Below, piece after piece: positions 1 through 64,000 of a stretch of DNA of 64,000 nucleotides. This DNA is from Auanema rhodensis (taxonomy: Eukaryota > Animalia > Nematoda). The translations under genes were made by a program, and so were the position numbers. The notes under the pieces were generated by a model. That model was given only the letters and a program-made list of their open reading frames with translations. It searched no databases and was not told the origin of the DNA. Each line of letters begins with the position of its first letter. Positions within the stretch are counted from its first letter, which is position 1. The stretch covers positions 1 through 64,000 of the forward strand of contig CAXKVF010000094.1 of NCBI GenBank assembly GCA_964057225.1, in the 5' to 3' direction.

Positions 1-3000
1 AGCATAAATTAAAGTTCACGTAAATTTCAAAGTCATGGTTACCATGAACCAATATCAATAAAAATTTGTTTTTAGACTAATATGGACATGGGGAATCTAA
101 TTTTGAAAACCGCATCTCTTTATCTTTCACGTGAAGCGAGTTACATACCAAGTGCACATCACGTGTACATTTAATTAGCATAAATTAAAGTTCACGTAAA
201 TTTCAAAGTCATGGTTACCATGAAGCAATATCAATAAAAATTTGTTTTTAGACTAATATGGACATGGGGAATCTAATTTTGAAAACCGCATCTTTTTATC
301 TTTCACGTGAAGCGAGTTACATACCAAGTGCACATCACGTGTACATTTAATTAGCATAAATTAAAGTTCACGTAAATTTCAAAGTCATGGTTACCATGCA
401 CCAATATCAATAAAAATTTGTTTTTAGACTAATATGGACATGGGGAATCTAATTTTGAAAACCGCATCTCTTTATCTTTCACGTGAAGCGAGTTACATAC
501 CAAGTGCACATCACGTGTACATTTAATTAGCATAAATTAAAGTTCACGTAAATTTCAAAGTCATGGTTACCATGCACCAATATCAATAAAAATTTGTTTT
601 TAGACTAATATGGACATGGGGGATCTAATTTTGAAAACCGCATCTCTTTATCTTTCACGTGAAGCGAGTTACATACCAAGTGCACATCACGTGTACATTT
701 AATTAGCATAAATTAAAGTTCACGTAAATTTCAAAGTCATGGTTACCATGAACCAATATCAATAAAAATTTGTTTTTAGACTAATATGGACATGGGGAAT
801 CTAATTTTGAAAACCGCATCTCTTTATCTTTCACGTGAAGCGAGTTACATACCAAGTGCACATCACGTGTACATTTAATTAGCATAAATTAAAGTTCACG
901 TAAATTTCAAAGTCATGGTTACCATGCACCAATATCAATAAAAATTTGTTTTTAGACTAATATGGACATGGGGAATCTAATTTTGAAAACCGCATCTCTT
1001 TATCTTTCACGTGAAGCGAGTTACATACCAAGTGCACATCACGTGTACATTTAATTAGCATAAATTAAAGTTCACGTAAATTTCAAAGTCATGGTTATCA
1101 TGCACCAATATCAATAAAAATTTGTTTTTAGACTAATATGGACATGGGGAATCTAATTTTGAAAACCGCATCTCTTTATCTTTCACGTGAAGCGAGTTAC
1201 ATACCAAGTGCACATCACGTGTACATTTAATTAGCATAAATTAAAGTTCACGTAAATTTCAAAGTCATGGTTACCATGCACCAATATCAATAAAAATTTG
1301 TTTTTAGACTAATATGGACATGGGGAATCTAATTTTGAAAACCGCATCTCTTTATCTTTCACGTGAAGCGAGTTACATACCAAGTGCACATCACGTGTAC
1401 ATTTAATTAGCATAAATTAAAGTTCACGTAAATTTCAAAGTCATGGTTACCATGTACCAATATCAATAAAAATTTGTTTTTAGACTAATATGGACATGGG
1501 GAATCTAATTTTGAAAACCGCATCTCTTTATCTTTCACGTGAAGGGAGTTACATACCAAGTGCACATCACGTGTACATTTAATTAGCATAAATTAAAGTT
1601 CACGTAAATTTCAAAGTCATGGTTACCATGAAGCAATATCAATAAAAATTTGTTTTTAGACTAATATGGACATGGGGAATCTAATTTTGAAAACCGCATC
1701 TCTTTATCTTTCACGTGAAGGGAGTTACATACCAAGTGCACATCACGTGTACATTTAATTAGCATAAATTAAAGTTCACGTAAATTTCAAAGTCATGGTT
1801 ACCATGAACCAATATCAATAAAAATTTGTTTTTAGACTAATATGGACATGGGGAATCTAATTTTGAAAACCGCATCTCTTTATCTTTCACGTGAAGCGAG
1901 TTACATACCAAGTGCACATCACGTGTACATTTAATTAGCATAAATTAAAGTTCACGTAAATTTCAAAGTCATGGTTACCATGCACCAATATCAATAAAAA
2001 TTTGTTTTTAGACTAATATTGACATGGGGAATCTAATTTTGAAAACCGCATCTCTTTATCTTTCACGTGAAGCGAGTTACATACCAAGTGCACATTACGT
2101 GTACATTTAATTAGCATAAATTAAAGTTCACGTAAAATTCAAAGTCATGGTTACCATGCACCAATATCAATAAAAATTTGTTTTTAGACTAATATGGACA
2201 TGGGGAATCTAATTTTGAAAACCGCATCTCTTTATCTTTCACGTGAAGCGAGTTACATACCAAGTGCACATCACGTGTACATTTAATTAGCATAAATTAA
2301 AGTTCACGTAAATTTCAAAGTCATGGTTACCATGCACCAATATCAATAAAAATTTGTTTTTAGACTAATATGGACATGGGGAATCTAATTTTGAAAACCG
2401 CATTTCTTTATCTTTCACGTGAAGCGAGTTACATACCAAGTGCACATTACGTGTACATTTAATTAGCATAAATTAAAGTTCACGTAAAATTCAAAGTCAT
2501 GGTTACCATGCACCAATATCAATAAAAATTTGTTTTTAGACTAATATGGGCATGGGGAATCTAATTTTGAAAACCGCATCTCTTTATCTTTCACGTGAAG
2601 CGAGTTACATACCAAGTGCACATCACGTGTACATTTAATTAGCATAAATTAAAGTTCACGTAAATTTCAAAGTCATGGTTACCATGAACCAATATCAATA
2701 AAAATTTGTTTTTAGACTAATATGGACATGGGGAATCTAATTTTGAAAACCGCATCTCTTTATCTTTCACGTGAAGCGAGTTACATACCAAGTGCACATC
2801 ACGTGTACATTTAATTAGCATAAATTAAAGTTCACGTAAATTTCAAAGTCATGGTTACCATGCACCAATATCAATAAAAATTTGTTTTTAGACTAATATG
2901 GACATGGGGAATCTAATTTTGAAAACCGCATCTCTTTTTCTTTCACGTGAAGCGAGTTACATACCAAGTGCACATCACGTGTACATTTAATTAGCATAAA

Positions 3001-6000
3001 TTAAAGTTCACGTAAATTTCAAAGTCATGGTTACCATGCACCAATATCAATAAAAATTTGTTTTTAGACTAATATGGACATGGGGAATCTAATTTTGAAA
3101 ACCGCATCTCTTTTTCTTTCACGTGAAGCGAGTTACATACCAAGTGCACATCACGTGTACAATTAATTAGCATAAATTAAAGTTCACGTAAATTTCAAAG
3201 TCATGGTTACCATGCACCAATATCAATAAAAATTTGTTTTTAGACTAATATGGACATGGGGAATCTAATTTTGAAAACCGCATCTCTTTATCTTTCACGT
3301 GAAGCGAGTTACATACCAAGTGCACATTACGTGTACATTTAATTAGCATAAATTAAAGTTCACGTAAATTTCAAAGTCATGGTTACCATGAACCAATATC
3401 AATACAAATTTGTTTTTAGACTAATATGGACATGGGGAATCTAATTTTGAAAACCGCATCTCTTTATCTTTCACGTGAAGCGAGTTACATACCAAGTGCA
3501 CATTACGTGTACATTTAATTAGCATAAATTAAAGTTCACGTAAAATTCAAAGTCATGGTTACCATGCACCAATATCAATAAAAATTTGTTTTTAGACTAA
3601 TATGGACATGGGGAATCTAATTTGGAAAACCGCATCTCTTTATCTTTCACGTGAAGCGAGTTACATACCAAGTGCACATCACGTGTACATTTAATTAGCA
3701 TAAATTAAAGTTCACGTAAATTTCAAAGTCATGGTTACCATGCACCAATATCAATAAAAATTTGTTTTTAGACTAATATGGACATGGGGAATCTAATTTT
3801 GAAAACCGCATCTCTTTATCTTTCACGTGAAGGGAGTTACATACCAAGTGCACATCACGTGTACATTTAATTAGCATAAATTAAAGTTCACGTAAATTTC
3901 AAAGTCATGGTTACCATGAAGCAATATCAATAAAAATTTGTTTTTAGACTAATATGGACATGGGGAATCTAATTTTGAAAACCGCATCTCTTTATCTTTC
4001 ACGTGAAGGGAGTTACATACCAAGTGCACATCACGTGTACATTTAATTAGCATAAATTAAAGTTCACGTAAATTTCAAAGTCATGGTTACCATGAACCAA
4101 TATCAATAAAAATTTGTTTTTAGACTAATATGGACATGGGGAATCTAATTTTGAAAACCGCATCTCTTTATCTTTCACGTGAAGGGAGTTACATACCAAG
4201 TGCACATCACGTGTACATTTAATTAGCATAAATTAAAGTTCACGTAAATTTCAAAGTCATGGTTACCATGAAGCAATATCAATAAAAATTTGTTTTTAGA
4301 CTAATATGGACATGGGGAATCTAATTTTGAAAACCGCATCTCTTTATCTTTCACGTGAAGCGAGTTACATACCAAGTGCACATCACGTGTACATTTAATT
4401 AGCATAAATTAAAGTTCACGTAAATTTCAAAGTCATGGTTACCATGCACCAATATCAATAAAAATTTGTTTTTAGACTAATATTGACATGGGGAATCTAA
4501 TTTTGAAAACCGCATCTCTTTATCTTTCACGTGAAGCGAGTTACATACCAAGTGCACATTACGTGTACATTTAATTAGCATAAATTAAAGTTCACGTAAA
4601 ATTCAAAGTCATGGTTACCATGCACCAATATCAATAAAAATTTGTTTTTAGACTAATATGGACATGGGGAATCTAATTTTGAAAACCGCATCTCTTTATC
4701 TTTCACGTGAAGCGAGTTACATACCAAGTGCACATCACGTGTACATTTAATTAGCATAAATTAAAGTTCACGTAAATTTCAAAGTCATGGTTACCATGAA
4801 CCAATATCAATAAAAATTTGTTTTTAGACTAATATGGACATGGGGAATCTAATTTTGAAAACCGCATCTCTTTATCTTTCACGTGAAGCGAGTTACATAC
4901 CAAGTGCACATCACGTGTACATTTAATTAGCATAAATTAAAGTTCACGTAAATTTCAAAGTCATGGTTACCATGCACCAATATCAATAAAAATTTGTTTT
5001 TAGACTAATATGGACATGGGGAATCTAATTTTGAAAACCGCATTTCTTTATCTTTCACGTGAAGCGAGTTACATACCAAGTGCACATTACGTGTACATTT
5101 AATTAGCATAAATTAAAGTTCACGTAAAATTCAAAGTCATGGTTACCATGCACCAATATCAATAAAAATTTGTTTTTAGACTAATATGGGCATGGGGGAT
5201 TTAATTTTGAAAACCGCATCTCTTTATCTTTCACGTGAAGCGAGTTACATACCAAGTGCACATCACGTGTACATTTAATTAGCATAAATTAAAGTTCACG
5301 TAAATTTCAAAGTCATGGTTACCATGAACCAATATCAATAAAAATTTGTTTTTAGACTAATATGGACATGGGGAATCTAATTTTGAAAACCGCATCTCTT
5401 TATCTTTCACGTGAAGCGAGTTACATACCAAGTGCACATCACGTGTACATTTAATTAGCATAAATTAAAGTTCACGTAAATTTCAAAGTCATGGTTACCA
5501 TGCACCAATATCAATAAAAATTTGTTTTTAGACTAATATGGACATGGGGAATCTAATTTTGAAAACCGCATCTCTTTTTCTTTCACGTGAAGCGAGTTAC
5601 ATACCAAGTGCACATCACGTGTACATTTAATTAGCATAAATTAAAGTTCACGTAAATTTCAAAGTCATGGTTACCATGCACCAATATCAATAAAAATTTG
5701 TTTTTAGACTAATATGGACATGGGGAATCTAATTTTGAAAACCGCATCTCTTTTTCTTTCACGTGAAGCGAGTTACATACCAAGTGCACATCACGTGTAC
5801 AATTAATTAGCATAAATTAAAGTTCACGTAAATTTCAAAGTCATGGTTACCATGCACCAATATCAATAAAAATTTGTTTTTAGACTAATATGGACATGGG
5901 GAATCTAATTTTGAAAACCGCATCTCTTTATCTTTCACGTGAAGCGAGTTACATACCAAGTGCACATTACGTGTACATTTAATTAGCATAAATTAAAGTT

Positions 6001-9000
6001 CACGTAAATTTCAAAGTCATGGTTACCATGAACCAATATCAATACAAATTTGTTTTTAGACTAATATGGACATGGGGAATCTAATTTTGAAAACCGCATC
6101 TCTTTATCTTTCACGTGAAGCGAGTTACATACCAAGTGCACATTACGTGTACATTTAATTAGCATAAATTAAAGTTCACGTAAAATTCAAAGTCATGGTT
6201 ACCATGCACCAATATCAATAAAAATTTGTTTTTAGACTAATATGGACATGGGGAATCTAATTTGGAAAACCGCATCTCTTTATCTTTCACGTGAAGCGAG
6301 TTACATACCAAGTGCACATCACGTGTACATTTAATTAGCATAAATTAAAGTTCACGTAAATTTCAAAGTCATGGTTACCATGCACCAATATCAATAAAAA
6401 TTTGTTTTTAGACTAATATGGACATGGGGAATCTAATTTTGAAAACCGCATCTCTTTATCTTTCACGTGAAGGGAGTTACATACCAAGTGCACATCACGT
6501 GTACATTTAATTAGCATAAATTAAAGTTCACGTAAATTTCAAAGTCATGGTTACCATGAAGCAATATCAATAAAAATTTGTTTTTAGACTAATATGGACA
6601 TGGGGAATCTAATTTTGAAAACCGCATCTCTTTATCTTTCACGTGAAGGGAGTTACATACCAAGTGCACATCACGTGTACATTTAATTAGCATAAATTAA
6701 AGTTCACGTAAATTTCAAAGTCATGGTTACCATGAACCAATATCAATAAAAATTTGTTTTTAGACTAATATGGACATGGGGAATCTAATTTTGAAAACCG
6801 CATCTCTTTATCTTTCACGTGAAGGGAGTTACATACCAAGTGCACATCACGTGTACATTTAATTAGCATAAATTAAAGTTCACGTAAATTTCAAAGTCAT
6901 GGTTACCATGAAGCAATATCAATAAAAATTTGTTTTTAGACTAATATGGACATGGGGAATCTAATTTTGAAAACCGCATCTCTTTATCTTTCACGTGAAG
7001 GGAGTTACATACCAAGTGCACATCACGTGTACATTTAATTAGCATAAATTAAAGTTCACGTAAATTTCAAAGTCATGGTTACCATGAACCAATATCAATA
7101 AAAATTTGTTTTTAGACTAATATGGACATGGGGAATCTAATTTTGAAAACCGCATCTCTTTATCTTTCACGTGAAGCGAGTTACATACCAAGTGCACATC
7201 ACGTGTACATTTAATTAGCATAAATTAAAGTTCACGTAAATTTCAAAGTCATGGTTACCATGCACCAATATCAATAAAAATTTGTTTTTAGACTAATATT
7301 GACATGGGGAATCTAATTTTGAAAACCGCATCTCTTTATCTTTCACGTGAAGCGAGTTACATACCAAGTGCACATTACGTGTACATTTAATTAGCATAAA
7401 TTAAAGTTCACGTAAAATTCAAAGTCATGGTTACCATGCACCAATATCAATAAAAATTTGTTTTTAGACTAATATGGACATGGGGAATCTAATTTTGAAA
7501 ACCGCATCTCTTTATCTTTCACGTGAAGCGAGTTACATACCAAGTGCACATCACGTGTACATTTAATTAGCATAAATTAAAGTTCACGTAAATTTCAAAG
7601 TCATGGTTACCATGAACCAATATCAATAAAAATTTGTTTTTAGACTAATATGGACATGGGGAATCTAATTTTGAAAACCGCATCTCTTTATCTTTCACGT
7701 GAAGCGAGTTACATACCAAGTGCACATCACGTGTACATTTAATTAGCATAAATTAAAGTTCACGTAAATTTCAAAGTCATGGTTACCATGCACCAATATC
7801 AATAAAAATTTGTTTTTAGACTAATATGGACATGGGGAATCTAATTTTGAAAACCGCATTTCTTTATCTTTCACGTGAAGCGAGTTACATACCAAGTGCA
7901 CATTACGTGTACATTTAATTAGCATAAATTAAAGTTCACGTAAAATTCAAAGTCATGGTTACCATGCACCAATATCAATAAAAATTTGTTTTTAGACTAA
8001 TATGGGCATGGGGAATCTAATTTTGAAAACCGCATCTCTTTATCTTTCACGTGAAGCGAGTTACATACCAAGTGCACATCACGTGTACATTTAATTAGCA
8101 TAAATTAAAGTTCACGTAAATTTCAAAGTCATGGTTACCATGAACCAATATCAATAAAAATTTGTTTTTAGACTAATATGGACATGGGGAATCTAATTTT
8201 GAAAACCGCATCTCTTTATCTTTCACGTGAAGCGAGTTACATACCAAGTGCACATCACGTGTACATTTAATTAGCATAAATTAAAGTTCACGTAAATTTC
8301 AAAGTCATGGTTACCATGCACCAATATCAATAAAAATTTGTTTTTAGACTAATATGGACATGGGGAATCTAATTTTGAAAACCGCATCTCTTTTTCTTTC
8401 ACGTGAAGCGAGTTACATACCAAGTGCACATCACGTGTACATTTAATTAGCATAAATTAAAGTTCACGTAAATTTCAAAGTCATGGTTACCATGCACCAA
8501 TATCAATAAAAATTTGTTTTTAGACTAATATGGACATGGGGAATCTAATTTTGAAAACCGCATCTCTTTTTCTTTCACGTGAAGCGAGTTACATACCAAG
8601 TGCACATCACGTGTACAATTAATTAGCATAAATTAAAGTTCACGTAAATTTCAAAGTCATGGTTACCATGCACCAATATCAATAAAAATTTGTTTTTAGA
8701 CTAATATGGACATGGGGAATCTAATTTTGAAAACCGCATCTCTTTATCTTTCACGTGAAGCGAGTTACATACCAAGTGCACATTACGTGTACATTTAATT
8801 AGCATAAATTAAAGTTCACGTAAATTTCAAAGTCATGGTTACCATGAACCAATATCAATACAAATTTGTTTTTAGACTAATATGGACATGGGGAATCTAA
8901 TTTTGAAAACCGCATCTCTTTATCTTTCACGTGAAGCGAGTTACATACCAAGTGCACATTACGTGTACATTTAATTAGCATAAATTAAAGTTCACGTAAA

Positions 9001-12000
9001 ATTCAAAGTCATGGTTACCATGCACCAATATCAATAAAAATTTGTTTTTAGACTAATATGGACATGGGGAATCTAATTTGGAAAACCGCATCTCTTTATC
9101 TTTCACGTGAAGCGAGTTACATACCAAGTGCACATCACGTGTACATTTAATTAGCATAAATTAAAGTTCACGTAAATTTCAAAGTCATGGTTACCATGCA
9201 CCAATATCAATAAAAATTTGTTTTTAGACTAATATGGACATGGGGAATCTAATTTTGAAAACCGCATCTCTTTATCTTTCACGTGAAGGGAGTTACATAC
9301 CAAGTGCACATCACGTGTACATTTAATTAGCATAAATTAAAGTTCACGTAAATTTCAAAGTCATGGTTACCATGAAGCAATATCAATAAAAATTTGTTTT
9401 TAGACTAATATGGACATGGGGAATCTAATTTTGAAAACCGCATCTCTTTATCTTTCACGTGAAGGGAGTTACATACCAAGTGCACATCACGTGTACATTT
9501 AATTAGCATAAATTAAAGTTCACGTAAATTTCAAAGTCATGGTTACCATGAACCAATATCAATAAAAATTTGTTTTTAGACTAATATGGACATGGGGAAT
9601 CTAATTTTGAAAACCGCATCTCTTTATCTTTCACGTGAAGCGAGTTACATACCAAGTGCACATCACGTGTACATTTAATTAGCATAAATTAAAGTTCACG
9701 TAAATTTCAAAGTCATGGTTACCATGCACCAATATCAATAAAAATTTGTTTTTAGACTAATATGGACATGGGGAATCTAATTTTGAAAACCGCATCTCTT
9801 TATCTTTCACGTGAAGCGAGTTACATACCAAGTGCACATTACGTGTACATTTAATTAGCATAAATTAAAGTTCACGTAAATTTCAAAGTCATGGTTACCA
9901 TGAACCAATATCAATACAAATTTGTTTTTAGACTAATATGGACATGGGGAATCTAATTTTGAAAACCGCATCTCTTTATCTTTCACGTGAAGCGAGTTAC
10001 ATACCAAGTGCACATTACGTGTACATTTAATTAGCATAAATTAAAGTTCACGTAAATTTCAAAGTCATGGTTACCATGAACCAATATCAATACAAATTTG
10101 TTTTTAGACTAATATGGACATGGGGAATCTAATTTTGAAAACCGCATCTCTTTATCTTTCACGTGAAGCGAGTTACATACCAAGTGCACATTACGTGTAC
10201 ATTTAATTAGCATAAATTAAAGTTCACGTAAAATTCAAAGTCATGGTTACCATGCACCAATATCAATAAAAATTTGTTTTTAGACTAATATGGACATGGG
10301 GAATCTAATTTTGAAAACCGCATCTCTTTATCTTTCACGTGAAGCGAGTTACATACCAAGTGCACATTACGTGTACATTTAATTAGCATAAATTAAAGTT
10401 CACGTAAATTTCAAAGTCATGGTTACCATGAACCAATATCAATACAAATTTGTTTTTAGACTAATATGGACATGGGGAATCTAATTTTGAAAACCGCATC
10501 TCTTTATCTTTCACGTGAAGCGAGTTACATACCAAGTGCACATCACGTGTACATTTAATTAGCATAAATTAAAGTTCACGTAAATTTCAAAGTCATGGTT
10601 ACCATGAACCAATATCAATAAAAATTTGTTTTTAGACTAATATGGACATGGGGAATCTAATTTTGAAAACCGCATCTCTTTATCTTTCACGTGAAGCGAG
10701 TTACATACCAAGTGCACATCACGTGTACATTTAATTAGCATAAATTAAAGTTCACGTAAATTTCAAAGTCATGGTTACCATGCACCAATATCAATAAAAA
10801 TTTGTTTTTAGACTAATATGGACATGGGGAATCTAATTTTGAAAACCGCATCTCTTTATCTTTCACGTGAAGCGAGTTACATACCAAGTGCACATCACGT
10901 GTACAATTAATTAGCATAAATTAAAGTTCACGTAAATTTCAAAGTCATGGTTACCATGAACCAATATCAATAAAAATTTGTTTTTAGACTAATATGGACA
11001 TGGGGAATCTAATTTTGAAAACCGCATCTCTTTATCTTTCACGTGAAGCGAGTTACATACCAAGTGCACATTACGTGTACATTTAATTAGCATAAATTAA
11101 AGTTCACGTAAATTTCAAAGTCATGGTTACCATGAACCAATATCAATACAAATTTGTTTTTAGACTAATATGGACATGGGGAATCTAATTTTGAAAACCG
11201 CATCTCTTTATCTTTCACGTGAAGCGAGTTACATACCAAGTGCACATTACGTGTACATTTAATTAGCATAAATTAAAGTTCACGTAAAATTCAAAGTCAT
11301 GGTTACCATGCACCAATATCAATAAAAATTTGTTTTTAGACTAATATGGACATGGGGAATCTAATTTTGAAAACCGCATCTCTTTATCTTTCACGTGAAG
11401 CGAGTTACATACCAAGTGCACATCACGTGTACATTTAATTAGCATAAATTAAAGTTCACGTAAATTTCAAAGTCATGGTTACCATGCACCAATATCAATA
11501 AAAATTTGTTTTTAGACTAATATGGACATGGGGAATCTAATTTTGAAAACCGCATCTCTTTATCTTTCACGTGAAGGGAGTTACATACCAAGTGCACATC
11601 ACGTGTACATTTAATTAGCATAAATTAAAGTTCACGTAAATTTCAAAGTCATGGTTACCATGAAGCAATATCAATAAAAATTTGTTTTTAGACTAATATG
11701 GACATGGGGAATCTAATTTTGAAAACCGCATCTCTTTATCTTTCACGTGAAGGGAGTTACATACCAAGTGCACATCACGTGTACATTTAATTAGCATAAA
11801 TTAAAGTTCACGTAAATTTCAAAGTCATGGTTACCATGAACCAATATCAATAAAAATTTGTTTTTAGACTAATATGGACATGGGGAATCTAATTTTGAAA
11901 ACCGCATCTCTTTATCTTTCACGTGAAGCGAGTTACATACCAAGTGCACATCACGTGTACATTTAATTAGCATAAATTAAAGTTCACGTAAATTTCAAAT

Positions 12001-15000
12001 TCATGGTTACCATGCACCAATATCAATAAAAATTTGTTTTTAGACTAATATGGACATGGGGAATCTAATTTTGAAAACCGCATCTCTTTATCTTTCACGT
12101 GAAGCGAGTTACATACCAAGTGCACATTACGTGTACATTTAATTAGCATAAATTAAAGTTCACGTAAAATTCAAAGTCATGGTTACCATGCACCAATATC
12201 AATAAAAATTTGTTTTTAGACTAATATGGACATGGGGAATCTAATTTTGAAAACCGCATCTCTTTATCTTTCACGTGAAGCGAGTTACATACCAAGTGCA
12301 CATCACGTGTACATTTAATTAGCATAAATTAAAGTTCACGTAAATTTCAAAGTCATGGTTACCATGAACCAATATCAATAAAAATTTGTTTTTAGACTAA
12401 TATGGACATGGGGAATCTAATTTTGAAAACCGCATCTCTTTATCTTTCACGTGAAGCGAGTTACATACCAAGTGCACATCACGTGTACATTTAATTAGCA
12501 TAAATTAAAGTTCACGTAAATTTCAAAGTCATGGTTACCATGAACCAATATCAATACAAATTTGTTTTTAGACTAATATGGACATGGGGAATCTAATTTT
12601 GAAAACCGCATCTCTTTATCTTTCACGTGAAGCGAGTTACATACCAAGTGCACATTACGTGAACATTTAATTAGCATAAATTAAAGTTCACGTAAAATTC
12701 AAAGTCATGGTTACCATGCACCAATATCAATAAAAATTTGTTTTTAGACTAATATGGACATGGGGAATCTAATTTTGAAAACCGCATCTCTTTATCTTTC
12801 ACGTGAAGCGAGTTACATACCAAGTGCACATCACGTGTACATTTAATTAGCATAAATTAAAGTTCACGTAAATTTCAAAGTCATGGTTACCATGCACCAA
12901 TATCAATAAAAATTTGTTTTTAGACTAATATGGACATGGGGAATCTAATTTTGAAAACCGCATCTCTTTATCTTTCACGTGAAGCGAGTTACATACCAAG
13001 TGCACATCACGTGTACATTTAATTAGCATAAATTAAAGTTCACGTAAATTTCAAAGTCATGGTTACCATGAACCAATATCAATACAAATTTGTTTTTAGA
13101 CTAATATGGACATGGGGAATCTAATTTTGAAAACCGCATCTCTTTATCTTTCACGTGAAGCGAGTTACATACCAAGTGCACATCACGTGTACATTTAATT
13201 AGCATAAATTAAAGTTCACGTAAATTTCAAAGTCATGGTTACCATGAAGCAATATCAATAAAAATTTGTTTTTAGACTAATATGGACATGGGGAATCTAA
13301 TTTTGAAAACCGCATCTCTTTATCTTTCACGTGAAGCGAGTTACATACCAAGTGCACATCACGTGTACATTTAATTAGCATAAATTAAAGTTCACGTAAA
13401 TTTCAAAGTCATGGTTACCATGAACCAATATCAATACAAATTTGTTTTTAGACTAATATGGACATGGGGAATCTAATTTTGAAAACCGCATCTCTTTATC
13501 TTTCACGTGAAGCGAGTTACATACCAAGTGCACATCACGTGTACATTTAATCAGCATAAATTAAAGTTCACGTAAATTTCAAAGTCATGGTTACCATGCA
13601 CCAATATCAATAAAAATTTGTTTTTAGACTAATATGGACATGGGAATCTAATTTTGAAAACCGCATCTCTTTATCTTTCACGTGAAGCGAGTTACATACC
13701 AAGTGCACATCACGTGTACATTTAATTAGCATAAATTAAAGTTCACGTAAATTTCAAAGTCATGGTTACCATGAACCAATATCAATAAAAATTTGTTTTT
13801 AGACTAATATGGACATGGGGAATCTAATTTTGAAAACCGCATCTTTTTATCTTTCACGTGAAGCGAGTTACATACCAAGTGCACATCACGTGTACATTTA
13901 ATTAGCATAAATTAAAGTTCACGTAAATTTCAAAGTCATGGTTACCATGAAGCAATATCAATAAAAATTTGTTTTTAGACTAATATGGACATGGGGAATC
14001 TAATTTTGAAAACCGCATCTCTTCATCTTTCACGTGAAGCGAGTTACATACCAAGTGCACATCACGTGTACATTTAATTAGCATAAATTAAAGTTCACGT
14101 AAATTTCAAAGTCATGGTTACCATGAACCAATATCAATAAAAATTTGTTTTTAGACTAATATGGACATGGGGAATCTAATTTTGAAAACCGCATCTCTTT
14201 ATCTTTCACGTGAAGCGAGTTACATACCAAGTGCACATCACGTGTACATTTAATTAGCATAAATTAAAGTTCACGTAAAATTCAAAGTCATGGTTACCAT
14301 GAACCAATATCAATAAAAATTTGTTTTTAGACTAATATGGACATGGGGAATCTAATTTTGAAAACCGCATCTCTTTATCTTTCACGTGAAGCGAGTTACA
14401 TACCAAGTGCACATCACGTGTACATTTAATTAGCATAAATTAAAGTTCACGTAAAATTCAAAGTCATGGTTACCATGCACCAATATCAATAAAAATTTGT
14501 TTTTAGACTAATATGGACATGGGGAATCTAATTTGGAAAACCGCATCTCTTTATCTTTCACGTGAAGCGAGTTACATACCAAGTGCACATCACGTGTACA
14601 TTTAATCAGCATAAATTAAAGTTCACGTAAATTTCAAAGTCATGGTTACCATGCACCAATATCAATAAAAATTTGTTTTTAGACTAATATGGACATGGGG
14701 AATCTAATTTTGAAAACCGCATCTCTTTATCTTTCACGTGAAGGGAGTTACATACCAAGTGCACATCACGTGTACATTTAATTAGCATAAATTAAAGTTC
14801 ACGTAAATTTCAAAGTCATGGTTACCATGAAGCAATATCAATAAAAATTTGTTTTTAGACTAATATGGACATGGGGAATCTAATTTTGAAAACCGCATCT
14901 CTTTATCTTTCACGTGAAGGGAGTTACATACCAAGTGCACATCACGTGTACATTTAATTAGCATAAATTAAAGTTCACGTAAATTTCAAAGTCATGGTTA

Positions 15001-18000
15001 CCATGAACCAATATCAATAAAAATTTGTTTTTAGACTAATATGGACATGGGGAATCTAATTTTGAAAACCGCATCTCTTTATCTTTCACGTGAAGCGAGT
15101 TACATACCAAGTGCACATCACGTGTACATTTAATTAGCATAAATTAAAGTTCACGTAAATTTCAAAGTCATGGTTACCATGCACCAATATCAATAAAAAT
15201 TTGTTTTTAGACTAATATGGACATGGGGAATCTAATTTTGAAAACCGCATCTCTTTATCTTTCACGTGAAGCGAGTTACATACCAAGTGCACATCACGTG
15301 TACAATTAATTAGCATAAATTAAAGTTCACGTAAATTTCAAAGTCATGGTTACCATGAACCAATATCAATAAAAATTTGTTTTTAGACTAATATGGACAT
15401 GGGGAATCTAATTTTGAAAACCGCATCTCTTTATCTTTCACGTGAAGCGAGTTACATACCAAGTGCACATTACGTGTACATTTAATTAGCATAAATTAAA
15501 GTTCACGTAAATTTCAAAGTCATGGTTACCATGAACCAATATCAATACAAATTTGTTTTTAGACTAATATGGACATGGGGAATCTAATTTTGAAAACCGC
15601 ATCTCTTTATCTTTCACGTGAAGCGAGTTACATACCAAGTGCACATTACGTGTACATTTAATTAGCATAAATTAAAGTTCACGTAAAATTCAAAGTCATG
15701 GTTACCATGCACCAATATCAATAAAAATTTGTTTTTAGACTAATATGGACATGGGGAATCTAATTTTGAAAACCGCATCTCTTTATCTTTCACGTGAAGC
15801 GAGTTACATACCAAGTGCACATCACGTGTACATTTAATTAGCATAAATTAAAGTTCACGTAAATTTCAAAGTCATGGTTACCATGCACCAATATCAATAA
15901 AAATTTGTTTTTAGACTAATATGGACATGGGGAATCTAATTTTGAAAACCGCATCTCTTTATCTTTCACGTGAAGGGAGTTACATACCAAGTGCACATCA
16001 CGTGTACATTTAATTAGCATAAATTAAAGTTCACGTAAATTTCAAAGTCATGGTTACCATGCACCAATATCAATAAAAATTTGTTTTTAGACTAATATGG
16101 ACATGGGGAATCTAATTTTGAAAACCGCATCTCTTTATCTTTCACGTGAAGGGAGTTACATACCAAGTGCACATCACGTGTACATTTAATTAGCATAAAT
16201 TAAAGTTCACGTAAATTTCAAAGTCATGGTTACCATGAACCAATATCAATACAAATTTGTTTTTAGACTAATATGGACATGGGGAATCTAATTTTGAAAA
16301 CCGCATCTCTTTATCTTTCACGTGAAGCGAGTTACATACCAAGTGCACATCACGTGTACATTTAATTAGCATAAATTAAAGTTCACGTAAATTTCAAAGT
16401 CATGGTTACCATGAAGCAATATCAATAAAAATTTGTTTTTAGACTAATATGGACATGGGGAATCTAATTTTGAAAACCGCATCTCTTTATCTTTCACGTG
16501 AAGCGAGTTACATACCAAGTGCACATCACGTGTACATTTAATTAGCATAAATTAAAGTTCACGTAAATTTCAAAGTCATGGTTACCATGAACCAATATCA
16601 ATACAAATTTGTTTTTAGACTAATATGGACATGGGGAATCTAATTTTGAAAACCGCATCTCTTTATCTTTCACGTGAAGCGAGTTACATACCAAGTGCAC
16701 ATCACGTGTACATTTAATCAGCATAAATTAAAGTTCACGTAAATTTCAAAGTCATGGTTACCATGCACCAATATCAATAAAAATTTGTTTTTAGACTAAT
16801 ATGGACATGGGAATCTAATTTTGAAAACCGCATCTCTTTATCTTTCACGTGAAGCGAGTTACATACCAAGTGCACATCACGTGTACATTTAATTAGCATA
16901 AATTAAAGTTCACGTAAATTTCAAAGTCATGGTTACCATGAACCAATATCAATAAAAATTTGTTTTTAGACTAATATGGACATGGGGAATCTAATTTTGA
17001 AAACCGCATCTTTTTATCTTTCACGTGAAGCGAGTTACATACCAAGTGCACATCACGTGTACATTTAATTAGCATAAATTAAAGTTCACGTAAATTTCAA
17101 AGTCATGGTTACCATGAAGCAATATCAATAAAAATTTGTTTTTAGACTAATATGGACATGGGGAATCTAATTTTGAAAACCGCATCTCTTCATCTTTCAC
17201 GTGAAGCGAGTTACATACCAAGTGCACATCACGTGTACATTTAATTAGCATAAATTAAAGTTCACGTAAATTTCAAAGTCATGGTTACCATGAACCAATA
17301 TCAATAAAAATTTGTTTTTAGACTAATATGGACATGGGGAATCTAATTTTGAAAACCGCATCTCTTTATCTTTCACGTGAAGCGAGTTACATACCAAGTG
17401 CACATCACGTGTACATTTAATTAGCATAAATTAAAGTTCACGTAAAATTCAAAGTCATGGTTACCATGAACCAATATCAATAAAAATTTGTTTTTAGACT
17501 AATATGGACATGGGGAATCTAATTTTGAAAACCGCATCTCTTTATCTTTCACGTGAAGCGAGTTACATACCAAGTGCACATCACGTGTACATTTAATTAG
17601 CATAAATTAAAGTTCACGTAAATTTCAAAGTCATGGTTACCATGCACCAATATCAATAACAATTTGTTTTTAGACTAATATGGACATGGGGAATCTAATT
17701 TTGAAAACCGCATCTCTTTATCTTTCACGTGAAGCGAGTTACATACCAAGTGCACATCACGTGTACATTTAATTAGCATAAATTAAAGTTCACGTAAAAT
17801 TCAAAGTCATGGTTACCATGCACCAATATCAATAAAAATTTGTTTTTAGACTAATATGGACATGGGGAATCTAATTTGGAAAACCGCATCTCTTTATCTT
17901 TCACGTGAAGCGAGTTACATACCAAGTGCACATCACGTGTACATTTAATCAGCATAAATTAAAGTTCACGTAAATTTCAAAGTCATGGTTACCATGCACC

Positions 18001-21000
18001 AATATCAATAAAAATTTGTTTTTAGACTAATATGGACATGGGGAATCTAATTTTGAAAACCGCATCTCTTTATCTTTCACGTGAAGGGAGTTACATACCA
18101 AGTGCACATCACGTGTACATTTAATTAGCATAAATTAAAGTTCACGTAAATTTCAAAGTCATGGTTACCATGAAGCAATATCAATAAAAATTTGTTTTTA
18201 GACTAATATGGACATGGGGAATCTAATTTTGAAAACCGCATCTCTTTATCTTTCACGTGAAGGGAGTTACATACCAAGTGCACATCACGTGTACATTTAA
18301 TTAGCATAAATTAAAGTTCACGTAAATTTCAAAGTCATGGTTACCATGAACCAATATCAATAAAAATTTGTTTTTAGACTAATATGGACATGGGGAATCT
18401 AATTTTGAAAACCGCATCTCTTTATCTTTCACGTGAAGCGAGTTACATACCAAGTGCACATCACGTGTACATTTAATTAGCATAAATTAAAGTTCACGTA
18501 AATTTCAAAGTCATGGTTACCATGCACCAATATCAATAAAAATTTGTTTTTAGACTAATATGGACATGGGGAATCTAATTTTGAAAACCGCATCTCTTTA
18601 TCTTTCACGTGAAGCGAGTTACATACCAAGTGCACATCACGTGTACAATTAATTAGCATAAATTAAAGTTCACGTAAATTTCAAAGTCATGGTTACCATG
18701 AACCAATATCAATAAAAATTTGTTTTTAGACTAATATGGACATGGGGAATCTAATTTTGAAAACCGCATCTCTTTATCTTTCACGTGAAGCGAGTTACAT
18801 ACCAAGTGCACATTACGTGTACATTTAATTAGCATAAATTAAAGTTCACGTAAATTTCAAAGTCATGGTTACCATGAACCAATATCAATACAAATTTGTT
18901 TTTAGACTAATATGGACATGGGGAATCTAATTTTGAAAACCGCATCTCTTTATCTTTCACGTGAAGCGAGTTACATACCAAGTGCACATTACGTGTACAT
19001 TTAATTAGCATAAATTAAAGTTCACGTAAAATTCAAAGTCATGGTTACCATGCACCAATATCAATAAAAATTTGTTTTTAGACTAATATGGACATGGGGA
19101 ATCTAATTTTGAAAACCGCATCTCTTTATCTTTCACGTGAAGCGAGTTACATACCAAGTGCACATCACGTGTACATTTAATTAGCATAAATTAAAGTTCA
19201 CGTAAATTTCAAAGTCATGGTTACCATGCACCAATATCAATAAAAATTTGTTTTTAGACTAATATGGACATGGGGAATCTAATTTTGAAAACCGCATCTC
19301 TTTATCTTTCACGTGAAGGGAGTTACATACCAAGTGCACATCACGTGTACATTTAATTAGCATAAATTAAAGTTCACGTAAATTTCAAAGTCATGGTTAC
19401 CATGAAGCAATATCAATAAAAATTTGTTTTTAGACTAATATGGACATGGGGAATCTAATTTTGAAAACCGCATCTCTTTATCTTTCACGTGAAGGGAGTT
19501 ACATACCAAGTGCACATCACGTGTACATTTAATTAGCATAAATTAAAGTTCACGTAAATTTCAAAGTCATGGTTACCATGAACCAATATCAATAAAAATT
19601 TGTTTTTAGACTAATATGGACATGGGGAATCTAATTTTGAAAACCGCATCTCTTTATCTTTCACGTGAAGCGAGTTACATACCAAGTGCACATCACGTGT
19701 ACATTTAATTAGCATAAATTAAAGTTCACGTAAATTTCAAAGTCATGGTTACCATGCACCAATATCAATAAAAATTTGTTTTTAGACTAATATGGACATG
19801 GGGAATCTAATTTTGAAAACCGCATCTCTTTATCTTTCACGTGAAGCGAGTTACATACCAAGTGCACATCACGTGTACATTTAATTAGCATAAATTAAAG
19901 TTCACGTAAATTTCAAAGTCATGGTTACCATGAACCAATATCAATAAAAATTTGTTTTTAGACTAATATGGACATGGGGAATCTAATTTTGAAAACCGCA
20001 TCTCTTTATCTTTCACGTGAAGCGAGTTACATACCAAGTGCACATCACGTGTACATTTAATTAGCATAAATTAAAGTTCACGTAAATTTCAAAGTCATGG
20101 TTACCATGAACCAATATCAATACAAATTTGTTTTTAGACTAATATGGACATGGGGAATCTAATTTTGAAAACCGCATCTCTTTATCTTTCACGTGAAGCG
20201 AGTTACATACCAAGAGCACATTACGTGTACATTTAATTAGCATAAATTAAAGTTCACGTAAAATTCAAAGTCATGGTTACCATGCACCAATATCAATAAA
20301 AATTTGTTTTTAGACTAATATGGACATGGGGAATCTAATTTTGAAAACCGCATCTCTTTATCTTTCACGTGAAGCGAGTTACATACCAAGTGCACATCAC
20401 GTGTACATTTAATTAGCATAAATTAAAGTTCACGTAAATTTCAAAGTCATGGTTACCATGCACCAATATCAATAAAAATTTGTTTTTAGACTAATATGGA
20501 CATGGGGAATCTAATTTTGAAAACCGCATCTCTTTATCTTTCACGTGAAGCGAGTTACATACCAAGTGCACATCACGTGTACATTTAATTAGCATAAATT
20601 AAAGTTCACGTAAATTTCAAAGTCATGGTTACCATGAACCAATATCAATACAAATTTGTTTTTAGACTAATATGGACATGGGGAATCTAATTTTGAAAAC
20701 CGCATCTCTTTATCTTTCACGTGAAGCGAGTTACATACCAAGTGCACATCACGTGTACATTTAATTAGCATAAATTAAAGTTCACGTAAATTTCAAAGTC
20801 ATGGTTACCATGAAGCAATATCAATAAAAATTTGTTTTTAGACTAATATGGACATGGGGAATCTAATTTTGAAAACCGCATCTCTTTATCTTTCACGTGA
20901 AGCGAGTTACATACCAAGTGCACATCACGTGTACATTTAATTAGCATAAATTAAAGTTCACGTAAATTTCAAAGTCATGGTTACCATGAACCAATATCAA

Positions 21001-24000
21001 TAAAAATTTGTTTTTAGACTAATATGGACATGGGGAATCTAATTTTGAAAACCGCATCTCTTTATCTTTCACGTGAAGCGAGTTACATACCAAGTGCACA
21101 TCACGTGTACATTTAATTAGCATAAATTAAAGTTCACGTAAAATTCAAAGTCATGGTTACCATGAACCAATATCAATAAAAATTTGTTTTTAGACTAATA
21201 TGGACATGGGGAATCTAATTTTGAAAACCGCATCTCTTTATCTTTCACGTGAAGCGAGTTACATACCAAGTGCACATCACGTGTACATTTAATTAGCATA
21301 AATTAAAGTTCACGTAAATTTCAAAGTCATGGTTACCATGCACCAATATCAATAAAAATTTGTTTTTAGACTAATATGGACATGGGGAATCTAATTTTGA
21401 AAACCGCATCTCTTTATCTTTCACGTGAAGCGAGTTACATACCAAGTGCACATCACGTGTACATTTAATTAGCATAAATTAAAGTTCACGTAAAATTCAA
21501 AGTCATGGTTACCATGCACCAATATCAATAAAAATTTGTTTTTAGACTAATATGGACATGGGGAATCTAATTTGGAAAACCGCATCTCTTTATCTTTCAC
21601 GTGAAGCGAGTTACATACCAAGTGCACATCACGTGTACATTTAATCAGCATAAATTAAAGTTCACGTAAATTTCAAAGTCATGGTTACCATGCACCAATA
21701 TCAATAAAAATTTGTTTTTAGACTAATATGGACATGGGGAATCTAATTTTGAAAACCGCATCTCTTTATCTTTCACGTGAAGGGAGTTACATACCAAGTG
21801 CACATCACGTGTACATTTAATTAGCATAAATTAAAGTTCACGTAAATTTCAAAGTCATGGTTACCATGAAGCAATATCAATAAAAATTTGTTTTTAGACT
21901 AATATGGACATGGGGAATCTAATTTTGAAAACCGCATCTCTTTATCTTTCACGTGAAGGGAGTTACATACCAAGTGCACATCACGTGTACATTTAATTAG
22001 CATAAATTAAAGTTCACGTAAATTTCAAAGTCATGGTTACCATGAACCAATATCAATAAAAATTTGTTTTTAGACTAATATGGACATGGGGAATCTAATT
22101 TTGAAAACCGCATCTCTTTATCTTTCACGTGAAGCGAGTTACATACCAAGTGCACATCACGTGTACATTTAATTAGCATAAATTAAAGTTCACGTAAATT
22201 TCAAAGTCATGGTTACCATGCACCAATATCAATAAAAATTTGTTTTTAGACTAATATGGACATGGGGAATCTAATTTTGAAAACCGCATCTCTTTATCTT
22301 TCACGTGAAGCGAGTTACATACCAAGTGCACATCACGTGTACAATTAATTAGCATAAATTAAAGTTCACGTAAATTTCAAAGTCATGGTTACCATGAACC
22401 AATATCAATAAAAATTTGTTTTTAGACTAATATGGACATGGGGAATCTAATTTTGAAAACCGCATCTCTTTATCTTTCACGTGAAGCGAGTTACATACCA
22501 AGTGCACATTACGTGTACATTTAATTAGCATAAATTAAAGTTCACGTAAATTTCAAAGTCATGGTTACCATGAACCAATATCAATACAAATTTGTTTTTA
22601 GACTAATATGGACATGGGGAATCTAATTTTGAAAACCGCATCTCTTTATCTTTCACGTGAAGCGAGTTACATACCAAGTGCACATTACGTGTACATTTAA
22701 TTAGCATAAATTAAAGTTCACGTAAAATTCAAAGTCATGGTTACCATGCACCAATATCAATAAAAATTTGTTTTTAGACTAATATGGACATGGGGAATCT
22801 AATTTTGAAAACCGCATCTCTTTATCTTTCACGTGAAGCGAGTTACATACCAAGTGCACATCACGTGTACATTTAATTAGCATAAATTAAAGTTCACGTA
22901 AATTTCAAAGTCATGGTTACCATGCACCAATATCAATAAAAATTTGTTTTTAGACTAATATGGACATGGGGAATCTAATTTTGAAAACCGCATCTCTTTA
23001 TCTTTCACGTGAAGGGAGTTACATACCAAGTGCACATCACGTGTACATTTAATTAGCATAAATTAAAGTTCACGTAAATTTCAAAGTCATGGTTACCATG
23101 AAGCAATATCAATAAAAATTTGTTTTTAGACTAATATGGACATGGGGAATCTAATTTTGAAAACCGCATCTCTTTATCTTTCACGTGAAGGGAGTTACAT
23201 ACCAAGTGCACATCACGTGTACATTTAATTAGCATAAATTAAAGTTCACGTAAATTTCAAAGTCATGGTTACCATGAACCAATATCAATGAAAATTTGTT
23301 TTTAGACTAATATGGACATGGGGAATCTAATTTTGAAAACCGCATCTCTTTATCTTTCACGTGAAGCGAGTTACATACCAAGTGCACATCACGTGTACAT
23401 TTAATTAGCATAAATTAAAGTTCACGTAAATTTCAAAGTCATGGTTACCATGCACCAATATCAATAAAAATTTGTTTTTAGACTAATATGGACATGGGGA
23501 ATCTAATTTTGAAAACCGCATCTCTTTATCTTTCACGTGAAGCGAGTTACATACCAAGTGCACATTACGTGTACATTTAATTAGCATAAATTAAAGTTCA
23601 CGTAAAATTCAAAGTCATGGTTACCATGCACCAATATCAATAAAAATTTGTTTTTAGACTAATATGGACATGGGGAATCTAATTTTGAAAACCGCATCTC
23701 TTTATCTTTCACGTGAAGCGAGTTACATACCAAGTGCACATCACGTGTACATTTAATTAGCATAAATTAAAGTTCACGTAAATTTCAAAGTCATGGTTAC
23801 CATGAACCAATATCAATAAAAATTTGTTTTTAGACTAATATGGACATGGGGAATCTAATTTTGAAAACCGCATCTCTTTATCTTTCACGTGAAGCGAGTT
23901 ACATACCAAGTGCACATCACGTGTACATTTAATTAGCATAAATTAAAGTTCACGTAAATTTCAAAGTCATGGTTACCATGAACCAATATCAATACAAATT

Positions 24001-27000
24001 TGTTTTTAGACTAATATGGACATGGGGAATCTAATTTTGAAAACCGCATCTCTTTATCTTTCACGTGAAGCGAGTTACATACCAAGAGCACATTACGTGT
24101 ACATTTAATTAGCATAAATTAAAGTTCACGTAAAATTCAAAGTCATGGTTACCATGCACCAATATCAATAAAAATTTGTTTTTAGACTAATATGGACATG
24201 GGGAATCTAATTTTGAAAACCGCATCTCTTTATCTTTCACGTGAAGCGAGTTACATACCAAGTGCACATCACGTGTACATTTAATTAGCATAAATTAAAG
24301 TTCACGTAAATTTCAAAGTCATGGTTACCATGCACCAATATCAATAAAAATTTGTTTTTAGACTAATATGGACATGGGGAATCTAATTTTGAAAACCGCA
24401 TCTCTTTATCTTTCACGTGAAGCGAGTTACATACCAAGTGCACATCACGTGTACATTTAATTAGCATAAATTAAAGTTCACGTAAATTTCAAAGTCATGG
24501 TTACCATGAACCAATATCAATACAAATTTGTTTTTAGACTAATATGGACATGGGGAATCTAATTTTGAAAACCGCATCTCTTTATCTTTCACGTGAAGCG
24601 AGTTACATACCAAGTGCACATCACGTGTACATTTAATTAGCATAAATTAAAGTTCACGTAAATTTCAAAGTCATGGTTACCATGAAGCAATATCAATAAA
24701 AATTTGTTTTTAGACTAATATGGACATGGGGAATCTAATTTTGAAAACCGCATCTCTTTATCTTTCACGTGAAGCGAGTTACATACCAAGTGCACATCAC
24801 GTGTACATTTAATTAGCATAAATTAAAGTTCACGTAAATTTCAAAGTCATGGTTACCATGAACCAATATCAATAAAAATTTGTTTTTAGACTAATATGGA
24901 CATGGGGAATCTAATTTTGAAAACCGCATCTCTTTATCTTTCACGTGAAGCGAGTTACATACCAAGTGCACATCACGTGTACATTTAATTAGCATAAATT
25001 AAAGTTCACGTAAAATTCAAAGTCATGGTTACCATGCACCAATATCAATAAAAATTTGTTTTTAGACTAATATGGACATGGGGAATCTAATTTTGAAAAC
25101 CGCATCTCTTTATCTTTTACGTGAAGCGAGTTACATACCAAGTGCACATCACGTGTACATTTAATTAGCATAAATTAAAGTTCACGTAAATTTCAAAGTC
25201 ATGGTTACCATGAACCAATATCAATAAAAATTTGTTTTTAGACTAATATGGACATGGGGAATCTAATTTTGAAAACCGCATCTCTTTATCTTTCACGTGA
25301 AGCGAGTTACATACCAAGTGCACATCACGTGTACATTTAATCAGCATAAATTAAAGTTCACGTAAATTTCAAAGTCATGGTTACCATGCACCAATATCAA
25401 TAAAAATTTGTTTTTAGACTAATATGGACATGGGAATCTAATTTTGAAAACCGCATCTCTTTATCTTTCACGTGAAGCGAGTTACATACCAAGTGCACAT
25501 CACGTGTACATTTAATTAGCATAAATTAAAGTTCACGTAAATTTCAAAGTCATGGTTACCATGAACCAATATCAATAAAAATTTGTTTTTAGACTAATAT
25601 GGACATGGGGAATCTAATTTTGAAAACCGCATCTCTTTATCTTTCACGTGAAGCGAGTTACATACCAAGTGCACATCACGTGTACATTTAATTAGCATAA
25701 ATTAAAGTTCACGTAAATTTCAAAGTCATGGTTACCATGAAGCAATATCAATAAAAATTTGTTTTTAGACTAATATGGACATGGGGAATCTAATTTTGAA
25801 AACCGCATCTCTTCATCTTTCACGTGAAGCGAGTTACATACCAAGTGCACATCACGTGTACATTTAATTAGCATAAATTAAAGTTCACGTAAATTTCAAA
25901 GTCATGGTTACCATGAACCAATATCAATAAAAATTTGTTTTTAGACTAATATGGACATGGGGAATCTAATTTTGAAAACCGCATCTCTTTATCTTTCACG
26001 TGAAGCGAGTTACATACCAAGTGCACATCACGTGTACATTTAATTAGCATAAATTAAAGTTCACGTAAAATTCAAAGTCATGGTTACCATGAACCAATAT
26101 CAATAAAAATTTGTTTTTAGACTAATATGGACATGGGGAATCTAATTTTGAAAACCGCATCTCTTTATCTTTCACGTGAAGCGAGTTACATACCAAGTGC
26201 ACATCACGTGTACATTTAATTAGCATAAATTAAAGTTCACGTAAATTTCAAAGTCATGGTTACCATGCACCAATATCAATAAAAATTTGTTTTTAGACTA
26301 ATATGGACATGGGGAATCTAATTTTGAAAACCGCATCTCTTTATCTTTCACGTGAAGCGAGTTACATACCAAGTGCACATCACGTGTACATTTAATTAGC
26401 ATAAATTAAAGTTCACGTAAAATTCAAAGTCATGGTTACCATGCACCAATATCAATAAAAATTTGTTTTTAGACTAATATGGACATGGGGAATCTAATTT
26501 TGAAAACCGCATCTCTTTATCTTTTACGTGAAGCGAGTTACATACCAAGTGCACATCACGTGTACATTTAATTAGCATAAATTAAAGTTCACGTAAATTT
26601 CAAAGTCATGGTTACCATGAACCAATATCAATAAAAATTTGTTTTTAGACTAATATGGACATGGGGAATCTAATTTTGAAAACCGCATCTCTTTATCTTT
26701 CACGTGAAGCGAGTTACATACCAAGTGCACATCACGTGTACATTTAATCAGCATAAATTAAAGTTCACGTAAATTTCAAAGTCATGGTTACCATGCACCA
26801 ATATCAATAAAAATTTGTTTTTAGACTAATATGGACATGGGGAATCTAATTTTGAAAACCGCATCTCTTTATCTTTCACGTGAAGCGAGTTACATACCAA
26901 GTGCACATCACGTGTACATTTAATTAGCATAAATTAAAGTTCACGTAAATTTCAAAGTCATGGTTACCATGAACCAATATCAATAAAAATTTGTTTTTAG

Positions 27001-30000
27001 ACTAATATGGACATGGGGAATCTAATTTTGAAAACCGCATCTCTTTATCTTTCACGTGAAGCGAGTTACATACCAAGTGCACATCACGTGTACATTTAAT
27101 TAGCATAAATTAAAGTTCACGTAAATTTCAAAGTCATGGTTACCATGCACCAATATCAATAAAAATTTGTTTTTAGACTAATATGGACATGGGGGATCTA
27201 ATTTTGAAAACCGCATCTCTTTATCTTTCACGTGAAGCGAGTTACATACCAAGTGCACATCACGTGTACATTTAATTAGCATAAATTAAAGTTCACGTAA
27301 ATTTCAAAGTCATGGTTACCATGCACCAATATCAATAAAAATTTGTTTTTAGACTAATATGGACATGGGGAATCTAATTTTGAAAACCGCATCTCTTTAT
27401 CTTTCACGTGAAGCGAGTTACATACCAAGTGCACATCACGTGTACATTTAATTAGCATAAATTAAAGTTCACGTAAATTTCAAAGTCATGGTTACCATGC
27501 ACCAATATCAATAAAAATTTGTTTTTAGACTAATATGGACATGGGGAATCTAATTTTGAAAACCGCATCTCTTTATCTTTCACGTGAAGCGAGTTACATA
27601 CCAAGTGCACATCACGTGTACATTTAATTAGCATAAATTAAAGTTCACGTAAATTTCAAAGTCATGGTTACCATGCACCAATATCAATAAAAATTTGTTT
27701 TTAGACTAATATGGACATGGGGAATCTAATTTTGAAAACCGCATCTCTTTATCTTTCACGTGAAGCGAGTTACATACCAAGTGCACATCACGTGTACATT
27801 TAATTAGCATAAATTAAAGTTCACGTAAATTTCAAAGTCATGGTTACCATGCACCAATATCAATAAAAATTTGTTTTTAGACTAATATGGACATGGGGGA
27901 TCTAATTTTGAAAACCGCATCTCTTTATCTTTCACGTGAAGCGAGTTACATACCAAGTGCACATCACGTGTACATTTAATTAGCATAAATTAAAGTTCAC
28001 GTAAATTTCAAAGTCATGGTTACCATGAACCAATATCAATAAAAATTTGTTTTTAGACTAATATGGACATGGGGAATCTAATTTTGAAAACCGCATCTCT
28101 TTATCTTTCACGTGAAGCGAGTTACATACCAAGTGCACATCACGTGTACATTTAATTAGCATAAATTAAAGTTCACGTAAATTTCAAAGTCATGGTTACC
28201 ATGCACCAATATCAATAAAAATTTGTTTTTAGACTAATATGGACATGGGGAATCTAATTTTGAAAACCGCATCTCTTTATCTTTCACGTGAAGCGAGTTA
28301 CATACCAAGTGCACATCACGTGTACATTTAATTAGCATAAATTAAAGTTCACGTAAATTTCAAAGTCATGGTTACCATGCACCAATATCAATAAAAATTT
28401 GTTTTTAGACTAATATGGACATGGGGAATCTAATTTTGAAAACCGCATCTCTTTATCTTTCACGTGAAGCGAGTTACATACCAAGTGCACATCACGTGTA
28501 CATTTAATTAGCATAAATTAAAGTTCACGTAAATTTCAAAGTCATGGTTACCATGCACCAATATCAATAAAAATTTGTTTTTAGACTAATATGGACATGG
28601 GGAATCTAATTTTGAAAACCGCATCTCTTTATCTTTCACGTGAAGCGAGTTACATACCAAGTGCACATCACGTGTACATTTAATTAGCATAAATTAAAGT
28701 TCACGTAAATTTCAAAGTCATGGTTACCATGAACCAATATCAATAAAAATTTGTTTTTAGACTAATATGGACATGGGGAATCTAATTTTGAAAACCGCAT
28801 CTCTTTATCTTTCACGTGAAGCGAGTTACATACCAAGTGCACATCACGTGTACATTTAATTAGCATAAATTAAAGTTCACGTAAATTTCAAAGTCATGGT
28901 TACCATGCACCAATATCAATAAAAATTTGTTTTTAGACTAATATGGACATGGGGAATCTAATTTTGAAAACCGCATCTCTTTATCTTTCACGTGAAGCGA
29001 GTTACATACCAAGTGCACATCACGTGTACATTTAATTAGCATAAATTAAAGTTCACGTAAATTTCAAAGTCATGGTTACCATGCACCAATATCAATAAAA
29101 ATTTGTTTTTAGACTAATATGGACATGGGGAATCTAATTTTGAAAACCGCATCTCTTTATCTTTCACGTGAAGCGAGTTACATACCAAGTGCACATCACG
29201 TGTACATTTAATTAGCATAAATTAAAGTTCACGTAAATTTCAAAGTCATGGTTACCATGAACCAATATCAATACAAATTTGTTTTTAGACTAATATGGAC
29301 ATGGGGAATCTAATTTTGAAAACCGCATCTCTTTATCTTTCACGTGAAGCGAGTTACATACCAAGTGCACATCACGTGTACATTTAATTAGCATAAATTA
29401 AAGTTCACGTAAATTTCAAAGTCATGGTTACCATGCACCAATATCAATAAAAATTTGTTTTTAGACTAATATGGACATGGGGAATCTAATTTTGAAAACC
29501 GCATCTCTTTATCTTTCACGTGAAGCGAGTTACATACCAAGTGCACATCACGTGTACATTTAATTAGCATAAATTAAAGTTCACGTAAATTTCAAAGTCA
29601 TGGTTACCATGAACCAATATCAATAAAAATTTGTTTTTAGACTAATATGGACATGGGGAATCTAATTTTGAAAACCGCATCTCTTTATCTTTCACGTGAA
29701 GCGAGTTACATACCAAGTGCACATCACGTGTACATTTAATTAGCATAAATTAAAGTTCACGTAAAATTCAAAGTCATGGTTACCATGCACCAATATCAAT
29801 AAAAATTTGTTTTTAGACTAATATGGACATGGGGAATCTAATTTTGAAAACCGCATCTCTTTATCTTTCACGTGAAGCGAGTTACATACCAAGTGCACAT
29901 CACGTGTACATTTAATCAGCATAAATTAAAGTTCACGTAAATTTCAAAGTCATGGTTACCATGCACCAATATCAATAAAAATTTGTTTTTAGACTAATAT

Positions 30001-33000
30001 GGACATGGGGAATCTAATTTTGAAAACCGCATCTCTTTATCTTTCACGTGAAGCGAGTTACATACCAAGTGCACATCACGTGTACATTTAATTAGCATAA
30101 ATTAAAGTTCACGTAAATTTCAAAGTCATGGTTACCATGAACCAATATCAATAAAAATTTGTTTTTAGACTAATATAGACATGGGGAATCTAATTTTGAA
30201 AACCGCATCTCTTTATCTTTCACGTGAAGCGAGTTACATACCAAGTGCACATCACGTGTACATTTAATTAGCATAAATTAAAGTTCACGTAAATTTCAAA
30301 GTCATGGTTACCATGCACCAATATCAATAAAAATTTGTTTTTAGACTAATATGGACATGGGGAATCTAATTTTGAAAACCGCATCTCTTTATCTTTCACG
30401 TGAAGCGAGTTACATACCAAGTGCACATCACGTGTACATTTAATTAGCATAAATTAAAGTTCACGTAAATTTCAAAGTCATGGTTACCATGAACCAATAT
30501 CAATAAAAATTTGTTTTTAGACTAATATGGACATGGGGAATCTAATTTTGAAAACCGCATCTCTTTATCTTTCACGTGAAGCGAGTTACATACCAAGTGC
30601 ACATCACGTGTACATTTAATCAGCATAAATTAAAGTTCACGTAAATTTCAAAGTCATGGTTACCATGCACCAATATCAATAAAAATTTGTTTTTAGACTA
30701 ATATGGACATGGGGAATCTAATTTTGAAAACCGCATCTCTTTATCTTTCACGTGAAGCGAGTTACATACCAAGTGCACATCACGTGTACATTTAATTAGC
30801 ATAAATTAAAGTTCACGTAAATTTCAAAGTCATGGTTACCATGCACCAATATCAATAAAAATTTGTTTTTAGACTAATATGGACATGGGGAATCTAATTT
30901 TGAAAACCGCATCTCTTTATCTTTCACGTGAAGCGAGTTACATACCAAGTGCACATCACGTGTACATTTAATTAGCATAAATTAAAGTTCACGTAAATTT
31001 CAAAGTCATGGTTACCATGCACCAATATCAATAAAAATTCGTTTTTAGACTAATATGGACATGGGGAATCTAATTTTGAAAACCGCATCTCTTTATCTTT
31101 CACGTGAAGCGAGTTACATACCAAGTGCACATCACGTGTACATTTAATTAGCATAAATTAAAGTTCACGTAAATTTCAAAGTCATGGTTACCATGAACCA
31201 ATATCAATAAAAATTTGTTTTTAGACTAATATGGACATGGGGAATCTAATTTTGAAAACCGCATCTCTTTATCTTTCACGTGAAGCGAGTTACATACCAA
31301 GTGCACATCACGTGTACATTTAATTAGCATAAATTAAAGTTCACGTAAATTTCAAAGTCATGGTTACCATGAAGCAATATCAATAAAAATTTGTTTTTAG
31401 ACTAATATGGACATGGGGAATCTAATTTTGAAAACCGCATCTCTTTATCTTTCACGTGAAGCGAGTTACATACCAAGTGCACATCACGTGTACATTTAAT
31501 TAGCATAAATTAAAGTTCACGTAAATTTCAAAGTCATGGTTACCATGAACCAATATCAATAAAAATTTGTTTTTAGACTAATATGGACATGGGGAATCTA
31601 ATTTTGAAAACCGCATCTCTTTATCTTTCACGTGAAGCGAGTTACATACCAAGTGCACATCACGTGTACATTTAATTAGCATAAATTAAAGTTCACGTAA
31701 AATTCAAAGTCATGGTTACCATGCACCAATATCAATAAAAATTTGTTTTTAGACTAATATGGACATGGGGAATCTAATTTTGAAAACCGCATCTCTTTAT
31801 CTTTTACGTGAAGCGAGTTACATACCAAGTGCACATCACGTGTACATTTAATTAGCATAAATTAAAGTTCACGTAAATTTCAAAGTCATGGTTACCATGA
31901 ACCAATATCAATAAAAATTTGTTTTTAGACTAATATGGACATGGGGAATCTAATTGTGAAAACCGCATCTCTTTATCTTTCACGTGAAGCGAGTTACATA
32001 CCAAGTGCACATCACGTGTACATTTAATTAGCATAAATTAAAGTTCACGTAAATTTCAAAGTCATGGTTACCATGAACCAATATCAATAAAAATTTGTTT
32101 TTAGACTAATATGGACATGGGGAATCTAATTTTGAAAACCGCATCTCTTTATCTTTCACGTGAAGCGAGTTACATACCAAGTGCACATCACGTGTACATT
32201 TAATTAGCATAAATTAAAGTTCACGTAAATTTCAAAGTCATGGTTACCATGAACCAATATCAATAAAAATTTGTTTTTAGACTAATATGGACATGGGGAA
32301 TCTAATTGTGAAAACCGCATCTCTTTATCTTTTACGTGAAGCGAGTTACATACCAAGTGCACATCACGTGTACATTTAATTAGCATAAATTAAAGTTCAC
32401 GTAAATTTCAAAGTCATGGTTACCATGAACCAATATCAATAAAAATTTGTTTTTAGACTAATATGGACATGGGGAATCTAATTTTGAAAACCGCATCTCT
32501 TTATCTTTCACGTGAAGCGAGTTACATACCAAGTGCACATCACGTGTACATTTAATCAGCATAAATTAAAGTTCACGTAAATTTCAAAGTCATGGTTACC
32601 ATGCACCAATATCAATAAAAATTTGTTTTTAGACTAATATGGACATGGGGAATCTAATTTTGAAAACCGCATCTCTTTATCTTTCACGTGAAGCGAGTTA
32701 CATACCAAGTGCACATCACGTGTACATTTAATTAGCATAAATTAAAGTTCACGTAAATTTCAAAGTCATGGTTACCATGAACCAATATCAATAAAAATTT
32801 GTTTTTAGACTAATATGGACATGGGGAATCTAATTTTGAAAACCGCATCTCTTTATCTTTCACGTGAAGCGAGTTACATACCAAGTGCACATCACGTGTA
32901 CATTTAATTAGCATAAATTAAAGTTCACGTAAATTTCAAAGTCATGGTTACCATGCACCAATATCAATAAAAATTTGTTTTTAGACTAATATGGACATGG

Positions 33001-35533
33001 GGGATCTAATTTTGAAAACCGCATCTCTTTATCTTTCACGTGAAGCGAGTTACATACCAAGTGCACATCACGTGTACATTTAATTAGCATAAATTAAAGT
33101 TCACGTAAATTTCAAAGTCATGGTTACCATGAACCAATATCAATAAAAATTTGTTTTTAGACTAATATGGACATGGGGAATCTAATTTTGAAAACCGCAT
33201 CTCTTTATCTTTCACGTGAAGCGAGTTACATACCAAGTGCACATCACGTGTACATTTAATTAGCATAAATTAAAGTTCACGTAAATTTCAAAGTCATGGT
33301 TACCATGCACCAATATCAATAAAAATTTGTTTTTAGACTAATATGGACATGGGGAATCTAATTTTGAAAACCGCATCTCTTTATCTTTTACGTGAAGCGA
33401 GTTACATACCAAGTGCACATCACGTGTACATTTAATTAGCATAAATTAAAGTTCACGTAAATTTCAAAGTCATGGTTACCATGAACCAATATCAATAAAA
33501 ATTTGTTTTTAGACTAATATGGACATGGGGAATCTAATTTTGAAAACCGCATCTCTTTATCTTTCACGTGAAGCGAGTTACATACCAAGTGCACATCACG
33601 TGTACATTTAATCAGCATAAATTAAAGTTCACGTAAATTTCAAAGTCATGGTTACCATGCACCAATATCAATAAAAATTTGTTTTTAGACTAATATGGAC
33701 ATGGGGAATCTAATTTTGAAAACCGCATCTCTTTATCTTTCACGTGAAGCGAGTTACATACCAAGTGCACATCACGTGTACATTTAATCAGCATAAATTA
33801 AAGTTCACGTAAATTTCAAAGTCATGGTTACCATGCACCAATATCAATAAAAATTTGTTTTTAGACTAATATGGACATGGGGAATCTAATTTTGAAAACC
33901 GCATCTCTTTATCTTTCACGTGAAGCGAGTTACATACCAAGTGCACATCACGTGTACATTTAATTAGCATAAATTAAAGTTCACGTAAATTTCAAAGTCA
34001 TGGTTACCATGCACCAATATCAATAAAAATTTGTTTTTAGACTAATATGGACATGGGGAATCTAATTTTGAAAACCGCATCTCTTTATCTTTCACGTGAA
34101 GCGAGTTACATACCAAGTGCACATCACGTGTACATTTAATTAGCATAAATTAAAGTTCACGTAAATTTCAAAGTCATGGTTACCATGCACCAATATCAAT
34201 AAAAATTTGTTTTTAGACTAATATGGACATGGGGAATCTAATTTTGAAAACCGCATCTCTTTATCTTTTACGTGAAGCGAGTTACATACCAAGTGCACAT
34301 CACGTGTACATTTAATTAGCATAAATTAAAGTTCACGTAAATTTCAAAGTCATGGTTACCATGAACCAATATCAATAAAAATTTGTTTTTAGACTAATAT
34401 GGACATGGGGAATCTAATTTTGAAAACCGCATCTCTTTATCTTTCACGTGAAGCGAGTTACATACCAAGTGCACATCACGTGTACATTTAATTAGCATAA
34501 ATTAAAGTTCACGTAAATTTCAAAGTCATGGTTACCATGAACCAATATCAATAAAAATTTGTTTTTAGACTAATATGGACATGGGGAATCTAATTTTGAA
34601 AACCGCATCTCTTTATCTTTCACGTGAAGCGAGTTACATACCAAGTGCACATCACGTGTACATTTAATTAGCATAAATTAAAGTTCACGTAAATTTCAAA
34701 GTCATGGTTACCATGCACCAATATCAATAAAAATTTGTTTTTAGACTAATATGGACATGGGGAATCTAATTTTGAAAACCGCATCTCTTTATCTTTCACG
34801 TGAAGCGAGTTACATACCAAGTGCACATCACGTGTACATTTAATTAGCATAAATTAAAGTTCACGTAAATTTCAAAGTCATGGTTACCATGAACCAATAT
34901 CAATAAAAATTTGTTTTTAGACTAATATGGACATGGGGAATCTAATTTTGAAAACCGCATCTCTTTATCTTTCACGTGAAGCGAGTTACATACCAAGTGC
35001 ACATCACGTGTACATTTAATCAGCATAAATTAAAGTTCACGTAAATTTCAAAGTCATGGTTACCATGCACCAATATCAATAAAAATTTGTTTTTAGACTA
35101 ATATGGACATGGGGAATCTAATTTTGAAAACCGCATCTCTTTATCTTTCACGTGAAGCGAGTTACATACCAAGTGCACATCACGTGTACATTTAATTAGC
35201 ATAAATTAAAGTTCACGTAAATTTCAAAGTCATGGTTACCATGCACCAATATCAATAAAAATTTGTTTTTAGACTAATATGGACATGGGGAATCTAATTT
35301 TAAAAACCGCATCTCTTTATCTTTCACGTGAAGCGAGTTACATACCAAGTGCACATCACGTGTACATTTAATTAGCATAAATTAAAGTTCACGTAAATTT
35401 CAAAGTCATGGTTACCATGCACCAATATCAATAAAAATTCGTTTTTAGACTAATATGGACATGGGGAATCTAATTTTGAAAACCGCATCTCTTTATCTTT
35501 CACGTGAAGCGAGTTACATACCAAGTGCACATC
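1..35533. repeat. 176-bp tandem satellite array, left arm (201 complete monomers plus 160 bp of the interrupted monomer)
   Basis: Monomer AGCATAAATTAAAGTTCACG...CACGTGTACATTTAATT recurs at 1, 177, 353, 881 etc. Copies usually differ by only 0-3 substitutions. Three 175-bp monomers (GGGG>GGG near 13644, 16810, 25434) account exactly for the register shift seen at 35198. Confidence 0.99.
35530..35533 (+). other. Target-site duplication CATC (left copy; right copy 47605-47608)
   Basis: The empty monomer reads GTGCA-CATC-ACGTG; here it reads GTGCA-CATC-[element]-CATC-ACGTG. Confidence 0.95.
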
Positions 35534-35551
35534 CGTTCCATTCGGAGACTC

Positions 35552-35557
35552 TATATA
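35552..35557 (+). promoter_or_regulatory. Candidate LTR TATA box
   Basis: TATATA 18 nt into the LTR, just before a GC-richer structured segment. Other TATA-like strings exist in the LTR, so the assignment is uncertain. Confidence 0.35.
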
Positions 35558-35764
35558 TGTAACTGCAGGGTTAGAGCCAGACCGACTAGAGGAATGAGGA
35601 ATGGCACCGCCTTCCCTCATGCCCCTATTCGGGAGTTCGCCCCTTTGCAAGCCCATGGACGGTTTGCATCTAACTTAGTTAATCTTATATATTAGTCTTT
35701 GTCTTGTAAATGTAGTTTACTTTATACTTGTGTTATTGTATTGTAATGATATTGTATTGTGTAT

Positions 35765-35770
35765 AATAAA
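35765..35770 (+). promoter_or_regulatory. Candidate LTR polyadenylation signal (functional copy expected at 47470-47475)
   Basis: AATAAA inside the LTR, in a T/GT-rich context. Confidence 0.55.
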
Positions 35771-35899
35771 CCTATATATTTCCTTATCTTATGTAATCCT
35801 TATGCTCTGTTTCCATACCGCTACACTTATGGAATACTATACGCGTAGTTGAGCAGACTACAATGGTCTGTTCAATATACGTAGGAGCATAATGGAACG

Positions 35900-35912
35900 T
35901 GGAGGTTCCACC
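35900..35912 (+). promoter_or_regulatory. Primer-binding site, complementary to the 3' end of tRNA-Gln
   Basis: TGGAGGTTCCACC directly abuts the 5' LTR and is the reverse complement of ...GGTGGAACCT-CCA, the conserved 3' end of metazoan tRNA-Gln (recalled, not searched). Confidence 0.85.
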
Positions 35913-36875
35913 TCGAACTCATTTTTGTCGCAAAAACTCGCATAAAAAGTCCATATTTTGATATCTAAATTAAAACTTCCTCCACGGTTAGCAACATAAT
36001 GAGGGCGCCAACTTGTATAAGGTGCAGGTACAAGGGATCTCTCTTTTAGAGAGCTAGGACTATATAATTTTGAAATTTCACCCGCTGTCCCCACTCATAA
36101 AACCGTCTGAGTGTCCACCCTTATAATACCGTATCCTGCACCGCTTCTCTTGCATTTTTTTTTGAGGACGTTTGGATCGAAATAGGGGACAATTTCACCA
36201 AACGAAATTTTGATTACATTATTATTTGGCAACGAGGAGTTAGAATGAAATTTTGAAAGCGCACAAAGTTTAATATTTTATTGTGGTCAGGACTAGAGAT
36301 TTGAAAGTTAAATTCAGGCGTAAAAGAGCATGCTAACTAAATATTTTTGCGGGAGCCGTTATTCGGTTTTTATTTTTTTTTGATTGTGAGAATAGACCAC
36401 ACTAGTCCGAAAAATCCTGGCACAAATTTTATTGCCTGTCAGGTCATTTTGGCGAAAGCACATGGGCTACGGATGTTTTCTTCTCCGTAGAATGTGTCAC
36501 CTTCCTCAGCTCATTTTTGTTGCTAACATCATAAGATATTCCCACACACCTACCGTAGTATTCATATTGTAATATTCTATAAATTAGTACAATGGTTTAA
36601 AGAAAAATTGCGTTTTATAAACGAGCTTTGGTCTCAGTCCATTAGTAAAATGAGCAATCTTTTTAAATATTCTCGGAATCTCATTAGCATGCCAAAATCA
36701 TTCCGAAAAAGAATCGCCCACGGCTTTTAATAATCAACGTGCACATGAGCCATTTTCCCAAGGCGCACGCACTCCTTCTTTATTAATAAGCTCGACCAAA
36801 GTTTGTGTTATGGAAAAAAAAAGAGAGAGAGAACAAATGAGTGAAATTAAGTATTTATTATATATGAAACAATTG

Positions 36876-37472
36876 TTAAAAGCCCCATTTAAAATGCAAC
36901 TGTCTCACAAATTCTATAGGCTGTGAGATGGGCTCATTGCTAGGCTCTAAATACTGCGAATACACTGAATCCGCAGAGGTCCTTAGCAATAAGCCCATAG
37001 GAGACTGTTCATAAAACAAATAAATTTTAAACAAAATTTTAGACATATAATCATAAAAATCATGAGGCTTATGCTCATACCAATTCCAAGGGGATGCGAT
37101 TAAATTGGGGTTTTCATACCAATGCGCACACAAATCGGTGAGGCACCATCGCCCAATAGCTGCAACCTCATCCGCTATTTCTTGCATTAGGGAGAAATTC
37201 ACTAATCCCCTCCCCAGATAATGCATTTTTAAATCCTCGATAAACTAAAATTTTTTTTTATTATTATTAATATAACATGTTTCTTTGTTTTAACCAACCA
37301 TCTTAATCATGTCTGGGTGAGGCCTATAAGCTAACACTTCGTCTTGATCATACAAGACGAGGTCAGCGTACAGCTTTCTCAAGACAAAAGTCATTCCCGA
37401 TAGACCTTCATAAGCCATTCTTTGATTTTTTTTTCCTTCTTCAGCTCTACAAATATAAAGAATCTTATGCAT
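36876..37472 (-). CDS. Spliced antisense accessory gene of unknown function (exons 37472-37299 and 37244-36876, 180 aa; a possible further upstream exon 37767-37731 would give 199 aa)
   Basis: A 54-nt AT-rich intron, 37298-37245 (ATG|GTTGGT...AATTTTAG|TTT), joins the 60-aa and 116-aa ORFs in frame (..MIKM|FIEDLKMHYL..). An AATAAA lies 16 nt after the stop on the minus strand (36859-36854). Confidence 0.65.
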
Positions 37473-37832
37473 AAAAAGGGGACATAAAACGACTGAAAAT
37501 CTCTCTCATACTTTCAAGAATTCAATTAGAGTAAAGTATTAAGATTGAGGCTGGAAAGAGCGAAGACCAACAAAATTTATAATTGATGAACATCTGTGAA
37601 AAAGAATAAAGAAAAGAGAATACGGTAGATAGGCGGAGCCAGATCTCAGGCCAAGATTTTAAAACTCTTTCTCATCTAATAACGATTCTCGGCGAAAGAC
37701 GCCACGTCTCAATCTTCAAACTTTTCTTACTTTTCCCTATAACCGACCTGAATTTCTTGTCACTCATTCAACGTCAACATCCCCCATATAACGAAACACT
37801 CGCGGTTTTTCCAAACCAAGAGTGATTCCAAA

Positions 37833-40800
37833 GTGGCACGAAGATACTCTTCGGCCGTCCCTGCTCTATACCCTTCTGAGTCCAGTGACGACATCGCAGT
37901 CGCCAGTCGAACCAGAAGCCGCACTCGACTCCTCAGTGTTCAGATTGAAGAGCCTGAACAAGAGGTAAAACCCAAAGTCGAGAAAACCTTCATTCCTCGA
38001 GAAGGCACGTATTCACCTCCGGACAACACCGAGGAGGACCCTGATTTCTATATTCAGGACTACAATATTCAAACTTCAGCTTCAACTCCAAAGGTACACT
38101 CTTTTAAAAGTAATAAAAAGATTCAAAAAATTCAAAAACCAAAACAAATAACCTCTAATACTTCACCAGCCACCCCCCACCTAAACTTATCAACTTTATC
38201 AGTTAATACTGATAACGATCTTTCATCTTCTTTTGAACTAACTCTAACACCGCAGGCATTTTCCACTCCGATAGAAAACTCACAACTTAATAAAACCTCA
38301 TCTCTCACTATTCGCAAATCACCCTTATCAGTTGTCACTGATAAGCTTGATTCGAAAAAGCTTGATTCTAAAAAGATTAATAAAAGAAAAACTAATACAC
38401 CGCGTAGGCGCTCAACCTCTAATAATCCCGTAGAACCAAATCAGGAAATTACCGAAGTTTTGCCCTTATCACTAACTACTGATAAGTTCAAAAGTAAGAA
38501 ATCTTTAACAGCTCGCTTAATAAAAGTTTTGAATTTGTCTCCAGGGGAGGTAACAACAGAACAAGTTGATAACTCTCTTCACGTATCCTCCAACCCAACC
38601 CTTAATAAGTCAGATAGCGCTATACCCAGCTCAAGCGTTTCAATACATTCGACGCCTCAGGCAACGAGTCGAGTTATCAAACTCCCAGGGAAGCGGTTCT
38701 CCTCAGCCGCCCCTACCATTAGTTATCCAACATCTGGTAACTCGAAAAAGGGAGGTAAGAACTTAACGGCGAGAAGCTCAGGCAGTAAAGGGATTACGTC
38801 ATCTCGCACATACCCTGAGGATATACCAACCATGACGGAGACACCACGTCTTCCGGGAGCTGGTAAATCTACCATTGCGCACGCATTAAGCTCACCTTAT
38901 TGCCCCATATACGACGGAAGTCGTAACTTTAGAGATTTCGTGGCAAAGTTTAATACCTTTTCTAACGCCTTAGGCTTAGTGATGCCCGAAAGACTAACTA
39001 TTTTACCATTACTATTGAAAAATGATAGAGCAGAGGAAGCTTATTTAGAGCTACCTGACAAGGTCAGAACAGCTGGACCTTGGGTTACCCTAATAGAAGA
39101 GTTAACATCCAAGCTGTGTCCCGAATACAATCAAGACCCTGCCCTTATCACACTTCAAAACAGCACTCAAGGCGATTTATCAATTGATGGTTTTGCACAA
39201 ACGTTAAGAAACCTCAGCTTAAATGCTTTCTCTAATAGTGATACTCATAAAGATCACATTCTGAGGTCCACATTTTTGAGAGGCTTGAAAAATACGATAC
39301 GCCCAGGGGTAATTCGAGCAAAACCCAAAACTTTTGCTGAGGCCGTTGATAGTGCTCGCTGGGAGGAATCAATTGCAAACCAAGTAGCAGACCCTCAGGC
39401 GCTATTGGTTAACGCAATTGAAAGAACTTTCCCCCCGCGCAGAAACAATGGTGGGAGAGGTATGGCAAGAGGTTATCAATCTTTTAATAATAAAAATTAT
39501 CAAAATTATAATAATTATAACAATTATCATCCAAACTTTCAAAACAATCAAAATTATCATAAATTTTCAAAAAATCAAAAAGGCTGGAATTTCCAAAACC
39601 CATTTGCTAGGAACCGCAATTTTGGTGACCGCGGTCGAAATTATCAGAATCAAAATCAAAATGGGTATCAAAGAAGCCACAATGCATCACAAAATCAAGA
39701 AATGAGCAATAATAGACAGAGAAATAACAGTACCTTTAGGGGAAATAACAACAATAGAGGCAGAGGTAGAGGCTCAAGAGTCAATAATTTGACTCTGATA
39801 TCTCCTTTGACTTTAGCCGTAGCTTTATCAGTAATCTTATCACTGGTTACAACAGCTGAAGCATACCAGCTATGTACTAAAGCTACTGGAGGAGCCCTTC
39901 TCCGTCCCCCATCTCTCCGAAAATGCTTATTACCACCAATAAAGCATATCTTACGAACAAAAGTTCATCTTTATACAAGGAATCAAACGGCACATGAATG
40001 GGATGCATGGAGATGCTCCAAAGAAATTCATAAAATGTGTATCAGAGACCTTTTGTTCCTTAGAGATACCAATACAACGATAGCGAGAATTGAAAAGATA
40101 CCAGCTGCAGAATGCAGACTGGCAGTGAGAGATAGAAGATGGAATTGGAGTGAAATAAAGAAGATCGACAGCATAACATATGCAACTGACGAGCCTTCCT
40201 TCTCGCCAGGCCGATCTTTTAATAATGAACTATGTGAAGAGAAAGCCAGATTGGTTATCGAAAGAGGGGTTATGACACGGATGCCAGATGAAACTATAAT
40301 CTCCAATTTAATACTAAATACTGAAGGATGCTTAGCGCATCATGGAGAATGTGCATCAGATACCTCAATCATCATATGGGAGAAACAGCCTTATGAATAT
40401 CGATGCAACTATATCGACATGAGTGAATATGATGCGATAATTGGAGACGGCATTATTCTGTTACCAACCACTCAATCAGCCCTTGTAATCGATCAAAAAG
40501 AGATACCGAAGCAAATATCTTCTTGTTTTAAACAGCCAATCTTCCACACCACAACTGGCAATTACATTCTCTTACCACAGTACCCAAATGACACCAATAT
40601 CCATGTTTTAATAGAGAGAGAATATAAGAAACTTCCGGCGAAAAGAGATAAAAGAGCAATTGCGGAATGCACGGTTGAATTAAACAAGGAGTGGATACAA
40701 AAACAGGAAGATTTTGAAACTTTAATATTAAATATTTGTCCTTATCCTTTCTTACGACCGGTGATGAGTAATCCTGGTATTTATCAGATAATACCGCTTA

Positions 40801-43800
40801 TAAAGGCCAGACGAGCTGTCAACCCTTCATATTCAATTATTGATTGGGTTTCAGCACATCCCGAGAAGTTTTATTTCTTCTTAAGAAGTCCCGTATCTGA
40901 TAAATCCATACAACGTTTCCTTCAAACATACGAAATACACGACCCTGAGGAAGCAATACTTTATTTTCTTGCGCAAAAGGAACTGGCAGCAACCACTCGC
41001 GGCGCTATACGGTATTTAACCTCACAACAATTATTAGAACAGATAGGTGATAGATTAACAGCACACGAATTTGACGAAAAACTACTAGAAAAGGACGGAT
41101 CCTACCGTGAAAGAGCCGAAAGCATAGCGATGGAGCTAGCTTATACACCGGTAATATTTGAAAACAATCTGTCGGTACCATCGAGGCAAGAGGTTTTAAA
41201 ATCCTTTGTGAACATGCCGCCTATCCGACCAACTTTAACAACTGACAATGCTGATGAGCGTATAGTACTTAGAAATACTCTTTACTTATACCATAACTTG
41301 ATGACATTGCGAGTAATAAGGCCAAATAAAACAGCAGCAGCCGTAGATGATGAAAAGTTCCGACAATTAACAATCAATGTGCCAGATACCAACAAACTAT
41401 ATCGAGATAAAGATTCGAACTACGGTATATCGATAGGCCCCCACCCTCGCATTCAAACTCCAAGCGCGGATACACGCCAGCTACTTATAAAAACATTTTT
41501 ACCACTGTTAGAGGATATTGAAACACCGCCTTATCTGACTAGAAGACTGTCATTAACGACAACAACGGACAAACCCGCTTCACTAGTTCAGGAGACAACT
41601 ATAAGCTATACGACTCGGATTCCGACGACAACCATAGTTGACACGACAATAGCCGTGATAACTACGACTCTCTCGCCAACAACATTAGCAACAGTCACTG
41701 ACACGGCGTCACGAACCTTAAGGAAACAAAGAACATCATCTCCACCCGTAGAAACCAGAGAAATTCAGGCTCAGGCAACGTATACAGCGTCAAAAGTGAA
41801 CAACGAAATACAATTCAACCTCAACGTATCTCGCAGAATAGCTCAAGATCATCTACAATATACAACAACACTCATACAAGAAGAGCTACAGAAACATTTT
41901 ATGGAATCTTATGAATCCATATGTGAGATTCAAAATAGATACCTCGAGCTATGGCGTTCTATTTTACACATAGAACCCACAATAGCAATGAGGACTATTT
42001 TAGGAAGAGAGGATATTGCAGCCCGTTTCGTAGGCAGCGATATAGTTCATGTTCATATATGCCTACCTCTTCAACCTAAAGCTGTTTATCATAATCATAA
42101 GATCAATGATACATGCTATTTGGAAACACCAGTAATAACAGAAGATGAGAGATTATATTTTGCTGCTCCAGGATCAAGAGACTTATTAACACATGGAAAA
42201 GAGATAGATTGCGAACATGTACCAACAGATGTGTACTATCAAAATGGAGAATGGATAAATATAAATGGATCGGTTGAAGTAAAACCAATATCACTCTTTG
42301 ATAAAGCGCAATACCACCAATTAACACCTTTAAAGTTCACAGGCGCTAACTTATACACCAATTTATCATTGAGAGTTTACTCAATGTCAACAGCTATTGC
42401 ATATGGAGCAAGTTTAGCATCCATACGACAGAACCATGTTTTACATACTATTCACAACGATCCAAAGATTACGTCAGCCTTTAATCTTTTGAAAAAGGGC
42501 AGTGACTATATCTCTAAAGCAGCTGAGTTCACAACTTCCGCCTGGACTAGCGTAAAACAATTTCTAATAGGTTCAATTGAGAGAACACTCATCTTCATAG
42601 GATCAATAGTCACGATTGCCGCAGTATTAATAATTCTTTTCGTTGTTGCTAAATTTTGGTTCTTCAGAGCCACTCCACTAACCGTAATGCATGTCCACGA
42701 AATAGATAATGAGCCCCCAAGCTATGAAGAAACATTGGAACTTGTAAGCCGCCCAGACCAACAGATGCCAGATAACATCATGAAGCAATACTATCCTGCT
42801 TTAGTAACATTTATTCCAATCGCAATACCATTTGTTGCTTCTATTGCATCAGCGGAAACAAAGTTACCATTAATATATATATCAGTTGAAGATAAACTGA
42901 TTTTAGCTTTATGGGATTCAGGCTCATCAGTGTCATATGTTAGGCTCTCCACCCTCAAATATCTGAACATGGCCGAAAATGTCAAGAAGAGACATTTAGT
43001 AGCGATGGCAGCCAACAAGTCCACTTTCACATTTTATGGAAAGATAAATCTTGTAATTGAAATTGCCGGTTACGAGATCGAACACACCTTTTTGGTCTCA
43101 AACGATCATGACTGTCCTGCTCCCGCTTTAATTGGACTAGATTTCATGAAAGCGCTTGACAGCGAGAACATCGACGTCAGCCTTAAACCATCCAAGAAGA
43201 GGTTGGAGATTGGAAACAATGCCATCCCATTAATAGGAAACGAATCTATTAAGCATACGGAGATAACTGTGAATATCATTAATTTAAGAACAAAAACATT
43301 AAAGCCTGATGAAGAGGCACCTATCCCAATAAGGACAGATAAACCACTAGAATCTAACGAAGTGGTTGTCTTAGGGGATAGTGGAAGCGCATTAAAATCA
43401 TTATATCCAACTGCGTTTCGTGATACCAGTGGAGTATATGTTATGTTCCGTAACGATACCGATGAAACAATAGCTATGGAAGCTAATTCAGTCATCGGAC
43501 AGGCAATAATTGGAGAAATTCCGGCTTGTGAACCCTTTAAGCATAAGCCAATTCTACCATATGTTCCGCCAGAAGCCGATTGGGAGAGTAAACTACCATA
43601 TTTTCCAAGAGACTTCATAAAAGATCTTGATCTAGAGAATGCTGATCTCACGAAAGAAGAAAAACATGAGCTTACAAAAATAATTGAAAGCCATCGTGAG
43701 GCATTTCTTAACGAGGACAGGAAAATAGGATTATTTAAAGGTCCTATAGAGCATACCATACCATTGAGAACAGATATGGATATGCCAAAGCCGAGAATAA

Positions 43801-46538
43801 CACGTATTCCCTTAGGAAAACAGGAAGAAATTGAAAAGCAAGTCAAAGAAATGCTTGAGCAAGGCATAATAGAGCCTTCTACATCTCTATTTAATAGCCC
43901 TGTAGTACTAGTTAAGAAGAAAGATGACACGTATAGGTTTGTGACAGATTTTCGAGCTTTAAATAATGTCACACGCAAGCAAACTTATGTCATTCCAAGC
44001 ATTTCTGACATAGTTGATTTGGCAGCAGGCGCCCAATTTTTCTCAAACTTCGATTTAGTGTCAGGATTTTTTCAAATATCCTTGAGAAAATCAGATCGAC
44101 CACTAACAGCATTTACGACCACATCCGGCACATACCAGTACAAACGGATGCCGATGGGCCTTTGTGGAGCCCCTCATACCTTTCAAACAGCAGTAAGGTA
44201 TTTGCAAAGTAAATGTTCTTGTAAACTATTTGTTTATTTGGACGATCTATTAGTTATATCTGATACAAGAGAACAACATCTCAAAGATATCGATGATTTA
44301 CTGCAAGCAGTAGAAGAATTGGGAATGAAGATAAAGCTTAAGAAATGCGCTTTTGCTCAACCAGAAGTGAAATTTCTAGGACTTATTGTAGGACGTCAAG
44401 GTATAAAACCTGACCCTCAAAAAGTCGCCGCCATACAAGATTATCCGGCACCAAAGAATGCAACAGGTGTACGAGCATTCTTGGGAATGGTTGGATTCTT
44501 TCGCAAATTCATGAAAGATTTTGCACGTATCGCAAGCCCTTTATACGATCTGACAAAGGCAGATACTGAATTCAAATGGGAAAACAAACATCAAGAAGCT
44601 TTAGACCTCCTTAAAAGAAGTTTAATACAGGCACCCGTTTTAAGCCCACCTAAATCGGACCGCTTGTTTATAGTTGAAAGCGACGGTAGTAACATCGCCA
44701 TAGGTGCTGTATTATTACAACCGGAAGATCCAAAACAACCTCTGAAAAATCTACACCCTATCGCATTTGCAAGCAGAAAACTAGTTAAAGCCGAACGTAA
44801 CTACGCACCAATCGAGATAGAAGCATTAGGCCTTGTATATGCATTAAATCAATTCCGTACATACATTCTTGGAACTCATACTATATGTATTACGGACCAT
44901 CGACCTCTTACCAGCTTAATGACACGCAGAGACTTATTTGGTCGTCTTGCGAAGTTCCAGCTGGTCATCCAAGAATATGATATTGAAATAAAATATCGCG
45001 CAGGCCAATTAAATAAAGTATGCGATGCTCTATCTCGATATATAGGTGAAGAAGCTAACGATGCTAAGCCGGAAACAAAGAAGAAGAAAATGGAAGAAAT
45101 TCACATTAACGCCATAAATACACCAACAATAAAGGAAATTCAACTAAGCACCCCTTGGATTAAACGGACGATAGCGGAGATTGAATATAGAGCACAAAAG
45201 AACATGACAGCTAATGACAGATATTGTGTCATAAATGACTTGCTCTATACAAAACCAACAGACAAAAAGCCACAACCCGCTATCGTAATACCACAAGAAC
45301 ACCCCATAATTGAGGAAATAATCAAAGTTTTTCATGAGGATCCTACAATTGCAGCACATCAAGGAATTATTAAAACAAAAGAAGCAATTCTAAGAAGATT
45401 CTATTGGACAAATATGCAGAACGACATTACTATATTCATCAAGAACTGCATTAAATGTGCTCAAAGAAAAAAAGATCCACATTCCATGACGGTACAACCA
45501 ATAGGTCATTTTGAGATACCAAGCAAGCCATTTGAACGAGTCCACATGGACGTAATGGGACCATTTCCCCCTTCAAAAAGAAACTGTACCTACGTCATTA
45601 CCATGCAAGACGCATTTACAAAATGGTCAACAACAATTGCTGTACCACAAATAACAACGGAAATCACAATTGACCGATTTCTACGACATTTCGTTTACAT
45701 TTTTGGACCACCCCATCGCTTGATCACCGATAGAGGTTCGAACTTTGTATCCAAAAAGTTCGAAGAAATGTGTACTAAACTTGGAATCAAACATGAACCA
45801 ACACTACCACACCAAAAGAACTCAAATGGACAAGTGGAAAGACTTCACAGAACCCTCGAAGAAGGATTAACCCACTACTTAAAAGAGGACCTTAGTGACT
45901 GGGATACTGTATTACCAAAAATCACTTTTGCTATTAACAATATTCAGCACGCGACTACAGGGATTGCGCCTTACATTGCATTATTCGGTAAAGAATGCAG
46001 AATGTCAATGGACGCTGAATTACCAGAAACGATCACCAAAATTCAAGAAATTTCTGAAGAATTACTCCAAAGAAGACCAGATATGGACAAGAGAGACGAA
46101 ATAATAAAGAACCGCATAGCTAAAAATCAAGAAAATGCGAAAAAGAAGAAAGATAGAACGCAAAGAGCACACCATAGAGTCATTCAACCGGGCGACATGG
46201 TGATGACGACTATAAAATCACACCAAATCGGCCAAAAGCTTCGGAAAAGCTATGATGGACCATACGAAGTCATCAACGTAGAAGGATCAAAAGTTCAAAT
46301 CAGAAATTCATCAGGAAAACTACAAGATATCCACAAAGATAACTTGAAAATCTTCTCTCCTGCTTCACAAAACATCTCTTACAACACTCGCGCAAGATTT
46401 CGAGAAAGTCAAGCAGAAGAAGATAGCGACATCGAAATAATAGAAGTGATCAACAGGAACAACAAGGATAGCATAGATACAGAGCCAGAAGATGAAAATG
46501 AAGACGAAATATGGCTTCCGAGGAATGAAGAAGAATAA
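37833..46538 (+). CDS. Gag-Env-Pol single polyprotein (2901 codons from GTG; frame open from 37752; first in-frame ATG at 38832, so the true start is uncertain)
   Basis: Uninterrupted ORF with capsid-like, glycoprotein, aspartic protease (DSG), RT (YLDD), RNase H and integrase (HHCC, DDE, GPY) motifs. Confidence 0.95.
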   Translation: MARRYSSAVPALYPSESSDDIAVASRTRSRTRLLSVQIEEPEQEVKPKVEKTFIPREGTYSPPDNTEEDPDFYIQDYNIQTSASTPKVHSFKSNKKIQKIQKPKQITSNTSPATPHLNLSTLSVNTDNDLSSSFELTLTPQAFSTPIENSQLNKTSSLTIRKSPLSVVTDKLDSKKLDSKKINKRKTNTPRRRSTSNNPVEPNQEITEVLPLSLTTDKFKSKKSLTARLIKVLNLSPGEVTTEQVDNSLHVSSNPTLNKSDSAIPSSSVSIHSTPQATSRVIKLPGKRFSSAAPTISYPTSGNSKKGGKNLTARSSGSKGITSSRTYPEDIPTMTETPRLPGAGKSTIAHALSSPYCPIYDGSRNFRDFVAKFNTFSNALGLVMPERLTILPLLLKNDRAEEAYLELPDKVRTAGPWVTLIEELTSKLCPEYNQDPALITLQNSTQGDLSIDGFAQTLRNLSLNAFSNSDTHKDHILRSTFLRGLKNTIRPGVIRAKPKTFAEAVDSARWEESIANQVADPQALLVNAIERTFPPRRNNGGRGMARGYQSFNNKNYQNYNNYNNYHPNFQNNQNYHKFSKNQKGWNFQNPFARNRNFGDRGRNYQNQNQNGYQRSHNASQNQEMSNNRQRNNSTFRGNNNNRGRGRGSRVNNLTLISPLTLAVALSVILSLVTTAEAYQLCTKATGGALLRPPSLRKCLLPPIKHILRTKVHLYTRNQTAHEWDAWRCSKEIHKMCIRDLLFLRDTNTTIARIEKIPAAECRLAVRDRRWNWSEIKKIDSITYATDEPSFSPGRSFNNELCEEKARLVIERGVMTRMPDETIISNLILNTEGCLAHHGECASDTSIIIWEKQPYEYRCNYIDMSEYDAIIGDGIILLPTTQSALVIDQKEIPKQISSCFKQPIFHTTTGNYILLPQYPNDTNIHVLIEREYKKLPAKRDKRAIAECTVELNKEWIQKQEDFETLILNICPYPFLRPVMSNPGIYQIIPLIKARRAVNPSYSIIDWVSAHPEKFYFFLRSPVSDKSIQRFLQTYEIHDPEEAILYFLAQKELAATTRGAIRYLTSQQLLEQIGDRLTAHEFDEKLLEKDGSYRERAESIAMELAYTPVIFENNLSVPSRQEVLKSFVNMPPIRPTLTTDNADERIVLRNTLYLYHNLMTLRVIRPNKTAAAVDDEKFRQLTINVPDTNKLYRDKDSNYGISIGPHPRIQTPSADTRQLLIKTFLPLLEDIETPPYLTRRLSLTTTTDKPASLVQETTISYTTRIPTTTIVDTTIAVITTTLSPTTLATVTDTASRTLRKQRTSSPPVETREIQAQATYTASKVNNEIQFNLNVSRRIAQDHLQYTTTLIQEELQKHFMESYESICEIQNRYLELWRSILHIEPTIAMRTILGREDIAARFVGSDIVHVHICLPLQPKAVYHNHKINDTCYLETPVITEDERLYFAAPGSRDLLTHGKEIDCEHVPTDVYYQNGEWININGSVEVKPISLFDKAQYHQLTPLKFTGANLYTNLSLRVYSMSTAIAYGASLASIRQNHVLHTIHNDPKITSAFNLLKKGSDYISKAAEFTTSAWTSVKQFLIGSIERTLIFIGSIVTIAAVLIILFVVAKFWFFRATPLTVMHVHEIDNEPPSYEETLELVSRPDQQMPDNIMKQYYPALVTFIPIAIPFVASIASAETKLPLIYISVEDKLILALWDSGSSVSYVRLSTLKYLNMAENVKKRHLVAMAANKSTFTFYGKINLVIEIAGYEIEHTFLVSNDHDCPAPALIGLDFMKALDSENIDVSLKPSKKRLEIGNNAIPLIGNESIKHTEITVNIINLRTKTLKPDEEAPIPIRTDKPLESNEVVVLGDSGSALKSLYPTAFRDTSGVYVMFRNDTDETIAMEANSVIGQAIIGEIPACEPFKHKPILPYVPPEADWESKLPYFPRDFIKDLDLENADLTKEEKHELTKIIESHREAFLNEDRKIGLFKGPIEHTIPLRTDMDMPKPRITRIPLGKQEEIEKQVKEMLEQGIIEPSTSLFNSPVVLVKKKDDTYRFVTDFRALNNVTRKQTYVIPSISDIVDLAAGAQFFSNFDLVSGFFQISLRKSDRPLTAFTTTSGTYQYKRMPMGLCGAPHTFQTAVRYLQSKCSCKLFVYLDDLLVISDTREQHLKDIDDLLQAVEELGMKIKLKKCAFAQPEVKFLGLIVGRQGIKPDPQKVAAIQDYPAPKNATGVRAFLGMVGFFRKFMKDFARIASPLYDLTKADTEFKWENKHQEALDLLKRSLIQAPVLSPPKSDRLFIVESDGSNIAIGAVLLQPEDPKQPLKNLHPIAFASRKLVKAERNYAPIEIEALGLVYALNQFRTYILGTHTICITDHRPLTSLMTRRDLFGRLAKFQLVIQEYDIEIKYRAGQLNKVCDALSRYIGEEANDAKPETKKKKMEEIHINAINTPTIKEIQLSTPWIKRTIAEIEYRAQKNMTANDRYCVINDLLYTKPTDKKPQPAIVIPQEHPIIEEIIKVFHEDPTIAAHQGIIKTKEAILRRFYWTNMQNDITIFIKNCIKCAQRKKDPHSMTVQPIGHFEIPSKPFERVHMDVMGPFPPSKRNCTYVITMQDAFTKWSTTIAVPQITTEITIDRFLRHFVYIFGPPHRLITDRGSNFVSKKFEEMCTKLGIKHEPTLPHQKNSNGQVERLHRTLEEGLTHYLKEDLSDWDTVLPKITFAINNIQHATTGIAPYIALFGKECRMSMDAELPETITKIQEISEELLQRRPDMDKRDEIIKNRIAKNQENAKKKKDRTQRAHHRVIQPGDMVMTTIKSHQIGQKLRKSYDGPYEVINVEGSKVQIRNSSGKLQDIHKDNLKIFSPASQNISYNTRARFRESQAEEDSDIEIIEVINRNNKDSIDTEPEDENEDEIWLPRNEEE
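38832..39788 (+). other. gag: Gag region: capsid-like domain (about 38898-39370) followed by an N/Q/RG-rich nucleocapsid-like low-complexity segment (about 39438-39788)
   Basis: YDGS..F..F...F, Q....I..FA..L..L and FLRGL....R..V....PKTFAEAV..A...E patterns are typical of Ty3/Gypsy capsids. No CCHC knuckle is present. Confidence 0.8.
39789..42665 (+). other. env: Envelope-like class III (herpesvirus gB / chuvirus G-like) glycoprotein domain within the polyprotein
   Basis: Internal signal peptide LTLISPLTLAVALSVILSLVTTAEA|YQLC; 16 Cys; about ten N-X-S/T sequons; furin site RDKR (40644-40655). gB domain III/IV-like block CEIQNRYLELW...EPTIAMRTILGREDIAARFVGSDIVHVHIC...TCYLETPV...IDC (41922-42212). 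TM helix at 42588-42650. Confidence 0.85.
42862..43150 (+). other. Retropepsin aspartic protease domain
   Basis: ALWDSGSSVSYV catalytic motif (D at 42915) and C-terminal ALIGLDF motif. Confidence 0.93.
43746..44400 (+). other. Reverse transcriptase domain
   Basis: SPVVLVKKKD..YRFVTDFRALN, DLVSGFFQI, TAFTT..G.YQY.RMPMGL..AP..FQ, YLDD (44235-44246), KC.F....VKFLG. Confidence 0.98.
44668..45038 (+). other. RNase H domain (Ty3/Gypsy type)
   Basis: FIVESDGS..AIGAVLLQ, PIAFASRKL..AERNY...EIEALG, TDHRPL, DALSR. Confidence 0.95.
45330..46350 (+). other. Integrase (HHCC zinc finger, DDE core, GPY/F module)
   Basis: H(45333)...HQG...CIKC; HMDVMGP, TDRGSNF, NGQVERLHRTL; YDGPYEV. Confidence 0.97.
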
Positions 46539-47227
46539 CAACAAGATAATGCTACGTTATTTAAATTATTGTAACAAAATAACGATGAATTAGAGAAAAA
46601 AAAAATTAATACTAAATAACATTCAAAATAAAAATAGCATTTAATAGAGAATGAGAAAGGAAAAATAAGGCAAATTCTAAACGAGGAGATGTTATGACTA
46701 ATGGTTCCAAGTTACCGTAATCCTATGCGGACTAGAGGACATTTTGACAACCATCCGAGCTCCATGTGCCTCTCCAAATAAGATGAGATAAACACTGGTA
46801 GGCGTATCAACCACAATTTCATCTTAAGTGGTAGTCTCCATTAGTAATCAAGGATTCACTCTGGGAGACATATGGAGACACATTATTAAATCATAATCTC
46901 GGTTCAATTTAGAAATGAGTACTTCTTGAGACCATTAGTCAAAATAATAACATATTCCCATTCATTACTAGCCCCTTATTCTACAATCTCTATTAGGAAA
47001 TGCTTGAATATTAAGATAATTAATTTATGAAATTAATAATATTCTAATTCATCGTCACTTCATATTATATTGAACCCTTCTTATAAATTATTGTAATTTT
47101 GTTTTTATACTAATTAAAACTCTATCATACTATAGTTATTGTGAAGCTAAAACAATTGAACTCTAAAACTCAGTTACATATAAGCCCAAATTTTTGTTTA
47201 AAATATCGCGAGGTCGCGACAATCTTT

Positions 47228-47236
47228 GAAAAAGGG
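47228..47236 (+). promoter_or_regulatory. Polypurine tract
   Basis: GAAAAAGGG lies 2 nt upstream of the 3' LTR. Confidence 0.75.
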
Positions 47237-47238
47237 CA

Positions 47239-47604
47239 CGTTCCATTCGGAGACTCTATATATGTAACTGCAGGGTTAGAGCCAGACCGACTAGAGGAAT
47301 GAGGAATGGCACCGCCTTCCCTCATGCCCCTATTCGGGAGTTCGCCCCTTTGCAAGCCCATGGACGGTTTGCATCTAACTTAGTTAATCTTATATATTAG
47401 TCTTTGTCTTGTAAATGTAGTTTACTTTATACTTGTGTTATTGTATTGTAATGATATTGTATTGTGTATAATAAACCTATATATTTCCTTATCTTATGTA
47501 ATCCTTATGCTCTGTTTCCATACCGCTACACTTATGGAATACTATACGCGTAGTTGAGCAGACTACAATGGTCTGTTCAATATACGTAGGAGCATAATGG
47601 AACG
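47239..47604 (+). repeat. 3' LTR (366 bp)
   Basis: Direct repeat of 35534-35899, preceded by the PPT and followed by the CATC TSD. Confidence 0.97.
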
Positions 47605-50600
47605 CATCACGTGTACATTTAATTAGCATAAATTAAAGTTCACGTAAATTTCAAAGTCATGGTTACCATGAACCAATATCAATAAAAATTTGTTTTTAGA
47701 CTAATATGGACATGGGGAATCTAATTTTGAAAACCGCATCTCTTTATCTTTCACGTGAAGCGAGTTACATACCAAGTGCACATCACGTGTACATTTAATT
47801 AGCATAAATTAAAGTTCACGTAAATTTCAAAGTCATGGTTACCATGAAGCAATATCAATAAAAATTTGTTTTTAGACTAATATGGACATGGGGAATCTAA
47901 TTTTGAAAACCGCATCTCTTTATCTTTCACGTGAAGCGAGTTACATACCAAGTGCACATCACGTGTACATTTAATTAGCATAAATTAAAGTTCACGTAAA
48001 TTTCAAAGTCATGGTTACCATGAACCAATATCAATAAAAATTTGTTTTTAGACTAATATGGACATGGGGAATCTAATTTTGAAAACCGCATCTCTTTATC
48101 TTTCACGTGAAGCGAGTTACATACCAAGTGCACATCACGTGTACATTTAATTAGCATAAATTAAAGTTCACGTAAAATTCAAAGTCATGGTTACCATGCA
48201 CCAATATCAATAAAAATTTGTTTTTAGACTAATATGGACATGGGGAATCTAATTTTGAAAACCGCATCTCTTTATCTTTTACGTGAAGCGAGTTACATAC
48301 CAAGTGCACATCACGTGTACATTTAATTAGCATAAATTAAAGTTCACGTAAATTTCAAAGTCATGGTTACCATGAACCAATATCAATAAAAATTTGTTTT
48401 TAGACTAATATGGACATGGGGAATCTAATTGTGAAAACCGCATCTCTTTATCTTTCACGTGAAGCGAGTTACATACCAAGTGCACATCACGTGTACATTT
48501 AATTAGCATAAATTAAAGTTCACGTAAATTTCAAAGTCATGGTTACCATGAACCAATATCAATAAAAATTTGTTTTTAGACTAATATGGACATGGGGAAT
48601 CTAATTTTGAAAACCGCATCTCTTTATCTTTCACGTGAAGCGAGTTACATACCAAGTGCACATCACGTGTACATTTAATTAGCATAAATTAAAGTTCACG
48701 TAAATTTCAAAGTCATGGTTACCATGAACCAATATCAATAAAAATTTGTTTTTAGACTAATATGGACATGGGGAATCTAATTGTGAAAACCGCATCTCTT
48801 TATCTTTTACGTGAAGCGAGTTACATACCAAGTGCACATCACGTGTACATTTAATTAGCATAAATTAAAGTTCACGTAAATTTCAAAGTCATGGTTACCA
48901 TGAACCAATATCAATAAAAATTTGTTTTTAGACTAATATGGACATGGGGAATCTAATTTTGAAAACCGCATCTCTTTATCTTTCACGTGAAGCGAGTTAC
49001 ATACCAAGTGCACATCACGTGTACATTTAATCAGCATAAATTAAAGTTCACGTAAATTTCAAAGTCATGGTTACCATGCACCAATATCAATAAAAATTTG
49101 TTTTTAGACTAATATGGACATGGGGAATCTAATTTTGAAAACCGCATCTCTTTATCTTTCACGTGAAGCGAGTTACATACCAAGTGCACATCACGTGTAC
49201 ATTTAATTAGCATAAATTAAAGTTCACGTAAATTTCAAAGTCATGGTTACCATGAACCAATATCAATAAAAATTTGTTTTTAGACTAATATGGACATGGG
49301 GAATCTAATTTTGAAAACCGCATCTCTTTATCTTTCACGTGAAGCGAGTTACATACCAAGTGCACATCACGTGTACATTTAATTAGCATAAATTAAAGTT
49401 CACGTAAATTTCAAAGTCATGGTTACCATGCACCAATATCAATAAAAATTTGTTTTTAGACTAATATGGACATGGGGGATCTAATTTTGAAAACCGCATC
49501 TCTTTATCTTTCACGTGAAGCGAGTTACATACCAAGTGCACATCACGTGTACATTTAATTAGCATAAATTAAAGTTCACGTAAATTTCAAAGTCATGGTT
49601 ACCATGAACCAATATCAATAAAAATTTGTTTTTAGACTAATATGGACATGGGGAATCTAATTTTGAAAACCGCATCTCTTTATCTTTCACGTGAAGCGAG
49701 TTACATACCAAGTGCACATCACGTGTACATTTAATTAGCATAAATTAAAGTTCACGTAAATTTCAAAGTCATGGTTACCATGCACCAATATCAATAAAAA
49801 TTTGTTTTTAGACTAATATGGACATGGGGAATCTAATTTTGAAAACCGCATCTCTTTATCTTTTACGTGAAGCGAGTTACATACCAAGTGCACATCACGT
49901 GTACATTTAATTAGCATAAATTAAAGTTCACGTAAATTTCAAAGTCATGGTTACCATGAACCAATATCAATAAAAATTTGTTTTTAGACTAATATGGACA
50001 TGGGGAATCTAATTTTGAAAACCGCATCTCTTTATCTTTCACGTGAAGCGAGTTACATACCAAGTGCACATCACGTGTACATTTAATTAGCATAAATTAA
50101 AGTTCACGTAAATTTCAAAGTCATGGTTACCATGAACCAATATCAATAAAAATTTGTTTTTAGACTAATATGGACATGGGGAATCTAATTTTGAAAACCG
50201 CATCTCTTTATCTTTCACGTGAAGCGAGTTACATACCAAGTGCACATCACGTGTACATTTAATTAGCATAAATTAAAGTTCACGTAAAATTCAAAGTCAT
50301 GGTTACCATGCACCAATATCAATAAAAATTTGTTTTTAGACTAATATGGACATGGGGAATCTAATTTTGAAAACCGCATCTCTTTATCTTTTACGTGAAG
50401 CGAGTTACATACCAAGTGCACATCACGTGTACATTTAATTAGCATAAATTAAAGTTCACGTAAATTTCAAAGTCATGGTTACCATGAACCAATATCAATA
50501 AAAATTTGTTTTTAGACTAATATGGACATGGGGAATCTAATTGTGAAAACCGCATCTCTTTATCTTTCACGTGAAGCGAGTTACATACCAAGTGCACATC

Positions 50601-53600
50601 ACGTGTACATTTAATTAGCATAAATTAAAGTTCACGTAAATTTCAAAGTCATGGTTACCATGAACCAATATCAATAAAAATTTGTTTTTAGACTAATATG
50701 GACATGGGGAATCTAATTTTGAAAACCGCATCTCTTTATCTTTCACGTGAAGCGAGTTACATACCAAGTGCACATCACGTGTACATTTAATTAGCATAAA
50801 TTAAAGTTCACGTAAATTTCAAAGTCATGGTTACCATGAACCAATATCAATAAAAATTTGTTTTTAGACTAATATGGACATGGGGAATCTAATTTTGAAA
50901 ACCGCATCTCTTTATCTTTCACGTGAAGCGAGTTACATACCAAGTGCACATCACGTGTACATTTAATCAGCATAAATTAAAGTTCACGTAAATTTCAAAG
51001 TCATGGTTACCATGCACCAATATCAATAAAAATTTGTTTTTAGACTAATATGGACATGGGGAATCTAATTTTGAAAACCGCATCTCTTTATCTTTCACGT
51101 GAAGCGAGTTACATACCAAGTGCACATCACGTGTACATTTAATTAGCATAAATTAAAGTTCACGTAAATTTCAAAGTCATGGTTACCATGAACCAATATC
51201 AATAAAAATTTGTTTTTAGACTAATATGGACATGGGGAATCTAATTTTGAAAACCGCATCTCTTTATCTTTCACGTGAAGCGAGTTACATACCAAGTGCA
51301 CATCACGTGTACATTTAATTAGCATAAATTAAAGTTCACGTAAATTTCAAAGTCATGGTTACCATGCACCAATATCAATAAAAATTTGTTTTTAGACTAA
51401 TATGGACATGGGGGATCTAATTTTGAAAACCGCATCTCTTTATCTTTCACGTGAAGCGAGTTACATACCAAGTGCACATCACGTGTACATTTAATTAGCA
51501 TAAATTAAAGTTCACGTAAATTTCAAAGTCATGGTTACCATGAACCAATATCAATAAAAATTTGTTTTTAGACTAATATGGACATGGGGAATCTAATTTT
51601 GAAAACCGCATCTCTTTATCTTTCACGTGCAGCGAGTTACATACCAAGTGCACATCACGTGTACATTTAATTAGCATAAATTAAAGTTCACGTAAATTTC
51701 AAAGTCATGGTTACCATGCACCAATATCAATAAAAATTTGTTTTTAGACTAATATGGACATGGGGAATCTAATTTTGAAAACCGCATCTCTTTATCTTTT
51801 ACGTGAAGCGAGTTACATACCAAGTGCACATCACGTGTACATTTAATTAGCATAAATTAAAGTTCACGTAAATTTCAAAGTCATGGTTACCATGAACCAA
51901 TATCAATAAAAATTTGTTTTTAGACTAATATGGACATGGGGAATCTAATTTTGAAAACCGCATCTCTTTATCTTTCACGTGAAGCGAGTTACATACCAAG
52001 TGCACATCACGTGTACATTTAATCAGCATAAATTAAAGTTCACGTAAATTTCAAAGTCATGGTTACCATGCACCAATATCAATAAAAATTTGTTTTTAGA
52101 CTAATATGGACATGGGGAATCTAATTTTGAAAACCGCATCTCTTTATCTTTCACGTGAAGCGAGTTACATACCAAGTGCACATCACGTGTACATTTAATC
52201 AGCATAAATTAAAGTTCACGTAAATTTCAAAGTCATGGTTACCATGCACCAATATCAATAAAAATTTGTTTTTAGACTAATATGGACATGGGGAATCTAA
52301 TTTTGAAAACCGCATCTCTTTATCTTTCACGTGAAGCGAGTTACATACCAAGTGCACATCACGTGTACATTTAATTAGCATAAATTAAAGTTCACGTAAA
52401 TTTCAAAGTCATGGTTACCATGCACCAATATCAATAAAAATTTGTTTTTAGACTAATATGGACATGGGGAATCTAATTTTGAAAACCGCATCTCTTTATC
52501 TTTCACGTGAAGCGAGTTACATACCAAGTGCACATCACGTGTACATTTAATTAGCATAAATTAAAGTTCACGTAAATTTCAAAGTCATGGTTACCATGCA
52601 CCAATATCAATAAAAATTTGTTTTTAGACTAATATGGACATGGGGAATCTAATTTTGAAAACCGCATCTCTTTATCTTTTACGTGAAGCGAGTTACATAC
52701 CAAGTGCACATCACGTGTACATTTAATTAGCATAAATTAAAGTTCACGTAAATTTCAAAGTCATGGTTACCATGAACCAATATCAATAAAAATTTGTTTT
52801 TAGACTAATATGGACATGGGGAATCTAATTTTGAAAACCGCATCTCTTTATCTTTCACGTGAAGCGAGTTACATACCAAGTGCACATCACGTGTACATTT
52901 AATCAGCATAAATTAAAGTTCACGTAAATTTCAAAGTCATGGTTACCATGCACCAATATCAATAAAAATTTGTTTTTAGACTAATATGGACATGGGGAAT
53001 CTAATTTTGAAAACCGCATCTCTTTATCTTTCACGTGAAGCGAGTTACATACCAAGTGCACATCACGTGTACATTTAATCAGCATAAATTAAAGTTCACG
53101 TAAATTTCAAAGTCATGGTTACCATGCACCAATATCAATAAAAATTTGTTTTTAGACTAATATGGACATGGGGAATCTAATTTTGAAAACCGCATCTCTT
53201 TATCTTTCACGTGAAGCGAGTTACATACCAAGTGCACATCACGTGTACATTTAATTAGCATAAATTAAAGTTCACGTAAATTTCAAAGTCATGGTTACCA
53301 TGCACCAATATCAATAAAAATTTGTTTTTAGACTAATATGGACATGGGGAATCTAATTTTGAAAACCGCATCTCTTTATCTTTCACGTGAAGCGAGTTAC
53401 ATACCAAGTGCACATCACGTGTACATTTAATTAGCATAAATTAAAGTTCACGTAAATTTCAAAGTCATGGTTACCATGCACCAATATCAATAAAAATTTG
53501 TTTTTAGACTAATATGGACATGGGGAATCTAATTTTGAAAACCGCATCTCTTTATCTTTTACGTGAAGCGAGTTACATACCAAGTGCACATCACGTGTAC

Positions 53601-56600
53601 ATTTAATTAGCATAAATTAAAGTTCACGTAAATTTCAAAGTCATGGTTACCATGAACCAATATCAATAAAAATTTGTTTTTAGACTAATATGGACATGGG
53701 GAATCTAATTTTGAAAACCGCATCTCTTTATCTTTCACGTGAAGCGAGTTACATACCAAGTGCACATCACGTGTACATTTAATTAGCATAAATTAAAGTT
53801 CACGTAAATTTCAAAGTCATGGTTACCATGCACCAATATCAATAAAAATTTGTTTTTAGACTAATATGGACATGGGGAATCTAATTTTGAAAACCGCATC
53901 TCTTTATCTTTCACGTGAAGCGAGTTACATACCAAGTGCACATCACGTGTACATTTAATTAGCATAAATTAAAGTTCACGTAAATTTCAAAGTCATGGTT
54001 ACCATGAAGCAATATCAATAAAAATTTGTTTTTAGACTAATATGGACATGGGGAATCTAATTTTGAAAACCGCATCTCTTTATCTTTCACGTGAAGCGAG
54101 TTACATACCAAGTGCACATCACGTGTACATTTAATTAGCATAAATTAAAGTTCACGTAAATTTCAAAGTCATGGTTACCATGCACCAATATCAATAAAAA
54201 TTTGTTTTTAGACTAATATGGACATGGGGGGTCTAATTTTGAAAACCGCATCTCTTTATCTTTTACGTGAAGCGAGTTACATACCAAGTGCACATCACGT
54301 GTACATTTAATTAGCATAAATTAAAGTTCACGTAAATTTCAAAGTCATGGTTACCATGAACCAATATCAATAAAAATTTGTTTTTAGACTAATATGGACA
54401 TGGGGAATCTAATTTTGAAAACCGCATCTCTTTATCTTTCACGTGAAGCGAGTTACATACCAAGTGCACATCACGTGTACATTTAATTAGCATAAATTAA
54501 AGTTCACGTAAATTTCAAAGTCATGGTTACCATGCACCAATATCAATAAAAATTTGTTTTTAGACTAATATGGACATGGGGAATCTAATTTTGAAAACCG
54601 CATCTCTTTATCTTTCACGTGAAGCGAGTTACATACCAAGTGCACATCACGTGTACATTTAATTAGCATAAATTAAAGTTCACGTAAATTTCAAAGTCAT
54701 GGTTACCATGCACCAATATCAATAAAAATTTGTTTTTAGACTAATATGGACATGGGGAATCTAATTTTGAAAACCGCATCTCTTTATCTTTCACGTGAAG
54801 CGAGTTACATACCAAGTGCACATCACGTGTACATTTAATTAGCATAAATTAAAGTTCACATAAATTTCAAAGTCATGGTTACCATGCACCAATATCAATA
54901 AAAATTTGTTTTTAGACTAATATGGACATGGGGAATCTAATTTTGAAAACCGCATCTCTTTATCTTTCACGTGAAGCGAGTTACATACCGAGTGCACATC
55001 ACGTGTACATTTAATTAGCATAAATTAAAGTTCACGTAAATTTCAAAGTCATGGTTACCATGAACCAATATCAATAAAAATTTGTTTTTAGACTAATATG
55101 GACATGGGGAATCTAATTTTGAAAACCGCATCTCTTTATCTTTCATGTGAAGCGAGTTACATACCAAGTGCACATCACGTGTACATTTAATTAGCATAAA
55201 TTAAAGTTCACGTAAATTTCAAAGTCATGGTTACCATGAAGCAATATCAATAAAAATTTGTTTTTAGACTAATATGGACATGGGGAATCTAATTTTGAAA
55301 ACCGCATCTCTTTATCTTTCACGTGAAGCGAGTTACATACCAAGTGCACATCACGTGTACATTTAATTAGCATAAATTAAAGTTTACGTAAATTTCAAAG
55401 TCATGGTTACCATGAACCAATATCAATAAAAATTTGTTTTTAGACTAATATGGACATGGGGAATCTAATTTTGAAAACCGCATCTCTTTATCTTTCACGT
55501 GAAGCGAGTTACATACCAAGTGCACATCACGTGTACATTTAATTAGCATAAATTAAAGTTCACGTAAAATTCAAAGTCATGGTTACCATGCACTAATATC
55601 AATAAAAATTTGTTTTTAGACTAATATGGACATGGGGAATCTAATTTTGAAAACCGCATCTCTTTATCTTTTACGTGAAGCGAGTTACATACCAAGTGCA
55701 CATCACGTGTACATTTAATTAGCATAAATTAAAGTTCACGTAAATTTCAAAGTCATGGTTACCATGAACCAATATCAATAAAAATTTGTTTTTAGACTAA
55801 TATGGACATGGGGAATCTAATTTTGAAAACCGCATCTCTTTATCTTTCACGTGAAGCGAGTTACATACCAAGTGCACATCACGTGTACATTTAATTAGCA
55901 TAAATTAAAGTTCACGTAAATTTCAAAGTCATGGTTACCATGAACCAATATCAATAAAAATTTGTTTTTAGACTAATATGGACATGGGGAATCTAATTTT
56001 GAAAACCGCATCTCTTTATCTTTCACGTGAAGCGAGTTACATACCAAGTGCACATCACGTGTACATTTAATTAGCATAAATTAAAGTTCACGTAAATTTC
56101 AAAGTCATGGTTACCATGCACCAATATCAATAAAAATTTGTTTTTAGACTAATATGGACATGGGGGATCTAATTTTGAAAACCGCATCTCTTTATCTTTC
56201 ACGTGAAGCGAGTTACATACCAAGTGCACATCACGTGTACATTTAATTAGCATAAATTAAAGTTCACGTAAATTTCAAAGTCATGGTTACCATGAACCAA
56301 TATCAATAAAAATTTGTTTTTAGACTAATATGGACATGGGGAATCTAATTTTGAAAACCGCATCTCTTTATCTTTCACGTGAAGCGAGTTACATACCAAG
56401 TGCACATCACGTGTACATTTAATTAGCATAAATTAAAGTTCACGTAAATTCCAAAGTCATGGTTACCATGCACCAATATCAATAAAAATTCGTTTTTAGA
56501 CTAATATGGACATGGGGAATCTAATTTTGAAAACCGCATCTCTTTATCTTTCACGTGAAGCGAGTTACATACCAAGTGCACATCACGTGTACATTTAATT

Positions 56601-59600
56601 AGCATAAATTAAAGTTCACGTAAATTTCAAAGTCATGGTTACCATGCACCAATATCAATAAAAATTTGTTTTTAGACTAATATGGACATGGGGAATCTAA
56701 TTTTGAAAACCGCATCTCTTTATCTTTCACGTGAAGCGAGTTACATACCAAGTGCACATCACGTGTACATTTAATTAGCATAAATTAAAGTTCACGTAAA
56801 TTTCAAAGTCATGGTTACCATGCACCAATATCAATAAAAATTTGTTTTTAGACCAATATGGACATGGGGAATCTAATTTTGAAAACCGCATCTCTTTATC
56901 TTTCACGTGAAGCGAGTTACATACCAAGTGCACATCACGTGTACATTTAATTAGCATAAATTAAAGTTCACGTAAATTTCAAAGTCATGGTTACCATGAA
57001 GCAATATCAATAAAAATTTGTTTTTAGACTAATATGGACATGGGGAATCTAATTTTGAAAACCGCATCTCTTTATCTTTCACGTGAAGCGAGTTACATAC
57101 CAAGTGCACATCACGTGTACATTTAATTAGCATAAATTAAAGTTCACGTAAATTTCAAAGTCATGGTTACCATGCACCAATATCAATAAAAATTTGTTTT
57201 TAGACTAATATGGACATGGGGGATCTAATTTTGAAAACCGCATCTCTTTATCTTTTACGTGAAGCGAGTTACATACCAAGTGCACATCACGTGTACATTT
57301 AATTAGCATAAATTAAAGTTCACGTAAATTTCAAAGTCATGGTTACCATGAACCAATATCAATAAAAATTTGTTTTTAGACTAATATGGACATGGGGAAT
57401 CTAATTTTGAAAACCGCATCTCTTTATCTTTCACGTGAAGCGAGTTACATACCAAGTGCACATCACGTGTACATTTAATTAGCATAAATTAAAGTTCACG
57501 TAAATTTCAAAGTCATGGTTACCATGCACCAATATCAATAAAAATTTGTTTTTAGACTAATATGGACATGGGGAATCTAATTTTGTAAACCGCATCTCTT
57601 TATCTTTCACGTGAAGCGAGTTACATACCAAGTGCACATCACGTGTACATTTAATTAGCATAAATTAAAGTTCACGTAAATTTCAAAGTCATGGTTACCA
57701 TGCACCAATATCAATAAAAATTGGTTTTTAGACTAATATGGACATGGGGAATCTAATTTTGAAAACCGCATCTCTTTATCTTTCACGTGAAGCGAGTTAC
57801 ATACCAAGTGCACATCACGTGTACATTTAATTAGCATAAATTAAAGTTCACGTAAATTTCAAAGTCATGGTTACCATGCACCAATATCAATAAAAATTTG
57901 TTTTTAGACTAATATGGACATGGGGAATCTAATTTTGAAAACCGCATCTTTTTATCTTTCACGTGAAGCGAGTTACATACCAAGTGCACATCACGTGTAC
58001 ATTTAATTAGCATAAATTAAAGTTCACGTAAATTTCAAAGTCATGGTTACCATGCACCAATATCAATAAAAATTTGTTTTTAGACTAATATGGACATGGG
58101 GAATCTAATTTTGTAAACCGCATCTCTTTATCTTTCACGTGAAGCGAGTTACATACCAAGTGCACATCACGTGTACATTTAATTAGCATAAATTAAAGTT
58201 CACGTAAATTTCAAAGTCATGGTTACCATGCACCAATATCAATAAAAATTGGTTTTTAGACTAATATGGACATGGGGAATCTAATTTTGAAAACCGCATC
58301 TCTTTATCTTTCACGTGAAGCGAGTTACATACCAAGTGCACATCACGTGTACATTTAATTAGCATAAATTAAAGTTCACGTAAATTTCAAAGTCATGGTT
58401 ACCATGCACCAATATCAATAAAAATTTGTTTTTAGACTAATATGGACATGGGGAATCTAATTTTGAAAACCGCATCTCTTTATCTTTCACGTGAAGCGAG
58501 TTACATACCAAGTGCACATCACGTGTACATTTAATTAGCATAAATTAAAGTTCACGTAAATTTCAAAGTCATGGTTACCATGAACCAATATCAATAAAAA
58601 TTTGTTTTTAGACTAATATGGACATGGGGAATCTAATTTTGAAAACCGCATCTCTTTATCTTTCACGTGAAGCGAGTTACATACCAAGTGCACATCACGT
58701 GTACATTTAATTAGCATAAATTAAAGTTCACGTAAATTTCAAAGTCATGGTTACCATGAACCAATATCAATAAAAATTTGTTTTTAGACTAATATGGACA
58801 TGGGGAATCTAATTTTGAAAACCGCATCTCTTTATCTTTCACGTGAAGCGAGTTACATACCAAGTGCACATCACGTGTACATTTAATTAGCATAAATTAA
58901 AGTTCACGTAAATTCCAAAGTCATGGTTACCATGCACCAATATCAATAAAAATTCGTTTTTAGACTAATATGGACATGGGGAATCTAATTTTGAAAACCG
59001 CATCTCTTTATCTTTCACGTGAAGCGAGTTACATACCAAGTGCACATCACGTGTACATTTAATTAGCATAAATTAAAGTTCACGTAAATTTCAAAGTCAT
59101 GGTTACCATGCACCAATATCAATAAAAATTTGTTTTTAGACTAATATGGACATGGGGAATCTAATTTTGAAAACCGCATCTCTTTATCTTTCACGTGAAG
59201 CGAGTTACATACCAAGTGCACATCACGTGTACATTTAATTAGCATAAATTAAAGTTCACGTAAATTTCAAAGTCATGGTTACCATGCACCAATATCAATA
59301 AAAATTTGTTTTTAGACTAATATGGACATGGGGAATCTAATTTTGAAAACCGCATCTCTTTATCCTTCACGTGAAGCGAGTTACATACCAAGTGCACATC
59401 ACGTGTACATTTAATTAGCATAAATTAAAGTTCACGTAAATTTCAAAGTCATGGTTACCATGAAGCAATATCAATAAAAATTTGTTTTTAGACTAATATG
59501 GACATGGGGAATCTAATTTTGAAAACCGCATCTCTTTATCTTTCACGTGAAGCGAGTTACATACCAAGTGCACATCACGTGTACATTTAATTAGCATAAA

Positions 59601-62600
59601 TTAAAGTTCACGTAAATTTCAAAGTCATGGTTACCATGCACCAATATCAATAAAAATTTGTTTTTAGACTAATATGGACATGGGGGATCTAATTTTGAAA
59701 ACCGCATCTCTTTATCTTTTACGTGAAGCGAGTTACATACCAAGTGCACATCACGTGTACATTTAATTAGCATAAATTAAAGTTCACGTAAATTTCAAAG
59801 TCATGGTTACCATGAACCAATATCAATAAAAATTTGTTTTTAGACTAATATGGACATGGGGAATCTAATTTTGAAAACCGCATCTCTTTATCTTTCACGT
59901 GAAGCGAGTTACATACCAAGTGCACATCACGTGTACATTTAATTAGCATAAATTAAAGTTCACGTAAATTTCAAAGTCATGGTTACCATGCACCAATATC
60001 AATAAAAATTTGTTTTTAGACTAATATGGACATGGGGAATCTAATTTTGTAAACCGCATCTCTTTATCTTTCACGTGAAGCGAGTTACATACCAAGTGCA
60101 CATCACGTGTACATTTAATTAGCATAAATTAAAGTTCACGTAAATTTCAAAGTCATGGTTACCATGCACCAATATCAATAAAAATTGGTTTTTAGACTAA
60201 TATGGACATGGGGAATCTAATTTTGAAAACCGCATCTCTTTATCTTTCACGTGAAGCGAGTTACATACCAAGTGCACATCACGTGTACATTTAATTAGCA
60301 TAAATTAAAGTTCACGTAAATTTCAAAGTCATGGTTACCATGCACCAATATCAATAAAAATTTGTTTTTAGACTAATATGGACATGGGGAATCTAATTGT
60401 GAAAACCGCATCTCTTTATCTTTCACGTGAAGCGAGTTACATACCAAGTGCACATCACGTGTACATTTAATTAGCATAAATTAAAGTTCACGTAAATTTC
60501 AAAGTCATGGTTACCATGCACCAATATCAATAAAAATTTGTTTTTAGACTAATATGGACATGGGGAATCTAATTGTGAAAACCGCATCTCTTTATCTTTC
60601 ACGTGAAGCGAGTTACATACCAAGTGCACATCACGTGTACATTTAATTAGCATAAATTAAAGTTCACGTAAATTTCAAAGTCATGGTTACCATGAACCAA
60701 TATCAATAAAAATTTGTTTTTAGACTAATATGGACATGGGGAATCTAATTTTGAAAACCGCATCTCTTTATCTTTCACGTGAAGCGAGTTACATACCAAG
60801 TGCACATCACGTGTACATTTAATTAGCATAAATTAAAGTTCACGTAAATTTCAAAGTCATGGTTACCATGAAGCAATATCAATAAAAATTTGTTTTTAGA
60901 CTAATATGGACATGGGGAATCTAATTTTGAAAACCGCATCTCTTTATCTTTCACGTGAAGCGAGTTACATACCAAGTGCACATCACGTGTACATTTAATT
61001 AGCATAAATTAAAGTTCACGTAAATTTCAAAGTCATGGTTACCATGAACCAATATCAATAAAAATTTGTTTTAAGACTTATATGGACATGGGGAATCTAA
61101 TTTTGAAAACCGCATCTCTTTATCTTTCACGTGAAGCGAGTTACATACCAAGTGCACATCACGTGTACATTTAATTAGCATAAATTAAAGTTCACGTAAA
61201 TTTCAAAGTCATGGTTACCATGAACCAATATCAATAAAAATTTGTTTTTAGACTAATATGGACATGGGGAATCTAATTTTGAAAACCGCATCTCTTTATC
61301 TTTCACGTGAAGCGAGTTACATACCAAGTGCACATCACGTGTACATTAAATTAGCATAAATTAAAGTTCACGTAAATTTCAAAGTCATGGTTACCATGAA
61401 CCAATATCAATAAAAATTTGTTTTTAGACTAATATGGACATGGGGAATCTAATTTTGAAAACCGCATCTCTTTATCTTTCACGTGAAGCGAGTTACATAC
61501 CAAGTGCACATCACGTGTACATTTAATTAGCATAAATTAAAGTTCACGTAAATTTCAAAGTCATGGTTACCATGAACCAATATCAATAAAAATTTGTTTT
61601 TAGACTAATATGGACATGGGGAATCTAATTTTGAAAACCGCATCTCTTTATCTTTCACGTGAAGCGAGTTACATACCAAGTGCACATCACGTGTACATTT
61701 AATTAGCATAAATTAAAGTTCACGTAAATTTCAAAGTCATGGTTACCATGCACCAATATCAATAAAAATTTGTTTTTAGACTAATATGGACATGGGGAAT
61801 CTAATTTTGAAAACCGCATCTCTTTATCTTTCACGTGAAGCGAGTTACATACCAAGTGCACATCACGTGTACATTTAATTAGCATAAATTAAAGTTCACG
61901 TAAATTTCAAAGTCATGGTTACCATGAAGCAATATCAATAAAAATTTGTTTTTAGACTAATATGGACATGGGGAATCTAATTTTGAAAACCGCATCTCTT
62001 TATCTTTCACGTGAAGCGAGTTACATACCAAGTGCACATCACGTGTACATTAAATTAGCATAAATTAAAGTTCACGAAAATTTCAAAGTCATGGTTACCA
62101 TGCACCAATATCAATTAAAATTTGTTTTTAGACTAATATGGACATGGGGAATCTAATTTTGTAAACCGCATCTCTTTATCTTTCACGTGAAGCGAGTTAC
62201 ATACCAAGTGCACATCACGTGTACATTTAATTAGCATAAATTAAAGTTCACGTAAATTTCAAAGTCATGGTTACCATGCACCAATATCAATAAAAATTTG
62301 TTTTTAGACTAATATGGACATGGGGAATCTAATTTTGAAAACCGCATCTCTTTATCTTTCACGTGAAGCGAGTTACATACCAAGTGCACATCACGTGTAC
62401 ATTTAATTAGCATAAATTAAAGTTCACATAAATTTCAAAGTCATGGTTACCATGAACCAATATCAATAAAAATTTGTTTTTAGACTAATATGGACATGGG
62501 GAATCTAATTTTGAAAACCGCATCTCTTTATCTTTCACGTGAAGCGAGTTACATACCAAGTGCACATCACGTGTACATTTAATTAGCATAAATTAAAGTT

Positions 62601-64000
62601 CACGTAAATTTCAAAGTCATGGTTACCATGCACCAATATCAATAAAAATTTGTTTTTAGACTAATATGGACATGGGGAATCTAATTTTGAAAACCGCATC
62701 TCTTTATCTTTCACGTGAAGCGAGTTACATACCAAGTGCACATCACGTGTACATTTAATTAGCATAAATTAAAGTTCACGTAAATTTCAAAGTCATGGTT
62801 ACCATGAAGCAATATCAATAAAAATTTGTTTTTAGACTAATATGGACATGGGGAATCTAATTTTGAAAACCGCATCTCTTTATCTTTCACGTGAAGCGAG
62901 TTACATACCAAGTGCACATCACGTGTACATTAAATTAGCATAAATTAAAGTTCACGAAAATTTCAAAGTCATGGTTACCATGCACCAATATCAATTAAAA
63001 TTTGTTTTTAGACTAATATGGACATGGGGAATCTAATTTTGTAAACCGCATCTCTTTATCTTTCACGTGAAGCGAGTTACATACCAAGTGCACATCACGT
63101 GTACATTTAATTAGCATAAATTAAAGTTCACGTAAATTTCAAAGTCATGGTTACCATGCACCAATATCAATAAAAATTTGTTTTTAGACTAATATGGACA
63201 TGGGGAATCTAATTTTGAAAACCGCATCTCTTTATCTTTCACGTGAAGCGAGTTACATACCAAGTGCACATCACGTGTACATTTAATTAGCATAAATTAA
63301 AGTTCACGTAAATTTCAAAGTCATGGTTACCATGAAGCAATATCAATAAAAATTTGTTTTTAGACTAATATGGACATGGGGAATCTAATTTTGAAAACCG
63401 CATCTCTTTATCTTTCACGTGAAGCGAGTTACATACCAAGTGCACATCACGTGTACATTTAATTAGCATAAATTAAAGTTCACGTAAATTTCAAAGTCAT
63501 GGTTACCATGCACCAATATCAATTAAAATTTGTTTTTAGACTAATATGGACATGGGGAATCTAATTTTGTAAACCGCATCTCTTTATCTTTCACGTGAAG
63601 CGAGTTACATACCAAGTGCACATCACGTGTACATTTAATTAGCATAAATTAAAGTTCACGTAAATTTCAAAGTCATGGTTACCATGCACCAATATCAATA
63701 AAAATTGGTTTTTAGACTAATATGGACATGGGGAATCTAATTTTGAAAACCGCATCTCTTTATCTTTCACGTGAAGCGAGTTACATACCAAGTGCACATC
63801 ACGTGTACATTTAATTAGCATAAATTAAAGTTCACGTAAATTTCAAAGTCATGGTTACCATGCACCAATATCAATAAAAATTTGTTTTTAGACTAATATG
63901 GACATGGGGAATCTAATTTTGAAAACCGCATCTCTTTATCTTTCACGTGAAGCGAGTTACATACCAAGTGCACATCACGTGTACATTTAATTAGCATAAA
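47605..64000. repeat. 176-bp tandem satellite array, right arm (remainder of the interrupted monomer plus 93 complete monomers; runs off the window)
   Basis: Same monomer and orientation. It resumes at monomer position 157 (CATC) and the next monomer starts at 47625. 47625-64000 = 93 x 176 + 8. Confidence 0.99.

What the first reader, a model, noticed from the sequence alone, without database searches (positions are those of the whole stretch)
36876..37767. Hidden multi-exon antisense accessory gene in the 1.9-kb leader
Seen: the two minus-strand ORFs fuse in frame across a canonical 54-nt GT-AG intron. Upstream, a perfect TTTTCAG acceptor (37499-37493) and an AAAA|GTAAGA donor (37730) join in the correct phase to a short exon starting at ATG 37767, which is immediately preceded by an in-frame TGA. 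This gives MSDKKFRSVIGKIVLCPLFMHKILYICR...LHFKWGF (199 aa), with an AATAAA just after the stop. Inference: introns can persist in a retroelement when they are antisense to the genomic RNA, so this looks like a real accessory gene, conceptually like HTLV HBZ. It could be an anti-silencing, targeting or regulatory factor. I recognise no family for this W/Y-rich, probably helical protein.
Basis: partly seen in the sequence, partly recalled or inferred. Interest (0 to 1): 0.85.

Follow-up and report, generated by a model that had tools for sequence, protein, structure and literature searches.

The report
Spliced antisense gene in nematode retroelement
A recently inserted virus-like jumping gene, likely of a roundworm, carries a small backwards gene in its leader whose 54-base intron is cut out in public sequencing data and whose protein is conserved; it likely makes a 162-residue helper protein of no recognised family that may help the element escape host silencing.

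Summary
The antisense gene is real, but probably shorter than proposed. It lies in the leader of an intact gag-env-pro-pol Ty3/gypsy element (identical 366-bp LTRs, tRNA-Gln primer site) inserted in a 176-bp satellite. The 54-nt intron is skipped in contigs of 2 of 4 public runs, and a third supports it (one study, strand not shown). Sister-copy differences in the last exon are 12 synonymous to 4 replacement. A 58%-identical homologue spans that exon from its first residue to the stop. The proposed first exon and 238-nt intron are not supported as coding: no run shows that joint, 3 of 4 runs read through the donor, and sister copies carry single-base deletions and only replacement changes upstream of ATG 37418. 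The likely product is 40+122 = 162 aa, acidic, aromatic-rich and predicted helical, with no Pfam, PDB or fold match. Function is untested; my best guess is a protein-binding adaptor against host silencing (about 0.35). Antisense extra genes are known in plant retrotransposons and HTLV, so this is a new variant. The original paper on these nematode elements could not be read.

The parts
37299..37418 (-). First coding exon of the antisense gene (ATG 37418, 40 codons); start inferred
   Evidence: A at -3 and G at +4 after an A-rich stretch; the 1 sister-copy difference in it is synonymous; covered by spliced contigs of X1 (in part) and X2
37245..37298 (-). 54-nt phase-0 GT..AG intron, 15% G+C, with two in-frame stops
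   Evidence: skipped (ends CT..AC on +) in X1 and X2, and loose end of X3 fits the far side in 8 of 9 letters
36876..37244 (-). Last coding exon (122 codons plus stop)
   Evidence: 12 synonymous / 4 replacement differences; homologue P0003, 58% identical, colinear to the stop
36854..36859 (-). AATAAA, likely poly(A) signal, followed by a T-rich stretch
   Evidence: the 3' end itself is not shown by contigs
37419..37492 (-).
   Evidence: 0 synonymous / 4 replacement differences and a 1-nt deletion in X2; one contig, depth 5.4
37493..37730 (-).
   Evidence: joint in 0 of 4 runs; donor crossed unspliced in 3 of 4; acceptor crossed unspliced in X2, the only run that covers it
37731..37767 (-).
   Evidence: 1-nt deletion in X1, X2 and X4; its one substitution is a replacement
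35534..35899 (+). 5' LTR, 366 bp, identical to the 3' LTR; ends CG..CG with a 6-nt terminal inverted repeat
35900..35911 (+). Primer binding site for tRNA-Gln
   Evidence: its reverse complement equals the Gln_UUG_CUG 12-mer in supplementary file 1 of PMC13524379
37752..46538 (+). Single 2928-codon frame: S/T/K/P-rich N-terminal part, gag, class III (gB/Monjiviricetes-type) env, protease, RT, RNase H, integrase; first ATG only at 38832
37775..37836 (+). Segment shared with other element families in the same runs; holds near-cognate codons and a hairpin; likely non-AUG start region of the long frame
47228..47236 (+). Polypurine tract before the 3' LTR
   Evidence: sequence
47239..47604 (+). 3' LTR; 4-bp target duplication at 35530-35533 and 47605-47608
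1..35533 (.). 176-bp satellite array, left of the insertion (continues 47605-64000)

Best explanation
The element carries in its leader, on the strand opposite gag-env-pol, a conserved gene whose 54-nt intron is skipped in public contigs; it is likely read from its own antisense mRNA into a 162-residue protein, which likely acts in trans as a protein-binding adaptor that keeps the element from being silenced. Shown: the two exons, the skipped intron with CT..AC ends on the + strand, purifying selection and one 58%-identical homologue. Inferred: antisense transcription starts inside the element upstream of 37418, probably near or beyond 37850. The intron survives replication because it is backwards in the genomic RNA and so is not spliced from it (established retroelement logic). 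Translation starts at ATG 37418 and the transcript ends after the AATAAA at 36859. Guessed from anatomy: the protein is acidic, soluble, rich in conserved aromatic residues and has a conserved C-x4-C-x-H patch, which fits a small adaptor that binds a host protein better than an RNA- or DNA-binding or membrane protein. Odds: real protein-coding gene 0.93; 162-aa two-exon form 0.75; counter-silencing adaptor role about 0.35-0.4.
For: Splicing: joint 37244/37299 in X1 and X2, supporting loose end in X3, X4 does not cover the place. Selection: 12 of 16 listed differences in the last exon are synonymous against 20-30% expected (p = 3e-6 to 3e-4; dN/dS about 0.08-0.15), the same pattern as in the long ORF (9 of 11 synonymous). 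Homologue: P0003, E 7e-38, the only hit among 1.84 billion representatives. Its three extra N-terminal residues M-F-Q would be encoded by ATG TTY CAR, which fits a nematode-type acceptor at the same place and phase (DNA not seen). Chance: 1 of 400 shuffles. Anatomy: pI 4.9 and 5.2 for the two exons, best 19-residue hydropathy 0.9, 13 K/R against 21 D/E; 2 of 2 Cys, 7 of 9 Tyr, 6 of 8 Phe, 3 of 5 Trp kept in P0003. Context: identical LTRs and an unbroken polyprotein frame, so the gene rides in a recently active element. PMC7264820 proposes accessory-protein roles for antisense ORFs of plant elements (main text read).
Against: No result addresses function. All four runs come from one study, are contigs of depth about 4-5 at the gene, cannot show strand, and are only guessed to be RNA; no DNA run was available to exclude an intron-less DNA copy. 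The genomic context of P0003 is unknown, so it could be a host gene or the same organism's second element family. The start at 37418 rests partly on one contig (X2). In the window's own copy the frame is open from ATG 37472 (180 aa) and, if intron 1 is spliced, from 37767 (199 aa). Eight ATGs lie upstream of 37418 on the minus strand up to 37850, so an unspliced 5' end would translate poorly; some 5' processing not seen here is likely. Antisense RNA across the leader would also form double-stranded RNA with the genomic RNA, which should promote silencing rather than prevent it.
Confidence: 0.38

Rival explanations
1. Latency or self-restraint gene, as HBZ is for HTLV-1 (recalled): the antisense RNA overlaps the start of the polyprotein frame head to head and, with its protein, damps sense expression so the element persists quietly.
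For: The spliced X2 contig runs unbroken to 37848, past the start of the long frame at about 37775. No run gave a contig that retains the 54-nt intron, which hints that antisense mRNA outnumbers genomic RNA there (contigs drop rare forms). PMC7264820 names dsRNA-mediated control as a role of antisense transcripts.
Against: Selection acts on the amino-acid sequence, so RNA alone does not explain it; no bZIP or other Pfam match; strand and levels not shown.
Confidence: 0.22
2. Rev/CERV-like factor that exports or licenses the unspliced genomic RNA.
For: The nematode element Cer1 needs an element-encoded protein from a spliced mRNA, CERV, with essential cysteines, for genomic RNA export (PMC10309623, abstract and passages). 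Both cysteines here are conserved.
Against: The protein is acidic with no basic patch. The + strand of the leader has 0 TTTCAG and 0 GTAAG sites and no sense joint was seen in 4 runs, so there is little splicing to bypass. CERV is 517 aa and comes from spliced Cer1 mRNA that shares sequence with GAG.
Confidence: 0.17
3. Targeting or particle factor: it steers integration into the satellite or helps assemble the enveloped particle.
For: The copy sits in a homogeneous 176-bp array; the element has env.
Against: One insertion only; loose ends behind the LTR in X3 and X4 show a different flank (table 7); no membrane segment, unlike the FAST-like sORF2 of Drosophila mdg1 elements (PMC13486581, passages; hydropathy).
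Confidence: 0.13
4. One reading: three coding exons, 199 aa from ATG 37767.
For: Good donor and acceptor in the right phase. One X4 contig of another family places sequence like 37772+ next to a 15-nt word found at 37457-37471 (table 7), a hint that an upstream stretch can be absent, by splicing or by deletion. Contigs drop minor forms.
Against: Joint in 0 of 4 runs; donor crossed unspliced in 3 of 4; 1-nt deletions in exon 1 (3 runs) and upstream exon 2 (1 run); 5 of 5 substitutions upstream of 37418 in the proposed exons are replacements; 4 of 20 donor-like sites give such an exon anyway.
Confidence: 0.12
5. Passenger: a captured host gene or chance ORF with no role for the element.
For: Context of the one homologue unknown; 13 of the 16 exon differences cluster in 37067-37212, so they may be one recombined tract.
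Against: dN/dS about 0.1 between copies, conserved stop and likely intron position at 58% identity, no annotated host homologue in three protein searches.
Confidence: 0.07

Closest known systems
Nematode GAG-ENV-POL Ty3/gypsy elements (NERVs, Sacco et al. 2022, doi 10.1099/jgv.0.001739; Nematoda errantiviruses in PMC13524379)
   Same: env between gag and pol, gB-type class III env, tRNA-Gln primer site (8 of the 30 Chromadorea rows seen, of 36); nearest named polyprotein from Auanema sp. JU1783, 44-48% identical over gag C-terminus, env and protease.
   Different: PMC13524379 has no mention of 'antisense'. Of Sacco et al. I saw only the citation and one sentence in PMC13524379; I recall that its abstract mentions an extra small hypothetical ORF in some NERVs, and could not check whether that is this gene.
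Antisense additional ORFs of plant Ty3/gypsy elements (Grande gene23, RIRE2, Retand, PvRetro13; PMC7264820, PMC4408406)
   Same: Antisense ORF inside an LTR element, conserved among copies, no cellular homologue; gene23 has its own promoter.
   Different: Those lie mostly between pol and the 3' LTR (extra ORFs upstream of gag are also reported in Tat elements) and may carry Tr28, PMD or SMC domains; the review reports no spliced case and asks for a search for antisense spliced transcripts. Here: 5' leader, intron, animal host, no domain match.
HBZ of HTLV-1 (details recalled; antisense promoter in the 3' LTR stated in PMC7264820)
   Same: Spliced antisense gene of a retro-transcribing element.
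   Different: HBZ is driven from the 3' LTR and has a bZIP domain; this gene lies over 9 kb from the 3' LTR and is acidic with no bZIP match.
CERV of C. elegans Cer1 (PMC10309623)
   Same: Element-encoded accessory protein from a spliced mRNA in a nematode Ty3/gypsy element; conserved cysteines.
   Different: CERV is 517 aa, shares a leucine zipper with GAG and has a shown export function; the paper has no mention of 'antisense'. Sequence comparison not done.

Membership tests
Nematode GAG-ENV-POL Ty3/gypsy elements (NERV type) - the host element | gag, env, protease, RT, RNase H, integrase in that order in one frame between LTRs | tested here: met
Nematode GAG-ENV-POL Ty3/gypsy elements (NERV type) - the host element | class III (gB / mononegaviral-type) env | tested here: met
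   PF24664 E 5.9e-15, above cut-off; PF00606 E 7.1e-9, below cut-off
Nematode GAG-ENV-POL Ty3/gypsy elements (NERV type) - the host element | chromadorean nematode host | tested here: inconclusive
   nearest named relative from Auanema, nematode-type splice sites, an unchecked note calling this genome a nematode; host not shown directly
Nematode GAG-ENV-POL Ty3/gypsy elements (NERV type) - the host element | RT groups with described NERV clades | not tested
   no reference RT sequences were at hand; the 61 loci are generic Ty3/gypsy at 34-49% identity
NERV 'small hypothetical protein' (recalled from the abstract of Sacco et al. 2022) | same position, strand and sequence family as this gene | not testable with these tools
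   paper not in the library; search found no paper with 4 of 5 terms
HBZ-type antisense proteins of deltaretroviruses | spliced transcript antisense to the genomic RNA | tested here: met
   CT..AC intron skipped in 2 of 4 runs; strand inferred from the intron ends
HBZ-type antisense proteins of deltaretroviruses | position next to the 3' LTR | tested here: not met
   gene lies between the primer site and gag
HBZ-type antisense proteins of deltaretroviruses | bZIP domain | tested here: not met
   no Pfam family for either exon or for P0003 at E up to 1-10; acidic
Plant antisense aORF-3R (Grande gene23, Retand, RIRE2) | antisense ORF conserved among copies | tested here: met
Plant antisense aORF-3R (Grande gene23, Retand, RIRE2) | located between pol and the 3' LTR | tested here: not met
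   5' leader
Plant antisense aORF-3R (Grande gene23, Retand, RIRE2) | own internal promoter, nuclear product | not testable with these tools
   contigs show no start site or location
CERV (Cer1) | shares N-terminal sequence with GAG through splicing | tested here: not met
   gene is on the strand opposite gag; no sense joint in 4 runs
CERV (Cer1) | sequence or fold homology to the H, M or G domain | not tested
   no CERV sequence at hand; models here are low confidence

The most novel reading that the evidence does not exclude
A new family of retroelement accessory proteins: an envelope-bearing nematode element runs a head-to-head pair of units from one short region at the leader/gag boundary, a spliced antisense gene for a small, possibly zinc-binding counter-silencing adaptor and a polyprotein that starts at a non-AUG codon 350 codons ahead of its first ATG. 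That would give these simple-looking elements the layout of a complex retrovirus.
Probability: 0.3. Interest if true: 0.8.

Novelty: new variant of a known kind. Interest (0 to 1): 0.6.

Why it matters
Envelope-bearing nematode retroelements have been catalogued by gag, env and pol only (PMC13524379). A spliced backwards gene is missed by ORF finders, so a whole layer of accessory genes may be unannotated. This one has splice evidence, selection and a diverged homologue, and matches no known family, so it is a concrete, small, testable candidate for how such elements stay active in a host with strong small-RNA and chromatin defences. If its function is ordinary, it remains a well-supported new example of an antisense extra gene.

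Tried and rejected
Family and structure searches gave nothing usable: Pfam for both exons and for P0003, no family; PDB by sequence, best E 0.16 among 8 weak rows; AlphaFold2 of the last exon alone, mean pLDDT 53.4, and with P0003, 50.8, both mostly helical; fold searches with these weak models, best Z 7.1 and 4.6 to generic helical hairpins, no Foldseek E below 1.9. Absence of a match does not show a new fold. The 40-residue first exon was not part of any model. A two-copy complex prediction returned no answer. Word-indexed protein search with the exon found no candidate; with the two-sequence alignment it returned only P0003 (1 of 23 candidates); longer and shorter proteins were not searched with that tool. 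No relative in IMG/VR or in phage records. The metagenome scan with RT gave 61 generic Ty3/gypsy loci, which I did not examine further. No whole genome was held, so other copies could not be counted or compared, and feature-based look-alikes in the ESM Atlas remain untested. No RNA holder was listed on record. No cover was seen at 36465-36863 in any of the 4 runs; this is not evidence. No SL1-like loose end at 37492 (table 7); contigs clip short tips, so trans-splicing stays open. Indels all lie upstream of ATG 37418 (3 of 3 places), but that alone is not significant (p = 0.11). Rfam: 0 matches in 35400-39000. The + strand frame that mirrors third positions also shows 10 of 16 synonymous changes but is not open across the exon, so it was rejected. 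Literature searches for a prior description (listings only, except the papers named) found none; subscription papers, including Sacco et al. 2022 and Steinbauerova et al. 2011, and bioRxiv supplements were not seen and may bear on novelty.

Full report
Setting. The window is a 176-bp satellite array broken once by a 12.07-kb LTR element: identical 366-bp LTRs at 35534-35899 and 47239-47604, a 4-bp target duplication, and a primer site directly behind the 5' LTR. The primer site is the exact complement of the tRNA-Gln 12-mer tabulated in PMC13524379. One frame of 2928 codons (37752-46538) encodes a weak Ty3 capsid match, a class III fusion protein (PF24664, E 5.9e-15), protease, RT, RNase H and integrase in that order. 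PMC13524379 reports this GAG-ENV-POL order for nematodes, bryozoans and flatworms and credits Sacco et al. 2022 for the nematode case (passages). The only protein with E below 1e-10 over the gag-env region, among 7983 scored candidates, is from Auanema sp. JU1783. The host is therefore likely a nematode.

The observation. The question is which parts are used.

The 54-nt intron is supported. Four public runs (one study, contigs only, RNA status guessed by the tool) were laid on the element. Contigs of X1 and X2 skip exactly 37245-37298, with CT..AC ends on the + strand, which is GT..AG on the minus strand. X3 stops at the joint with 9 loose letters, 8 of which match the far side. X4 does not cover the place. 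No listed contig retains the intron. Contigs cannot show strand, and no DNA run was available as a control.

The last exon is under selection as protein. The contigs come from a slightly different copy. Of 16 listed differences in the last exon (the X1 contig has 18; 2 were not listed), 12 are synonymous, against 20-30% expected; dN/dS is about 0.08-0.15, p = 3e-6 to 3e-4. The 11 best-supported differences that I scored in the long frame give 9 synonymous. A full HMMER scan of 1.84 billion representatives found one homologue, P0003 (E 7e-38, 58% identical), which aligns from the first residue of the exon to the stop. Its three extra N-terminal residues fit an acceptor of the TTYCAG type at the same place and phase; this is read from the codons, the DNA was not seen, and its context is unknown (one Logan contig of 1035 nt). 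One of 400 shuffled leaders gave a one-intron ORF this long.

The first exon is not supported as coding. No run shows the 37731/37492 joint. X1, X2 and X4 cross the donor unspliced, and X2 runs in one piece from 37018, across the spliced 54-nt joint, to 37848. The same three runs lack one base inside the proposed first exon, and X2 lacks another 17 nt upstream of ATG 37418. All 4 substitutions in the 24 codons between the acceptor and ATG 37418 are replacements, against 13 synonymous of 17 downstream (Fisher p = 0.012). ATG 37418 has A at -3 and G at +4 behind an A-rich stretch. Four of 20 donor-like sites upstream offer an in-phase ATG exon, so finding one is unremarkable. The likely product is 40 + 122 = 162 residues. 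Against this: contigs drop minor forms, sense genomic RNA also covers the region, the upstream deletion in exon 2 rests on one contig, and the window's own copy is open from 37472 and, if spliced, from 37767. Eight upstream ATGs argue that the mature mRNA is processed at its 5' end in some way, and one X4 contig of another family places sequence like 37772+ next to a 15-nt word found at 37457-37471. An untranslated upstream exon or trans-splicing at the TTTTCAG is thus quite possible.

The protein. Acidic (pI about 5), no membrane segment, no basic patch; conserved aromatic residues and a conserved C-x4-C-x-H patch; mostly helical in two low-confidence models. No Pfam, PDB or fold match was found.

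How it likely works. The genomic RNA is read from the 5' LTR on the + strand; the intron is backwards in it and is copied through reverse transcription. A separate minus-strand mRNA starts inside the element, is spliced, ends after the AATAAA at 36859 and yields the small protein, which acts in trans. I commit to a counter-silencing adaptor role at about 0.35-0.4, by analogy with small accessory proteins of complex retroviruses (recalled) and because the composition argues against nucleic-acid binding or a membrane role. Rivals are a latency role (0.22), genomic RNA export as by CERV (0.17), targeting or particle assembly (0.13) and a passenger gene (0.07). None of these was tested directly.

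Comparison and novelty. The host element meets the tested layout features of nematode GAG-ENV-POL elements; its RT placement was not tested. The gene works like the antisense extra ORFs of plant elements (PMC7264820, main text read; PMC4408406, passages) and like HBZ in being antisense and spliced, but fails their position and domain tests, so it is not filed with them. It differs from CERV (PMC10309623, abstract and passages) in strand and size. PMC5408684 and PMC13486581 (passages) describe other extra ORFs, none antisense and spliced in what I saw. Eight searches found no description of such a gene in a nematode element. Sacco et al. 2022 was not readable; I recall that it mentions a small hypothetical ORF in some elements, which could be this gene. 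Unchecked notes of this scan report intron-bearing antisense genes in LTR elements of other genomes, one between the primer site and gag; these are leads, not support.

A second oddity at the same spot: the + strand has no ATG for 1244 nt around the start of the long frame, the frame is conserved in another family far upstream of its first ATG, and a hairpin follows three near-cognate codons. The polyprotein likely has a non-AUG start, head to head with the antisense unit.

Verdict: real spliced antisense gene (0.93), likely 162 aa rather than 199 (0.75), function untested; new variant of a known kind; interest 0.6.

Noticed in passing
window 37588-38831 (+): No ATG in any frame for 1244 nt (next longest gap in the element 524 nt; 4 of 5000 codon shuffles give zero). 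The long frame is open for 360 codons before its first ATG. Loose ends of another family keep about 8 of 15 residues of this frame at codons 24-38 (read by eye). Near-cognate codons at 37779, 37788 and 37791 precede a hairpin starting at 37793 (z -2.96, stretch picked after the fact). This fits a non-AUG start of an extended Gag with leaky scanning to 38832.
   Followed up: partly
window 35534-35539, 47599-47604: LTRs begin and end with CG inside a 6-nt inverted repeat instead of the usual TG..CA; 4-bp target duplication.
   Followed up: no
window 35885-35918 and 37772-37836: At least one other element family in runs X1-X4 shares the primer site region and the start of the long frame; one 1600-nt X4 contig has 1327 letters between them against 1855 here.
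   Followed up: partly
window 37067-37212: 13 of the 16 listed exon differences cluster here while the rest of the element differs by about 1%, which looks like a recombined tract from a more diverged sister copy.
   Followed up: no
window 44369-47238: Run X2 has deeper contigs (about 18-23) over the 3' part of pol and the 3' untranslated region than elsewhere; a truncated copy or a subgenomic RNA are both possible, and contig depth is a poor measure.
   Followed up: no
window 43106-43984 (-): A 292-codon stop-free frame antisense to the protease/RT region, no Pfam match; likely a shadow of the sense frame.
   Followed up: partly
window 1-35533 and 47605-64000: Very homogeneous 176-bp satellite (97-100% identity, about 295 copies in the window) with this single insertion.
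   Followed up: no
long ORF residues about 940-1330 (window about 40570-41740): A long, partly Thr-rich insert splits the env ectodomain and is shared in part with the Auanema relative.
   Followed up: no

What the first reader, a model, noticed from the sequence alone, without database searches (positions are those of the whole stretch)
39789..42665. gB-like class III fusogen embedded in frame between Gag and Pol: a gag-env-pol single-polyprotein retroelement
Seen: about 960 codons between the nucleocapsid-like segment and the protease carry a signal peptide, a Cys-rich glycosylated ectodomain, a furin site and a TM helix, with no stop or frameshift. Known: env in retroviruses and errantiviruses is a separate ORF 3' of pol. 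The block CExQN..LxLW....P..AM..ILGR..IAAR..G..V.V..C...CY..P mirrors herpesvirus gB domains III/IV. gB-like env capture has been described for the Ascaris BEL/Pao element Tas. Inference: this is a potentially infectious enveloped Metavirus with an unusual gene order. The topology is self-consistent, like a flavi/alphavirus polyprotein: Gag cytosolic, Env lumenal, Pol cytosolic again. Related nematode Cer1-like elements may share the layout, so novelty needs checking.
Basis: partly seen in the sequence, partly recalled or inferred. Interest (0 to 1): 0.92.

Follow-up and report, generated by a model that had tools for sequence, protein, structure and literature searches.

The report
Nematode retrovirus-like element, gag-env-pol ORF
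An apparently intact, very young retrovirus-like element sits in a satellite array and carries a herpesvirus-gB/rhabdovirus-G-type fusion protein in frame between its capsid and polymerase genes, but this unusual gene order has already been described for nematode elements, so this is a good new example and not a new kind of thing.

Summary
Window 35534-47604 is a 12,071-bp LTR element. Its two 366-bp LTRs are 100% identical. It has a 4-bp target duplication and lies precisely in a 176-bp satellite array. One uninterrupted ORF (37833-46538, 2901 codons, 0 stops, 0 frameshifts) encodes Gag, then a ~960-codon envelope segment (39789-42665), then PR-RT-RNaseH-IN of Ty3/gypsy type.

The envelope segment has:
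- an internal signal-like segment and one strong TM helix;
- 16 Cys and 10 N-glycosylation sequons;
- an R-D-K-R site.

It matches Pfam Monjiviricetes_fusion above threshold (56.6 bits) and herpesvirus Glycoprotein_B just below (38 bits). Its AlphaFold model retrieves only herpesvirus gB from the PDB (E ~1e-12, prob 1.0), and class III glycoproteins from BFVD.

GAG-ENV-POL elements with gB-type Env in Nematoda, Bryozoa and Platyhelminthes are described in eLife 2026 (PMC13524379), which cites Sacco et al. 2022. I also found the same fused layout in dozens of predicted proteins from Auanema, Caenorhabditis, Acrobeloides and Diploscapter. The closest relative is only 44-56% identical, so this is a new member of a known kind.

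Three features are left unexplained or lineage-specific:
- a 360-codon ATG-free, stop-free extension upstream of Gag;
- an orphan helical domain inserted in Env;
- a second hydrophobic segment just before the protease.

The parts
35530..35533 (+). Target-site duplication, left copy (CATC)
   Evidence: The same 4 bases recur at 47605-47608. The flanks are otherwise contiguous satellite sequence.
35534..35899 (+). 5' LTR, 366 bp
   Evidence: It is 100% identical to 47239-47604, and its ends form a short inverted repeat.
35900..35910 (+). Primer-binding-site-like motif starting TGG, directly after the 5' LTR
   Evidence: Read from the sequence. The tRNA was not identified.
35900..37751 (+). 5' leader, about 1.85 kb, no convincing ORF
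   Evidence: It has 30-44 stops in each + frame and no frame preference in codon log-odds.
37752..38831 (+). In-frame open extension upstream of the first ATG: 360 codons, S/T/K/P-rich, no ATG in any frame
   Evidence: It has 0 stops where ~19 are expected (0 of 20000 shuffles) and 0 ATG (4 of 3000 dinucleotide shuffles). Its codon log-odds pattern matches the gag core. It has no homologue among the fetched relatives.
37833..46538 (+). Single gag-env-pol ORF as listed by the ORF tool (2901 codons, intact: 0 stops, 0 frameshifts)
38832..39794 (+). Gag: first in-frame ATG, capsid-like core (about 38901-39422), then a basic N/Q/R/G-rich tail without a zinc knuckle
   Evidence: Pfam Ty3_capsid is weak (E 0.003, below cut-off). 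The core is homologous to the N-terminal parts of 27 relatives, where it starts 15-30 aa into several of those proteins. There is no CCHC motif.
39795..39860 (+). Internal signal-like hydrophobic segment at the Gag/Env junction
   Evidence: Kyte-Doolittle maximum 2.24, a basic n-region and an A-x-A end. An equivalent segment precedes env in 62 of 68 relatives.
39861..40595 (+). Env N-terminal beta-rich part (model residues 1-245), with 10 of the Cys
   Evidence: AF2 pLDDT is mostly 80-97. Eight of these 10 Cys are conserved in at least 89% of aligned rows.
40644..40655 (+). Furin-type R-D-K-R motif in a low-confidence loop
   Evidence: It is conserved within +-15 residues in 21 of 36 relatives.
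40686..41513 (+). Lineage-specific all-helical insert in Env, about 280 aa
   Evidence: The AF2 model has pLDDT 76 and pTM 0.76. It has no PDB sequence or fold match: best Foldseek E 0.01, probability 0.18. Only six fetched proteins match it (P0001, P0004, P0005, P0067, P0088, P0117); those with a named source are from Auanema.
41535..41744 (+). Thr/Ser-rich disordered stretch (mucin-like)
   Evidence: S+T fraction is 0.44 and pLDDT is below 50.
41748..42260 (+). Env conserved C-terminal core: a 75-residue central helix followed by a beta domain. This is the region matching gB and Monjiviricetes_fusion.
   Evidence: Pfam PF24664 E 1.6e-15 and PF00606 E 1.6e-9. phmmer against the PDB returns only gB chains. 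AF2 helix 630-704 has pLDDT 90-97. Four Cys are conserved in at least 96% of rows.
42588..42662 (+). Transmembrane anchor of Env
   Evidence: Kyte-Doolittle maximum 3.09. One strong TM is present at this position in all 47 env-PR chains.
42714..42725 (+). P-P-S-Y motif in the tail after the TM
   Evidence: The Auanema relative P0001 also has it.
42789..42857 (+). Second, weaker hydrophobic segment abutting the protease
   Evidence: Kyte-Doolittle maximum 2.07. It is present in 13 of 47 chains, mostly the closest relatives.
42882..43151 (+). Aspartic protease (D-S-G)
   Evidence: Pfam gag-asp_proteas and Asp_protease_2 are sub-threshold (E 3e-4 and 7e-4). The motif is shown.
43911..44387 (+). 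Reverse transcriptase (Y-L-D-D)
   Evidence: Pfam RVT_1 E 2.1e-32. The motif is shown.
44577..44978 (+). RNase H
   Evidence: Pfam RT_RNaseH and RT_RNaseH_2, E ~1e-28.
45306..45812 (+). Integrase (H2C2 zinc domain plus catalytic core)
   Evidence: Pfam Integrase_H2C2 E 3.3e-15 and rve E 2.3e-15.
47228..47236 (+). Polypurine tract just upstream of the 3' LTR
   Evidence: Read from the sequence.
47239..47604 (+). 3' LTR, 366 bp
47605..47608 (+). Target-site duplication, right copy (CATC)

Best explanation
Window 35534-47604 is a structurally complete, very recently inserted endogenous retrovirus-like element of the Ty3/gypsy (Metaviridae) lineage. Its host is most likely a rhabditid nematode. 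It belongs to the already described group whose genes are ordered gag-env-pol and whose Env is a class III fusion glycoprotein (the herpesvirus gB / Monjiviricetes G fold).

Shown:
- identical LTRs, a target duplication, and PBS- and PPT-like motifs;
- one uninterrupted ORF;
- pol domains in the order PR-RT-RNaseH-IN with catalytic motifs present;
- sequence-family and predicted-fold membership of Env in class III;
- the same fused layout in many nematode relatives.

Inferred mechanism:
1. The ORF is translated as one polyprotein. Gag is made in the cytosol.
2. The internal signal-like segment at the Gag/Env junction targets the nascent chain to the ER, and signal peptidase cuts after it.
3. 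The Env ectodomain is translocated, disulfide-bonded and glycosylated, and is cut at R-D-K-R by a furin-type protease.
4. The TM helix stops transfer, so the tail (with its P-P-S-Y motif) and PR-RT-RNaseH-IN return to the cytosolic side, tethered to the membrane.
5. The element's own protease then releases them.

This would give Gag, Env and Pol in equal amounts from one mRNA. Pol would be linked to the Env tail and not to Gag.
For: Element anatomy:
- The LTRs are 366/366 identical, the TSD is CATC, and the flanks are contiguous satellite.
- The ORF has 2901 codons with no interruption.
- Pfam finds RVT_1 2e-32, RT_RNaseH 1e-28, Integrase_H2C2 3e-15, rve 2e-15 and a (sub-threshold) PR match, in Ty3/gypsy order. 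D-S-G, Y-L-D-D and HHCC are present.

Env identity:
- PF24664 scores 56.6 bits against a cut-off of 27, and PF00606 scores 38 against 43.
- phmmer against the PDB returns only gB chains.
- The AF2 model has pLDDT 74.8 and a 75-residue central helix.
- Foldseek against the PDB gives herpesvirus gB for all top 50 hits, E ~1e-12, probability 1.0.
- Foldseek against BFVD gives glycoproteins of rhabdo-, nya-, chu- and xinmo-like viruses plus gB.

Evidence for a polyprotein:
- In this element no Met lies within 35 aa upstream of the env N-terminus (the nearest is about 53 aa upstream), and there is no stop before PR.
- Of 151 relatives, 40 are env-pol, 13 gag-env-pol and 10 gag-env in one chain. None with a gypsy-type pol is pol-env.
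- The C. nigoni and C. auriculariae loci are intronless continuous ORFs.
- Auanema P0001 has the same junctions.

Topology:
- A signal-like segment precedes env in 62 of 68 relatives.
- Exactly one strong TM lies between env and PR in all 47 chains.

Literature:
- GAG-ENV-POL with HSV/gB-type ENV in Nematoda is reported in PMC13524379.
Against: - No transcript, protein or activity data exist for this element, so the polyprotein route, the cleavage sites and the topology are inferred.
- A second hydrophobic segment (aa 1653-1675, Kyte-Doolittle 2.07) sits directly before PR. If it spans the membrane, it would put Pol on the wrong side.
- 47 of 68 relatives have a Met near the env signal, so separate initiation of Env is conceivable in the family.
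- The true start of translation is unclear. The first ATG is at 38832, yet 360 upstream codons look coding.
- The Gag assignment rests on a sub-threshold Pfam hit plus homology to relatives.
- The nematode host is inferred only from the nearest relatives.
- The Foldseek TM-scores are low (0.26-0.45). I attribute this (inference, not tested) to the large insert and to domain orientation in the monomer model.
Confidence: 0.8

Rival explanations
1. The continuous frame is real, but Env and/or Pol are mainly produced from spliced or subgenomic mRNAs, as for env in retroviruses and insect errantiviruses. For example, env could be removed as an in-frame intron to give a classical Gag-Pol. The full polyprotein would then be a minor or non-functional product.
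For: - The second hydrophobic segment before PR makes the simple polyprotein topology awkward in this clade.
- 47 of 68 relatives have a Met within 35 aa of the env signal.
- Tethering Pol to the Env tail and not to Gag is an unusual way to package Pol (established knowledge of retroelement assembly).
Against: - In this element and in Auanema P0001 there is no Met within 35 aa upstream of the env N-terminus (nearest Met in the window about 53 aa upstream) and no stop after the TM.
- Frame continuity gag-env and env-pol is kept across dozens of diverged relatives and in two intronless loci. This would not be needed if the parts were expressed separately.
- I made no splice-site prediction.
Confidence: 0.12
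2. The element is a purely intracellular retrotransposon, and its Env is a conserved passenger that no longer mediates membrane fusion or cell-to-cell transfer.
For: - No functional data exist.
- Env carries a large orphan helical insert and a mucin-like stretch in the loop after the furin-type site, which could disturb a fusogen.
- Elements with equimolar Gag and Pol can transpose without Env (established knowledge).
Against: - Env is fully open over 959 codons in a copy with identical LTRs.
- 12 of 16 Cys are conserved in at least 89% of aligned relatives, and the central-helix region is conserved down to E 1e-15 against a viral family profile.
- The signal-like segment, the TM anchor and (in 21 of 36 aligned relatives) the furin-type motif are retained.
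- All of this indicates continuing constraint on a membrane glycoprotein.
Confidence: 0.06
3. The locus is not a mobile element but a domesticated host gene or an assembly chimera.
For: - Only one copy is visible in the 64-kb window.
- The host genome could not be searched.
Against: - The LTRs are perfect, the 4-bp duplication is precise, and the flanks restore the satellite monomer phase.
- PBS- and PPT-like motifs are present.
- The full set of pol domains is present with catalytic motifs.
Confidence: 0.02

Closest known systems
Nematode GAG-ENV-POL elements with HSV/gB-type Env: the 'ancient errantiviruses' of Chary & Hayashi, eLife 2026 (PMC13524379), and the non-canonical nematode ERVs of Sacco et al. 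2022, J Gen Virol (cited there; not held in the library)
   Same: - A Ty3/gypsy-type pol.
- A class III Env placed between gag and pol.
- LTRs.
- Nematode relatives (Auanema, Caenorhabditis, Acrobeloides, Diploscapter) carry homologous gag, env and pol in the same order and in one chain.
   Different: - It is only 44-56% identical to the nearest database protein, so it is a distinct lineage from an unsampled host.
- It has a 360-codon ATG-free in-frame extension upstream of Gag that the two relatives whose loci I checked lack.
- It has an orphan helical insert in Env shared only with a few fetched proteins; those that carry a source name are from Auanema.
- Its position in the published POL trees was not tested.
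Herpesvirus glycoprotein B (Pfam PF00606; e.g. PDB 2gum, 5v2s, 9ih8)
   Same: - The predicted fold: the top 50 Foldseek PDB hits are all gB, probability 1.0.
- Sequence similarity over the central helix and the following domain.
- A furin-type site in the loop before the central helix, and a single C-terminal TM.
   Different: - The score is below Pfam's curated cut-off (38 vs 43 bits).
- Identity in the structural alignments is about 8-11%.
- About 350 extra residues (helical insert plus Thr-rich stretch) are present.
- It is encoded inside a retroelement polyprotein and has no start codon of its own.
Fusion glycoproteins of Monjiviricetes (Pfam PF24664: nyami-, chu-, xinmo- and rhabdo-like viruses)
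   Same: - This is the best sequence family: 56.6 bits against a cut-off of 27.
- It gives the top BFVD fold hits, E down to 2e-16.
- This agrees with the 'RNA virus glycoprotein capture' wording in the title of Sacco et al. 2022.
   Different: - Those proteins are stand-alone genes of negative-strand RNA viruses.
- The profile match covers only positions 314-448 of 653.
- The direction and source of the transfer cannot be decided from these data.
Tas of Ascaris and other BEL/Pao (Belpaoviridae) elements with a class III or phlebovirus-like Env, e.g. Atlas virus (PMC9094657)
   Same: - They are nematode LTR elements that acquired a non-retroviral fusogen.
- Atlas encodes a single Gag-Pol-Env polyprotein without stops.
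- BEL/Pao polyproteins carrying the same Env family appear among my hits: P0052 and P0095.
   Different: - Their pol is of BEL/Pao type (Peptidase_A17, DUF1759), which is absent here.
- Their order is gag-pol-env.
- The Atlas Env is class II.
Insect errantiviruses (gypsy, ZAM, Idefix)
   Same: They have a Ty3/gypsy pol and carry an envelope gene.
   Different: Their env is F-type (baculovirus F / paramyxovirus F-like) and is a separate ORF 3' of pol expressed from a spliced mRNA (PMC13524379; established knowledge).

Membership tests
Ty3/gypsy LTR retroelement (Metaviridae) | Direct long terminal repeats flanked by a short target-site duplication | tested here: met
   The 366-bp LTRs are 100% identical. 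The 4-bp CATC duplication and the flanks restore the satellite monomer.
Ty3/gypsy LTR retroelement (Metaviridae) | pol domain order PR-RT-RNaseH-IN, with catalytic motifs | tested here: met
   The Pfam order is PR (sub-threshold match), RVT_1, RT_RNaseH, Integrase_H2C2, rve. D-S-G, Y-L-D-D and HHCC are present. There is no Peptidase_A17 or copia-type order.
Ty3/gypsy LTR retroelement (Metaviridae) | Gag with a Ty3/retroviral-type capsid domain | tested here: inconclusive
   Ty3_capsid scores E 0.003, 17 bits, below the cut-off of 29. There is no PDB sequence hit. The region is homologous to the N-terminal parts of 27 relatives, two of which carry precomputed capsid Pfam hits.
Ty3/gypsy LTR retroelement (Metaviridae) | tRNA primer-binding site after the 5' LTR and a polypurine tract before the 3' LTR | tested here: inconclusive
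   A TGG-starting motif and a purine run lie at the right places. The tRNA was not identified because no host tRNA set was available.
Class III viral fusion glycoprotein (gB / G / gp64 fold) | Sequence membership in a class III family profile | tested here: met
   PF24664 Monjiviricetes_fusion scores 56.6 bits against a cut-off of 27. PF00606 Glycoprotein_B scores 38 bits, below its cut-off of 43.
Class III viral fusion glycoprotein (gB / G / gp64 fold) | Overall fold with a long central helix and beta-rich domains | tested here: met
   The AF2 model has pLDDT 74.8 and a helix at 630-704. The Foldseek PDB top 50 are all gB, E ~1e-12. The BFVD hits are class III glycoproteins. The TM-scores are modest (0.26-0.45).
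Class III viral fusion glycoprotein (gB / G / gp64 fold) | Type I membrane topology: N-terminal signal and a single C-terminal TM | tested here: met
   Hydropathy and the -3/-1 rule support it. The pattern is family-wide. No dedicated predictor was available.
Class III viral fusion glycoprotein (gB / G / gp64 fold) | Trimeric assembly and bipartite internal fusion loops | not tested
   Only a monomer was modelled, and the fusion loops were not mapped.
Class III viral fusion glycoprotein (gB / G / gp64 fold) | Membrane-fusion activity | not testable with these tools
   No functional data are available.
Nematode GAG-ENV-POL gB-type elements (PMC13524379; Sacco et al. 2022) | env located between gag and pol | tested here: met
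Nematode GAG-ENV-POL gB-type elements (PMC13524379; Sacco et al. 2022) | Homology of gag, env and pol to elements of nematodes with the same order | tested here: met
   Homologues come from Auanema sp. JU1783, Caenorhabditis brenneri, japonica, nigoni, remanei and auriculariae, Acrobeloides nanus and Diploscapter pachys. Two loci are continuous ORFs.
Nematode GAG-ENV-POL gB-type elements (PMC13524379; Sacco et al. 2022) | Placement within the published POL / ENV clades and cysteine-bridge configurations | not tested
Nematode GAG-ENV-POL gB-type elements (PMC13524379; Sacco et al. 2022) | The host is a nematode | not testable with these tools
   The window holds only the element and a 176-bp satellite. 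The host is inferred from the nearest relatives.
BEL/Pao elements with gB-like env (Tas type) | BEL/Pao-type pol (Peptidase_A17 and the associated DUF domains) with env 3' of pol | tested here: not met
   The window has no Peptidase_A17, DUF1759 or DUF5641. These are present in the BEL/Pao hits P0052, P0095 and P0105.
Insect Errantivirus genus | F-type env as a separate ORF downstream of pol | tested here: not met
   Env is class III and lies upstream of pol in the same ORF. The 700 nt after pol contain no ORF of note.

The most novel reading that the evidence does not exclude
This copy may represent a currently active, so far unsampled lineage of nematode enveloped retroelements with two additions of its own. 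The first would be a long Gag isoform translated from a non-AUG start, or from an unseen upstream exon, across the 360-codon ATG-free, stop-free extension. The second would be a folded ~280-aa helical module plus a mucin-like stalk inserted after the furin-type site of a class III fusogen, acting as a lineage-specific surface (receptor-binding or shielding) domain.
Probability: 0.25. Interest if true: 0.6.

Novelty: new member of a known kind. Interest (0 to 1): 0.4.

Why it matters
Retroelements that carry a fusogen sit on the boundary between transposon and virus. The gag-env-pol order raises a real mechanistic question: how is a membrane glycoprotein produced from the middle of a polyprotein, and how is Pol packaged when it hangs from the Env tail and not from Gag?

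This copy is an unusually clean specimen for descriptive work on that question. It has identical LTRs and an intact 2901-codon ORF, and it lacks a Met near the Env signal, so separate Env initiation is unlikely here. It does not open a new category, because the architecture and its wide distribution are already published.

Tried and rejected
- Word-indexed protein searches with Env, alone and as a region of the polyprotein, each found only one protein (Auanema P0001). The exhaustive HMMER search was needed to see the family.
- An exact look-up of the 2901-aa product found no public contig, so the host is unidentified. A literature search for a 176-bp nematode satellite gave nothing relevant.
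- Sacco et al. 2022 is not held in the library, and the eLife supplementary files are not held. I therefore could not place the element in the published clades. What I recall of the Sacco abstract (a continuous gag-env-pro-pol ORF) is from memory only.
- The helical Env insert had no PDB sequence match and no fold match, so no function is assigned.
- Gag had no PDB sequence match.
- The antisense 290-aa ORF (43106-43978) and the N-terminal extension had no Pfam family.
- I rejected a BEL/Pao (Tas-like) assignment, an insert-free gB, and a host-gene or assembly-artefact reading.
- I did not attempt splice-site prediction or any joining of segments.

Full report
**Setting.** The window is almost entirely a tandem array of a 176-bp satellite: 361 copies, with neighbouring monomers about 99% identical. 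Base composition departs from the satellite only between about 35.5 and 47.6 kb. That interval is one LTR element, 35534-47604 (12,071 bp).

- Its LTRs (35534-35899 and 47239-47604) are 366 bp and identical at every base.
- CATC flanks both ends. The upstream and downstream flanks are otherwise contiguous in the satellite monomer, so this is a precise insertion with a 4-bp duplication.
- A TGG-starting primer-binding-like motif follows the 5' LTR, and a purine run precedes the 3' LTR.
- No other LTR copy is present in the window.

**The observation.** A single ORF runs from 37833 to 46538. The tool starts it at a GTG, but the frame is open from 37752. It has 2901 codons and no interruption. 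All genes of the element are therefore intact: 0 stops, 0 frameshifts.

Pfam places a protease (sub-threshold match), RVT_1 (2e-32), RNase H (1e-28), the integrase zinc domain (3e-15) and the integrase core (2e-15) in the last 1290 codons, in Ty3/gypsy order. D-S-G, Y-L-D-D and an HHCC motif are present.

The first part has a weak Ty3_capsid match. It is homologous to the N-terminal parts of 27 related polyproteins. Its C-terminus is a basic N/Q/R/G-rich stretch with no Cys and no zinc knuckle, so 'nucleocapsid-like' is only loosely apt.

The flagged 959 codons (39789-42665) lie between these two parts. In order, they contain:

1. A signal-like hydrophobic segment ending A-x-A (ORF aa 655-676).
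2. A 909-aa ectodomain with 16 Cys and 10 sequons.
3. R-D-K-R at aa 938-941.
4. A strong TM at aa ~1586-1610.

**What the middle segment is.**

- Sequence: PF24664 (Monjiviricetes fusion glycoprotein) scores 56.6 bits, above its cut-off of 27. PF00606 (herpesvirus gB ectodomain) scores 38 bits, just under its cut-off of 43. phmmer against all PDB chains returns 44 sequences, every one a herpesvirus gB. All align to the same ~100 residues, best E 3e-4.
- Fold: an AlphaFold2 model built on 50 family sequences has mean pLDDT 74.8. It shows a confident beta-rich N-terminal part, a 75-residue central helix with pLDDT 90-97, and a following beta domain.
- Foldseek against the PDB gives herpesvirus gB for all top 50 hits (E 2e-12 to 2e-9, probability 1.0). 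The TM-scores are only 0.26-0.45.
- Foldseek against BFVD gives glycoproteins of rhabdo-like, nya-, chu- and xinmo-like negative-strand RNA viruses together with gB (E down to 2e-16).

The class III assignment therefore holds. 'gB-like' is fair as a fold label, but the nearest sequence family is the RNA-virus one.

Twelve of the 16 Cys are conserved in at least 89% of aligned relatives. A furin-type motif recurs at the same place in 21 of 36.

**Lineage-specific parts of Env.** Two blocks lie between the furin-type site and the central helix:

- A ~280-aa all-helical block. Its separate model has pLDDT 76 and pTM 0.76. It has no sequence match and no fold match in the PDB (best E 0.01, probability 0.18). 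Only six fetched proteins match it; those that carry a source name are from Auanema.
- A Thr/Ser-rich disordered stretch.

The length of this inter-domain region varies from 58 to 544 residues across the family.

**Is the layout shared?** The exhaustive profile-free HMMER scan found 323 proteins at E<=1e-3. I mapped the window's own domains onto the best 150 plus P0001:

| Layout in one chain | Proteins |
|---|---|
| env-pol | 40 |
| gag-env-pol | 13 |
| gag-env | 10 |
| env only | 88 |
| pol-env with a gypsy-type pol | 0 |

- Proteins with env at the far C-terminus are BEL/Pao elements carrying Peptidase_A17 and DUF1759. These are the Tas-like arrangement.
- Named sources are all nematodes: Auanema sp. 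JU1783, Caenorhabditis brenneri, japonica, nigoni, remanei and auriculariae, Acrobeloides nanus and Diploscapter pachys.
- In C. nigoni and C. auriculariae the gene length equals three times the protein length plus a stop. The fused ORF is therefore intronless at the DNA level.
- Auanema P0001 shows the same Gag-tail / signal / Env / TM / P-P-x-Y / hydrophobic / PR sequence of features.
- The nearest proteins are 44% (Env), 53% (Pol) and 56% (an Env fragment) identical. No public contig encodes the exact product. The host is therefore unsampled in these databases.

**Literature.**

- Chary & Hayashi (eLife 2026, PMC13524379) state that errantivirus-like elements of Nematoda, Bryozoa and Platyhelminthes carry only HSV/gB-type ENV, arranged GAG-ENV-POL. 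They say this follows the earlier report of non-canonical nematode ERVs by Sacco et al. 2022. The Sacco paper is not in the library.
- Single Gag-Pol-Env polyproteins in nematode belpaoviruses, and the gB-like env of Tas (Malik et al. 2000), are summarised in PMC9094657.

The architecture is therefore already catalogued for this clade.

**How it most likely works.**

Shown:
- The ORF is continuous.
- In this element no Met lies within 35 aa upstream of the Env N-terminus; the nearest is about 53 aa upstream. There is no stop before PR.
- A signal-like segment precedes env in 62 of 68 relatives.
- One strong TM lies between env and PR in all 47 chains that contain both.

Inferred:
1. The polyprotein is targeted to the ER co-translationally by the internal signal.
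2. Signal peptidase cuts at the A-x-A site.
3. The ectodomain is translocated, glycosylated and cut by a furin-type protease.
4. The TM stops transfer, which returns the tail (with P-P-S-Y) and Pol to the cytosolic face.
5. The element's protease releases them.

Consequences of this model, also inferred: Gag, Env and Pol are made in equal amounts, and Pol is tethered to the membrane through Env and not fused to Gag.

One complication is a second hydrophobic segment (aa 1653-1675, Kyte-Doolittle 2.07, proline-containing) that abuts the protease. It occurs in 13 of 47 chains, mostly the closest relatives, and scores 1.6-1.9 in nearly all of them. I regard it as more likely a non-spanning or interfacial element than a second TM, but this is not tested.

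The main rival is expression through spliced mRNAs. It is disfavoured by the family-wide maintenance of frame, but only transcript data can settle it.

**Unexplained.** The 360 codons upstream of the first in-frame ATG (37752-38831) have these properties:

- No stop in frame, against an expected ~19 (0 of 20000 shuffles).
- No ATG in any frame, against a dinucleotide-shuffle mean of 5.8 (4 of 3000 shuffles with none).
- A codon-usage pattern like that of the gag core, whereas the 1.85-kb leader shows no frame preference.
- No homologue among the fetched relatives. In several relatives the Gag core starts 15-30 aa into the protein, which matches a start at the window's first ATG.
- The two relatives with DNA in hand have only 86 and 16 open codons upstream.

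Two readings are possible: a non-AUG-initiated long Gag isoform, or an unseen upstream exon. Neither is shown.

**Verdict.** The novelty is that of a new, well-preserved and apparently young member of a known kind. I score interest 0.4. A specialist would not be surprised by the architecture, but the specimen is clean and has a few lineage-specific oddities worth descriptive follow-up.

Noticed in passing
window 37752-38831: This is a 360-codon in-frame open stretch upstream of the first ATG of the big ORF. It has no stop in frame and no ATG in any frame, and its codon usage resembles gag. It is S/T/K/P-rich and has no homologue in the fetched relatives.
   Followed up: partly
window 40686-41513: A ~280-aa all-helical domain is inserted in Env after the furin-type site. 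It is confidently modelled but has no sequence or fold match in the PDB. Only six fetched proteins match it; those with a named source are from Auanema.
   Followed up: yes
window 42714-42725 and 42789-42857: A P-P-S-Y motif (late-domain-like) lies in the Env tail. A second proline-containing hydrophobic segment lies directly before the protease. Both are shared with Auanema P0001, and the hydrophobic segment recurs in the closest Caenorhabditis relatives.
   Followed up: partly
window 1-35533 and 47605-64000: The rest of the window is a very homogeneous 176-bp satellite (about 99% identity between neighbouring monomers, more than 50 kb). The element is the only interruption, and it is inserted with the monomer phase preserved.
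   Followed up: partly
window 43106-43978, minus strand: A 290-aa ORF (TTG start) lies antisense to the PR-RT region. It has no Pfam family and is probably a by-product of the strand's composition.
   Followed up: partly
window 35900-37751 and 46539-47238: The element has a long 5' leader (1.85 kb) and a 700-nt 3' untranslated part without convincing ORFs. I did not examine them for repeats or RNA structure.
   Followed up: no
P0052, P0095, P0105 (representative library): BEL/Pao-type polyproteins carry the same Env family at their C-terminus (gag-pol-env). One glycoprotein family therefore sits in two retroelement lineages, in different positions.
   Followed up: partly
P0162 (C. auriculariae, 3045 aa): A relative's predicted protein also carries translation-factor GTPase Pfam domains (PF00009, PF03143, PF22594). 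This is probably a gene-model fusion with a neighbouring host gene.
   Followed up: no
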